Translations under genes and position numbers: made by a program
DNA from: Mobula hypostoma
Taxonomy: Eukaryota
Length of the DNA: 64,000 nucleotides
Assembly: GCF_963921235.1 (NCBI RefSeq)
Contig: NC_086108.1
Coordinates: 20,894,001-20,958,000, forward strand
Direction: 5' to 3'
The notes under the pieces: model-generated
Told to the model about the DNA's origin: nothing
Seen by the model: only the letters and a program-made list of their open reading frames with translations
The model's database searches: none
In this document: one piece after another, positions 1 to 64,000 of the stretch
How the letters are laid out: the number at the start of each line of letters is the position of its first letter
Position numbering within the stretch: the first letter of the stretch is position 1

Positions 1-2870
1 AAGACTCCCAAGTCCCTCTGCATCTCAAGATTCCTGGATTTTCTCCCCGTTTAGAAAATAGCCCGCACATTTGTTTCTACTACCAAAGTGCATGACCATG
101 CATTTTCCAACATTGTATTTCATTTGTCACTTTCTTGCCCATTCTCCTAATCTGTCCAAGTTCTTCTGCATCTTACCTGTTTCCTCAACACTACCTCCCC
201 CTCCACCAATCTTTGCATCATCTGCGAATTTAGCAACAAAGCCATCTATTCTATCATCTAAATCATTTACATACAGCATTAAAAGAAGTGGTCCCAACAC
301 CAAACCCTGCAGAACACCACTAGTCACTGGCAGCCAACCAGAAAAGGATCCTTTTATTCCCATTCGCTGCCTCCTACCAATCAACCAATGCTCTAACCAT
401 GTTCGTAACTTTCTTGTCATACCATGGGCTCTTAACTTGGTAAGCAACTTCATGTGTGGCACCTTGTCAAACGCCTCCTGAAAGTCCAAATATACAACAT
501 CCACTGCATCCCCTTTATCTATCCTACTTATAAACTCCTCAAAGAATTCCAACAGGTTCGTCAGGCAGGATTTTCCCTGAAGGAAACCATGCTGACTTTG
601 TACTATCTTGTCCTGTGTCACCAAGTACTCCATCACCTCCTTCTTAACAAATGACTCCAACATCTTCCCAACCACTGAGGTCAGGCTAACTGGTCTATAA
701 TTTCCTTTCTGCTGTCTTCCTCCTTTCTTAAAGAGTGAAGTAACATTTGCAATTTTCCAGTCCTCGGCACCATGGCAGAGTCCAATGATTTTTGAAAATA
801 ATTTCTAATGCCACTACAATCTCCGACGCTATCTCTTTCAGAACCCTAGGGTGCAGTTCCTCTGGTCTGGGTGACTTAGATTCTTTTGGGTCTTACAGCT
901 TTTTGAGCACCTTCTCTCTTGTAACAGTAACTGCACCCATTTCTCTTCCTTCACACACTACAACATCAGGCATACTGCTTGTGCCTTCCACAGTGAAGCC
1001 TGACGCAAAATACTCATTTAGTTCAGCAGCCATCTCCTTGTCCTCCGTTATTATTTCTCCTGCCTCATTTTCTAGCAGTCCTATATCCTCTCTCATTTCT
1101 CTTTTATTTTTAAAATACTTGAAAAAACTTCTACTATTCACTTTGATATTATTTGCTAGCTTGCTTTCAAATTTCATCTTTTTGCTTCTAATGATATTTT
1201 CCAGTTGCTCTCTGTAGGTTTTTAAATACTTCACAATCCTCTATCTTCCCACTAATTTTTGCTTTGTTGTATGCCCTTTCTTTTGTTTTTACAATAGCTT
1301 TGACTTTCCTGTCAGCCACGGTTGTACTATTTTACCATTGGAGTATTTCTTCATTTTTGGAATACACATGTCCTGCACTTTCCTCACATTTCCCAGAAAT
1401 GCACGCTATTGCTGCTCTGCTGACATCCCTGCTAGCAGCTCCTTCCAATTTACTTTGGCCAACTCCTCTCTCATACCACTGTAATTTCCCTTACTCCACC
1501 GAAGTACTGCTACATCAGACTTTGCTTTCTCCCTATCAAAATTCAAGTTGAACACAGTCATATTGTGATCACTGGTTCCTAAGGGTTCTTTTACGTTATG
1601 CTCCCTAATTGCCTCCAGTTCATTACATAACACCCAATCCAGTATAGCTGATCCCCTAGTAGGCTCAACGACAAACTGCTCTAAAAAGCTATCTCTTAGG
1701 CATTCAACAAACTCACTCTCTTGAGATCCATTACCAACCTGATTTTCCCAATCAACCTGCATTTTAAAATCTCCCATGACTACCATAACATTGTCCTTTC
1801 GACTCGCCTTTTCTATTTCCTGTTGTAACCTTTGGTCTACCTCCCAGCCACTGTTGGGAGGCCTGTATATAACTGCCATCAATGTCCTTTTACCCTTTCA
1901 GTTTCTTAACTCAACCCACAAGGATTCAACATCTTCCGATCCTATGTCACATCTTTCTACTGATTGGGTGCCATTCTTTACCAGTAGAGCCATACAACCC
2001 CTTCTATCTACCTTCCTATCTCTCCGATATAATGTGTAACCTTGGACATCCAGCTCCCAATTACAACCATCCTTCAGCCACAATTTAGTGATGGCAATCT
2101 GTAATACTGCAACAAGATCATCCACCTTATTTCTTATACTACATGCATTTAGACACAACATCTTGAGTACCATACTTGCTATCCTTTTTGATTCTGCATC
2201 CCTAATGATTTGATACTCAGCCTGCTGGCTGCAGCTAAGCCCCATCACCTGCCTGCCCTTCCTGACAATCTGACTGCATGCTCACTTTACTTTTTTACCG
2301 TCCGTCCTTCCTGAGTCCCTTCACTCCGGTTCCAACACCTCCCCCCCCCCCCCGCCAAGTTAGTTTTAAACCCTTCCCAACAGCTCTAACAAACCTGCCT
2401 GCGAGAATATTGGTCCCACTTGGGTTCAGGTGCAACCTGTCACTTTTGAACAGGTTATACCTCCCCCAGAAGAGATCCCAATTATCCAAGAACCTGAAGC
2501 CCTGTCCCCTGCACTAGCTTCTCAGCCACAGGCGCATGGCACAGGCAGCAATCCAGAAATTATAACCTGGTAGGCCCTGCTTCTCAGTTTTCTACCTAGC
2601 TCTCTAAATTCTCTTTTTTTTTCCCCTCCTATGTCATTGGTTCCTATATGTACCAAGACATCTTGCTGCTGCCCCTCCCTCTGCAAAATGTTGTGGACAT
2701 GCCTGACCCTGGCACCTCGGAGGCAACGCACCAGCCAGGTGTCCTGTTCACGTCCACAGAATAGTCTGTTCCCCTCACTATTGAGTCCCCTATCACTACT
2801 GCTCCCCTCTTCTCTCTCTTTCCCTTCTGCACCACAGACCCATGCTCAGTGCCTGTAACCTAGTTGCCAA
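1..2870 (-). mobile_element. CR1 LINE, decayed: ORF2 (APE endonuclease + RT) and C-terminal ORF1 (SGNH esterase)
   Basis: Minus ORFs contain QHGFLQGKSCLTNL, FADD, CLNACSIRNK, YRPP, SDH, VVIGDSIV and DRLH. There are many frameshifts, and the element runs off the window start. Confidence 0.93.
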
Positions 2871-2984
2871 CGTAATATACTGTTAAGAAGTTAACATCTT
2901 TGCAGGCCTCTTGTGACCCTGGCTATTTTGTAAGGGTCATAGCGGCTAAGACTTTGACAAAAAGCATAGAAGCATAAGTGTTTC

Positions 2985-3795
2985 AAAAAATGAATGCGGG
3001 AAAAGGAGTAAAGAATGTCTCAGGAAAAACCCCCTTGCCAGGTTGTCCTTTTGAATGCATCCAGCTTGATTTTACTGAATTGCTGCGTGTACAATGTTAC
3101 AAGTATTGTTTAATCGTTGTAGATGTGTTCAGTAGAAAGATTGAAGCCTATCCAACCACCAACAACAAAGCCTCAACGGTAGTGAGACTGCTACTCACAG
3201 AGATCAAACCAAGATTTGGGGTACCCCAACATATAAACTCAGATAATGGTCCTCACTTTGTAGGAAGGATAAATAAGGAGTTGTGTGAGGTACTGCATAT
3301 CGAGCAACCGTTCCATTGTACCTACCACCCCAGGGCAGCAGGCATAGTGGAAAGAGCACCCTGAAAAACAAATTGGCCAAACTGATACCTGAAACTGGCC
3401 TAAATTGGCTAAAAGTTCTTCCGTTGGCACTGTACCATGAGGATCACTCCCCATTCGACTACTGGGGTGCTGGCCGCCGAGGTCATCTATGGGCGCCCAC
3501 GGATGCCAATACCCAACTCCCCACCCAAGCTGATCTCAACATCATGGGGGACGAGTTACAAAGGTATTTCAGACAGTTAACATCCTCTTTAAAGTTTCTT
3601 CATTCACAGGTGCAGGAGGCGTTCAAGCCACAAAGAGTACTGGAGGCAGAGTGGCCTGACTTGTACTGATAAGGGATTGGGAGCCCCCCAAGCTTGGATC
3701 CCAGTAGAAGGGACCCCTCCAGATACTTCTCCAGACACTCACTGCAGTAAAAGTACAAGGTCACAACCATTGGATTCACCTGAGTGATTGCAAGT
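2985..3795 (+). pseudogene. Retroviral integrase, frameshifted
   Basis: The DDE core is visible as IQLDF, SDNGPHF and GIVER. A GPY/F-like C-terminus (KGPLQILL..TAVKVQGHNHWIHLSDCK) lies in another frame. Confidence 0.9.
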
Positions 3796-5190
3796 GATGG
3801 CCGCCGGAAGAAAAATGATCATGGTTGGACTTGGACTCTTTATCATTGCCGTCACCTTTATGGTGACTGCTCTAGAGGAAAATCTGTTTTATAAAACCCA
3901 TATGCAGCTGCATGGTAATCGTACTGTGTGTTATGCGCTTGCCAAATCATTAGAAGCCCTGCTTGTAGCCACCCCAGGATGGAACCCTCGGAGTTTGTAC
4001 ACCACAGATACCTCGGACACCCCCTGCATAGGAAGGACAGGCAGGTTCTGGCAGGGGACAAAAGGGCAATGTGTAGAACTTCTATACAACGATAGGAGGA
4101 AATCCCCAAGACCCAACTGCATTGGGTCTCATCCCGTTAAAGGAACAAAGGCTAACTGTTCTGACCCTACTGTTTTGGAGGAGAAGGCTGGGGCTGTGTA
4201 GTATGTCTGGTTCCTAACAATATCTCTTGCACAATGACTCATTACATACGCCAAAGATGCAGAATACAAGGAGGATGGTTTAGTTGTGCATGTACAGAAT
4301 AACAGTGTTTTAATGTGACCATGGGACCGCAGAGGGTCTATGGGAAGTGCAACGGGATGCATGTTACTACAGGTTCCCTGATATACCCATATAACACTTC
4401 AGATTTTAATCCACATGCAGGAACCAGTGACTGGCACAAGAAACAAATGACGAGAGCAGGGAACTCAACCATAAAATGCTACTGGGATAAGGAGAGATTC
4501 GTTTTCCTTCTTAATGGAACTCTTACCACCACCACATCCACTCTACCAGCCTTGTTTGCGGTGGGAACGATTGGGCCGGTCACAGTCCCCTGCCCCCAAA
4601 AGGCTCATGTCTGACGAAGACTCATGGCACGGACAGTAAGTAAGGAGTTCTGTGCGGACTGGAAGGATCCAGTCACGCCAGGCTACTCTTTTGGTTATGG
4701 GTTTCTGAGTACTCTCTCTTTAGGGGGTTTGACAGGGACCATAGCCTCAAAAAATCAGAATTATCTTATTTGTGGGCTGACTGTGCTAGGAAACAGTTCC
4801 ATGGAAGGACTGGAGGCCATAAATAAAGAGCTGGCAGAGTTGCGACTGTACGCCCAACAAACCCGGTATGCTGTAGACTACCAGTTGGCTCTGCAAGGAG
4901 TATATTCCTTAGTAGGGGACAAGTGTATCACCCATGTCACAGACAAACCATATAATATAACACATGCTATTCAGTCTATTAAGAAACAATTAGATGATTT
5001 CAGGCAAGGTCCCAAACCAGGTAATGGGTGGTTAAGGTTGGCTATTAGGAGGTTGCTGGGGTTCCTATTTGCCACATGGGCTTATTACAATTATAATTGC
5101 TCTTATTGCTATGTGTGTGTTATTAGTTTGTATTATTATGTGTTGCAAGATGTGTCTGCATGAGCTAAGAAATTCATTTTCAGCCCCAAT
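3788..5190 (+). pseudogene. Retroviral env with stops and frameshifts
   Basis: Hydrophobic signal peptide, Cys-rich SU and a basic site (RRLMAR) near 4615-4632. These are followed by a glycine-rich fusion-peptide-like stretch, a heptad repeat and an ISD-like QQTRYAVDYQLA. A membrane-spanning segment follows a frameshift near 5035. Confidence 0.85.
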
Positions 5191-5226
5191 CTGAATATAT
5201 TATCATGAAATGATAAAAGGAGGGAA

Positions 5227-6819
5227 TGTAATATATTGTTAAGAAGTTAGCATCTCGCAGGCCTCTTGTGACCCTGGCTATTTTGTAAGGGTCATAGCAG
5301 CTAAGACTTTGACAAAAAGCATAGAAGCACAAGTGTTTCTCACAAGATAAGCTGAGCGAGTGATATTATTCTTGGTATGCGACCCTATAACCTCAGTCCT
5401 TGCTTAAGGACAGTCTGTACCATTGTTTGATTAACTGCTGTAAGAAACATAGTGCTTGCTAGATAAGCATTACAACGAATGCTTGTTTCAAGGGTGGGAA
5501 ACTCTGAGGGGTAAGCCTATGTCTGGCTGTTCCCTGTCACGAACCCTGTGACAGGAATAAAAAACCAGCAGAGATGGAAAACACTTTGGAGTCCAGTATT
5601 GCTATAAACTAATAATATTTATTAGTAACTACGCAATACAGTAATATAAATGTAGATAAATCAAACAGGTTAGCAATGATCATATATATATCAGTAAGTG
5701 TGGAAATACATGTGTGAAAAACCAAGCTTCAAGTCTTGGGGTAAAAAGATACAGTCTTACGATGATGAGTACAGTTCAGCTCAGTTCAGTTCGTGGTATT
5801 TAGTTGAGTAGCGATGGAGAGAGAGAGAGGGAGAGATTTGAGTCTTCAGGTGAGCTGACGCCGATCTTCTCGTTGTCCTTCGAAGTCCTTTAAAAGTCAC
5901 CGACTGTGACTTTAACAAAGGGGACCGGTTTTCTGTGGTGGAATTATCCCCCAGACGAGGGTGGACACATGGACAACTCCCCACCAGTCAACCCTTTTCC
6001 TCTTTCCACTGCAAGAGCGATGGATCGATCCGCCTGATTGATCCTCCGAAACCCACTTTTCCTGCAGGCACAACAATGCTCATTCAGTGTCCAGAACATG
6101 TGTCTGAGGTCTGTATCATCTGACCTTCTGAGGTCTGTATCATCTGACCTCCTACTTTATCTTCCCGTGCTGAGCATCAACTGTCATTCAAATAATCCCT
6201 CCTTCCTCTCTCTGTGAAAGAAATGAAAGCAGGCAAAAATCCTTGAAGAAAGTATCAATAACTTGCCGGAAATCATAACATCGAGTGTCCATTAAATAGC
6301 ACCACCTTCGGTCACCACAGCAACTTACGAGCTGCTTGGTGCTATCTCCAACTTCAGCAGAAATTCAACAGTTAACCAGTTCTTTCTCGTTCCTTAAAGT
6401 GACAGTCCTACAGTTAGTCTTCGTCTCTCCCTCTCTTCTACAAACAAGCTATCGATGGTAAATAACTCTCTCTCTCTTTTCAAAAGCACAGTTAATAGGG
6501 GTAAACGAACACAGTTCATGGGGTAATTCAGGTTCCCATCACATCCCCACATAAGGGTAGTTAAGCTGTTACACAAACAATTTATGGCTGATAAGTTAAA
6601 CAATACTCATCTGTACAGAAACTAAGGGGGTGAACCCACCTGTATCTATGTACGTGACTGTATATGTATAAAAAGCACTGTACTTGCTTCAAAAGCCAGA
6701 GACCCCAGAGCAGCCCAAGAGAGGGGTCTCTCTGGTAACTTGCTAATAAAGAGTTAAAGTTACATTCACCATAGTACGTGGTGTCTTTGCATCGGGTAGA
6801 TCGAAAGAAGTTTACGACA
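5227..6819 (+). repeat. ERV 3' LTR (about 580 bp), interrupted by a nested solo LTR
   Basis: TG...CA ends, an upstream PPT, TATAAAA near 6668 and AATAAA near 6745. Confidence 0.85.
5535..6543 (-). mobile_element. Solo LTR (about 1.0 kb) of an unrelated LTR element
   Basis: TGTCAC...ATCACA termini with a perfect 4-bp TSD TCCC (5531-5534, 6544-6547). Orientation is inferred from a minus-strand AATAAA near 5618. Confidence 0.82.
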
Positions 6820-7265
6820 CCGTGGCAGGTCATCCCCCACGAAAGTATCCCAAGCAGTATACTTGTTTTTGAGGGAAATGGCCACAGGGGTTCACTGCTC
6901 TAACTGCCTATTTCCATTTCTCCTGACAGTCACCCAGCTACTTGCCTCCTGCAGCCGGGGGGTGACTACTACCCTGTAACTTTGATCGATTATATCCCCG
7001 TACTCCCGTACAAGCCGAAGGTGATTCAGTTGCTGCTCCAGATCCTTAATACAGTCTTCAAGGAACTGCAGCCGGATGCACTTCACGCAAATATAGTTCC
7101 CCGGGATATTCTGGGTCTCCCAGTTCTCCACCATCCGGCACAAAGAGCACACCACAGCCATTTAAATGGTACAGTAAGAGAGGGAAAAAAAACAAAAAGG
7201 AAACCTCTTCCAAGCCGAAGCCTGTCACTTCTACTCTTGCCACTGCCCCTTCGCAACAATGGCCA
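6820..7265 (-). mobile_element. 5' part of the same CR1 (5' UTR and ORF1 N-terminal Zn/leucine-zipper region)
   Basis: ORF 6892-7161 (CSLC...YICVKC...LEQQL) is similar to CR1 ORF1 at 42662 and 53844. Confidence 0.85.
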
Positions 7266-7289
7266 CTCTACTTATCCCTTCTGTACATT

Positions 7290-7447
7290 TATTTAGTTCG
7301 TAGAGCTCTGTTGACACCACTGATAGGCCACATACAATGGATAAACGCTCTCGAAGCTCCATTTTGAACAACCGTTGCCAACCTGAGAGAAATCCCTCTT
7401 GGTAGAGCTCTGTTGACGCCATTGATAGGCCACGTACAAACTAAATA
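7290..7447. mobile_element. Small non-coding element with 13-bp terminal inverted repeats and 38-bp internal direct repeats
   Basis: TATTTAGTTCGTA...TACAAACTAAATA termini. Direct repeats lie at 7300-7337 and 7402-7439. Confidence 0.55.
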
Positions 7448-8029
7448 TGGGTGTTGAATCAGTACATCCAAAGACTAAATAGAAAATGTATGACAAAACA
7501 ACTGTAACAAACCAGTTTGCTACATTATTGTTGTAATTAACTGAATTTGGCACTTGAATACTATGAAAGATTGAACCAACTGACTTTACATCAATAATCA
7601 TTTCTGGTTTAGCATATGATGGTTAATTCTGAATTAGAACTTCTACATATGAAATCAATGTTCCAGGAATACTCACATCTGGAAGAATTCTCCATCAAGG
7701 CCTGGCAATACAAGAAGCATCCAATTATGCCATATGTATTTTTTTGTTTTGGTTAGTTAAAATGCAGTTAAGTGTTCAATTGAGTTCTCTCAAACAGCAT
7801 TAACTTCCGTACTATTGATAACCAAATGAATTTCTGGAAGGCTAACATTTTACTGCTGCAGCCAAACTGGGTAGAAACAGTTAACTTTTAAAATGCCTCT
7901 GCAGGACTTTAACTTTCTTATGCCTGTTTATATTTTTATATCATCATTTATATAAGGTACATTGTTCAGTATTTTTTTTAAGTGCCTGCAGTTGCTTTTG
8001 TATCTTTCTGGAAACTTTTTAGTTTCAGT

Positions 8030-10430
8030 GGTGAGTATCGCATAATTTGAATAGAGGCTATCTTATTAATTAATTCAAGCAGCGGAATTTGAATGGAATA
8101 TGTGTCTAATCAGCAGTCAGGTATAAGAGGACGAGACTACCTTGCTTCATTCTGTCTTTCTTTTTTCTTTTGTCTTTGTTCTTCCCCGGGGCCACCAGGG
8201 CTTTGCTTTTACTCAGTTATCTTATTTTCCCCTTGTTCTCTTTGTTCTTGTAACGCTTATTAAAACAATCATAAGCAACAAGTTTTATGCCTCATTCTTG
8301 ACTTCAAAAGAACCTAGAATCACAAAACCCATCAGGATCTAACAGCTTTGGTGTGGTCGGCAAATGGTTGAAGATTTAAGGATTTCGAAGAATCCCAAAA
8401 AAGTGGAAAGTTTCAGTGTGCATATTTAATAGGAGGTAAGACTTTGCTCCTTATTTTCCTGATTGTCCAAGAAATTGCCTAGTCCTTGCTTCAATGCACT
8501 ATCTAATGGAAACTTAAGAGTAAAGGAGAAGTCTATTATACTTTACTGTGCTATTCTGGAAAAGTCCACTGAAATTAAAATCTTAATCAAATTAAGTTTG
8601 TACTCACTGGTGAAACACCTAAGAGACCTTCCAACTGTAATCTGGTGTTTAAAAAAAAACAAACGCACACCTTTAGAATACAATCCAGTAAGAAAAACCT
8701 ATCGTTTGCAAATCAATAACATTCCAAATATTGAGTCTAATGAAACATGGCTGCAGTACGAAGACATGGAATAAGATCCAAAGAATGTTTGATGGAAAGA
8801 GAAAAACTGGGTGGACTTTAGTCGTCTTATTGTTATTATCTTGGTTAAAGAAACCAACACATCCTCAGTTTGAAAGTCAGATACATGATGAGCTAATGAA
8901 ACAAGTTAACAAAACAAGTGGAAAAGGAAAAGGAAAACTGATAAACTACAAAAACACTATGACAGGAGCAGTAAAAAGTCTAAAGAGCAAATCTTTGCAT
9001 TAACAGAATGAGTAAAAATAAAAGTATAATCAAATTGAAGTAAATTACAGCAGTTTCAGAAAACCCAGCAAGGACGTCAAGTGGGAGGTTCTGCCAGTGA
9101 CACTCAATCTTGGGAAACACCCAATTTACTGAAACAAAGCCATCATCTGAACTCCAAGGAATTATGGCATGAACTTGATCTGATATCCACAGCAAGTTTC
9201 AGCAACTCAAGTGAGTATGACCGTGATGAACAATAGGATTGGCATCAATGTCACAACTTGCTCTAATGAAGACCAAGGAAGTGAAGACACACAGGAATGA
9301 AGGTGGAACCTATGAAAGGTTTTGCATCAACCACCTGAACCCGAGACAATTGATAAATGGTCAAAAGAAGTTCCACATCCTAACAAAAAAGGAAGTTTAA
9401 GAACCTGGGCTGAACTTCAATTTATTGGGAACAATACAAATTACATCCATATGATGGCATTCAAATTTTGGGTACCATGTTGTCTTCTCAGCAGATCAGA
9501 GAGTTGATTCATAGAGGTGACGACAACATGGGAGATGATAAACAAAATATACAAGGTGGTTGGGATGCTATCAAGAGGTGGTTGGAAGAATAGACCCCAT
9601 CAGATTGATTGGAGGAAAGTAGTCAATTGCAAGCAAAAGATTTCTGAGGATGTTTCTAAATATGAGGAGGGCTATGGGACAGCTTGGTTAAATTATAAGG
9701 AGTTCCGAGAATAAATGAAGATAACAGAGCACTCTATATATGGTCCCTTGAAGTGAACTTTTATGGATGTCTTGAAATCAAATATTCCCAAAATGGTGAA
9801 GCTGACAGAAATGAATTGGAGTGAAGTTGGTGTCCATATAGTGAGCAAGCTGCCAATCAAATAGAACGATATATTGAAATCCAAATAAGATCATTGCAAT
9901 TGTGTCTGTTATCTGTTGATCAACAGCCACTGATTATGGGTCAGCAGTCCTTGCTGGCTCGCCAACAGCCACAGCTACTGCAGGTGAGTCAACAGCCACT
10001 CATTAACAGAAAAAGTGGGACTGAAATTCAGTGTGCACCACAGCAACCTCTGTCTGAATAACCCCCTAAAACAAAATGTCACTTTTGTGATAAAAGAGGA
10101 CAATGGGCTAGAAGTTATTGGCATAGGAAACAAGGTGGATAACAGAAACAAGCTCAACAAGAAGTTCAATCTTCTGCCCCACAAATGTTTGCAGATTCTT
10201 GATCTGGTGTCATGGTTTTAACAAGCAGTTTCGGTTATAATGGATATATCGTTGAATTCAGAAAATGACTAAGCTTTTACCCATAGCCCTTGCTTGTCTT
10301 GATAGAACAAAAACCAGAGAGTTTAAATATTAACTTACTAATTGAAAAGGAATGTGACAAATTCTAATTGGATACAGGAGCTAAGCTAATGTGTATGAGC
10401 GATACTATTCCCAAAGGTACAAAATACTAC
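8030..10430 (+). mobile_element. Second, older ERV: 5' LTR (left end approximate), PBS, decayed gag and protease
   Basis: LTR-like segment with TATAA and ATTAAA, ending in CA at 8344, followed by a PBS. MHR-like CKQKISEDVSKYEE near 9630, a degenerate zinc knuckle CHFCDKRGQWARSY at about 10077-10118, and protease DTGA near 10371. Confidence 0.75.
8349..8366 (+). promoter_or_regulatory. Primer-binding site, tRNA-Ser-like
   Basis: TGGTGTGGTCGGCA lies just after the LTR end and resembles the complement of a tRNA-Ser 3' end (TGGCGTAGTCGGCAGG). Confidence 0.6.
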
Positions 10431-12167
10431 TTCTTCTTCTTCACGTGCCTTGCGCGTTACACGCTTGGACGACCATGGCACTCCACATCAAACGATCCCT
10501 CGCAGAGTCAATGATATCTCGCACACTTAGATCCGTTAGTTCTTTCACAGTGTCCATATATTTTCTTCTTTGCCTTCCTCTTCCGCGTTTCCTAGGCATA
10601 CAGCCTTGTAATGTAAGGCATTCTATTTCTCCCCTTCTGATGACATGGCCCAGGAATTTAAGATTCCTCTCATTTAATGTTCTCATTAAAGATCTTTTTG
10701 TATGGGCACGTTGGAGTATCGTCTCATTAGTTACCCAATCTCTCTATGATATTTTCAGCATTCTTCTAAGAAACCACATTTCTGTTGCTTCTAAGTTTCT
10801 TTGGAGTTCTGGTGTTATACTCCATGTTTCGGAAGCATACAAGAAGATTGACCACATGTAACATTTTAGTAGCCTAAGCCTTGTTGTTATAGAAATGTGT
10901 CTGTTGGTAAAAATGGGTTTCATTTTTTTGGAAGTTGGTTTTGGCAAAGGCAATTCTTCTTTTTATTTCTAATTTACTTCTAGCATCTTGCGATATAAAA
11001 CTACCAAGGTAATTAAAGTTGGTCTTTTGTTCAATCTCTTGGTTACCGATGTACAATTGGCAGTTGGGAGTATCCTGCTGTTTTGATATTACCATACATT
11101 TTTTTTTTCCACAGTTGATGGTTAGACCAAAATCTGCACTTGTTTGTACTACTTTGTCTAGGAGGATTTGTAGGTCTTCTGCAGCACTTGCTATTAGGGT
11201 GGTATCCACTGTATATCTTATTTTGTTGATGTTTACACCTCCAATTTTTATCCCATCTAGGTCTTCGATTTCTCTCAGAATCATTTCACTATAGATATTA
11301 AATAATTCCGGTGAGGCACTGTTAATCCCTGTTTAACTCCTCTTTGAATTTTAGTCCAACTGCTTACATTATCATCAATTTATACCACTGCCGTTTGATT
11401 CCAATATAAATTTTGAAGCAGTTGTTGGTCCCTTCTGTCAAAGTTTAATTTATCAAGAATTTGAAATAATTTTTATGTTGCACTTTATCAAATGCTTTAG
11501 TGAAATCAATAAAACATAAAAAGACATCATTTTGATATTCAATTGCCCTTTCTGAAAGCATTCGTAGTATGAAAATTGCATTCCTAGTTCCTCTATCCTC
11601 AATAAACCTATACTGCAGTTTAGAAGTTTCTGGTCTCAACTTGTTTTTAATTCGACTCAGAACAATTCTCAACAAAATCTTTATTACGTGACTCATCAGA
11701 CTGATTGTTCTATAATTTTCCGCAGTCAATAGTTCCAAGAATTTTTGGCAGAGTTATAAATACTGATTTCAAGAGATCGCCAGGCAATACACCAGACTCA
11801 TATATGCCATTAAACAGTTCAAAAAGAATATCTATGCCCAGATCTTCTAGGGCTTGTATAATTTCCACTGAAATTTCATCAGGTCCAATTGCTTTACCAT
11901 GTTTCATGCTTTTCATTGCTTTAGTTATTTCTTCTTTGGTAATAGGTGGGCCAGAATTAGGGTGTTTAATATCTGGGGGTTCCCCTCTATTATCTACAAA
12001 AAAGCTGCTCTATATACTGAATCCACCTCTCATATACTTCAACTGGATCTGTTAGTATGGATCCGTCTGCTAATCTTATGCATCCTGTAGAGGGGGTTTT
12101 CTTAATTCCAGTAATTTCCTTAACCTTCTTATGCATTTCTTTGCTGTTGTTAATATGGCCTTCTACT

Positions 12168-12957
12168 GAACTTTGTCACATGGTGTGAGCAGAATTATCT
12201 GCAGCTTAATGTGAAAAAGACTAAGGAGCTGGTGGTGGACCTGAGAGGGCTAAGGCACCGGTGACCCTTGTTTCCATCCAGGGGGTCAGTGTGGACATGG
12301 TGGAGGGTTACAAATACCTGGGGATACGAAATGACAATAAACTGGACTGGTCAAAGAACACTGAGGCTGTCTAGAAGAATGGTCAGAGCCGTCTCTATTT
12401 CCTGAGGAGACTGAGGTCCTTTAACATCTGCCAGATGATGCTGAGAATATTCTACGAGTCTGTGGTGGCCAGTGCCATCATGTTTGCTGTTGTGTGCTGG
12501 GGCAGCAGGCTGAGCGTAGCAGACACCAACAGAATCAACAAACTCATTCATAAGGCCAGTGATGTTGTAGGGATGGAACTGGACTCTCTGATGGTGGTGT
12601 CTGAAAAGAGGATGCTGTCCAAGTTGCATGCCATCTTGGACAATGTCTCCCATCCACTACATAATGTACTGGTTGGGCACAGGTGTACATTCAGCCAGAG
12701 AATCATTCCACCAAGATGCTACACTGAGCGTCATATGAAGTCATTCCTGCCTGTGGCCATCAAACTTTACAACTCCTCCCTTGGAGGGTCAGACACGCTG
12801 AGCCAGTAGGCTGATCCTGGACTTATTTCCTGGCATAATTTACATATTACTATTTAATTATTTATGGTTTTATATTGCTATATTTATACTCTATTCTTGG
12901 TAGGGGCAACTGTAACGAAAATCAATTTCCCTCAGGATCAATAAAGTATGACTATGA
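12168..12957 (+). mobile_element. Rex1/Babar LINE 3' fragment, copy A
   Basis: LYFLRRLRSFNI and FYESVVASAIMFAVVCWG, followed by AATAAA and a (TATGAC)n tail. Confidence 0.85.
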
Positions 12958-13051
12958 CTACTTCATTGCATTTTTGATTCAGCCATTCTTCCTTTGCAAT
13001 ATTGCACAATTGTCTGATCTGTCTGTCTAGCTTTCTGTATTGTAAGCAAAC

Positions 13052-13480
13052 AGCATTATGAAGGACCCCACGCACCCCTCATATAAACTCTTCTCCCTCC
13101 TGCCATCTGGAAAAAGGCACCGAAGCATTCGGGCTCTCACAAGCAGACTATGTTACAGTTTCTTCCCCCAAGCCAACAGACTCCTCAATACCCAGAGCCT
13201 GGCTTCACACCAACCTACTATGCCTTCTACTGTGCCTACTGTCTTGTTTATTATTGATTATTATTTATTGTCGTGCCTGCACTGTTTTGTGCACTTTATG
13301 CAGTCCTGGATAGGTCTGTAGTCTACTGTAGTTTTTGTGTTTTTTCTTACGTAGTTCAGTGTAGTTTTTGTATTGTTTCATGTAGCACCATGGTCCTGGA
13401 AAACATTGTCTCATTTTTATTATGTTCTGTACCAGCAATTATGGTTGAAATGACAATAAAAAGTGACGACTTGACTTGAT
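13052..13480 (+). mobile_element. Short Rex1/Babar 3' end from a different subfamily (duplicated at 14957-15385)
   Basis: KDPTHPSYKLFSLLPSGKRHRSI, followed by AATAAA and a (GACTT)n tail. Confidence 0.8.
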
Positions 13481-13899
13481 TATTCTTCACTCACCTTCTT
13501 TGTTCCATCAGATCTAGAATTTCTTGGGTTATCCACCCCTTGTTGGTGTGTTGGATTTCTTGTACTGGGATTATCTCCTCTGCTGATTGCTGTAGAGTAT
13601 ATTTAAATCTGCCCCAAATAGGTGTTGTTTCATTTTCGTTGAGGTGTTCTTCTACAGCTGTTTTGAATTGTTGTTTAAGTATGCTATCATTTCTAAGTTC
13701 TCCCAACATATACTTTTTTATCCCCACGTTTCAGTTTCTTTAATTTTGTTTTGATAGTAGCTATTACTGGATGGTGATCTGAACCACAGTCTGCTCCTGG
13801 GTAGGCTTTAGAATTTGTGATATTATTTCTAAAGCGTTCATTGATGGTAATGAAATCTATTTGATTCCTTGTTCTATCTCCAGGCTATTTCCACTGATC

Positions 13900-14862
13900 A
13901 GCAGCACTGGGGCTCCACAGGGAACTGTCTTGTCTCCCTTTCTCTTCACCATTTACACCTCGGACTTCAACTACTGCACAGAGTCTTGTCATCTTCAGAA
14001 GTTTTCGGATTACTCTGCCATAGTTGATTCATCAGCAAGGGAGATGAGGTTGAGTACAGGGCTACGGTAGGAAACTTCGTCACATGGTGTGAGCAGAATT
14101 ATCTGCAGCTTAATGTGAAAAAGACTAAGGAGCTGGTGGTAGACCTCAGGAGAGCTAAGGTACCAGCGACCCCTGTTTCCATCCAGGGGGTCAGTGTGGA
14201 CATGGTGGAGGATTACAAATACCTGGGGATACGAAATGACAATAAACTGGACTGGTCAAAGGACACTGAGGCTGTCTAGAAGAATGGTCAGAGCCGTCTC
14301 TATTTCCTGAGGAGACTGAGGTCCTTTAACATCTGCCAGATGATGCTGAGAATATTCTACGAGTCTGTGGTGGCCAGTGCCATCATGTTTGCTGTTGTGT
14401 GCTGGGGCAGCAGGCTGAGCATAGCAGACACCAACAGAATCAACAAACTCATTCATAAGGCCAGTGATGTTGTAGGGATGGAACTGGACTCTCTGATGGT
14501 GGTGTCTGAAAAGAGGATGCTGTCCAAGTTGCATGCCATCTTGGACACTGTCTCCCATCCACTACATAATGTACTGGTTGGGCACAGGTGTACATTCAGC
14601 CAGAGAATCATTCCACCAAGATGCTACACTGAGCGTCATATGAAGTCATTCCTGCCTGTGGCCATCAAACTTTACAACTCCTCCCTTGGAGGGTCAGACA
14701 CGCTGAGCCAGTAGGCTGATCCTGGACTTATTTCCTGGCATAATTTACATATTACTATTTAATTATTTATGGTTTTATATTGCTATATTTATACTCTATT
14801 CTTGGTAGGGGCAACTGTAACGAAAATCAATTTCCCTCAGGATCAATAAAGTATGACTATGA
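13900..14862 (+). mobile_element. Rex1/Babar chimeric middle copy (5' part like copy B, 3' part like copy A)
   Basis: It shares the 5' junction of copy B and the 3' junction of copy A. Diagnostic bases switch at about 14230-14300. Confidence 0.8.
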
Positions 14863-15804
14863 CTACTTCATTGCATTTTTGATTCAGCCATTCTTCCTTT
14901 GCAATATTGCACAATTGTCTGATCTGTCTGTCTAGCTTTCTGTATTGTAAGCAAACAGCATTATGAAGGACCCCACGCACCCCTCATATAAACTCTTCTC
15001 CCTCCTGCCATCTGGAAAAAGGCACCGAAGCATTCGGGCTCTCACAAGCAGACTATGTTACAGTTTCTTCCCCCAAGCCAACAGACTCCTCAATACCCAG
15101 AGCCTGGCTTCACACCAACCTACTATGCCTTCTACTGTGCCTACTGTCTTGTTTATTATTGATTATTATTTATTGTCGTGCCTGCACTGTTTTGTGCACT
15201 TTATGCAGTCCTGGATAGGTCTGTAGTCTACTGTAGTTTTTGTGTTTTTTCTTACGTAGTTCAGTGTAGTTTTTGTATTGTTTCATGTAGCACCATGGTC
15301 CTGGAAAACATTGTCTCATTTTTATTATGTTCTGTACCAGCAATTATGGTTGAAATGACAATAAAAAGTGACGACTTGACTTGATTATTCTTCACTCACC
15401 TTCTTTGTTCCATCAGATCTAGAATTTCTTGGGTTATCCACCCCTTGTTGGTGTGTTGGATTTCTTGTACTGGGATTATCTCCTCTGCTGATTGCTGTAG
15501 AGTATATTTAAATCTGTCCCAAATAGGTGTAGTTTCATTTTCGTTGAGGTGTTCTTCTACAGCTGTTTTGAATTGTTGTTTAAGTATGCTATCATTTCTA
15601 AGTTCTCCCAACATATACTTTTTTATCCCCACGTTTCAGTTTCTTAAATTTTGTTTTGATAGTAGCTATTACTGGATGGTGATCTGAACCACAGTCTGCT
15701 CCTGGGTAGGCTTTAGAATTTGTGATATTATTTCTAAAGCGTTCATTGATGGTAATGAAATCTATTTGATTCCTTGTTCTATCTCCAGGCTATTTCCACT
15801 GATC

Positions 15805-16761
15805 AGCAGCACTGGGGCTCCACAGGGAACTGTCTTGTCTCCCTTTCTCTTCACCATTTACACCTCGGACTTCAACTACTGCACAGAGTCTTGTCATCTT
15901 CAGAAGTTTTCGGATGACTCTGCCATAGTTGGATGCATCAGCAAGGGAGATGAGGTTGAGTACAGGGCTACGGTAGGAAACTTTGTCACATGGTGTGAGC
16001 AGAATTATCTGCAGCTTAATGTGAAAAAGACTAAGGAGCTGGTGGTAGACCTCAGGAGAGCTAAGGTACCAGCGACCCCTGTTTCCATCCAGGGGGTCAG
16101 TGTGGACATGGTGGAGGATTACAAATACCTGGGGATACGAATTGACAATAAACTGGACTGGTCAAAGGACACTGAGGCTGTCTAGAAGAATGGTCAGAGC
16201 TGTCTCTATTTCCTGAGGAGACTGAGGTCCTTTAACATCTGCCGGACGATGCTGAGGATGTCCTACGAGTCTATGGTGGCCAGTGCTATCATGTTTGCTA
16301 TTGTGCGCTGGAGTAGCAGGCTGAGGGTAGCAGACACCAACAGAATCAACTGATTCGCAAGGCCAGTGATGTTGTGGAGGTGGAGATGGAACTGGACTCT
16401 CTCACGGTGGTGTATGAAAAGAGGATGCTGTCCAAGTTGCATGCCATCTTGGTCAATGTCTCCCATCCACTACATAATGTACTGGGTGGGCACAGGAGTA
16501 CATTCAGCCAGAGACTCATTCCTCCAAGATGCAGCACTGAGCATCATAGGAAGTCATTCCTGCCTGTGGCCATCAAACTATACAACTCCTCCCTTGGAGG
16601 GTCAGATACCCAGTGCCGATAGGCTGGTCCTGGACTTATTTCATAATTTACTGGCATAATTTACATATTACTATTTAACTACTTACTATTTATTATTTAT
16701 GGTACAACTGTAACGAAAACCAATTTCCCCCTAGGATCAATAAAGTATGACTATGACTATG
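15805..16761 (+). mobile_element. Rex1/Babar LINE 3' fragment, copy B
   Basis: GAPQGTVLSPFLF and KFSDD RT motifs, a (TATGAC)n tail, and flanking ACTGATC at 15798-15804 and 16762-16768. Confidence 0.87.
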
Positions 16762-17916
16762 ACTGATCCAAGTACACAATCTATGTGGATGGTTTTTATA
16801 CCAAGTACTGATGATCACTTGGTTGTTTCTGACACACCAATCAGAAAACCTTTCTCCATTTTCATTTTTCTCCCCTAATCCAAAAGGTCCCTTGATGTTA
16901 TCAACCCTTTCCTGTCCAATTTTGGAGTTATAATCTCCCATGACTAGTTTTATATCCTGAGATTTACATTGTTCATAAGCACTGTCAAGATCTTCATAAA
17001 ACTTGTTGATATCCTCTTCATCCACATCATTTGTTGGCGCATTGGCTTGGATTATGCTAATGTTAAAAGGGTTACCCCTTAATTTAACTAAAAGGAGCCG
17101 TTCGGATATGGCCCAATATCCCATAAGACATTTTGATACTTGTTTGTTTAAAATAATTCCAACTCCATACATATGCTGCTGACCTCCAGAATACATTATC
17201 AGAGAACTATTCTTAGTGAATTTGCCACTGTCAGTCCATCTAATTTCTGACAGGCCTAAGATATCAACTTCCAACCTTCTCATTTCATTTAATGTGTTGT
17301 CCAACTTTCCTTTCTGGTAAAGTGTACAGATGTTCCATGTTGCTACCCTTAGTACTTCTCTATTGCTTACAGTCTCTGGATGACGGTCTGGCGTCACCTG
17401 AAGCACATGACTACCCTTACCAAGTGAGGTGTTGTTCTGTTGATTAGACTCAACGCCATTCACGCTGGGGTGTATGGCGTGGCAAGGTCCTGACTAAATA
17501 TCAGGAAATGCCAACAGCGTTTATATATCTTCTCCCACCCAAGACAACTCCGCCTTCACATAGGACTTAGGTCCGGGTGCACCCTGTCTCGTTGAAGGAG
17601 CTCTGTCTATGGCGAATGTTTGACGCCAGAAAGATAACCAGACCAATGGTGGTGGTGTCACCTAAAATCACTAAAGTCTTCGGCAGCAGGGAGATGGATT
17701 CCAAGCTTGGGTGGAGGATTGTCTTTGTACAACAACAGCAAAGGTTGGGTGACATCTAGTGTATGATTCCCAATTGGGAACACCAGTAGAGGTCAAATGC
17801 TCTAGTTAGATGAGCACTGCGGCAACAGAAGGCAACGGCAAACCACTGTTGAAATTTCTGCTAGTCAATCATGGAAAGAAACAAAAGAAGGAAACCAGAC
17901 AACACCAAAATACTAC

Positions 17917-18340
17917 AGAATAATATCTGCAAATGTGCATATGGTGCACATTTCTGACAGTCATGGCTGTTTCTAGCGTTGTGCTTTATCGAGTTTTGAA
18001 TGTTGAATGTCTACACTCAGTACACACCTTTCTGACAATGAATCGGGCCTTTCAAGCAACAGTTGCTTAGTGTTCCAAATGGTCTATTGTTCTTAAGGTA
18101 ACCTAATATCGTCAGCCAGTGAATGAGTCCAGTGAATTCAGTTACACTGCTACTGTTGGACATGGAGGAGTATGATGACCTTAACTGTTCAAGAATAGTA
18201 ATGTTGTATGCCATGAAGATGCAAATTTTTACAAAGAAATGCCCCTACTGAACCCAGATCTGATTCTGTACTGATGGCTCTTCAGCAATTCGGGGGAGAA
18301 ATTCTAGTGGTTGGTTGGGACACTGTTTCTGAAACTGAAG
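17917..18340 (+). pseudogene. Continuation of second ERV pol (tether and RNase H); RT appears deleted
   Basis: The sequence resumes after the RTE TSD. It contains tether-like VHTFLT...KWSIVL...PNI and RNase H LNPDLILYTDGSS near 18248-18285. Confidence 0.7.
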
Positions 18341-18489
18341 TGCATGTATCAGGAAAAGAAAAGAAAATTCTGATGTTTAGGTTCAATAATAATCTCATTG
18401 CAAATGATCCACTTGAAAATAGTGACAGTGGCATAGAAGATGTTTAAATTCAGTTTGTGGGTAAGAAACTTGAATCTGAAACTACTATA

Positions 18490-19735
18490 AATCTAATTGA
18501 ATAGAATTAGATAACGAGGATAAAGTCTGCTCGAGTACATTAGGAAAATAGATTGAGACAGTAGAATACTAGTGTTAGAAAGTGCAAGAAATTAGTCATA
18601 AATCTCAACAAAGGGATATTCAAGTAAAAAAAAAGGTTCTACAAGAACAACACACCATCCATGGCAAACTAGGGAAGTTATGGATTGTATCAAACTTTAA
18701 ATAAACGGCACAAAAAGTTGCATAACTGGCAAGCCAAAAAAGTAGGACATTTTAAAAAAAGCAGAAGATGACAATAAAAAGAAAAAAATGCAAAGAAATG
18801 AGAACAAACTAGCAAAAACATTCTTAAAAAACAGTTCAAGTATCTAGAGTAAACCAAAGGAGCAAAAATGGACCTTCAAAGGATGAAACTAGGGAATTAA
18901 CAACGAGAAATAGAGAAATGGCAATGATTCCAAATAACTATCATGGATCAGACTTCACAATAGAAGTCACTAAAAACATTCCAGGAATAATAGACAATTA
19001 GGCAGCACAGAAGTGTAGCAGTTTGCGCAATGCAATTGCAGCAGCGGATGAAAGATCAGGGTTCAGTTCCCGATCTTGTCTGTAAGGAGTTGGTACATGC
19101 CCTGTGTCTGGGTGGGCTTCCTCCAGGTGCTCTGGTTTCCACCCACATTCTAAAGGCATTAGGACTACAGAGTTGTGGATGTGCTACTTTGGTGCCAGAA
19201 GACTGGTGACACTTGGCCCAGCACAATCCTCAGAAATTTCATTTGATGCTAATGATGCATTTCACTGTATGTTTCAATGTACAAGTGACAAATGGAGCTA
19301 AACTTTCTTTGAGGGTTATTATAAGAGGTTGAACTTAAAACAATCCCTAGTTCCAGAGAAAAAGCATTTGGTTAACTAATGAGGTTATAAAACAATGTGT
19401 CTACAGAAATCGTAAAAGGAATCAGCTCTCAATTGATAGCAGACACATTTACTGTCTACCAAGTTTCTCTGGATTCAGGAGAGGACTGGAAAGCTATAAA
19501 TATAATTACCCAATTAAAAAGGTGGGGGCAGAGGGCAGAAAGGAAGGAACAAGGTTAGCTAGCAGAACATCCATCACTAGGAAAATGCTGGAATCTGTTA
19601 TTGAGATTTTCAAAAATCACGCATGTTCAATGTGGTTAAAAAAAGAGAAATCACACATGGCAAATTCGCTAGAAAGTTTTGAGGATGCAATTAACAGAGA
19701 AGATAAAGACCAAGTAGAGTGGTCTATATATTGAC
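18490..19735 (+). mobile_element. Highly decayed CR1 ORF2 remnant, interrupted by a SINE
   Basis: Patchy similarity to other CR1 ORF2 copies in the window (EDWK, KMLESVI, NSLESFED). Confidence 0.55.
19001..19310 (+). mobile_element. tRNA-derived SINE with a V-domain-like core and LINE-type tail
   Basis: B-box-like GGTTCAGTTCCC and core GTGGGCTTCCTCCAGGTGCTCTGGTTTCC. The tail is shared with 19740-19900 on the opposite strand. Confidence 0.7.
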
Positions 19736-20659
19736 TAAAGTTCAAGATTCAAGTATATTTATCATGTATACATTGAAACACACAATGAAATGCATTATTT
19801 GCATTCACAACCAACACAAGGGGGTGCTGGGGACAGCCTGCAAGTGTTGCCACACATTCTGGCACCAAAATTGCATGCCTACAATGCTCAGCAGAGCAAC
19901 ACAGAACACAAAACAGAAAACAACAAACTACAAAACAGCAAAGCCCTGTAACTCCCTCCCACACATGCACAAACATTCTAACCCTAGAACAGGTCATCTT
20001 CTTCAGCTTCCAGTCTCCAACTAACTTGGATTCGGACTCAGACTTGCAGACATTGGGCCTTTGACTACCCCAGCAGACTCACAGATTGGCAGACTCAGGA
20101 CTTCAGCCAATGGACCTTGACTTCCAAACTTCTGATAAGGCTCTCGGGCCGCAATCCTCGGCATCGTCCACAGGACCTGCCGATCACCAAACATCAGGTT
20201 TTGAACTGCATGACTGGACCCCTGGCATTAGGTCCCGAACTCCAGTCTCACTAATTATCAAATGCTGGGGTTGGAGGGAGGGTGTGGTTGTCATCAGACA
20301 TCATTCTTCCTGCCAGACAGAAGTCTCACTCCATAACGTAGCGACAACTCAAACATAGAAGGTCACCAGCCTTTGTCCACAGTAGTCTGGCCCAACATCT
20401 GACTCGGCATCTGTCCCGTGGGGATCATGGCTCAAAGGTTGCTTCCATCGTGATTGGTTAGTTTAGAAACTCCATCTGCTTTTCCCATTGGTTGGATGCC
20501 TGGTGTCAAATATCTTGAGTATAAAATAGCACCTGCAGGAGGCTTGCTCTCTCTTCTTCTGTCTAAGACACGCTGCACAAAACCATGGGTAAAGTATGCT
20601 CGGCGCACACTTTTAACTGAATATCCATTTGTTTAATATTCAACTTTGTAGTTTGTGTA

Positions 20660-21040
20660 ACTCCCGATGTTCTAATCTACTCACCCCACATCTCTTATTT
20701 CTTTCCATTCTCTTTCCATTCTCCATTTTCCTTTCCTATTAGATTCCATTTTCTGCAGCCTTTTATCTCTGCCTGTCTCCTACCAGCAAAGATCATTTTC
20801 CACTCTTCCCTCCTCCACCTACCTATCATCCTTCATCTGCATCTACTTATTGCTTGCCGATTCTTGCCCCACCCTTCCCCTCAACTCTTTATACTAGCTA
20901 TCTCCCCTCTGTCACTCAGTCCAGTTGAAGAGTCTCAACCCAAAACTTCAACCATCCATTTCCATTCACAGATGTGCCTCTGATCCACTTAGTTCCTCCA
21001 GTATTTTAATTTTTTGCTGGAGATTCCAAAATCTGCAGTA
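20660..21040 (+). mobile_element. Old Penelope-like terminal remnant
   Basis: A pyrimidine-rich tract followed by a degenerate version of the terminal sequence seen at 59231-59372. Confidence 0.6.
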
Positions 21041-22936
21041 TCATGTTTCAAAGTTATGAAGAACATTTCAGAAGGCGAAGGAGCTTTGAGAGATGGCGGA
21101 ACCGTTTTTTTCAGACCCAGGTGATGTACTCCAGTTCATCCACAAAACAGCTTATTCTTCTTCTCTTATGTCTTTCCTTTCTTTTCAAGGTGATAGCAGT
21201 TCTGTCAGGGTCCATAACCTACAGTTCAAACTACAGCTCTTCCCAAGCAGTGGGTCTTTGGACCGGCCGTGCGGCTTAAGGTTTCGCTATCTCCAGGAAC
21301 AGTCTGGAAAACGTGTGCCCTCTAAGAGCAGCCCTGTGGATGACCTGGTTCATCACCAATTCACAGACTGAAGCATCGGGGGAGAACGAAACCGTAACAA
21401 CATGTGGTGTGTATGCTAATCGTTGGCTACTGCCAAAAGGCGGCTCCTGTACTTGAACGATTCCCGCACCCCCCCCCCACTTAGACGGTGAGAACCTGTC
21501 GGTCCTCAAGACGTGGGGCCTTGGAGAAGTGGTGTGGAAGACTGTAACATCGAAACAGCGAGTTGCTGGTCTCCACTTTCGTTGTTGCAGAAGTGACCAC
21601 TCTCTTCCTCACTGAAGGGAGCCTGTCTGAGATACCGAAGTGCTGAGTTACAGACTGCAGTTTTGATGGACTCTGGATCAAGGTATTTTGTGGGGAGGCA
21701 GGTCGGGATTGGGGGGGGGCAGTGCTCTTGTTTGCTTTTGAAAAGGGTTGGGGGGGGGCTTCGTTGTTTCCTTCATTCATTCTATGGGAACCTTTGAGCC
21801 CTTTATGAAACATTAGTTTAGACACAACTGAAATGGAAAACACTGCTAGAGATGGTGGTGTAAGAAAACTCAACAGTAGCACTCCCAAGGAGCTGACAAA
21901 ATTATTTGAAGCAAAGACTCTGCATGCTGTAGGAAGATGGCAGGGGGAGTGGAACTAGAAGGATTGTTCTTACATAGAATCACATTTCTTCCTTTTGCAC
22001 TTTACCTATTCCATGATTCTGTTTCCTGCACTCCTTTCAAACCCACCAGGATTTCATCTTCCATGGATATTTTCTGTTCCCTATGCTTCTTTCAGTCACC
22101 TGTTTCTCATGCCCCTTTTAATCAAATTAAAATTCTTAATAGCAGCAGTAAGTAACATTCAAAAAGTTTTCATTTTCATATATCTTAAAGTTTAAATGCA
22201 ACTCAATTTAAATCCTCTAGGACGGATTATTTTCATTTGATAACATGTAAAGATTACATTTCAAAATTACTGGTTTACACGAGGATTATAAATTCTCTCA
22301 AAGATATACGCTCTGCTCCCAAGATTTTAATTCTGCACACAATATGCTCTTGACTACAGATTCTTGAAACTGGAACACAATGATGGATGGAATACAATGA
22401 TGGATGACTCAAAATAAAAATGATATGAAGCATGATTCAACAAATTTGATAATGAGGCAAAGTTTACATTCTAGAAATGAGTAAATTGAATTGAATTATG
22501 ATGGTCATTTCATGCGTGCCCCTGCGAACATTCTCAGAGGATGTGATACGTGACCCATTATTTATGTATTATTTGTTGTTATTTATTTAGTTTTATTTAT
22601 TTATTATTATTTATTGCAATACCTTGTGCTCGAGGTCTGTGAGTGGCAGCACAATTTTCACCAACCCTTGAAATTTAAAGGACCTGGATTCTGGTATAGG
22701 GCAATCTCCGTGCACGTGCTCTTGAAACTTTCATCATGTGCATAAATTATCTTTGAAAGATCAATCACCAGTGATCAAAAGACCTGCTTCTCAAAAGAAT
22801 TTCTTGTTCAAGTACATTAAATGTTTGAAAAATGATATTGTTTTACTTCCATCCCCCCCCCGGCCCCGGAACTGTAGTATCACAATCCGCTTCTGTTTCC
22901 ACATACAAATTAAAAACAAAATAAATCTTACTCATA

Positions 22937-24750
22937 TCTACAGTTATATAAATAGCAAAAGGATAGTGAGGGATAAAATTGGTCCCTTAGAGAATCAGAG
23001 TGGACGGCTATGTGCGGAGCCAAAAGAGATGGGGGAGATTTTGAACAATTCCTTTTCTTCGGTATACACTAAGGAGAAGGATATTGAATTGTGTAAGGTA
23101 AAGGAAACAAAAAGGGTAGTTATGAGAAGTTTGACGATTAAAGAAGAGGAAGTACTGGTGCTTTTAAGGAATATAAAAGTGGATAAATCTCCAGGTCTGG
23201 ACAAGATATTCCCTAGGACCTTGAGGGAAGTTAGTGTGGAAATAGCAGGGGCTCTGACACAAATATTTCAAATGTCATTAGAAACAGGGATGGTGCCGGA
23301 GGATTGGCGTATTGCTCATGTGGTTCCATTGTTTAAAAAGGGTTCTAAGAGTAAACCCAACAATTTTGGGCCTGTGAGTTTGACATCAGTGGTGGGTAAA
23401 TTGATGGAAAGTATTCTTAGAGATGGCATCTATAATTAGCTGGATAGACAGGGTCTGATTAGGAACAGTCAACATGAATTTGTGCGTGGAAAGTCATGTT
23501 TGACAAATCTTATTGAATTTTTTGATGAGGTTACTAGGAAAGTTGACGAGGGTAAAACGGTGGATGTTGTCTATATGGACTTCAGTAAGGCCTCTGACAA
23601 GGTTCCACACGGAAGGTTAGTTAGGAAGGTTCAATCGTTAGGCATTAATATCAAAGTACTAAAATGGATTCAGCAGTGGCTGGATGGGAGACGCCAGAGA
23701 GTAGTGGTCGATAACTGTGTGTCAGATTGGAGGACGGTGTGTAGCAGTGTGCCTCAGGGATCTGTACTGGGTCCAATGTTGTTTGTCATATATATTAATG
23801 ATGTGGATGATGGGGTGGTAAATTGGATTAGTAAGTATGCAGATGATACTAAGATAGGTGGCGTTGTGGATAATGAAGTAGGTTTTCAAAGCTTGCAGAG
23901 AGATTTAGGCCAGTTAGAAGAGTGGGCTGAAAGATGGCAGATGTAGTTTAATGCTGAAAAATGTGAGGTGCTACATTTTGGTCGGACTAATCAAAATAGG
24001 ACATACATGGTAAATGGTAGGGCATTGAAGAATGCTGTAGAACAGAGGGATCAAGGAATAATGGTGCATAGTTCCCTGAAGGTGGAATCTCATGTGGATA
24101 GGGTGGTGAAGAAAGCTTTTGGTTTGCTGGCCTTTATTAATCAGAGCATTGAGTATAGGAGTTGGGATGTAATGTTGGAATTGTATAAGGCATTGGTAAG
24201 GCCAAATTTGGATTATTGCGTACAGTTCTGGTCATCGAATTATAGGAAAGATGTCAATAAAATTGAGAGAGTACAGAGGTTTACTAAATTTTGCCTGGGT
24301 TTCATCTCCTAAGTTACAGAGAAAGGTTGAACAAGTTAGGTCTCTATTCTTTGGAGCGTAGAAGGTTGAGAGGGGACTTGATAGAGGTGTTTAAAATTAT
24401 GAGGGGGATTGACAGAGTTGATGTGGATAGGCTTTTTCCATTGAGAGTGGGGGAGATTCAAACAAGAGGACATGAGTTGACAGTTAAAGGTTAAAAGTTT
24501 AGGGGTAACATGAGGGGGAACTTCTTTACTCAGAGACTGGTAGCTGTGTGGAACGAGCTTCCAGCAGAAGTGGTTGAGGCAGGTTCGATGTTGTCGTTTA
24601 AAGTTAAATTGGATAGCTATATGGACAGGAAAGGAATGGAGGGTTATGGGCTGAGTGCAGGTCGGTGGGACTAGATGAGAGTAAGAGTTTGGCACCGACT
24701 AGAAGGGCTGAGATGGCCTGTTTCCGTGCTGTAATTGTTATATGGTTATA
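22937..24750 (+). mobile_element. 5'-truncated CR1 LINE
   Basis: [26 protein letters not shown] and RPNLDYCVQFW motifs, plus a CR1 3' UTR with a TTATATGG tail. Confidence 0.93.
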
Positions 24751-25219
24751 TTTAAATATACTAATCTGGCAATGCACAATTTTACTTGCTCCAGAAAGGA
24801 AAAACTATGACAGTCATTTCAAATGTGCCCTGTGAACAATTCATAATTATTGGTTAAATTGCTTAGTGCACAGGCATACATGACAAATGCACAATCGCTT
24901 GAAGTGCTTAAGAACTTGCTATAATTCATAAAGAACAAAGTGAGAACATTAGAAAAAAAACTAATATACATCATTATGTTTACAATTCAGAAAATTAATC
25001 ATTAACATTTAGTTTACCTACATCTAATTTTGTTTTATAATATTTGCATAAATATAGTTGGGGAACTGGGACCTGAAAGAGAATTGCAAATTTTTTTTGA
25101 TGATGGACCCATTCTACTCTTTTGTAGTTGTTTTGTTTTAAAAACGGATTTTCAGAAGCAATCAATTTTATGGAACTTTACCCTTTAATGTCATAACACA
25201 AATCCCTCATTGTACTCAC

Positions 25220-25303
25220 ATGATTAAACCTTCTTGTGAAAGCTACAACATTTGGCGAAGAACTGTGTTTTTCTTTTTTGTTCCACCCACAACTTGATAG
25301 CTC
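25220..25303 (-). CDS. RALGPS2: RalGPS-family internal coding exon, 84 bp, [28 protein letters not shown]
   Basis: The minus strand reads tttttctttcag|GAGCTA...AATCAT|gtgagt and joins in frame to the 51-bp exon. SSCGWN and FNH resemble RALGPS2, while KH and NV resemble RALGPS1. Confidence 0.92.
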
Positions 25304-25572
25304 CTGAAAGAAAAAAACTGAACATTTAAAAACTAAATATACAAAAACTATCCTTTATGATTAAGAATGTGATGTTCACCCATCGCATTGAAGATTATTT
25401 ACCGCTAGCATTGAATTAATTAAAATTTACTAACTTTTTATATCTTTTGACCAGTTGTAAAACTGTACAGTACTTCCTTAAACTGTTCTCCTACCTTGGC
25501 AATCCACTTGCAAACAATTTGTCGCCAATCAAGGAGACATCATCAATGCGCCGTTCACTTGTGGTGTGTTTT

Positions 25573-26630
25573 TAGAAACCATAGAAACTACAGCACAGAA
25601 ACAGGCCTTTTGGCCCTTCTTGGCTATGCCGAACCATTTTCTGCCTAGTCCCACTGACTTACACACAGACCATATCCCTCCATACACCTCCCATCCATGT
25701 ATCTGTCCAATTTATTCTTAAATATTAAAGAAGAACCCACATTTACCACCTCATCTGGCAGCTCATTCCATACTCCCACGCTCTCTGTGTGAAGAAGCCC
25801 CACCTAATGTTCCCTTTAAACTTTTCCCCCCTCACCCTTAACCCATGTCCTCTGGTTTTTTTCTCCCCTTGCCTCAGTGGAAAAAGCCTGCTTGCATTCA
25901 CTCTATCTATACCCATCATAATTTTATATACCTCTATCAAATCTCCCCTCATTCTTCTACGCTCCAGGGAATAAAGTCCTAACCTATTCAATCTTTCTCT
26001 GTAACTGAGTTTCTCAAGTCCTGGCAACATCCTTGTAAACCTTCTCTGCACTCTTTCAAAATTATTTATATCCTTCCTGTAATTTGGTGACCAAAACTGA
26101 ACACAATACTCCAGATTCGGCCTCACCAATGCCTTATAAAACTTCATCATAACATTCCGGCTCTTATACTCAATACTTCGATTACTAAAGGCCAATGTAC
26201 CAAAAGCTCTCTTTACGACCCTATCTACCTGTGACGACACTTTTAGGGAATTTTGTATCTGTATTCTCAGATCCCTCTGTTCCACTGCACTCCTCAGTGC
26301 CTTACCATTAACCCTGTATGTTCTACCTTGGTTTGTCCTTCCAACGTACAATACCTCACACTCGTCTGTATTAAACTCCATCTGCCATTTTTCAGCCCAT
26401 TTTTCCAGCTGGTCTAAGTCCCTCTGCAGGCTCTGAAAACCTTCCTCACTGTCTACTACACCTCCAATCTTTGTATCATCAGCAAACTTGCTGATCCAAT
26501 TTACCACATTATCATCCAAATCATTGATATAGATGACAAATAACAATGAACCCAGCACTGATCCCTGTGGCACACCACTAGTCACAGGCCTCCACCTGGA
26601 GAAGCAATTCTCTACTACCACTCTTTGGCT
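25573..26630 (-). mobile_element. 5'-truncated CR1 LINE
   Basis: ORF 25743-26621 (PQGSVLG, FADD, RPNLEYCVQFW) and a TTCTATGG tail. Confidence 0.93.
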
Positions 26631-26687
26631 TTTTCTTCTTCTTGTTTTATGGTGGTCAGCACCCAGCTTAATGGTGCATTACCGCCA
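26631..26687 (-). mobile_element. I/Nimb-like LINE 3' stub
   Basis: The minus strand reads TGGCGGTAATGCACC...GCTGGGTGC...(GAA)n. The flanking 15-mer CACTTGTGGTGTGTT occurs at 25556-25570 and 26688-26702. Confidence 0.65.
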
Positions 26688-26915
26688 CACTTGTGGTGTG
26701 TTCTCCGAATGCTTGTCTTTTATATACTTATCATCAGTTGATTGGCCATCATTACTGAAATTCAATTATGACATAGGGAAGGAGTGCACAGAGTTCACCA
26801 CACAACCAATCGGCGATGAGACCCCCTCCCGACATCACAATTAAGTTTCCGTAATGACAACCAATCAACTGATTGATAAGTATTTAAAAACCAAGCACTC
26901 AGAGGACACATAAGT

Positions 26916-26953
26916 CCTGGGTGCCAACCGCCGTAAAACAAGAAGACAACGAC
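26916..26953 (+). mobile_element. I/Nimb-like LINE 3' stub
   Basis: CTGGGTGCCAACCGCCGTAAAACAAGAAG, with TSD GACACATAAGT at 26905-26915 and 26954-26964. Confidence 0.65.
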
Positions 26954-27238
26954 GACACATAAGTGAATAAGCTCATTGAAGAAATCGCCTCATATGGTGA
27001 CAAAACATTTGCAAGTGGATTGCCAAGATCAAAGAACAACTCAAGCCAACCATCAACCTCCCATGCTACATATTTTCTGAGTTATCCTTAAACTGTACTA
27101 AGAGATATTTGTCCCGTTAAACCTGCTGCAACAGATTATCACCTAAACTAAGAAATAATTGAATTTACAGAGAATTGCATAAGAAATAGTAACAGCTCAC
27201 ACAGAAATATCCTACAAATGTATCGATCTTGCAAATAC

Positions 27239-27457
27239 ATCAAAGTTGCTGGTGAACGCAGCAGGCCAGGCAGCATCTCTAGGAAGAGGTATAGTCAACG
27301 TTTCAGGCCGAGACCCTTCATCAGGACTAACGAAGGGTCTCGGCCTGAAACGTCGACTGTACCTCTTCCTAGAGATGCTGCCTGGCCTGCTGTGTTCACC
27401 AGCAACTTTGATGTGTGTTTTTTGAATTTCCAGCATCTGCAGGATTCCTCTTGTTTG
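27239..27457 (+). mobile_element. Short Penelope-like insertion with an inverted 5' half
   Basis: An inverted repeat with arms of about 80 bp and a 15-bp TSD CGATCTTGCAAATAC (27224-27238, 27458-27472). It has the same terminus as the GIY-YIG-type copies elsewhere in the window. Confidence 0.85.
27292..27329 (-). ncRNA. Minimal type-I hammerhead ribozyme motif
   Basis: The minus strand reads UAGUC-CUGAUGA-AGGgucucggCCU-GAAAC-GUU-GACUA, giving stem I, an intact core, stem II and an NUH site. Confidence 0.72.
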
Positions 27458-29404
27458 CGATCTTGCAAATACGATTGGTTTTATGTCTGTGCTACATTCT
27501 CCCACAATCTCCTATCAATCCTGTACCTTGATATTTTAATTGTCCACAGAAACAAGATTAGTGATCACTTCCACACAGTAAGATACTATAGGCACTGGAA
27601 CAACAAAAAAATGTTAGAAATGTACCTGTTTGGGGGGTGGGGAGTTGGTGAGTGGAAGAGGAGAGGAGGAAGGGGCAGGATGAGGGTGAAAGAAGATTAA
27701 CCTTTCAGATGGATAACGGTTTTGGCACAACTCATGTATACATCCCCTACAATTATCATCACCATTTGTGCTAACAAGTCCTCTTGATCTCTATCAAAGA
27801 CTTTCCTTTGTTCTCTCCATGCATCATACAATAGAAAACATGCTGGATTTCTAACTTTTCCTAATTCTGATGAAAAATCATGGACCCAAAATGTTAACTG
27901 CCTGATGGTGCCTGAACCTGCTGACCTCTTTTGACTTGTATTTCTATTTCAAACTGCTGACTTTTCATCAACAATTTTGCTTTGAACTTCACCACTAAGA
28001 AGTTCCTATCTGCCCTTGATAAGGTGCTGACTTTTTGAATTGCTGCAGTTTCTTTTCCACATGCAGGTTCCCCTCCAAGTTACACACCACCCTGTCTCGG
28101 AAATATATCAGTGGTCTTGCTTTGTCACGGTGTCTAAACACTAGAATTTTCACCCAGTACCATGATGGGAGCACCTTCACCAGAAGAATATCAGTACATG
28201 AGATCCTGAAAGTAGTTTTTAAAAATCTTAGCACTGATTCATGTGTCTTTCTTTGGCTGCTACCCATTAAATTACTCCAAGTCAAAAAGATGCCTTATCC
28301 AAAAATAGCAACATCTCAACCTCAAAGACAGGTTGCACTACTTTTTAATATCTCAGCTGAAAGGCAATATATTAAATAAGTCAATAATTAATCAGCACAA
28401 CATTGCAGTGTCTACCCTTTGCTCAGTGCATTTTTCAAGAAGTAAAATTAAACCTGTATCTTACTCAGCAAAAGCAAGTAAGCTCAACTGAAATACAACA
28501 AACACAGTTCTTATTTAGCTGCCTTCATACCCAAGAAAGCTCATAAACAGACTTTTTTTTTATATATATACATGGGCAATTTTCAAAACAAAATATACAA
28601 GGTCATGACAAAAATTGCAAGGGTTGCATTTTCCAAAAATATTTTTCAATATTGCCATTAGAAGAATTCTGGTGATCATTTCAGGTTCTTCTTTTGAAAT
28701 CTTAAGTTTGGCTAGCCAACATCTTTTTATGTTATTGTAAGTTCATATCTCATATCATAAAATGATTCCATTGAAAGTTCCCTGGCACTTTGCTGGTAAA
28801 TAGACTCCATAACCACTGTAAATTACTTGGTTTTTTTTTTGCCTCCCAAGATCACTCCCTATCCTTGATTTCTAACAAATCCACTTATGAAGTTTAAGCT
28901 TAGCCTGACTGGTCAGCAAATGCTCAACCTTCAGCATTGCTTCTCAACCCCAGAAATAGTTTCCAATAAGTTTCTTCATTGCATTACTACAATCATGATT
29001 TCCCCTTATTACACTGCAGGACTATGATAGGAATGAATTAGTGCTCAAAAAGATCATTTTCAATAATTAAGTGTTCAGACTAGGAACCTCGGTGAAATAT
29101 TGGCCAGCGGAACTTCTCAGTCACATAAAAATATACTTAGATCCTAAAATTCCAAGTGCAAATAATAAATAGGTTGCCCAGAATTAGACACAAATACCAA
29201 TTTGCTGTACAGTATTCCCACTCAATATCAGCAATTACTGATGTTATACTATCATGACAGTTTGTAGAAATTTTCAGGAATAACATGATAAATATAAGAC
29301 ACTGAAGTAAATAGAAAAACTTTGATGTACGTACGTTCCAACAGCAAGTCACAAATCACACAAATATTGTGATACATCTTTACCAAAATATAAAAACAAA
29401 ATGC

Positions 29405-29700
29405 ACAGCTGGAGGAGCTGGTATCTCACAGCTCCAATGACCACGGTTCAATCCAGACCTTGATGTTGCCTGTGTGGAGTTAGCACATTCTCCTTATGAC
29501 AGCATACGCTTCCTCCTATATCCCAAAGACATGTAGGTTGATGGATTAATTGCCCACTGTAAATTACCCTTATTGTGTCTGCAAATGGTAGAATCTGCAG
29601 CAAGTTGATTCAAATGAGGGGAAAATAAGTTACAGGGAAAATTAGCATGGCAGGTATGGCTCTGTTGGATAAACTTGATGGGCCAAATGGTCTCTTTTCA
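29405..29700 (+). mobile_element. Old tRNA/V-domain-type SINE
   Basis: GGTTCAATCC B-box, TGTGTGGAGTTAGCACATTCTCC, CCCAAAGACATG and GTAAATTACCCT. Confidence 0.65.
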
Positions 29701-30374
29701 TGATGCAAGAAAATGTGGAAGAATAGACACGTAGCTACAAAAGGCATAATGGGAAAAAAAAGTCAACTTCACATAGCAGAAAAACGTTATTGTGATAAAA
29801 GGAATAAAATCAACCAACCCCAAACAGGAGATAGTTTGAACAGGCCACACACAAGGATACTTCTTGGTATGTAAAGAGAAATGGTAACAGCTTAACTGGA
29901 AAACTGTTCTCCAGTATTTATTGTCTAATCAGTGATAAGCAAATTTGAGCAGATTCCGGTTAACACTGAGGGAGGAGTTAATGTGCACAATAACCAACTG
30001 CTCAGAGCACTTCATTATGGTTGATGTTAGTACTACTAGCAGTAGTCACTCAGGCAGGTTATCATGTCCTTCTTGGGCACTACAACCTCACTCCACAGAA
30101 GTGGAAAGTTGAATATGTCTGTAAGTCTTTCAGCGAGCTGATCTACACAGATCTTTGGTACTCAGACAAATATGCCATCTGCACCAGGTGTCTTACCTGA
30201 ATTCACTCTCTTGAAGGATGCCCGGATTTTGCACAGCTAAGCATAGCTTCAATGTCATCTTCAAATTCACTGACAACATGACTGTTGTTGGAATATGACA
30301 GGCGGTGATGAGTCAGCTTACTGGAGCTAAATTGGTCACCTGATTGAGTGGTGTCACGAAAACAATCACCCACA

Positions 30375-31460
30375 GGACAGACTTGTCAGGGAGCAGAAGT
30401 GAATGTAGTTGCTATTACTAAGGAGGATGTGCTTGGGAAGGTAGATAAGTCACTGGGACCAGATGGATTACACCCAGGGTTCTGAAAGAGGTGGCTGATG
30501 AGATCATGGAGGCAATAGTAATGACCTTTCAAGAATCACTAGATTCTGGTATGGTTCTGGAGGATTGAAAAATTGCAAATGTCTACTCCTACTTCTTCTC
30601 CACCTTGGTTTACAGCGGTTGGCACCCAGCTTAACGGTGCATTATTGCCACCTTCTGCTCCAGAGTGTGCAATAGACTTACATTCTAAATCCCTTCACCC
30701 AATCACACACATACACATACCCTAACCTTCACTTTATCCAAATCCCATCTTTGGCCGTCAATTACAAATGTCACTCCAGTCTTTAAGAGGGGAGGGAGGC
30801 AAAAGGAAGGAAATTATAGGCCAGTTAGCATGAATTCAGTGGTTAGGAATACGTTGCAGACCATCATTAAGGATGAGGTTTCGGGGTACTTTGAGGCAAA
30901 TTATAAAGTAAGCCGATAACAGCATGGTTTCCCTAGGGGGAATAATGTTGGAATTCATTGAGGAAATAACATGAAGATAGACAAAGATGAGTCAGTGGAT
31001 GTTGTTTACTTGAATTTTCAAAAGGTCTTTGATAAGGTGCTGCACATGAGGCTGCTTAACAAGAGCCCATGGTATTACACAAAAGCAAAAAGTGGGAATA
31101 AAGGGGCCCGATTCAGGTTGGTTGCTGGTGATTAGTGATGTTCTTCAGGGGTTGATATTGGAACTGCTTCTTTTCACATTACACGTCAGTAATTTGGATG
31201 GAATTGATGGCTTTGTAGCCAAGTTTGCAGACGATACAAAGATAGATGGAGGGGTAGGTAGTTTTGAGGAAGCAGAGAGTCTGCAGAGGGACTTAGACAG
31301 ATTGGGAGAATGGACGAAGAAGTGGCAGATGGAATACAGTTTAGAGAAGCGTAGAGTCATGCACTTTGGTAGAAAAAAATGAAGTGCAAACTATTTTCTA
31401 AATGTGATGAAATTCAAAAATCAGGAGATCCAAAGGATTCCCTGAAGGTTAACTTACATC
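30375..31460 (+). mobile_element. Decayed CR1 fragment containing an I/Nimb-like insertion
   Basis: KSLGPDG, NYRPVS and FADD motifs. Confidence 0.8.
30584..30759 (-). mobile_element. I/Nimb-like LINE 3' fragment
   Basis: Same 3' end as the stubs at 26631 and 26916. TSD AATTGCAAATGTC/AATTACAAATGTC at 30571-30583 and 30760-30772. Confidence 0.7.
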
Positions 31461-32184
31461 CTCTTTCTTAATATCTACATGATCAAGCTTTTCAGTCTGC
31501 TCTAAGTCCTCCCTACAATCGCTAAGATTCTTTTCCATAGTGAATACTGAAGCAAAGTACTCATTAAGCACCTCTGCTTCACATTACTTGTGAATGCTGC
31601 TTATTGGTGATTCTTCAATTAGAGGCACCTTTGACTACATAAAATTCTGAAAAATGAAATTTCTTAGAACTCTTGTTTATGTTATAACCTTTATTTTAAG
31701 CTCTGTAATGAAGAACAGATCTTGGCATCAATCAACATTTAAGAGAACTTCTATATTTTAAGGAGTTTTTGCAAAGTTTTCACGGATGAGTATCATTACC
31801 ATCACACCATCAAAATACTGAATTTAATTTAAAATGAAATGACAAAGAATTCAAAGTCAATCCTGCAAATAAAAAACATGTACTTTAATAAATCTGTTTT
31901 AACTCATTTTAAGAACATTTAGATTTCTGAATCACATTTTCTAAAGCATGCCAATATTTTCCTTACTTAACAACAAAACATTTGTTTACTAATTAGACTA
32001 TGGAGTTTGATAGAATACTGATTTTGGTATCAAAGCACTCGACTCCAGCAAATGAGTTCAGACCAATATTACTGAACTAAACATTTCCCATCAAAATATG
32101 CACTGTAATGGTAATGACAAAATACTTCTGACCTTGACAAACAATGGTTTTAGTTTAACATTAACACTGACAGAACATCTGTCC

Positions 32185-32334
32185 AAATATATGGACAGGA
32201 AAGGAATGGAGGCTTATGGGCTGAGTGCAGGTCGGTGGGACTAGGTGACAGTAAGAGTTCGGCACGGACTAGAAGGGCCAAGATGGCCTGTTTCCATGCT
32301 GTAATTGTTATTGTTATACGGTTATATGGTTATA
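32185..32334 (+). mobile_element. CR1 3' end stub
   Basis: Closely matches 24618-24750. Confidence 0.8.
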
Positions 32335-34257
32335 TTGAACATAGAATAGTACAGCACAGTACAGGCTCTTCAGCCCACAATGATGTACCAACCCTTAAAC
32401 CCTGCCTCCCATATACCCCCCCCACCTTAAATTCCTCCATATACCTGTCTAGTAGTCTCCTAAATTTCACTAGTATATCTGCCTCCACCACTGACTCAGG
32501 CAGTGCATTCCAAGCACCAACCACTCTCTGAGTAAAAAATCTTCCTCTAATATCCCCCTTGAACTTCCATCCCCTTACCATGTCCTCTTGTACTCAGCAG
32601 TGGTGCCCTGGGGAAGAGGTGCTGGCCATCCACTCTATCTATTACTCTTAATATCTTATATACCTCTATCATGTCTCCTCTCATCCTCCTTCTCTCCAAA
32701 GAGTAAAGTCTGAGCTCCCTTAATCTCTGATCATAATGCATACTCTCTAAACCAGGCAGCATCCTGGTAAATCTCCTTTGTACCCTTTCCAATGCTTCCA
32801 CATCCTTCCTATAGTGAGGTGACCAGAACTGGACACAGTACTCCAAGTGTGGCCTAACCAGAGTTTTATAGAGCTGCATCATTACCTCCCGACTCTTAAA
32901 CTCTATCCCTCGATTTATGAAAGCTAACACCCCATAAGCTTTCTTAACTACCTTATCCACCTATGAGGCAACTTTCAGGGATGTGTGGACACGTACCCCG
33001 AGATCCCTCTGCTCCTCCACACTACCAAGTATCCTGCCATTTACTTTGTACTCTGCCTTGGAGTTTGTCCTTCCAAAGTGTACCACCTCACACTTCTCCA
33101 GGTTGAACTCCATCTGCCACTTCTCAGCCCACTTCTGCATTCTATCAATGTCTCTGCAATCTTCGACAATCTTCTACTCTATCCACAACACCACCAACCT
33201 TTATGTCGTCTGCAAACTTGCCAACCCACCCTTCTACCCCTACATCCAGGTCATTAATAAGTATCACAAAAAGTAGAGGTCCCATAACTGATCCTTGTGG
33301 GACACCACTAGTCACAACCCTCCAATCTGAATGTACTCTCTCCACCACCACCCTCTGCTTTCCGCAGGCAAGCCAATTCTGAATCCACCTGGCCAAACTT
33401 CCCTGGATCCCATGCCTTCTAACTTTCTGAATAAGCCTACTGTGTGGAACCTTGTCAAATGCCTTACTAAAATCCATGTAGATCACATCCACTGCACTAC
33501 CCTCATCTATATGCCTGGTCACCTCCTCAAAGAACTCTATCAGGCTTGTTAGACACGACCTGCCCTTCACAAAGCCATGCTGACTGGCCCTGATCAGACC
33601 ATGATTCTTAAATGCCCATAGATCCTATCTTTAAGAATATTTTCCAACAGCTTTGCCACCACAGACGTAAGGCTCGCTGGTCTATCATTACCCGGACTGT
33701 CCCTACTACCTTTTTTGAACAAGGGGACAACATTCGCCTCCCTCTAGTCCTCCGGTACCATTCCCGTGGACAACGAGGACATAAAGATTCTAGCCAGAGG
33801 CTCAGCAATCTCTTCCCTCGCCTCGTAGAGCAGCCTGGGGAATATTCCGTCAGGCCCCGGGGACTTATCCATCCTAATGTATTTTAACAACTCCAACACC
33901 TCCTCTCCCTTAATATCAACATGCTCCATAACATCAACCTCACTCATATTGTCCTCACCGTCGTCAAGTTCCCTCTCATCGATGAATACTGAAGAGAAGT
34001 ATTCATTGAGGACCTCGCTCACTTCCACAGCCTCCAGGCACATTTTCCACCTTTATCTCTAATCGGTCCTACCATCACTCCTGTCATCCTTTTGTTCTTC
34101 ACATAATTGAAGAATGCCTTGGGGTTTTCCCTTACCCTACTCGCCAAGGCCTTCTCATGCCCCCTTCTTGCTCTGCTCAGCCCCTTCTTAAGCTCCTTTC
34201 CTGCTACCCTATAATCCTAAATAGACCCATCTGATCCTTGTTTCCTAAACCTCATGT
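32335..34257 (-). mobile_element. 5'-truncated CR1 LINE, same subfamily as the copy at 55370-57290
   Basis: ORF translations are nearly identical to those at 55549-57123. Confidence 0.93.
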
Positions 34258-34679
34258 AACTAGAAACAATACTTACAAATAAAAATACATCCTTACAGTC
34301 TGCACTATTCATCCAAATTCCATAAAAAGTCACAGTTTTTAAGGCAGGTGGTTAGAGAACTTCATTAAAAACATCCACATGAAGCATAAAATAGGCAGCC
34401 CAGCTAAACTAAGCATTGTCTAGTCTTGTTTAAATAAAACAATGTTTACAAAACATCTGCCTAACCAGTCCCAACTCTGTAATAAGCAGCAATTCAAATT
34501 TCAAAGATTATAGAGGTCATTATTTTTCAACTGTCCATAACAGAGAACACTTTTTTAAAATCACTGACAAAACATTTACTCAACCTTCTACACACCTTTT
34601 TTTAAAATCAATAAGACTCATGAAACATTCACAGAAATCTCAACTCTGCAAAAAAGCAATACTTTTAAAGCACTTTCTT

Positions 34680-34965
34680 ATCGTCTCCATGAGTACATAG
34701 GCGAGGCCTCGGGTAGATGGAGGCCATTTTGATCTTGTTGTTGGCCTACTGGAGATTCTGGTGGGGTATTCTCTGCATTCATCGGGAAAACAGCACCAAG
34801 ACAACACCGGAGGACAGCGCCTTCAAGTGCAGTTGCTGCAGCCGAGACTGTCACTCCCATGTGGACCTCTACAGCTACAACAGACGCTGCTCTACCTACA
34901 CCGACTGAAGCAAAACTTACCATGTGCAGATCCATGGTCTCGCGAGACTAACGGATGCCACCACG
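34680..34965 (+). mobile_element. RTE-clade LINE 3' stub
   Basis: C-terminal zinc-finger-like FKCSCCSRDCHSHVDLYSYNRRC, then a stop and a short 3' UTR. Confidence 0.6.
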
Positions 34966-35469
34966 TATTCTCTGCTATAAAACTTTGTACTACCTGTTTT
35001 CCCTATTAGAAGCCCTTTGCTTAACTCCACTGTTGTCTCTTCATCTCTGTTCACGCTTTGGTAATTATGATGTGATCTTAAGTTTTCTTGTCTCCCTTCT
35101 TTTTTCTGCATCTCTCTCTTTCAAGATACTGCTGATATTTCTCTGGGTTTTCATTAATTGTGTCTCTACTTTTTGATCAGTCTGCTGATGATTTTGGGGC
35201 CATCTTGACAAATTCATCGCCAGTTGTGATGGTAAGGACAGGTAATGGTAATGATATTTCTCACTTTTTAAAAGAAAAAGTTGGCCAAGTCTCAGTGAAG
35301 TTATTTATTTCTCAGTTAAAACACCCAAATAGTAACTTGTTTGGTAATGACACGTAATAAATATGTTCTCAGATCAGGAGGTATAAATCCTTAAATTACT
35401 CACATTTCTGGACATCAAAATGTCAGTCTCCTGCCATGACAGCCACATGCTCCCATCTCTTATCATTGC

Positions 35470-35688
35470 TATAGAACGATAGAACATTACAGCACAGAAA
35501 CAGGCTTTTTGGCCCTTCCTGGCTGTGCCGAACCATTTTTCTGCCTAGTCTCACTGACCTGCACCTGGACCATATCCCTCCATACACCTCTCATCGATGT
35601 AACTGTCCAAGTTTTTCTTAAATGTTAAAAGTGAGCCGGCATTTACCAGTTTATCTGGCAGCTCATTCCACACTCCCACCACTCTATG
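35470..35688 (-). mobile_element. CR1 3' end stub
   Basis: Matches 25575-25785. Confidence 0.8.
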
Positions 35689-36115
35689 GCAACCACATAA
35701 GCAGTAGTTTGAAAAAACTTGATCAGTTTCTAAAATGGGTTGCGTGTTGGTAACAACAGAAGTGTTGGGGGCTACAATTCTTTCTCATAAAAAATATACA
35801 AATAGAATAATTGTACAAAATGTACAATAACCCAAATGAATTTGGTATGTTTTAAACATTTTTGTGAGAAAATATATACTAAAAGTTTCATGATTTTAAT
35901 ATTTATTATTACTTTATTTTGAAGACAAATTTAGAGTCTGGGTAGGGTACAAGCCCAAAATAGTGAAATTCTTGCACATTCCAAGTTTTTAACTCATTTA
36001 AAAATTAAGAAAATATTTTTATGAAGTATACTGAAAAAAGTTTAGTTACTATTACCTAACTTTTAAAACTACAGTACATATTTTTGTGAAAATTATTTTT
36101 TTCTTGAAAATCTAC

Positions 36116-36438
36116 TCAGTGGGCAGGCTGGTAGCGCAACAACATCGGCACCAGACCCGGGAGCAGAGGTTCCCGCGTTCAAAACTAGTCGGGTCCACCC
36201 CCAAGTACGCTTTACATCCATGCCAGGTTGAGTGTCGAGACCGCAACTCAACTTCGTAAAACAAAGGGAAAATACCGCGAAAATGTCTGTGTGACGAGTG
36301 GCGCGCCAGTCTCTCTCTTGCTCTGCACCTTGTAAAAAGCCATGAAAAATCCATCATCACGGACGCACGTAGACGCACATGCAGACGCAGGCGCACAGAC
36401 TCGCACGCACGCAGGCACACGCCAAAAAAAAGAAAAAA
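36116..36438 (+). mobile_element. tRNA-derived SINE with an A-rich tail
   Basis: A/B-box-like head, CpG-rich body, GACGCA repeats, poly-A, and a 10-bp TSD GAAAATCTAC (36106-36115, 36439-36448). Confidence 0.75.
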
Positions 36439-36449
36439 GAAAATCTACC

Positions 36450-37492
36450 CAGGGACATTAGGAAATCAGACAGTGGGTGGGGGGGGGAGGGTGGAGGAAA
36501 ATGTGCTGGGTGGTGAGATCTCATCAGAGGCGGCAGAAGTTACAGATAATTATGTGCTGGATGCAGAGGCTGGTGGGGCTCCCCCCCCCCCATCTTTCCA
36601 CAGGGATCGCTCCCTACATGACTCTTTTGTCCATTAGTCCCTCCCCACTGATCTCCCTCCTCACACTTATCCTTGCATGCAGAACAAGTGCAACACCTGC
36701 CCCTTTACCTCCTCCCTCAATATTATTTAGGACCCCAAACAGTCCTTCCAGGTAAGGCAACACCTGAGAGTCTGTTGGGATCTAGTGCATCTGGTGCAGC
36801 CTCCTGTATATCAGTGAGACACGATGTACACTAGAAGGCTGCTTCACTGAGCACCTATCCTCCGTGGTCCACCAAAAAAAAGTGGGACATGCCAGTTGCC
36901 ACCTATTTTAATTCCACTTCCCATTCCGGCATGTCAATCCTTGGCCTCCTGTACTGCCACAACGAGGCCACACTCTGGTTGGAGGAGCAATACCTTATAT
37001 TCCTTCTGTGTAGCCTCCAACCCAATGACATGAACATCGATTTCTCGAACTTCCGTTAATGCCCCCCCCCCACTTCCTTCACCATTCCTCATTCCAAGTT
37101 CCCTCTCTCACCTTATCTCCTCACAAGCCTATCACCTCCCTCTGGTGTTCCTCCTTCTTCACTTTCTTCCATGGTCTTTTGTCCTCTCCTATCAGGTTCT
37201 CCCTTCTCCAGCCTTTTATCTCTTTCACCAATTGATTTCCCAACTCTTTACTTCACCCTTCCTTCTCCTGCACCCCCCCAACCCTGGTCTTACCCATCAC
37301 TTGGTACCTTATATTTATTCCTCCCCTCCCCAACCTTCTAATTTTTTCTCTCGGGTCCTGATGAAGACTCTCGACCCAAAACATTGACCGTTTACTCTTT
37401 TCCATAGATGCTGCCCAGCCTGCTGGGGTCTGCCAGCATTTAGTGCGTGTCACGTGGATTTTCAGCATCTGCAGATTTTCTCCTGCTTATGA
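36450..37492 (+). mobile_element. Penelope-like element fragment (GIY-YIG region and terminal repeat, short inverted 5' part)
   Basis: CNTCP, LYISET and LEEQYLIF-type motifs, with a degenerate hammerhead near 37355. Confidence 0.8.
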
Positions 37493-38129
37493 TTGGACTA
37501 CAATGTGTAAGATGTTCTATATTCTAATTCATGGTTTTGGTGATGTTACTTGTTCCATTTTATATGAAAATAAATGAATTTCAGATATTATGATGTGCAA
37601 AATATTTTAGAATTGTTTCAATTAGTTATTGTGGTCTAAGTAACATTCAAGTTAATCATGAATCATATGGAAAATATTTACCAGAATATTGCTTAAAGGT
37701 GCTCTGGAACTCAGGTTGCAATAGAGTATCCAAAAATAACAAAAGAGAAGGTAAGCAGTTAATGCAACCTCAGGCTGCACCAGCTGAGACTTGGAACTGT
37801 ACCAAACTGTTGTAAAATGCAATCCAATCAGAAGGGAAGCGATCTTACATTGCAAGGGGTAATGCATTGACACTTTGGTATTTGTTAAGATGCCTGTCAT
37901 TTAATTGAATCCTTTTATTCAAGTATACTCAGTGAACGCTGTTGACAAAGTCAGTGAAAAAAGTAAAGCTTTCTGCTTCATAAAGAAAACACAATTGTAT
38001 ATTGATATAATCAGATATATCGTGCCAACTCTCATTACTAAAAACTAGAAATAGACAGCAACACAACATAAATATTCACTGGCTAGGAAATTACTTTACA
38101 GGGAACTATTCGCCTACAGACTAGGAATA

Positions 38130-39745
38130 TGAGGGGCAAAGGAAAAACTGGAAGAGGGAAGGAAGAAAGTAAGAGATGCAGGAGGAGTTGAGGAAGAAAG
38201 GAGGAAAGTGCCGATTCTGATTCAGATTCAGATGAGATAAGGGAAGCTGGGAATTTCTGAAAGTTTCATCTGATGGAACTGGTCTTCATACTCAACAATT
38301 TTTTTTTGGCTCCTCCCACTTTCTCCAATCTCAAGGGTGTAGCCATGGGCACATTGATGACTGTATTGATGCTACTTGATTCTGAGCTCATCAATTTCAT
38401 CAACTTTGCCTCCAACTTCCACTCTGCTCTTAATGCCACTTGGTCCATTTCTGACACCTCTCTCCTCATCTCTCTGTCTCCATCTCTGGAGACAAAATGT
38501 CCACCAAAATCTTTTATAAACCTACCAACTCCCATGGGTCTCTTGACTGTACCTCTTCCTAACATCTCCTGTAAAAATGCCCTTCCTTTTTCCTCAGCTC
38601 CTTCGTTCCTGTCACATCCATTCTTAGGATGAGGATTTCCTTTCCAGAACAAAGAGTTGCCTTCCTTCTTCAAAAAACAGGGTTTCCCTTCCTTCACCAT
38701 TAACACTGTCCTCAACCGCATCTCCTCCATTTCCTCACCTCAACAGCATAGAGCTCTTCTTGCCCTCACCTACCACCCCATGAGCCTCCGCATCCAGCAC
38801 ATCATTCTCCACAACTTGTGACTCCTTCAATAGGACCCTATCACCAAACACATCTTTACCTCCCCCCACCTTAATCTCTGCAGGTAATGCTCCCTCTTGT
38901 GATTCTTTTGTCCGTTCATTCCTCCTGACTCTTATCCCTGCAAGTGGAAAAAGTACTACACCTGCCCATTCATCTCCACCCTCACCTCTATTTAAGGCCC
39001 CAAACAGTTTTTTCTGGTGAGGCAACACTTTATCTATGAATCTGTTGAGGTTATTATTTGTATCTGCTACTCCCACTGCAGCTTCTTCGACATCGGTGAG
39101 ACCGGACATAGACTGGGGAACACTTTGCTGAGCATCTTCTTTCCATCCACAAACAGCAGGATTTCCTGGTGGCCAATTATGTTAATTCTAATCCCCATTC
39201 CACATGCCAGTCCATGGCCTCCTCTAGTGCCACGATGAGGCCACTCTCAGGTTGGAGGAGCTACACCTCATGTTCCAACTGCATAGCCTCCAACCTGATG
39301 ACATGAATATCACTATCTCCAACTTCTGGTAATTTTCTTCCTTCCCCCTTCAATTCCACAATCTGGCTCCCCTCCTACCTCTTCTCTTCACCTGCCTATT
39401 ACCTCCCCTGGTACCCCTCCTTCTTCCCTTTCTCCCATGGTTCTCACACTCCTCCTATCAGATTTATTCTTCTCCAGCCATTTACCTTTCCCACTTATCA
39501 CCTCCCAGCTTCATACTTCATCCATCTTCTCCCACCCACCTGGCTTTAACTATCAATTTCCAGCCTGTACTCCTTCCCCTCCCCCACCTTCTTATTATTG
39601 CTTCTTTCCCTTTCCTTTCCAGTCCCGATGAAGGGTCTCATCCCGAAACATTGACTGCTTATTCATTTCCTTAGATGCTGCGTGACCTGCTCCTCCAGCA
39701 TTCTGTGCGTGTTGCTCTGGATTTCCAGCAACTGCAAAGTCAGTT
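38130..39745 (+). mobile_element. Penelope-like element fragment (RT C-terminus, GIY-YIG, terminal repeat, inverted 5' part)
   Basis: KGVAMGT, FINFASNFH and DIGETGHRLG motifs, with a degenerate hammerhead near 39621. Confidence 0.82.
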
Positions 39746-39830
39746 TTCTGAAAATATTATTTTTCATCCATATATTTCTAACAATGTTAAAAATGGAATT
39801 TTTTTTGGACAAGGTTAAATGTAAAACTTA

Positions 39831-40397
39831 CGGGAGGAGAGAAGCGCACCGCGCATGCGCAGCCCTCCAGTGAAAAATGATATCATATCCGTTAAATAGG
39901 GGTCGTGGACAATTCTGATTTGATGGAGACAGACGTGAAAGCACAGAGGAACATCTGGAAAAATTTCTGAAACACCAGTTCGCTGCTGTTGTTACTGCGC
40001 AGTCGGGAATCTTCCGGAGGGAAGGCCTCAAAATCCCCGACTTTGCCTGCTATTGGCGACCGAGATTGAGGTCGAATCGTTCGGAGAGAGATGGCGCTCA
40101 GTACTCCGTGTCGGAGAGCTGATCGGAGGCTCAAAGTTTTCGGATGACTCAGAGTCGGACTGTGGTCGGGCATGGCAGGGAGAGTTTTTCTTCCTTCTCC
40201 CGTCTGCGTGAGATGTGGGACATTTGAGAAACTTTAAACTTTTTACTGTGCTCATGGACTTCTTCATCAAGTTATGGTATTGTTGCACTGTTGTAACTAT
40301 ATGTGGTTTTGTTCGTTTTTTCAGTCTTGGTCTATCCTGTGTTTTGTGATATCACACCGGAGGAAAGTAAAAGAGGACTGCGTGTCTTCATAATCTA
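39831..40397 (+). mobile_element. Non-coding non-autonomous retroposon related to 52351-53044
   Basis: It shares ACAATTCTGATTTGATGGAGACAGACGTGA, TTCTTCATCAAGTTATGGTATTG and the GAGGACTG...CATAATCTAA tail with the 52351-53044 copy. Confidence 0.75.
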
Positions 40398-43300
40398 AAA
40401 AAAACTCAAGTGCAAGCAAAATTAGAATGCATTAGAAGTCTGCATTTACCTCCATATTTGAAATATATGTCCTCTGAAGCTACCAGTAAACTTGCACAAC
40501 ATTTTAAGTTCTCAGTTCCAATGGTAATTAACTGACTTGAAATAGTAATTCCATTTCTCACTACAGTTGCTAATTTCCACCATATTCTACTTTTTATTCT
40601 GATAAAGCCAGAGATGTGTGTTACTGTTTTGCACAGATTATGTAATTGCAGTATCCTGACTACTTAATCATTAGCATACAAATCAGATGGAATTGGTTCA
40701 AATATGTGTGCAATCACCAAATAAAATTAGTTTAAAACAAAAAAGCTACCTTGTGCTAAAATAAGTTACGAAGTTAAGTACATGTAGGGACAGCCACATG
40801 ATACATTTCTGTTAGAAAAACAACTCTCAAAATCGCAATTCCCATTGTTTTTACCTGTGTTTAAGATGGGGACGAAATAAGAGCATGAAATAAAAAGAAT
40901 TGTTTGGAGGAAGCACATAGGGCATCCATTGATTTCAAAAGTAGACAATTGAATGAAAATACTTTTTTTAAAACTTAGTGCTTGAACAAGACTCAAGAAC
41001 CTAACATAAAAACACTAGATTCAAAATAAACAGACATTTGTTATTACAATCTGCAAACTCCCTTTTTACCTAATGAAATACATAGCCAACATTTAATATT
41101 GCTTGCAATTTGAACATACTCTCACCAGAATATTTTACAAATATATAAAAATTGTTTGATTCTTTCAAGTAAATGCTAACTAATATAATTTAACCCCTAT
41201 GCATAAGAATGAGAATTAAATTATCATTTGCAAATTACTTCAGCTTCATGTACAGCTGTATAGTTTCCAACACTAAAATCATTCAACTCTAAGTTAAGGA
41301 GTCCTCCTGAAATTCATCCAAATATTTTACAAGCATTGTAAAATCTGAACTTCAAATCTAAGTTTCACAAATTCTTGATCAGGCATAATATAAGAAAAAC
41401 ATATCGCTTCATTGACAAGAGTGACTTAGTTTATGGTGGCATTATTAATTGTACAAATTTACCAAAGAGAAACAACTAATTGACATGAGAAGGTGCATAC
41501 TCCATTCGTGTAAAATAGCTCTATTAGTCCTTATTTAATAAAAACTGCAACACAGTGTAACCAGATTTGGCATTCATACTGCAATTTACTTATCTTGCAT
41601 CAAAATCAGATAGACAACTTTATTAAATTGTCACAATATAACTATGCAGCTTCATTAACCAGAACAGGACTACAAGACTCAGCCCACCCAAGGCCACAAC
41701 AGGAGCAAGAGTAAATGGAAATTAAAACTCAAGGCAACCTCTTAGTTTCACAACCAGAGGCAATCTAATATGAACAGCAACTAACTATATCAACTCTTAG
41801 AATAGGTCTTAAACACATCTACTGGCATGCCTTTCTGCACAGTTCATTCAGTTGACCTCAAGTTTCCTGTTCTCTGCCACTTTATTTCACTAACCAATTC
41901 CCATTCTAAGCATCACACACAAAATGCTGGTGGAACGCAGCAGGCCAGGCAGCATCTATAGGAAAAGGTACAATCGACGTTTCGGGCCGAGACGCTTTGT
42001 CAGGACTAACTGAAAGAAGAGATAGTAAGAGATTTGAAAGTGGGAGGGGGAGGGGGATATCCAAAATGATAGGAGAAGACAGGAGGGGGAGGGATGAGCT
42101 GGAAAGTTGATTGGCAAAAGGGATACAAGGCTGGAGAAGGGAGAAGATCATGGGACAGGAGGCCTAGGGAAGAGAGAAAGGGGGAGGGGAGCACCATATA
42201 ATGAGAGGGACAGAGGGAGAAAAAAGAGAGAGAAAGAAAGGGGAAAAAATAAAAAATAGTAAATAAATAAGGGATGGGGTAAGAAGGGGAGGAGGGGCAT
42301 TAATGGAAGTTAGAGAAGTCAATGTTCGTGCCATCAGGTTGGAGGCTACCCAGACGGAATATAAGGTGTTGTTCCTCCAACCTCAGTGTGGCTTCATCTT
42401 GGCTCAAGAGGCTTCGGCGAGCAGAGGCTGAGGACGAGCTTGCTCCCAGTGAGGTAAGGCCAGGCCTGCGCAGGTATGTGACCTCAGAGCGCAGAAGGCT
42501 TAAAAAGAACACCGCCATATCCAGTGGGCAGCGGAGTGAGAGGGTGCAAAGTGATAGGGCTTAGGCGGAAACGGGAAGAGGCTTCCTGCGACTGTTGAGT
42601 CTCATAGTAAAGGGGTAAGTTACAAGTTTATTTATTTAGTAATAACAGTAGCATTAGAGGTATGCATCTAGGATTAGTGTTGTGCTTGGAGTGCCAGATG
42701 TGGGGACCCTGGGAGACTCCCAGCCTCCCCAAGGATTACATCTGCACCAGGTGCATTGAGATGAGGTTCCTTAAGGACCATGTTAGGGATCTGGAGCTGC
42801 AACTTGATGACCTTCAGCTAATTAGGGAAAGTGAGGAGATGATTGATAATACCTATAGAGAGACAGTGGACAGCTTCTCTGTGACAGTCCCCCTCAGAAA
42901 CCGATATATCATTTTAGATACAGTTGGAGAGGTTGACCTGACAGAGGAAGACCACAGCGATGGCACTCTGCTCAGTGTCGTGAACAAGAGAGCAAGGAGA
43001 AATGCCGTAGTTATAGGGGATTCCATAGTGAGGAGAACAGACAAGAGATTCTGTGAGCCGGACAAGGATACCCGGATGGTGTGTTGCCCCCCTGGTGCCA
43101 GGGTACGGGATGTCTCAGATCGGGTCCAGAGTGTTCTGAGGAGAGAGGGCAAGCAGCCAGAAGTCTTGGTACATGTTGGTACCAGTGACATACACAGAAA
43201 AAGAGAGGAGGTCCTGAAGGAAGATTACTGGGAGCTAGGAAGAAAATTGAAAAGCCAGACCTCCACAGTAATAATCTCAGGATTACTGCCTAAACCACGT

Positions 43301-46300
43301 GCTAATGAAGGTAAGAATAGTAGAATTAAGCAGATGAATGTGTGGCTAAGTAACTGGTGCAAGGGGAAGGGCTTCAAATTGGGATCTATTTTGGGGGAGG
43401 TATGACTTATACAAAAACGATGGGTTACACCTGAACTCAAAGGGTACTAATATCCTGGCGGGATTGTTTAATATAGCTGTTAGGGAGGGTTTAAACTAAG
43501 TTGGCAGGGGGAAGGAAACCAGGGTGTTAGGGTTGAGGAAGAGTAAAATAGAAACAAGTCAAAGATACTGTGCAGCAAAGATGGCAAGAAGAACAGGTAG
43601 ATGAATAGACAGGATAATTTGCTGTGCGACAGAAATATAGCAAAATCGGTAACTAATACTGAGCTAAATCTACTGTACTTAAATGCACGCAGCATTAGAA
43701 ATAAAGTGGATGACCCTGTTGTACAGCTACAGGTTAAAAGATATGACATTGTGGCCATCACCAAGTCATGGCTAAACGATGGATGTGATTGAGAGCTGAA
43801 TGTCCAAGGATACACAGTGTACAGGAAAGATAGGAAGGTAGGTAAAGGGGGTGGCATGGCCCTGATGGTAAGCAACAATATCAAGTCACTAGAAAGAAGG
43901 GACATAGGATCAGAAGAGGTAGAATCCTTATGGGTCGAGTTAAGAAATGGCAAGGGTAAAAAGACACTAATAGCAGTTACATACAGGCCTCCAAACCGCA
44001 GCCGGGAAGCGGACTACAACTTACAGCTGGAAATAGAAAAAGTGTGTCAGAAGGAAAATGTCAAGATAATTATGGGGGATTTTAATATGAAAGTCGATTG
44101 GGAAAGTCAGGAAGGCACTGGATCTCAGGAGAGGCAGTTCGTAGAATGCCTACGGGATGGCTTTTTGGAGCAGCTTGACCATAAGCCCACCAGGGGATCA
44201 GCTGTTTTGGATTGGGTGCTGTGCAATGAATCTGAGGCGATTAGGGAGCTGGAGGTAATGGAACCCCTTGGAAGTAGTGATCATAATATGATTGAGTTCA
44301 GTTTCAAATTTGAAAAGGAGAAGCTTGTATCAGGTGCATTGATATTCAGTGGAACAAAAGAAATTACAGAGGTAAGAGAGAGGAACTGGCCCAAGTAGAT
44401 TGGAAAAGTAAGCTAGATGGAGGGACGGTAGAGCAGAATTGGATGAAATTCCTACAAGAAATAAGGAAAGTACAGGAAAAATATATTCCAAGAAAAAAGA
44501 AAATCATGCATGGAGAAATGGCAAAAATGTGGCTAAGAGAGTGGTTAAGTCTAAAATAAAAGCAAAAGAGGCGGTGTACAAGGAAGTAAAAATTAGTGGG
44601 AAAACTGAAGACTGGACGACTTTTAAAAACTTACAGAAGGAAACTAAGGAAGTCATTAGGAAAGAAAAGATTAATTAGGAAAGGAAGTTGGCAATTAACA
44701 TTAAAAAGGATACTAAGTTTTTTTTAAATATATGAAGAGTAAAAGAGTGACACGGGTAGATACAGAACCGATTGAAAATGATGCTGGAGAAATTATAATG
44801 GGTAACAAAAGATGGCAGAGGAACTAAATGAGTACTTTGCATCAGTCTTCACAGTGAAACACATTACCTGATAGCCAGAGGTCTCAGCGAATAGAATTAG
44901 GTACAGTCAAGATTACGAGAAAGAAATTGCTTGGGAAGCTAAATGGACTAAGAATAGATAAGTCTCCCGGACTAGATGAGGTGCACCCACAGGTTCTGAA
45001 GGAGGTGGCTTTGGAGATTCTGGAGGCATTGGAAATGATCTTCCAGAAATCAATAGATTCTGGCATGGTTCTGGAGGACTGGAAGGTCGCAAATGTAGTT
45101 CGGCTGTTTAAGAAAGGAGGAAGGCAGCAAAAAGAAAATTACAGACCTATTAGTCTGACATTGGTAGTTGGAAAGCCATTGGGAGTCGATCCGCAAGGAC
45201 GAGGTTATGAAATACATCGAGGTGCATAACAAGATAGGCCCATGCCAGCATGGTTTCATGAAGGGAAGATCCTGCCTCGCCAACCTATTGGAATTTTTTG
45301 AGATATTCTCAAATAAGATCGATAAGGGAGAGGCTGTGGATGTGGTGTGTTTGGATTTTCAAAAGGCCTTCAATAAGATGCCGTATAAGAGGCTGCTTAA
45401 TAAGATGAGAGCCCATGGAATTACAGGAAAGATATTGGAATGGGTGGAGGGGTTCCGGTGACATCATCGTCCAGAATGGCCACTTAACTCAACAGCTCCT
45501 CCGGAAAAACGCATATTTTGCCCCGATAATCCATCAAATATAAGATCTTTCAAAAATATCTGAATTGATAAGGTGGGGGGCAAGAATGGGGAAAAAGAAT
45601 GGAGACAAAAAAAAAAGCACCACTACGGAGCCTATGGAAGAGAGAGGTACAACGAGCGGCTCTCCTGCACGTGCGCGTGGCGGCGAGGCTGATGCTGGGC
45701 CTCATGCAGGCGAAGCGGCAAATATGATAAAGATTCTGGAAGAGATAAGGGAAGTCCAAAAAGATATAATGCAGCAACTCAATGATATAAAGTCAGAGCT
45801 CAGCATCGTCAACCAGAAAATAGCGGTGGCAGAGACTTGAATTGAAAAGGTGGAAGATCGCGTGCAAAACGTGGAACAGATCCTAAGTAAGATGATAAAA
45901 ATATTAAGTCAACAGGAAAGTAAATTGCTTGACCAGAAGGGAAGATCGCGACGGAAAAAATATCAGGATTTATAATGTTCCCGAAGAAGCGGAGGGGTTG
46001 TCGATGATAGACTTTGTAGAAAAGCTGCTGCGGGAAGCGCTGGAGATTCCCCCGACTATGGAGACTGAAATTGAGAGGGCACATCGTTCGCTCATCCCAC
46101 GGCCTCCCAGAGACAGACAAAATAAACCGAGCTTAATTGTACTTAAATTCCTTCGATTCAAGAGCAAGGAGGAGATTCTACAAAGGGCCTGGGATAAGAA
46201 GAGGGTGTTTTGGAATGGGAAGTTAATATACTTCAATCATGATTACCCCCCGGCGGTCCTACAGAAACGGAAGGAATATTTCGAAGCAAAGCGAATATTC

Positions 46301-47343
46301 AAGCAAGAAAAGATTAAATTACAAACCCCGTACCCTGCTAAACTGAGGGTATTTTACCAAGAAGGGACACAGCTATATCAGACAGTGGAAGAGGCAAAGC
46401 AGACATGAACAACAGAGGCCTGCCCATTAGTGTGGTCAAACCAAGGGAAAGCCTGGCTGAGCAGTTATCCCGATCTGCTTGGGAAATAGTAAGAGAACCA
46501 AGAAAGCAGGGGACAGGAACAGGACAAGAGAAGGATATTTGGAAGAGACTGTGAGTTCTCCAAGGACAGCCCTCACCTCCTCCAGAACAGCCATAATGTT
46601 TGGCTAACCTTAAAAGTGCTGAGAAACTAAACGGAAGCAAAAATAAACGGTGATATACCTATATCTAGAAATACGTATTATAATGTGGATTTTGTATTAC
46701 TCAATTTCTTAAAAATTCATTCATTCATTCTTTTTTGCCCACCTAAATGAGAATATATACAAGGGAGGAATACACAGGGAAATCATTTCTGTGTAATGGA
46801 CATCGATTTTTTTTTTTTACTTACTTTTGTAAGTACTGCAGTGGGGGCCCTCAACTCACAGGTAGGAGGAGCTATCCCCCACGGCTAGACGTTTCTTCTA
46901 GCTCAACCCAGGGTCATCTAGAGACCCCAGCCTTGGAATCACACCTTCGTTACCTTTTTTTATTATTCACGTTTCTTGGCTCTTATTTGTTCAGGGAGTA
47001 GATCAATTAAATTATATTCTGCAAATTTCAATGATATACTAACAGATAAATACACATGGCTAAGGACAAAGTAAAATTCATTTCTTTTAATGTCAATGGG
47101 CTGTTGAATCCAGTCAAGCGCAGTAAAATTCTATCAAAAATGTAAACAAGCCCATGTAGTATATTTATAGGAAACTCACTAATTTGTTTTTCTCCTCATA
47201 TAAATCAGGACATAGGAGAGGAGTTGCTATTCTCATCACAAGCAAGCTAAATTTTGAAAAAGTATTCGAAATGGGAGATAAGGAGGGCAGATATATTGTG
47301 GTAAGGGAGAATATAGATGGAAATCCAGTTACTTTATTGAATA

Positions 47344-48770
47344 CAGGTTTCCCCTGCCATCGAAGGTACAGCGTTCCTATGAGACAGTTCGTAAGCCGAA
47401 ACATCGTAAAGCGAAGAAGCAATTACCATTTATTTACATGGGAAAAATTTGTGAGCGTTCACAGACCCAAAATTAACCTACCAAATCATGCCAGATAACA
47501 CATAAAACCTAAAATAACAGTAACATATAGTAAAACCAGGAATGATATGATAAATATACAGCCTATATAAAGTAGAAATACTTTTCCACAATCATTACTG
47601 AACTGTTCTCTGTAGCAAAAAATCTCACACAAGCGCCGTCGGCAGAAAATCTCACGCAAGCGCTGTTGGCAAAAACACGGCGCAAGCGCTCTCCAGTAAC
47701 CTTTAAGCTATGAAGCTGCCAAATCATACCAAATAACACGTAAAAATACACAGCCGATATAAAGTAGAAATAATGTATATACAGTGTAGTATCACTTACC
47801 GGAATTGGTTCAGCGCCAAGCACACTGATGATGGTGTGTTAGGCTGAGTCCTCGTCCTCACAGGTTGGGTGGTGCAGTGGCCCCCACCCTCCAGGCCACC
47901 GACAGATACTGAACCGCGAAGCATGCAGGGGTCCAGCGGTAGCCGGGAGGCACACAGCACATCTTTAAGAAAAAAGCCGAAATAAACATGCTAATTAATT
48001 ATGTGTCGGGCAGCACCTAATTAATTAGCATGTTTATTTTGGCTTTTTTCTTAAAGATGTGCTGTGTGCCTCCCGGCTACCGCTGCATTCTCCGTCAATT
48101 GCTGGGTGGTGGGACACTGGGGTGTCATCTTGTCGTCTGTTTCCATTAGAGCAGGCAGCTCATCTTCTCCTATGACTGCCTGCCTCGATGTCGAAGGTCG
48201 AAGTTTGTCGTCTGCTGTGGCTGATGCGGAAGGCTTGCTTGTCTGCTGAGCCTCGCGCATTTTTCTATCATACAGTTCTTTATAAGGACTCAAACCATCC
48301 TGCAAATATCCCCTAAACCTACGTACCCTCTCAAAATTAAAGTCGTACTTTATCGTCATGGGATGCCAAAACCTCTTCAACATCATCTTCGTCAACTTCC
48401 ACAAGCCAAACTCACTTTGTCCTTACTTCGTTCACCACGATCGAAACGCTTAATTATGTCTAGTTTTACGCTAAGTGTAACACCCTTACGAGCTCTTTTA
48501 GGCTTTTTCGATACCTTAGAACTCATCTTGCTAACGGCTGCTCACAGGCACGTGTTTAAGCAATGCCGGCGAGAATGCAGTTGTGAATCCGGGGGAGAGC
48601 GGCTGCTCGCGGTGCACACTGCCCTTTATCGTGTGCTGATTTTCCCCGCGCGCTGCTTTTTTTTCGTAACAGTGAAAACACCTTCTGAAAGCGAAAACAG
48701 GGTACTAATGTAGGTCTTTCATAACAGTGAGATTTCGTAAAGCGAACATTCAAAAAGTGGGGGACAGCTG
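47344..48770 (-). mobile_element. Internally deleted Tigger/pogo DNA transposon
   Basis: TA TSDs and CAG-initiated imperfect TIRs. The minus strand encodes an HTH-like N-terminus (KRARKGVTLSVKLDIIKRFDRGE) and C-terminal SPYKELYDRK, with no DDD core. Confidence 0.85.
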
Positions 48771-48787
48771 TACATACACACCCCCAG

Positions 48788-48837
48788 GAGGTGTAGTCCT
48801 GACGAAGGGTCTCGGCCTGAAACGTCAACTGCACCTC
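48788..48837 (+). ncRNA. Minimal type-I hammerhead ribozyme motif
   Basis: GAGGUGUAGUC-CUGACGA-AGGgucucggCCU-GAAAC-GUC-AACUGCACCUC. The core is intact, with one mismatch at the base of stem I. Confidence 0.7.
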
Positions 48838-48929
48838 TTCCTACAGATGCTGCCTGGCCTGCTGCGTTCACCAGCAACTTTGATGTGTGTTGCTTGAATT
48901 TCCAGCATCTGCAGAATTCCTGTTGTTTG
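48794..48929 (+). mobile_element. Minimal Penelope-like terminal insertion
   Basis: 11-bp TSD CCCAGGAGGTG (48783-48793, 48930-48940). The sequence matches the plus-strand half of the 27239-27457 insertion. Confidence 0.85.
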
Positions 48930-51900
48930 CCCAGGAGGTGATATTAGTTTCTTCCAGAAAATTAATAATATTGTGGTAATGGAAACAGAAGATCTCTTGA
49001 TATGTGGGGGAGACTTAAATTTACAATTACAACCAAAGTTAGACTCTTCCAATAGAAAAACTTATGAAACAAAGAGTTAACACTCTTTTTGAGGATGTTG
49101 GTCTAATTGATATATGGAGGAATCTTTTCCCCGACAGAAGGGATTATACTCATTATTCTGCCCCACATTCCGTATATACAAGAATAGACTATTTCATAAC
49201 ATTTGGAAAAGATAGAGACAAAATAGTCACCTGTGGAATTGGGACAATAGATGTAAGTGACCATGCACCTATATATTTATCTGTTGATTTTGACCTACAA
49301 CCAAAGAATACTATTTGGAAACTAAATGCAAGTCTACTCAATGATCCCTATTTTAAGGAACAAATTAAAAAAGAAATTGGTCTTTACTTAGAATTCAATG
49401 ATAATGGACAGGTTTCACCTCCCATTCTATGGGATACTCTGAAGGCTGTCTTAAGAGGTAAAATTATAGCGATATCTTCATATAAGAAAAAAGGAATAAA
49501 ACATTAGAGGAATTACGAAATAAGCTGAAGGAACTAGAAAAAAAACACAAATTGAGTTTGGCACAGGATACACTGGAGGAAACTAAAAAAATTAGGAATG
49601 AAATTAATAGTTTAGCTACACAAGAAATTAGAAAAAATTTAATGTTTCTGAAACAGAGACACTATGAAAGTGGATCTAAATCTATGAAACTACTGGGTGG
49701 AAACTGAAAAGAAAAAGATAGCAGAAAATACAATTCATAGAATTAGGGATCCAAGAACAAAAGTGATAAAAAATAAGCTAGTTGAAATTCATGAAGCTTT
49801 TGAAATGTTTTACAAAACTCTATATTCCAAAGTTCCAAACCTAACCCAAATTGACACCTTCCTGAATTCTTTAGAGTTACCCACTTTAAGCAAAGAACAA
49901 AATAGAACGATGACTGCTGACATAACTGAAGCTGAACTGAAAACTGCAATTAGAAGGCTTAAATTAAGCAAGTCACCAGGATCAGATGAATATACGGCAG
50001 AGTGGTATAAAGAGTTCAGAAGTGAGTTAATTCCTATTTTACTCCCCACACTGAACTGGGCCCTAAGAAAGGCACAAATGCCACCCAGCTGGAAGGAGGC
50101 GATAATCTCAGCTATACTGAAAGAAGGCAAGGATAAAATGGAATATGGGTCATTTAGACCAAAATCTGTTTTTAATGTGGATTATAGAATATTTACCTCC
50201 ATCATGGCCAAAACGATTAGAAGAGTTTCTACCTACACTGATACATAATGATCAGACAGGTTTCATATAACAACGCCAAACGCAAGACAAATATACGAAG
50301 GACACTTCACATTATGGACCATATTTAAAAAATGAAATTGAAGCAATAGTGATAAGCGTGGACGCTGAAAAGTCATTTGATTCGGTTAATTGGAATTTTC
50401 TTTATAGAGTTTTACATAGATTTGGTCTACATGACACAATTACTAAAACTATACAGGCACTACTGCCAGGATTAAAATCAATGGATATTTATCTAATAGT
50501 TTTACCCTAGAAAGGGGCATGAGACAGGGTTGTGCATGGTCACCACTACTCTTCGTATTATATCTGGAACCATTAGCTCATTACATCAGACAAAACGAAG
50601 ATATCAGGGGAATTACTATTAAAGGGTCAGAGCATAAATTGGCCTGTTACGCAGATGACATTTTGATCTATCTAGGGCAAGCAACATACTCTTTACCTAA
50701 ATTGATGCAATCCTTTGAATAATATGGCCAATTATCAGGATACAAGATCAACATAGATAAAACCCAACTACTATCATATAACTATAGCCCACCAAGAGAT
50801 ATTGAAAGTCAATATCCTTCGGCATGGCAAACAGAGTCCGTCAAGTATTTGGGCATCATTGTGCCAAAAGATTCGGCAAAATTATCAGAATGCAATTATC
50901 AGCCTATATATAAAAAAATTAAGGAAGATATAACAAGGTGGAAGCTAATTCCTTTCCTTGGTCTCAGTTCAAGGATTAAGTCTATTAAAATAGATATAAT
51001 GCCCAGACTACTATATCTCTTTCAGACCCTATCAACAGAGATTGACCAAAATCAATTCAATGAATGGAACAAGATGCTATCAAGATATATATGGCAAGGT
51101 AAAAGGCCTAGGGTTCATCTCAAAACTTTGCAATTAGCCAAGGAAAAGGGGGGAATGGTGCCTACCTTCTCTTAGAGATTATTATTTTGCATCACAGTTG
51201 AGAGCTGTGATATGCTGGTGCAACCCATCATATGACACTCAATGGAAAAACATTGAGGAGAGGATACTTTCCATCCCCATACAGGCAATTTTGGCTGATA
51301 ACAACCTACAGAGTTACATAAATAATATTGACAACACGTGGGTGAAGTAGACTCTTAAAATATGGAAAACTATTATAAAAGAAAATAAAATAAAGAGAGA
51401 CATTGCAATCCTTAAATGGCGGGCATATGACTCAGAATTTACATTGAATAAACTGGATGTTAGATTTAAGGACTGGATAGCTAAAGGAATAATTATATTT
51501 GCAATATAACGAAAGAAGGAACACTGTTCAGTTTTGAAATGCTCAAAGGGAAACACTTATTAGAAAACAAGACTTCTACCGGTATTTACAGATGCGACAG
51601 TATGTTAATAGGGCGGTTAAATATGTAACCGAGGCAAGTACATGTCTGATAGAACTATTTAGAAAAGAATATAATTCAGACAACGGTAGTAAAATCATTT
51701 CAAGCGTGTATAAGGGTTTGTCAAATCTTAAAACACATTCGACTTCATACATGAAAACAAAATGGGAGAAGGAAGCAGGGATAATAATATCTGAGGAAGA
51801 CTGGACAATAATATGGAGGTATCAATGGAAGTATACCAGTTCACAGAAATGGAGGGAGTTCAGGTGGAAAAACTTGATAAGATATTTTATTACACTCTCT

Positions 51901-52350
51901 CAGAAATCCCATTATGATAGTAACTCCCCTGCTTGCTGGAGAAATTGTGGAAATCAAAATGCAAACCATTATCATATTTTCGGGGAATGCCCCATTATCA
52001 AAGACTATTGGAGCAGGATACATAATGCCCTACAAGACATCTTTAAATGTGAACTACCCTTCGAGAGTAAGACCATATATTTTGGGTATATACCTCATGA
52101 ATGGTTGAAAAGAGATAAATATTTAATGAATATACTGCTGGTGGCTGGTAAAAAGACCCTTACCAGGAAATGGTTATCACAGGAGAGCCCAACTATAAAT
52201 GTATAAATGGAAATTACAATGGACGTTTACAAAATGGAGAAGATAATAGCATCTGTTAATCATAGACACAGAAACATAGATAAGTTGGAACAATTTTATT
52301 CATACTGGAAAAAATGGTTTAACTACATAATGGTAGTAAATTTACACCTC

Positions 52351-53044
52351 CCGGGAGGGGGGAGAAGATGGCGGCGCGATGGCAGTGCGCGCGGCCACTT
52401 TGGTAATGATATCTGTTATCTGTCAAGTAGGGGACCGTGCACAATTCTGATTTGATGGAGACAGACGTGAGAGCACGGAGGAACATCTGGAAAACTTCTG
52501 AAATGCCCACTTCGCTGTTGCTGCTACTGTTTGGAAACCGGAATCTCCGGAGTTGAAGGCCCTGAAATCCTCGGCTTTGCGTGTTTCAGCAGCCAGGGAG
52601 AAGTCGAAGGTGCTCAGCAGAGGATGGCACTTGGGAGGCTGTATCGGAGAGGTTGGTCGGAAGCTTGAAGTTTTCGGACGGGTGGACTCAGTGTCAGCTG
52701 TGGTCGGCTGCTTCCAAGGTATCGTCAAGTTGACGGTGCCTGGAGGTTTATGGCAGGGAGTTTCTCCCTTTTGCCGCCTGCTATTGGGGACTCAGGAGTC
52801 GATCGATTCGGGACTTTGAGACTTTTTTTTTTTACGGTGCCCATGGTCTGTTCTTCATCAAGTTATGGTATTGCTTTGCACTGCTGTAACTATATGTTAT
52901 AATTATGTGGTTCTGTCAGTGTTAGTCTTTGGTCTGTCCTGTTTTCTGTGATATCACTTCGAAGAAACATTATATCATTTCTTAATGTATGTATGCATTT
53001 CTAAATGACAATAAGAGGACTGAGTGTTCTCATAATCTAATCTA
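52351..53044 (+). mobile_element. Non-coding non-autonomous retroposon with a Rex1-like 3' tail, nested in the L1
   Basis: TSD ACACCTC (52344-52350, 53045-53051), an AAGATGGCGG head and an (AATCT)n tail. The 3' end resembles 13380-13480. Confidence 0.78.
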
Positions 53045-53645
53045 ACACCTCATAAGCCTGATTTTATTCTCACAAGTCAATGAATATGTTGTAAAAGAAA
53101 AGATCACTCCATACTCTGTACATAGTTTTCTTCTTTCGATTGTTCTTTCTTTCCTCTCCTTTCTATAAGTGTATACCTCAGATAAATATTATGTGGAGTT
53201 TTGCGACAAATATGATATATATGTACAGTATCTGAAATACATCTTATGGAAATGTTTGTTTGATGGTGAAATTCAATAAAAAATAAATTACAAAAAAAAG
53301 GAATGGGTGGAGCATTGGCTGATAGGCAGAAAGCCAAGGGTGGGAATAAAGGGATCTTATTCTGATTTGTTGCCAGTTACTGGTGGTGTTCCACAGGGGT
53401 CCGTGTTGGGGCCACTTCTTTTTGCAATGTATATCAATAATTTAGATTATGGATTAAATGGTTTTGTAGCTAAGTTTGCAGAGGAGCAGGAAGAGCTGAA
53501 GAAACGGTAAGGTTGCAGAGAGACTTGGTCAGTTTAGGAGAGTGGGCAAAGAAATGGCAGATAAGATACAATGTTGAGAAATATATGGTTGTACATTTTG
53601 GAAGAAGTAGTAATTGGGCAGATTATTATTTAGATGGGGAGATTC

Positions 53646-56600
53646 TGGCAGTTTTGGCAGTTGGTCTGTGCAATCAAGTCAATCAAGATTTGAATAGCTC
53701 AGACTCAGCAGAAAGCAGCTGATTGGGCAGTCGAAGTCAGGGGACCAAACATTTTGAAAAGCTAAAACAGATAAATAGAGGGATAGCTCAAGCGAAGCAG
53801 CCAGTGCATGAGTGGGCCAGTGAAGGAGTGAAGCTTTGAGGCTTTGACTCGAGAGGCTTCAACGAGAAGAGGCGGAGGACGAGCTTGTTCCCAGTTAGTT
53901 TTTACAATGTCTCCTGAGACGGTGATGTGCCTCTCATGTGAGATGTGGCAGTCTTGGGGGAACGCCCCTCTCCCGCAGAGTCACATCTGCCAGAAGCGCA
54001 TACGGCTGGGCGATCTGGAAGATCGTGTAAGGAATCTGGAGCAGCAGCTGGATGACCTTTGACTCATAAGGGAGAATGAGGCAGTCATAGATGAGAGCTA
54101 CCGGGAGGTAGTCACACCTAGGCTGTCGGAAGCAGGTCATTGGGTGACAGTCAGAGGGGGGAAAGCAAAGGGGAACAGACAGTTAGTGCAGAGCACCCCT
54201 GTAGCCATTCCCCTGAATAATAAGTTTACTGTCCTGGATACTGTTGGTGGGGACGATCGATCAGGTGTGAGCCACGGTGGCAGGGCCTCCGGCACTGAGT
54301 CTGACCCTGTGGTGCAGAAGGGTGGGACGGAGAAGAGGAGAGCTGTCGTCATTGGAGACTCTATAGTCAGCGGAGCAGACAGGAGATTTTGTGGACGTGA
54401 GAAGGACACCCGCATGGTTTGTTGCCTCCCGGGTGCCGACAGTAAGGTAGAAGGGCTGAAATGCGTGTACCTCAATGCAAGAAGCATCAGGAACAAAGGT
54501 GATGAACTGAGAGCTTGGATACATACATGGAATTATAATGTAGTGGCCATTACAGAGACTTGGCTGGCACCAGAGCAGGAATGGATTCTCAATATTCCAG
54601 GATTTCAGTGCTTTAAAAGGGATAGGGAGGGCGGAAAAAGGGGAGGAGGGGTGGCATTACTGGTCAGGGATACTATTACAGCTACAGAAAGGGTGGGTAA
54701 TGTAGCAGGATCCTCTTTTGAGTCAATATGGGTGGAAGTCAGGAACAGGAAGGGAGCAGTTACTCTATTGGGGGTATTCTATAGGCCCCCTGGTAGCAGC
54801 AGAGATACAGAGGAGCAGATTGGGAGGCAGATTTTGAAAAGGTGCAAAAATAACAGGGTTGTTATTTTTTATTAACTGGGTTATTAACAATATTGTTAAC
54901 TGGATGACTTTAACTTCCCTAATATTGATTGGCACCTGATTAGTTCCAAGGGTTTAGTTGGGGCAGAGTTTGTTAAGTGTGTCCAGGACGGATTCCTGTC
55001 ACAGTATGTGGACAGGCCGACCAGGGGGAATGCCATACTAGATCTAGTACTAGGTAATGAACTGGGTCAGGTCACAGATCTCTCAGTGGGTGAGCATCTG
55101 GGGGACAGTGACTACCACTCCCTGGCCTTTAGCATTATCATGGAAAAGGATAGGATCAGAGAGCACAGGAAAATTTTTAATTGGGGAAAGGCAAATTATG
55201 AGGCTATAAGGCTAGAACTTGCGGGTGTGAATTCGGATGATGTTTTTGCAGGGAAATGTACTATGGACACGTGGTCGATGTTTAGAGATCTTTTTTGTCC
55301 CGGTGAGGAAGATAAAGAATGGTAGGGTGAAGGAACAAGTGAGGTGGAAAATCTAGTCAGGTGGAAGAAGGCAGCATACATTAGGTTTAGGAAGCAAAGA
55401 TCAGATGGGTCCACTGAGGAATATAGGGAAGCAAGAAAGGAGCTTAAGAAGGGGCTGAGAAGAGCAAGAAGGGGGCATGAGAAGGCCTTGGCAAGTAGGG
55501 TAAAGGAAAACCCCAAGGCATTCTTCAATTATGTGAAGAAAAAAAAGGATGACAGGAGTGAAGGTAGGACCAATTAGAGATAAAGGTGGGAAGATGTGCC
55601 TGGAGGCTGTGGAAGTGAGCGAGGTCCTCAATGAATACTTCTCTTCGGTATTCACCAATGAGAGGGAACTTGATGATGGTGAGGACAATATGAGTGAGGT
55701 TGATGTTCTGGAGCATGTTGATATTAAGGGAGAGGAGGTGTTGGAGTTGTTAAAATACATTAGGACAGATAAGTCCCCGGGGCCTGACGGAATATTCCCC
55801 AGGCTGCTCCACGAGGCGAGAGAAGAGATTGCTGAACCTCTGGCTAGGATCTTTATGTCCTCGTTGTCCACGGGAATGGTACCGGAGGATTGGAGGGAGG
55901 CGAATGTTGTCCCCTTGTTCAAAAAAGGTAGTAGGGATAGTCCGGGTAATTATAGACCAGTGAGTCTTACGTCTGTGGTGGGAAAGCTGTTGGGAAAGAT
56001 TCTTAGAGATCAGGGACAGTTAGCATGGCTCTGTGAAGGGCAGATCATGTCTAACAAGCCTGATCGAGTTCTTTGAGGAGGTGACCAGGCATATAGATGA
56101 GGGTAGTGCAGTGGATGTGATCTATATGGATTTTAGTAAGGCATTTGACAAGGTTCCATACGGTAGGCTTATTCAGAAAGTTAGAAAGCATGGGATCCAG
56201 GGAAGTTTGGCCAGGTGGATTCAGAATTGGCTTGCCTGCAGAAGGCAGAGGGTGGTGGTGGAGGGAGTACATTCAGATTGGAGGATTGTGACTAGTGGTG
56301 TCCCACAAGGATCTGTTCTGGGACCTCAACTTTTCGTGATTTTTATTAACGACCTGGATGTGGGGATAGAAGGGTGGGTTGGCAAGTTTGCAGACGACAC
56401 AAAGGTTGGTAGTGTTGTAGATAGTGTAGAGGATTGTCAAAGATTTCAGAGAGACATTGATAGGATATAGAAGTGGGCTGAGAAGTGGCAGATGGAGTTC
56501 AACCCAGAGAAGTGTGAGGTGGTACACTTTGTAAGGACAAACTCCAAGGCAGAGTACAAAGTAAATGGCAGGATACTTGGCAGTGTGGAGGAGCAGAGGG

Positions 56601-57290
56601 ATCTCGGGGTACATGTCCACAGATCCCTGAAAGTTGCCTCACAGGTGGATAGGGTAGATAAGAAAGCTTATGGGGTGTTTGTTAGCTTTCATAAGTCGAG
56701 GGATAGAGTTTAAGAGTCGCAATGTAATGATGCAGCTCTATAAAACTCTGGTTAGACCACACTTGGGAGTACTGTGTCCAGTTCTGGTCACCTCACTATA
56801 GGAAGGATGTGGAAGCATTGGATAGGGTACAGAGGAGATTTACCAGGATGCTGCCTGGTTTAGAAAGTATGCATTATGATCAGAGATTAAGGGAGCTATG
56901 GCTTTACTCTTTGGAAAGAAGGAGGATGAGAGGAGACATGATAGAGGTGTACAAGCTATTAAGAGGAATAGATAGAGTGGATAGCCAGCGCCTCTTCCCC
57001 AGGGCACCACTGCTCAATACAAGAGGACATGGCTTTAAGGTAAGGGGTGGGAAGTTCAAGGAGGATATTAGAGGAAGGTTTTTTAACTCAGAGAGTGGTT
57101 GGTGCGTGGAATGCACTGCCTGAGTCAGTGGTGGAGGCAGATACACTAGTGAAGTTTAAGAGACTACTAGACAGGTATACGGAGGAATTTAAGGTGGGGG
57201 CTTATATGGGAGGCAGGGTTTGAGGGTCGGCACAACATTGTGGGCCAAAGGGCCTGTACTGTGCTGTAGTATTCTATGTTCTATGTTCTA
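53646..57290 (+). mobile_element. CR1 LINE with an ORF1-ORF2 junction deletion, nested in the older CR1
   Basis: 5' UTR and ORF1 N-terminus, then a direct jump to ORF2 near 54437. RT motifs and a (TTCTATG)n tail. Confidence 0.9.
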
Positions 57291-59872
57291 AAATTCAAAA
57301 ATCGGAAGTGCAAAGGGACTTGGGGGTCCTCGTGCAGGATACCCTGAAGGTTAACCACCAGGTTGGATCGGCAGTAAGGAAAACGAATGCTATGTTGGCA
57401 TTCATTTCAAGAGGAATGGTGTATAAGAGTAAGGAGGTGTTGATGAGGCTCTATGAGACACTGGTGAGACCTCATTTGGAATACTGCGTGCAGTTTTGGG
57501 CCCCCTATCTTAGAAGGAATGTTCTGATGTTGGAGAGAGTTCAGAGAAGATTTATGAGGATGATTCCTGGAATGCAAGGGCTAACATATGAGGAGCGTTT
57601 GTCGGCTCTTGGACTGTATTCATTAGAGTATAGAAGGATGACAGGGGATCTCACAGAAACATTTCAAATGTTGAAAGGGTTGGACAGAGTAGATGTGGAA
57701 AGGCTGTTTCCCTTGGTGGGTGAGTCCAGGACAAGAGGCCACAGTCTTAGAATTAGAGGGTACCCATTTAAAACAGAGATGAGGAGAAATTTTTTTAGTC
57801 AGAGAGTTGTGAGTTTATGGAATTCTTTGCCACATACAGCTGTGGAAGCCCAATCATTGAGGGTGTTTAAGGAGGAGATTGATAGGTATCTAATTAGTTA
57901 GGGTATCAAGGGATATGGGGAAAAAGCCGGAAATTGGAACTAGATGGGAGAATAGTTTAGCTCATGGTAGAGTGGTAGAGCAGACTCGATGGGCCGAATG
58001 ACCTACTTCTGCTCCTTTCTCTTGTGGTCTTGACAGTAGAGGAGGCCATGGATGGACATATCAGAATGGGAATGGGATGTGGAATTAAAATGTGTGGTCA
58101 CTGGGAGATCCTGCTTTCTCTGGTGGACAGAGTGTCGGTTTTCAGCGAAACGGTCTCCCAGTCTGCATCGGGTCTCGCCAATATATAGAAGGCCGCACCG
58201 GGAGCACCAGACGCAGTATATCACACCAGCCGACTCACAGGTGAAGTGTCGCCTCACCTGGAAGGACTGTCTGGGGCCCTGAATGGTGGTGAGGGAGGAA
58301 GTGTACGGGCATGTGTAGCACTTGTTCCACTTACAAGGATAAGTGCCGGGAAGGAGATCGGTGGGAAGGGATTGGGGCGGGGGGGGGGAACGAATGGACA
58401 AGGGAGTCGCGTACCACCACCAAGCACATCTTTAACTCCCCCCTCTTTCTGCTTTCCGCAGGGATCACTCCCTACACAACTCCCTTGTCCATTCGCCTCC
58501 CCCCCCCATCCCTTCCACCCATCTCCCTCCCAGCACTTATCCTTGTTAGCAGAACAAGTGCTACATATGCCCTTACACTTCCTCCCTCACCACCATTCAG
58601 GGCCCCAGACAGTCTCTCCAGGTGAGGCGACACTTCACCTGTGAATCGGCTGGTGCGATATACTGTGTCCAGTGCTCCCAGTGCGGCCTTCTATATATTG
58701 GCAAGACCTAACGCAGACTGGGACACCGTTTCCCTGAACACCTACACTCTGTCCACCAGAGAAAGCAGGATCTCCCAGTGACCACACATTTTAATTCCAC
58801 GTCCCATTCCCGTTCTGATATGTCCATCCATGGCCTCCTCTACTGTCAAGATGAAGCCACACTCCAGTTGGAGGAGCAACACCTTATATTCCGTCTGGGT
58901 AGCCTCCAACCTGATCGCATGAACATTGACTTCTCTAACTTCCGTTAATGCCCCTCCTCCCCTTCTTACCCTATCCCCTATTTATTTATTCCCCCTTTCT
59001 TCCTCTCTCCTTTTTCTTCCTCTGTCCCTCTCACTATATCTTCCTCTGGTGCTCCCCTCCCCCTTTCTTTCCCCCTCAGCCTCCCGTCCCATGATCCTCT
59101 CCCTTCTCCAGCCTTGTATCCCTTTTGTCAATCAACTTTCCAGCTCTTAGCTCCATCCCTCCTTCTCCTGTCTTCTCCTATCATTTCGGATCTCCCCCTC
59201 CCCCTTTCAAATCTCTTACTATCTCCTCCTTCAGTTAGTCCTGACAAACGGTCTGGGCCCGAAACGTCGACTGTACCTCTTCCTATAGATGCTGCCTGGC
59301 CTGCTGCGTTCCACCAGCATTTTGTCTGTGTTGCTTGAATTTCCAGCATCTGCAGATTTCCTCGTGATTGCGCCCACTCTAAGCATTTTGTTTATGGCTT
59401 CCTGCACTATTACAATGCCCAATGTAAGCTTGAAGACCATTCTTCAGTCTGGGTATATTACAGACTTCAACCTCTATAAAGAATTTCAAAACTTTTGGAA
59501 GTTCACTCTTTTGTTGTGTCTGTGTCAAACTCACAATTTCTGCCTGTCAAGATTTTGGACCTTCTTTATATACATACAGACTGGACTGCAGAGTATGCCT
59601 CACAGCTACATTCGTAACAAAACATTATTAGAGGCAAAGAAGCATGGTGTTTGTGGCAGCCCTCATTGATTTTTCCCGATAGCATCTTCAAGTGACAAAC
59701 TGCAAACATTTTGAAGCCACTAGCACAAATCAAAACATAATGAACATGGTTACATATAATCAACATTGCAGAAAAGTGATCAACATTAACTGAAATAATG
59801 TTTCTGAAGCAAGGCTTCAGTAATTACTTATTATTACAATACCTACTAACAAAGACAATGATATTAACTCAC

Positions 59873-59923
59873 CTCAGGTTGAATAGCTTTAAAAACTGGC
59901 GCATCCATTAATGTTATCTGACT
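59873..59923 (-). CDS. RALGPS2: RalGPS-family (Ral GEF, CDC25 domain) internal coding exon, 51 bp, SQITLMDAPVFKAIQPE
   Basis: The minus strand reads ttttttag|AGTCAG...CCTGAG|gtgagt, with canonical splice sites and phase 0/0. The peptide matches the RalGPS QITLMDxPVFKAIQP motif as I recall it. Paralogue assignment (RALGPS2 or RALGPS1) is uncertain. Confidence 0.9.
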
Positions 59924-60527
59924 CTAAAAAAACATAATTGTAAATAAAATTACAATTTAATAATGAAAATAATTAACCTTCACAACAATTTTGGACATTG
60001 AAGTCTCCAAAATAATTTTCCCAATTGTGCTCAACTTCATAATATTAAATGTATATTAATACATTTATTTTCAGTTTAAAAATAAACTGAACTTAGAAAT
60101 GAATGTAAAATGGTAATGCTTCACAACTTGATTCAGTAGATCAAAAGTAATACATTTAGCAATTTGATAAATAAATTTAAAAGTGGTCAAAATTCCCTTT
60201 CTTTAATACAGTACCTAATTCAATGGACCAGAACTTAGTACTAGCAACCACTCATCTATTCTTGCCAGTGACTATGGATGTCAACTGTATTTTACAATAT
60301 TTCAAATATCCAAACAGAAATGACACTGCCCAATTGATTCCAAAAGCATGATATTAATGGAATAACCTGAAGGAAGGTAGGGTGTGGGGCAGAGCCAAGA
60401 ATACACAGGCCACTGCAACCATCCTGTGATGTAACCATTGAACTTTGACGCCAATCTCAATTTGATTACAGATATTAAGATTTCTTGCAGAATAAGGCCA
60501 CGAATGGTTCCTTAAGTTTGTCATAAT

Positions 60528-61068
60528 CAGGGTGGGTAGTGGGGATAAGCCCCTACTACCTATTAAATGCTCCCAATGGCAAGCATCTCAAATAGCCTCT
60601 GGAAATCAAGTACAGTTCCTGGCCTTCACATGTTACTTAGCTACTAAGCCAGGCAGAATCATTTCCACTAACAGGGGAAGGGGTAAAGACAGGTTACTGG
60701 CACCTTAAAACCAATCATTCTGGGCAGATGGGCTCATGCTGTGATTAGCAGCTCATCTACGAAAAAGGAAACTCTGGTTTCAAACCTCACTGCACTGTGG
60801 TTATATCCACTCATGGGAAGGCCGCGGGAGCTGGAGTCCCTAACGCACTCCTATGGTGAGTTCAAAGCTGAATAGCAACTGCTGTGATGTTGCTGATGCC
60901 AAACTCTACTGGTCTCTCCTGTTCCTTTGCATTCGTCAGCTGCACGGACAGGGGGAGTCTGCTGCATAGCCAACAGCTTGCTCTCTGTAAAGTACTGCCC
61001 TGGCTTGCATATTGACTTCGACAACTAAGACGCAACATCCATGGTCAACCACAGCTAATGGTGGCCAT
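60528..61068 (+). mobile_element. Probable RTE-related non-autonomous element
   Basis: Non-coding. The 3' end CATCCATGGTCAACCACAGCTAATGG resembles the RTE stub end at 34930-34960. Confidence 0.45.
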
Positions 61069-61264
61069 AGTCTAAAGCCATGAAACATACTAGCGGTTGG
61101 AGATCTTGAGTTCCCTCCTTACCATGATTATTTCAGCCATCAACTTAAAGGGTTTAAGACTACAAACCTAACATTCTACAGCCGTAATATAGAGCTCGTG
61201 GTGATATTACAACATGGCCTACTCCACTCTTTGTATTACGTGTTATCAGGGCTAGGCCTGCTTA

Positions 61265-61971
61265 AGGCCAATTTATACTCCTGTGTCAAATTGACGCAGT
61301 AGGTACAGCATAGCCGCATACCCTACGCTATACCTTATGACGTAGCCTCCCCAAAAATGTAACAACACGTCGCAGTGACGCAGACCACAACAACTGTGAT
61401 TGGTCTGCTTGGTAGCATCGCATTTCCTCCTACGCTACAATAGCTTGCCATTGGGCGACTGAAGGGCAGGGAAGGAACTCTGGCTGCAATGCTTTCCATC
61501 AAACTTTACAGACCTCCAAAATTATCGAGGACCCTGTGCTTGATGCCTGTTTGTAGCTAGCTGCTACAGCCTGTTAACTTCCACCTGAAGCTAAAACTCA
61601 AAAGATGATTGCCAGTCTCTGAGTATATTGTGCATACACTGATGCAAAATAAATGGTTGGAGACGATGAGCCACATCGCCAAATCTACCTGCCAACATCC
61701 GAAAATATTTGAAATGCATTTCTTCATCCAAGTCTCTCAGTGGCCGGACAAGCACAGAAAATTCACCGTCCTTCAGTTTCAGTCGCTATTGTTTGAAGTT
61801 TGAGTTTCTTCATGTTGAGTTTCAACACAAAGAAACTCAACACAGTGGCATAGAAACCCCACCGCCAACTCGCGTTTTGGCGGTGAATTGCAGAGCGATG
61901 CAGACACACCAACGCACAAGTACAAATGCTCACAATGGCATAGGCTACTACACAGAAGTATAAATCAGCCT
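61265..61971 (-). mobile_element. PIF/Harbinger deletion derivative
   Basis: 22-bp TIRs (AGGCCAATTTATACTCCTGTGT / AGGCTGATTTATACTTCTGTGT) and a TTA/CTA 3-bp TSD. Minus-strand transposase remnants read [11 protein letters not shown] and VLASGGS*QAVAASY...WKALQPEFLPCP. Confidence 0.85.
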
Positions 61972-62555
61972 CTAGGGTTGCAATTTCAGATCTGGCCAGT
62001 AGATAACTCTGGGGCACCAGGGTCTTGCATAATGCTGGGACTTATGTAGAGATGAAAGAAATGGTCAGGCCAGGAACCAGTAGAAAAGCTGAGAAAGAGT
62101 GGTGCAAGAATGGGGATCAACATATCCAAGCACAAAAAAACAATCTTGCACCTTGCAGAGCATACATGCACAAACCATGACTGATTAACATTGCTACTTG
62201 AAGCTTAAGGACATGAGCTAACAGAATAATAAGATCTCATTGACCTGCTCAGCCCTATAGTTACTGTAAGATATAATCTTAGCAATATTACTAAGGGGGA
62301 ATATTAATAAGGGGGAAGTACAAACTTAATTTCTGTAGTCCCTGATCACAACTCATTGATAAACCTTTAAAATCATTGTGTCTGCAATGTCAGATATTCA
62401 GAAGCATTACAAAACATTTTAACTACTAAAAACAAATGCATTTTGAAATTTAAAAACTATTGAGTTAAAAGATTTAAATTAATTCAAAAGATTTTAATTA
62501 CTTAACATTCAGGTCATTCACAGTCATTTCCATCCATTGAAATAAATGGATCTAC

Positions 62556-63544
62556 CAGACATCCCACCTAGCAAAAACTCACTTCAGGGAGGTAACACCA
62601 CCACCCCCGTCCCCCCCCCCAGTTGACCTCCAAGGGTGTATGTATACAGGACATTTGATTATGTAAGAACACAACAATTTATTTGATCACATATTCAAAC
62701 TATTTACATATATATTCCTTGTTGAGTATTTTGTTGGCAGTCTCAATGCTAATAGCTAAGTGCTAATGCAAATAGCTTTTCTATTTCTTTTGCAAACTTT
62801 CCTTGTACTGTGATGTGGCTTGCTTGGCAGATTTGAGCATTTTGCCGAAAGTCTCAAACTCATAGCAGTCTGTGGCAATGAATTTGTAAATTTTGCAAGA
62901 CATCAGATTCACAATTATATTACATTATATTATCAAGGAGTCATTTTATAATTCTATTACAACTTTAAGCAAGTCTACAGGGAGCTTGGCCTCATCACAT
63001 AGGACATCAATAGAGTAGCGCCTTAGCAGCTAGCCAGTTAGTTTAAGTAATGTTAGCTATGCTAATGAACCAATGACACCTGTTAAACTCATCTCAACAT
63101 ATCTTTTACAGTCATTTAACCCACCATAGGCAATAGAAAAGTCACTCTTGCAAATAGTGCAGTGAACAACACTGTCATTATTTTTGACCCCTATTAAGCA
63201 GGGGTACACTTTAGTGTAGTCTGGGGTGAAGTACGTTTTATATTTTTTTTGGAACACTCTGCCATGGTGCTGCAGGACACTAAACTGAACTGATGGACAA
63301 CGGAAGAGAGAGAGAGAGAGAGAGAGGTTGACTGTAAAGCCCGCCCACAGAGAAAACTGATAGGTCTACTTAGCACAAAGAGAGACCAATCAGGATTGAT
63401 TTCTTTCTTTCTCTCTCTCTCTCCTCCCCCCCTCCCTCCCCAAAAAATCTTTTTCCAGGATATTGTATATAATTTGCGGGCATCAGAGAGCCACTATCAA
63501 TATGCAGGAGACTCCCGGAACTTCCGGGAGAGGTGGGATGTCCG
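62556..63544 (-). mobile_element. hAT-like non-autonomous DNA transposon
   Basis: 13-bp TIR CAGACATCCCACC / GGTGGGATGTCCG, and a zinc-finger-like remnant VHCTICKSDFSIAYGGLNDCKRY (ORF 63057-63257). Flanks are ATCTAC and ATTTAC. Confidence 0.78.
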
Positions 63545-63559
63545 ATTTACCCTTCCAAA

Positions 63560-64000
63560 GAGAGCAGACATACAAGAGACTGCAGTTATAATCTAGAGCA
63601 ATTAGAAATCAGTGGGTCATGCAGCATCTCTGAAGGCTAAGGGACAGTATATGTTTCTGGTTTACACTCCACTTACACTCTAAGGGTGACAGAGATAGCC
63701 AGTATACCAGGACGAGAATGATGGTTCAGTGAGGGGTCGGCAGGCAGTAGAAGAAACGAGGTAATGGGCAAATGGAGCCAGGTGGGGAAGGGGTAGAGGT
63801 GCAGTCAGTGACTGGGTGAAGGCTAGAAACAGAAAAGGAAAGAAAGAAAAAGTGGGAAAATAGAACTAGGTGGGAGAAAGGAGGGGGCAGAAGACAGACG
63901 GCAGGTGGAGGTAAAGGGGTGGTAATGAGAGAGGTGTTGGAACATATGTTGCACCTCTAATGATTGTTTGTAGGGTAACATGGCATGGGACAGGGATGGG
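63560..64000 (-). mobile_element. Old Penelope-like terminal remnant
   Basis: Degenerate reverse complement of the Penelope-like terminus, followed by a purine-rich tract. Confidence 0.5.

What the first reader, a model, noticed from the sequence alone, without database searches (positions are those of the whole stretch)
27239..27457. Intact hammerhead ribozyme core in a tiny palindromic Penelope-like insertion, sense to the host pre-mRNA
Seen: the minus strand of 27292-27329 has all hammerhead core nucleotides (CUGAUGA, GAAA, GUU site), a 5-bp stem I and a 3-bp stem II. It has essentially no stem III (self-complementary AACGUU). The insertion has a 15-bp TSD, and its inversion point falls inside the ribozyme. 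Known: Penelope-like elements carry minimal type-I hammerheads thought to act as dimers. Inference: this copy is transcribed within the RalGPS intron about 2 kb upstream of the 84-bp exon and could cleave the pre-mRNA. The surrounding hairpin would compete with ribozyme folding.
Basis: partly seen in the sequence, partly recalled or inferred. Interest (0 to 1): 0.7.

Follow-up and report, generated by a model that had tools for sequence, protein, structure and literature searches.

The report
Penelope retrotransposon stump with masked hammerhead
This is a short, mirror-image leftover of a very common Penelope-type jumping gene in a shark-or-ray intron; its self-cutting RNA motif is real but is one of tens of thousands of copies and is predicted to be locked in a long hairpin, so it likely does nothing to the host gene.

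Summary
The motif, the 15-bp target duplication and the position in a RALGPS2 intron, sense to the gene, are confirmed. The insert is two head-to-head stumps of the end repeat (pLTR) of a Neptune-type Penelope-like element; a full-length copy with RT and GIY-YIG domains is in the same genome. The hammerhead motif has 47,887 exact matches genome-wide. This copy has GUU instead of the family's GUC, has no stem III, and folding it costs about 50 kcal/mol against an 88-bp hairpin. RALGPS2 holds seven other intact sense-strand copies and shows no sense depletion. Stems are conserved but do not covary. Cleavage of the pre-mRNA by this copy is unlikely; it was not tested on RNA. The layout (inverted pLTR, one-sided tail) is published, and this scan noted such inserts before in other shark and ray genomes. 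One family-level result goes further: a third of copies stop at the 5' edge of the hammerhead (33 of 95, 3.8 expected), and almost none at its cleavage site. This hints that the element's RNA begins at stem I.

The parts
27224..27238 (.). Left target-site duplication (15 bp); its last 2 nt also match element sequence
   Evidence: D1, 100%
27239..27331 (-). Inverted pLTR arm without tail (element positions -7 to about +87, counting hammerhead C3 as 0); 3 differences from the family majority in 95 nt
27292..27329 (-). Minimal type-I hammerhead motif: 5-bp stem I, CUGAUGA, 3-4-bp stem II, GAAA-CG-UU; predicted cut between 27297 and 27296
   Evidence: sequence; descriptor in PMC4209133
27330..27331 (.). 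Inversion junction, a 2-nt overlap shared by both arms; the same junction occurs at 214 loci in the genome
27330..27457 (+). Direct pLTR arm (element +3 to +130); its hammerhead copy lacks CUG and the 5' strand of stem I; 6 differences from the family majority in 128 nt
27415..27457 (+). One-sided tail of about 43 nt, present on this arm only
27458..27472 (.). Right target-site duplication; its first 2 nt also continue the element sequence
25220..25303 (-). Host RALGPS2 coding exon (84 bp, AG..GT), about 2.0 kb downstream of the insert in the direction of transcription
59873..59923 (-). Preceding RALGPS2 coding exon (approximate bounds); defines the ~34.6-kb intron that holds the insert

Best explanation
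It is a 219-bp, 5'-truncated, two-armed insertion of an abundant Neptune-type Penelope-like retrotransposon in a RALGPS2 intron, and its hammerhead motif is a passenger from the element's end repeat that is likely inactive here. Inferred mechanism: the element's endonuclease cut both strands about 11-15 bp apart. Reverse transcription started from both cut ends at the element's two start sites, one giving the tail and one not. Both cDNAs stopped near the 5' edge of the hammerhead and joined through a 2-nt overlap. In the pre-mRNA the two arms are predicted to zip into an 88-bp hairpin that buries the ribozyme, and the copy has since drifted (GUC to GUU).
For: Shown. A full-length partial tandem L210 has pLTR, a 1043-aa open frame and pLTR, with RVT_1 (E 2e-5) and GIY-YIG (E 0.002) hits and a Cx4CxxC linker. 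There are 54,872 exact copies of a 30-nt pLTR word and 47,887 of the ribozyme motif. In 40 of 40 kept inverted pairs one arm has the tail and one has not; the 4 dropped pairs show the same. Among 21 inserts with this exact junction (this one and the first 20 listed of 214) the tail is on one arm in 13 and on the other in 8, outer ends and TSDs differ, three subfamily signatures occur, and both arms share the signature in 20 of 21. So each palindrome is built anew, and in 8 cases, this one included, simple fold-back copying of the first arm cannot give the longer second arm. Whole insert: MFE -198.4 kcal/mol, z -22.6. Forcing the hammerhead fold costs 49.6-51.0 kcal/mol, against 7.3-12.9 for six other sense GUC copies in the same gene. 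Published: inverted pLTR with one-sided tail (PMC8557442; PMC3846280); both-strand cutting and two RT start sites, a ribozyme that needs the element's protein and is not needed for insertion (PMC11167929); no monomer activity and low dimer activity of minimal hammerheads (PMC4209133).
Against: Inactivity is predicted from folding and literature, not measured. A-to-I editing or proteins could loosen the hairpin (inference). The orientation test has only 13 intact copies in one gene. Both Pfam hits are below their curated cut-offs. The two-primer mechanism is inferred from end positions; the in vitro support comes from a Poseidon-clade element, not this one.
Confidence: 0.88

Rival explanations
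1. One reading: this copy folds as a hammerhead in the RALGPS2 pre-mRNA, as a dimer with another copy or helped by a protein, and cleaves the intron, affecting splicing or transcript level.
For: The core nucleotides and a 5-bp stem I are present and sense to the gene. A change at +32 turns a U.G pair of stem I into U-A. Conserved intronic hammerheads derived from retroelements exist in amniotes (PMC6155905, passage). Tandem retrozymes are reported to be depleted in introns in Xenopus (10.64898/2026.07.22.740005).
Against: About 50 kcal/mol penalty; the complementary arm is transcribed first, so the penalty is 45 even on nascent RNA. No stem III; GUU site (weaker than GUC, recalled). No intact sense partner nearby. 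No depletion of sense copies: 23 to 25 overall, 8 to 5 intact. No covariation.
Confidence: 0.04
2. The palindrome is a self-propagating non-autonomous mini-element (retrozyme- or MITE-like) that is copied as a unit.
For: The same junction occurs at 214 loci and another at 404. Retrozymes are argued to derive from pLTRs (10.64898/2026.07.22.740005, abstract).
Against: Among 21 copies with this junction the tail switches sides (13 against 8), outer ends vary and three subfamilies contribute. The 21 short-short pairs show many different junctions. It is not a tandem array.
Confidence: 0.04
3. The insert matters as a perfect double-stranded RNA hairpin (editing substrate, small-RNA source, splicing modulator) and not as a ribozyme.
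For: An 88-bp, 94% paired hairpin about 2 kb from a 3' splice site; it scores on miRNA hairpin models.
Against: Such hairpins are common: 7 short-short pairs lie in the 664 kb around the window. The Rfam scores are below gathering. Nothing marks this copy as selected.
Confidence: 0.04

Closest known systems
Endonuclease-bearing Penelope-like element insertions with inverted pLTR, one-sided tail and TSD (Adineta Pen2a, PMC3846280; general scheme in PMC8557442)
   Same: Head-to-head pLTRs, a short extension on one arm only, a TSD, heavy 5' truncation.
   Different: Here only the last ~95 and ~128 nt are present; the tail is about 43 nt (30-40 published) and the TSD 15 bp (8-10 in Adineta).
Minimal type-I hammerheads of metazoan PLEs (Cervera and De la Pena 2014, PMC4209133)
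   Same: 4-5-bp stem I, extra nucleotide between 9 and 10.1, palindromic 15.2-16.2, no stem III, thousands of solo copies.
   Different: G10.1-C11.1 is G.U in most young copies; this copy has GUU and lies in a hairpin. Copy number (47,887 exact) is above the 4,000-9,000 given there for coelacanth and Xenopus, counted by another method.
PAc, Poseidon element of Anolis (Frangieh et al. 2024, PMC11167929)
   Same: Two RT start sites that define the tail; both strands cut and extended; no sign that cleaved RNA is the template.
   Different: Different clade. In PAc the ribozyme overlaps the start codon; here the first in-frame ATG is 166 nt downstream of C3.
Conserved intronic hammerheads of amniotes (RECK and others; PMC6155905)
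   Same: Type-I hammerhead in an intron.
   Different: Those are conserved across species; this is a young repeat copy (3-5% from the family majority) with no evidence of conservation.
Non-LTR retrozymes (tandem type-I hammerhead repeats)
   Same: Non-coding, hammerhead-bearing, related to pLTRs.
   Different: Retrozymes are head-to-tail tandem units; this is a head-to-head pair built at insertion.

Membership tests
EN+ Penelope-like element | Parent element with one ORF holding RT then a C-terminal GIY-YIG endonuclease | tested here: met
   L210: 1043-aa open frame; RVT_1 534-696 and GIY-YIG 946-1022, both below curated cut-offs
EN+ Penelope-like element | Partial-tandem pLTRs that carry the hammerhead | tested here: met
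   Direct repeats on both sides of the ORF in L210 and L211; motif seen
EN+ Penelope-like element | Inverted 5'-truncated copy with a one-sided tail | tested here: met
   This insert, and 40 of 40 kept pairs
Neptune clade | CX2-5CxxC linker between RT and EN | tested here: met
   Cx4CxxC found; PMC8557442 gives an extra Zn-finger-like linker for two clades, so the motif alone may not single out Neptune
Neptune clade | RT groups with Neptune in a tree | not tested
   No reference PLE proteins were fetched and no tree was built
Minimal type-I hammerhead | Core CUGANGA, GAAA, UH with stems I and II | tested here: met
Minimal type-I hammerhead | G10.1-C11.1 pair at the base of stem II | tested here: not met
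   G.U (or A-U in the other register); U in 78 of 115 young copies. Described as highly conserved, not as obligatory
Minimal type-I hammerhead | Covariation in stems I and II | tested here: not met
   37 sequences: 85.6% of cells paired (slid controls 12.6-42.3%), covariation score 0.123, reached by 254 of 500 shuffles
Active hammerhead ribozyme | Fold accessible in its RNA context | tested here: not met
   Predicted penalty 45-51 kcal/mol; stem I pair probabilities about 1e-34
Active hammerhead ribozyme | Self-cleavage as monomer or dimer | not testable with these tools
   Needs a bench assay or end-mapping reads
Rfam hammerhead families | Match to a curated model | tested here: not met
   No hammerhead family among 17 matches at E<=1
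Non-LTR retrozyme | Head-to-tail tandem units each with a hammerhead, copied as a unit | tested here: not met
   Head-to-head arms; tail side varies among copies with the same junction

The most novel reading that the evidence does not exclude
The family's RNA begins at stem I of the hammerhead. Stumps like this one are 'strong-stop'-like products: RT primes in the upstream pLTR of a tandem transcript and runs off the RNA's 5' end. The ribozyme would then sit at the very 5' end, where a cut removes only the cap and about 32 nt, acting as an off-switch or translation control and never producing the template. That would explain why a third of copies stop at -8 to +13 and almost none at the cleavage site, and it makes the open question of what Penelope hammerheads do directly testable.
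Probability: 0.3. Interest if true: 0.5.

Novelty: new member of a known kind. Interest (0 to 1): 0.17.

Why it matters
As a single locus it matters little: it is one of tens of thousands of copies and among the least accessible in its own gene. If it did cut the pre-mRNA, repeat-borne ribozymes would be a genome-wide influence on shark and ray transcripts, but the evidence points the other way. The useful yield is at family level. The inner ends of insertions pile up at the ribozyme's 5' edge and avoid its cleavage site. This agrees with in vitro work showing that uncleaved RNA is the template, and it names a testable position for the RNA's 5' end.

Tried and rejected
Rfam: no hammerhead hit. 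RNA evidence: no RNA holder listed for the unique exon region; two lays of contigs from runs with a small share were dominated by other repeat copies, listed no place where many molecules begin or end and showed no GT..AG joint at the candidate acceptor; contigs cannot show ends, so this counts neither way. 'U11.1 is decay of this copy': rejected, it is the family majority. 'Inserts are copied from cleaved RNA': rejected as a main route; 1 of 100 arms starts at +28; nested genome counts 65,198, 63,523 and 59,896 cap starts at +27 to +29 at about 3.4% even if no loss is due to mutation; junctions centred on the cleavage-site palindrome, which that probe misses, number 56 loci against 404 for one junction at -3/+2 (perfect palindromes may be lost more often). 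'Hot spot is only annealing of two cDNAs at a palindrome': not sufficient, about 26 of 62 hot-zone arms look single-armed by a crude test. 'Hot spot is a splice junction': the upstream sequence resembles a branch point, pyrimidine tract and AG, as in Drosophila Penelope (PMC4209133), but by eye no shared upstream exon precedes the truncated copies; not excluded. The length correlation between the two arms (21 short-short, 15 long-long, 4 mixed) does not separate an RNA end from synchronous stalling and is open to detection bias. Whether older families share the hot spot could not be resolved. Lunse et al. on dimer cleavage was not held and is known here only from a review's passage.

Full report
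Observation. The minus strand of 27292-27329 carries a minimal type-I hammerhead: stem I 27329-27325 with 27296-27292 (5 bp), CUGAUGA at 27324-27318, stem II at 27317-27305, GAAA at 27304-27301, a CG with no loop, and U16.1-U17 at 27298-27297. The insert 27239-27457 is flanked by an exact 15-bp duplication and its arms are 88 nt, 94% complementary. Rfam lists no hammerhead among 17 matches at E<=1. The real junction is a 2-nt overlap at 27330-27331: it lies just outside stem I of the minus-strand motif and cuts the CUGA box of the plus-strand copy.

Host. The 84-bp AG..GT exon at 25303-25220 matches RalGPS1 in the PDB (E 2.6e-11) and is identical to RalGPS2 of several sharks and rays. Mapping with those proteins on 664 kb of contig C50 places coding exons from window +81,591 to -351,118, all on the minus strand; residues 210-280 and untranslated exons were not mapped. 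The insert lies in a ~34.6-kb intron, about 2 kb before the 84-bp exon, sense to the gene.

Family. Five more copies lie in the window. The 34-nt ribozyme motif has 47,887 exact matches in G000 and a 30-nt pLTR word 54,872; the reversed controls have 0. Longer copies lead into a GIY-YIG endonuclease and RT. L210 is a full partial tandem: pLTR, 1043-aa open frame, pLTR, with RVT_1 and GIY-YIG hits below curated cut-offs, a Cx4CxxC linker, and the first ATG 166 nt after C3. I call it Neptune-type from the linker (PMC8557442, passages); no tree was built. The two arms differ from the family majority at 3 of 95 and 6 of 128 positions. One change is C17 to U; C stands in 105 of 115 young copies. 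The G.U pair at the base of stem II is the family majority, 78 of 115.

How the palindrome arises. Of 44 inverted pairs found, 40 were kept (4 dropped for unexplained gaps over 40 nt). All 40 have one arm with the ~40-nt tail and one without, and so do the 4 dropped. This layout is published (PMC8557442, passages; PMC3846280, passages), and the tail was traced in vitro to two RT start sites with both strands cut and extended (PMC11167929, parts 1-2 of 4). The exact junction of this insert recurs at 214 loci. In this one and the first 20 listed, the tail is on one arm in 13 and on the other in 8; ends and TSDs (7-16 nt by a rough measure) differ; three subfamily signatures occur, shared by both arms in 20 of 21. 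So the palindrome is made anew each time, from one source RNA or locus. In the 8 cases, this one included, the arm that fold-back would have copied is the shorter one, so self-priming (proposed in PMC3846280) cannot give them; priming from both cut ends can. This step is inferred.

Could it cut the pre-mRNA? The region folds as one hairpin (MFE -198.4, z -22.6); even the 50-nt core alone prefers another fold. Forcing stems I and II costs 49.6-51.0 kcal/mol, and 45.2 on RNA that ends right after stem I, because the complementary arm is transcribed first. Between the first and last coding exons there are 48 hammerhead-like motifs, 23 sense and 25 antisense; 13 pass an intactness filter, 8 sense and 5 antisense. 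The seven other sense copies are all GUC; six cost 7.3-12.9 kcal/mol and one 45.1. The sample is small but shows no avoidance of the sense strand. Minimal hammerheads showed no monomer activity and low dimer activity (PMC4209133, parts 1-2 of 4); the Anolis one needed the element's protein. That GUU cuts less well than GUC is recalled, not from a call. On 37 aligned motifs (this copy, L210, and 35 of 71 non-young hits, chosen for a near-intact stem I 5' strand, which raises the pairing figure) 85.6% of cells pair against 12.6-42.3% for slid partners, but covariation equals the shuffles (254 of 500). The fold is conserved, not covarying. Against my reading: one change improves stem I (U.G to U-A), conserved intronic hammerheads exist in amniotes (PMC6155905, passages), a preprint reports that tandem retrozymes avoid introns in Xenopus (10.64898/2026.07.22.740005, part 1 of 5 and passages), and no cleavage was measured here.

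A family-level result. For the first 100 exact anchors downstream of the ribozyme on contig C1, chosen without regard to upstream length, 33 end at -8 to +13 (C3 = 0), with a peak at -3, and 1 at the cleavage site. Against the background rate that is 33 of 95 at risk with 3.8 expected; on C50, leaving out this insert, 15 of 31 with 2.3 expected (copies treated as independent). About 26 of 62 such arms look single-armed by a crude test, so annealing of two cDNAs is not the whole cause. Genome-wide nested counts (65,198; 63,523; 59,896) cap starts at the cleavage site at about 3.4%, and junctions centred there number 56 against 404 for one junction at -3/+2. The simplest reading is an RNA 5' end at stem I, where the sequence resembles an initiator (consensus recalled). 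It also resembles a 3' splice site, and in Drosophila Penelope an intron ends at helix I (promoter and intron in PMC2377424, passages). An RT pause is a third option. I could not separate these. Four answered searches on Penelope elements listed no title or abstract opening that describes such a hot spot; most subscription papers, Repbase and Dfam were not searchable, and no supplements were read, so lists of shark or ray motifs there may bear on novelty.

Earlier notes. After I found that this scan had reached much the same verdict for at least eight findings in other genomes, most of them described as sharks or rays. These are unchecked notes, not support. A look-up by sequence found nothing.

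Verdict. A real motif in an ordinary, probably inert stump of a known kind of retrotransposon. Interest 0.17. The hot spot at stem I is the only lead worth carrying forward.

Noticed in passing
window 23693-24747 and 25577-26629: Two ~1-kb CR1/LINE-like fragments in inverted orientation (75% identical) flank the 84-bp RALGPS2 exon on both sides; such pairs could favour exon skipping or circularisation (inference).
   Followed up: no
window 58028-58851 and 58762-59370: A larger palindromic insertion of a related Penelope-like subfamily with GIY-YIG endonuclease sequence in its arms; its hammerhead is mutated.
   Followed up: partly
window 48794-48929, 41903-42400, 37355-37488, 39621-39736: Further pLTR copies; 48794-48929 is single-armed, TSD-flanked and starts at the 5' edge of stem I.
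   Followed up: yes
window 2978-5163 (+): Frames that look like a retroviral integrase and envelope fragment, in several separate frames, antisense to the host gene; resemblance recalled, seen only.
   Followed up: no
window 47934-48085 and 26637-26946: Two other hairpin-shaped elements, MITE-like; the first is 93% self-complementary over 152 nt.
   Followed up: no
L212 (oriented 3308-3345): A near full-length copy whose ORF is preceded only by the ~38-nt tail repeat and an inverted piece, like the solo ORF with 34-bp repeats described for Drosophila Penelope.
   Followed up: no
L094 and L133, at the anchor: Two copies share the same unrelated sequence directly before pLTR position +36, suggesting a chimeric subfamily without the hammerhead.
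   Followed up: no
older families, e.g. L074:4290-4339, L080:2174-2223: Several older copies share C in place of A6 in the CUGA box (8 of 35), perhaps a subfamily that spread with an altered core; 35 of 35 have a C before the AG at the start of stem I.
   Followed up: no
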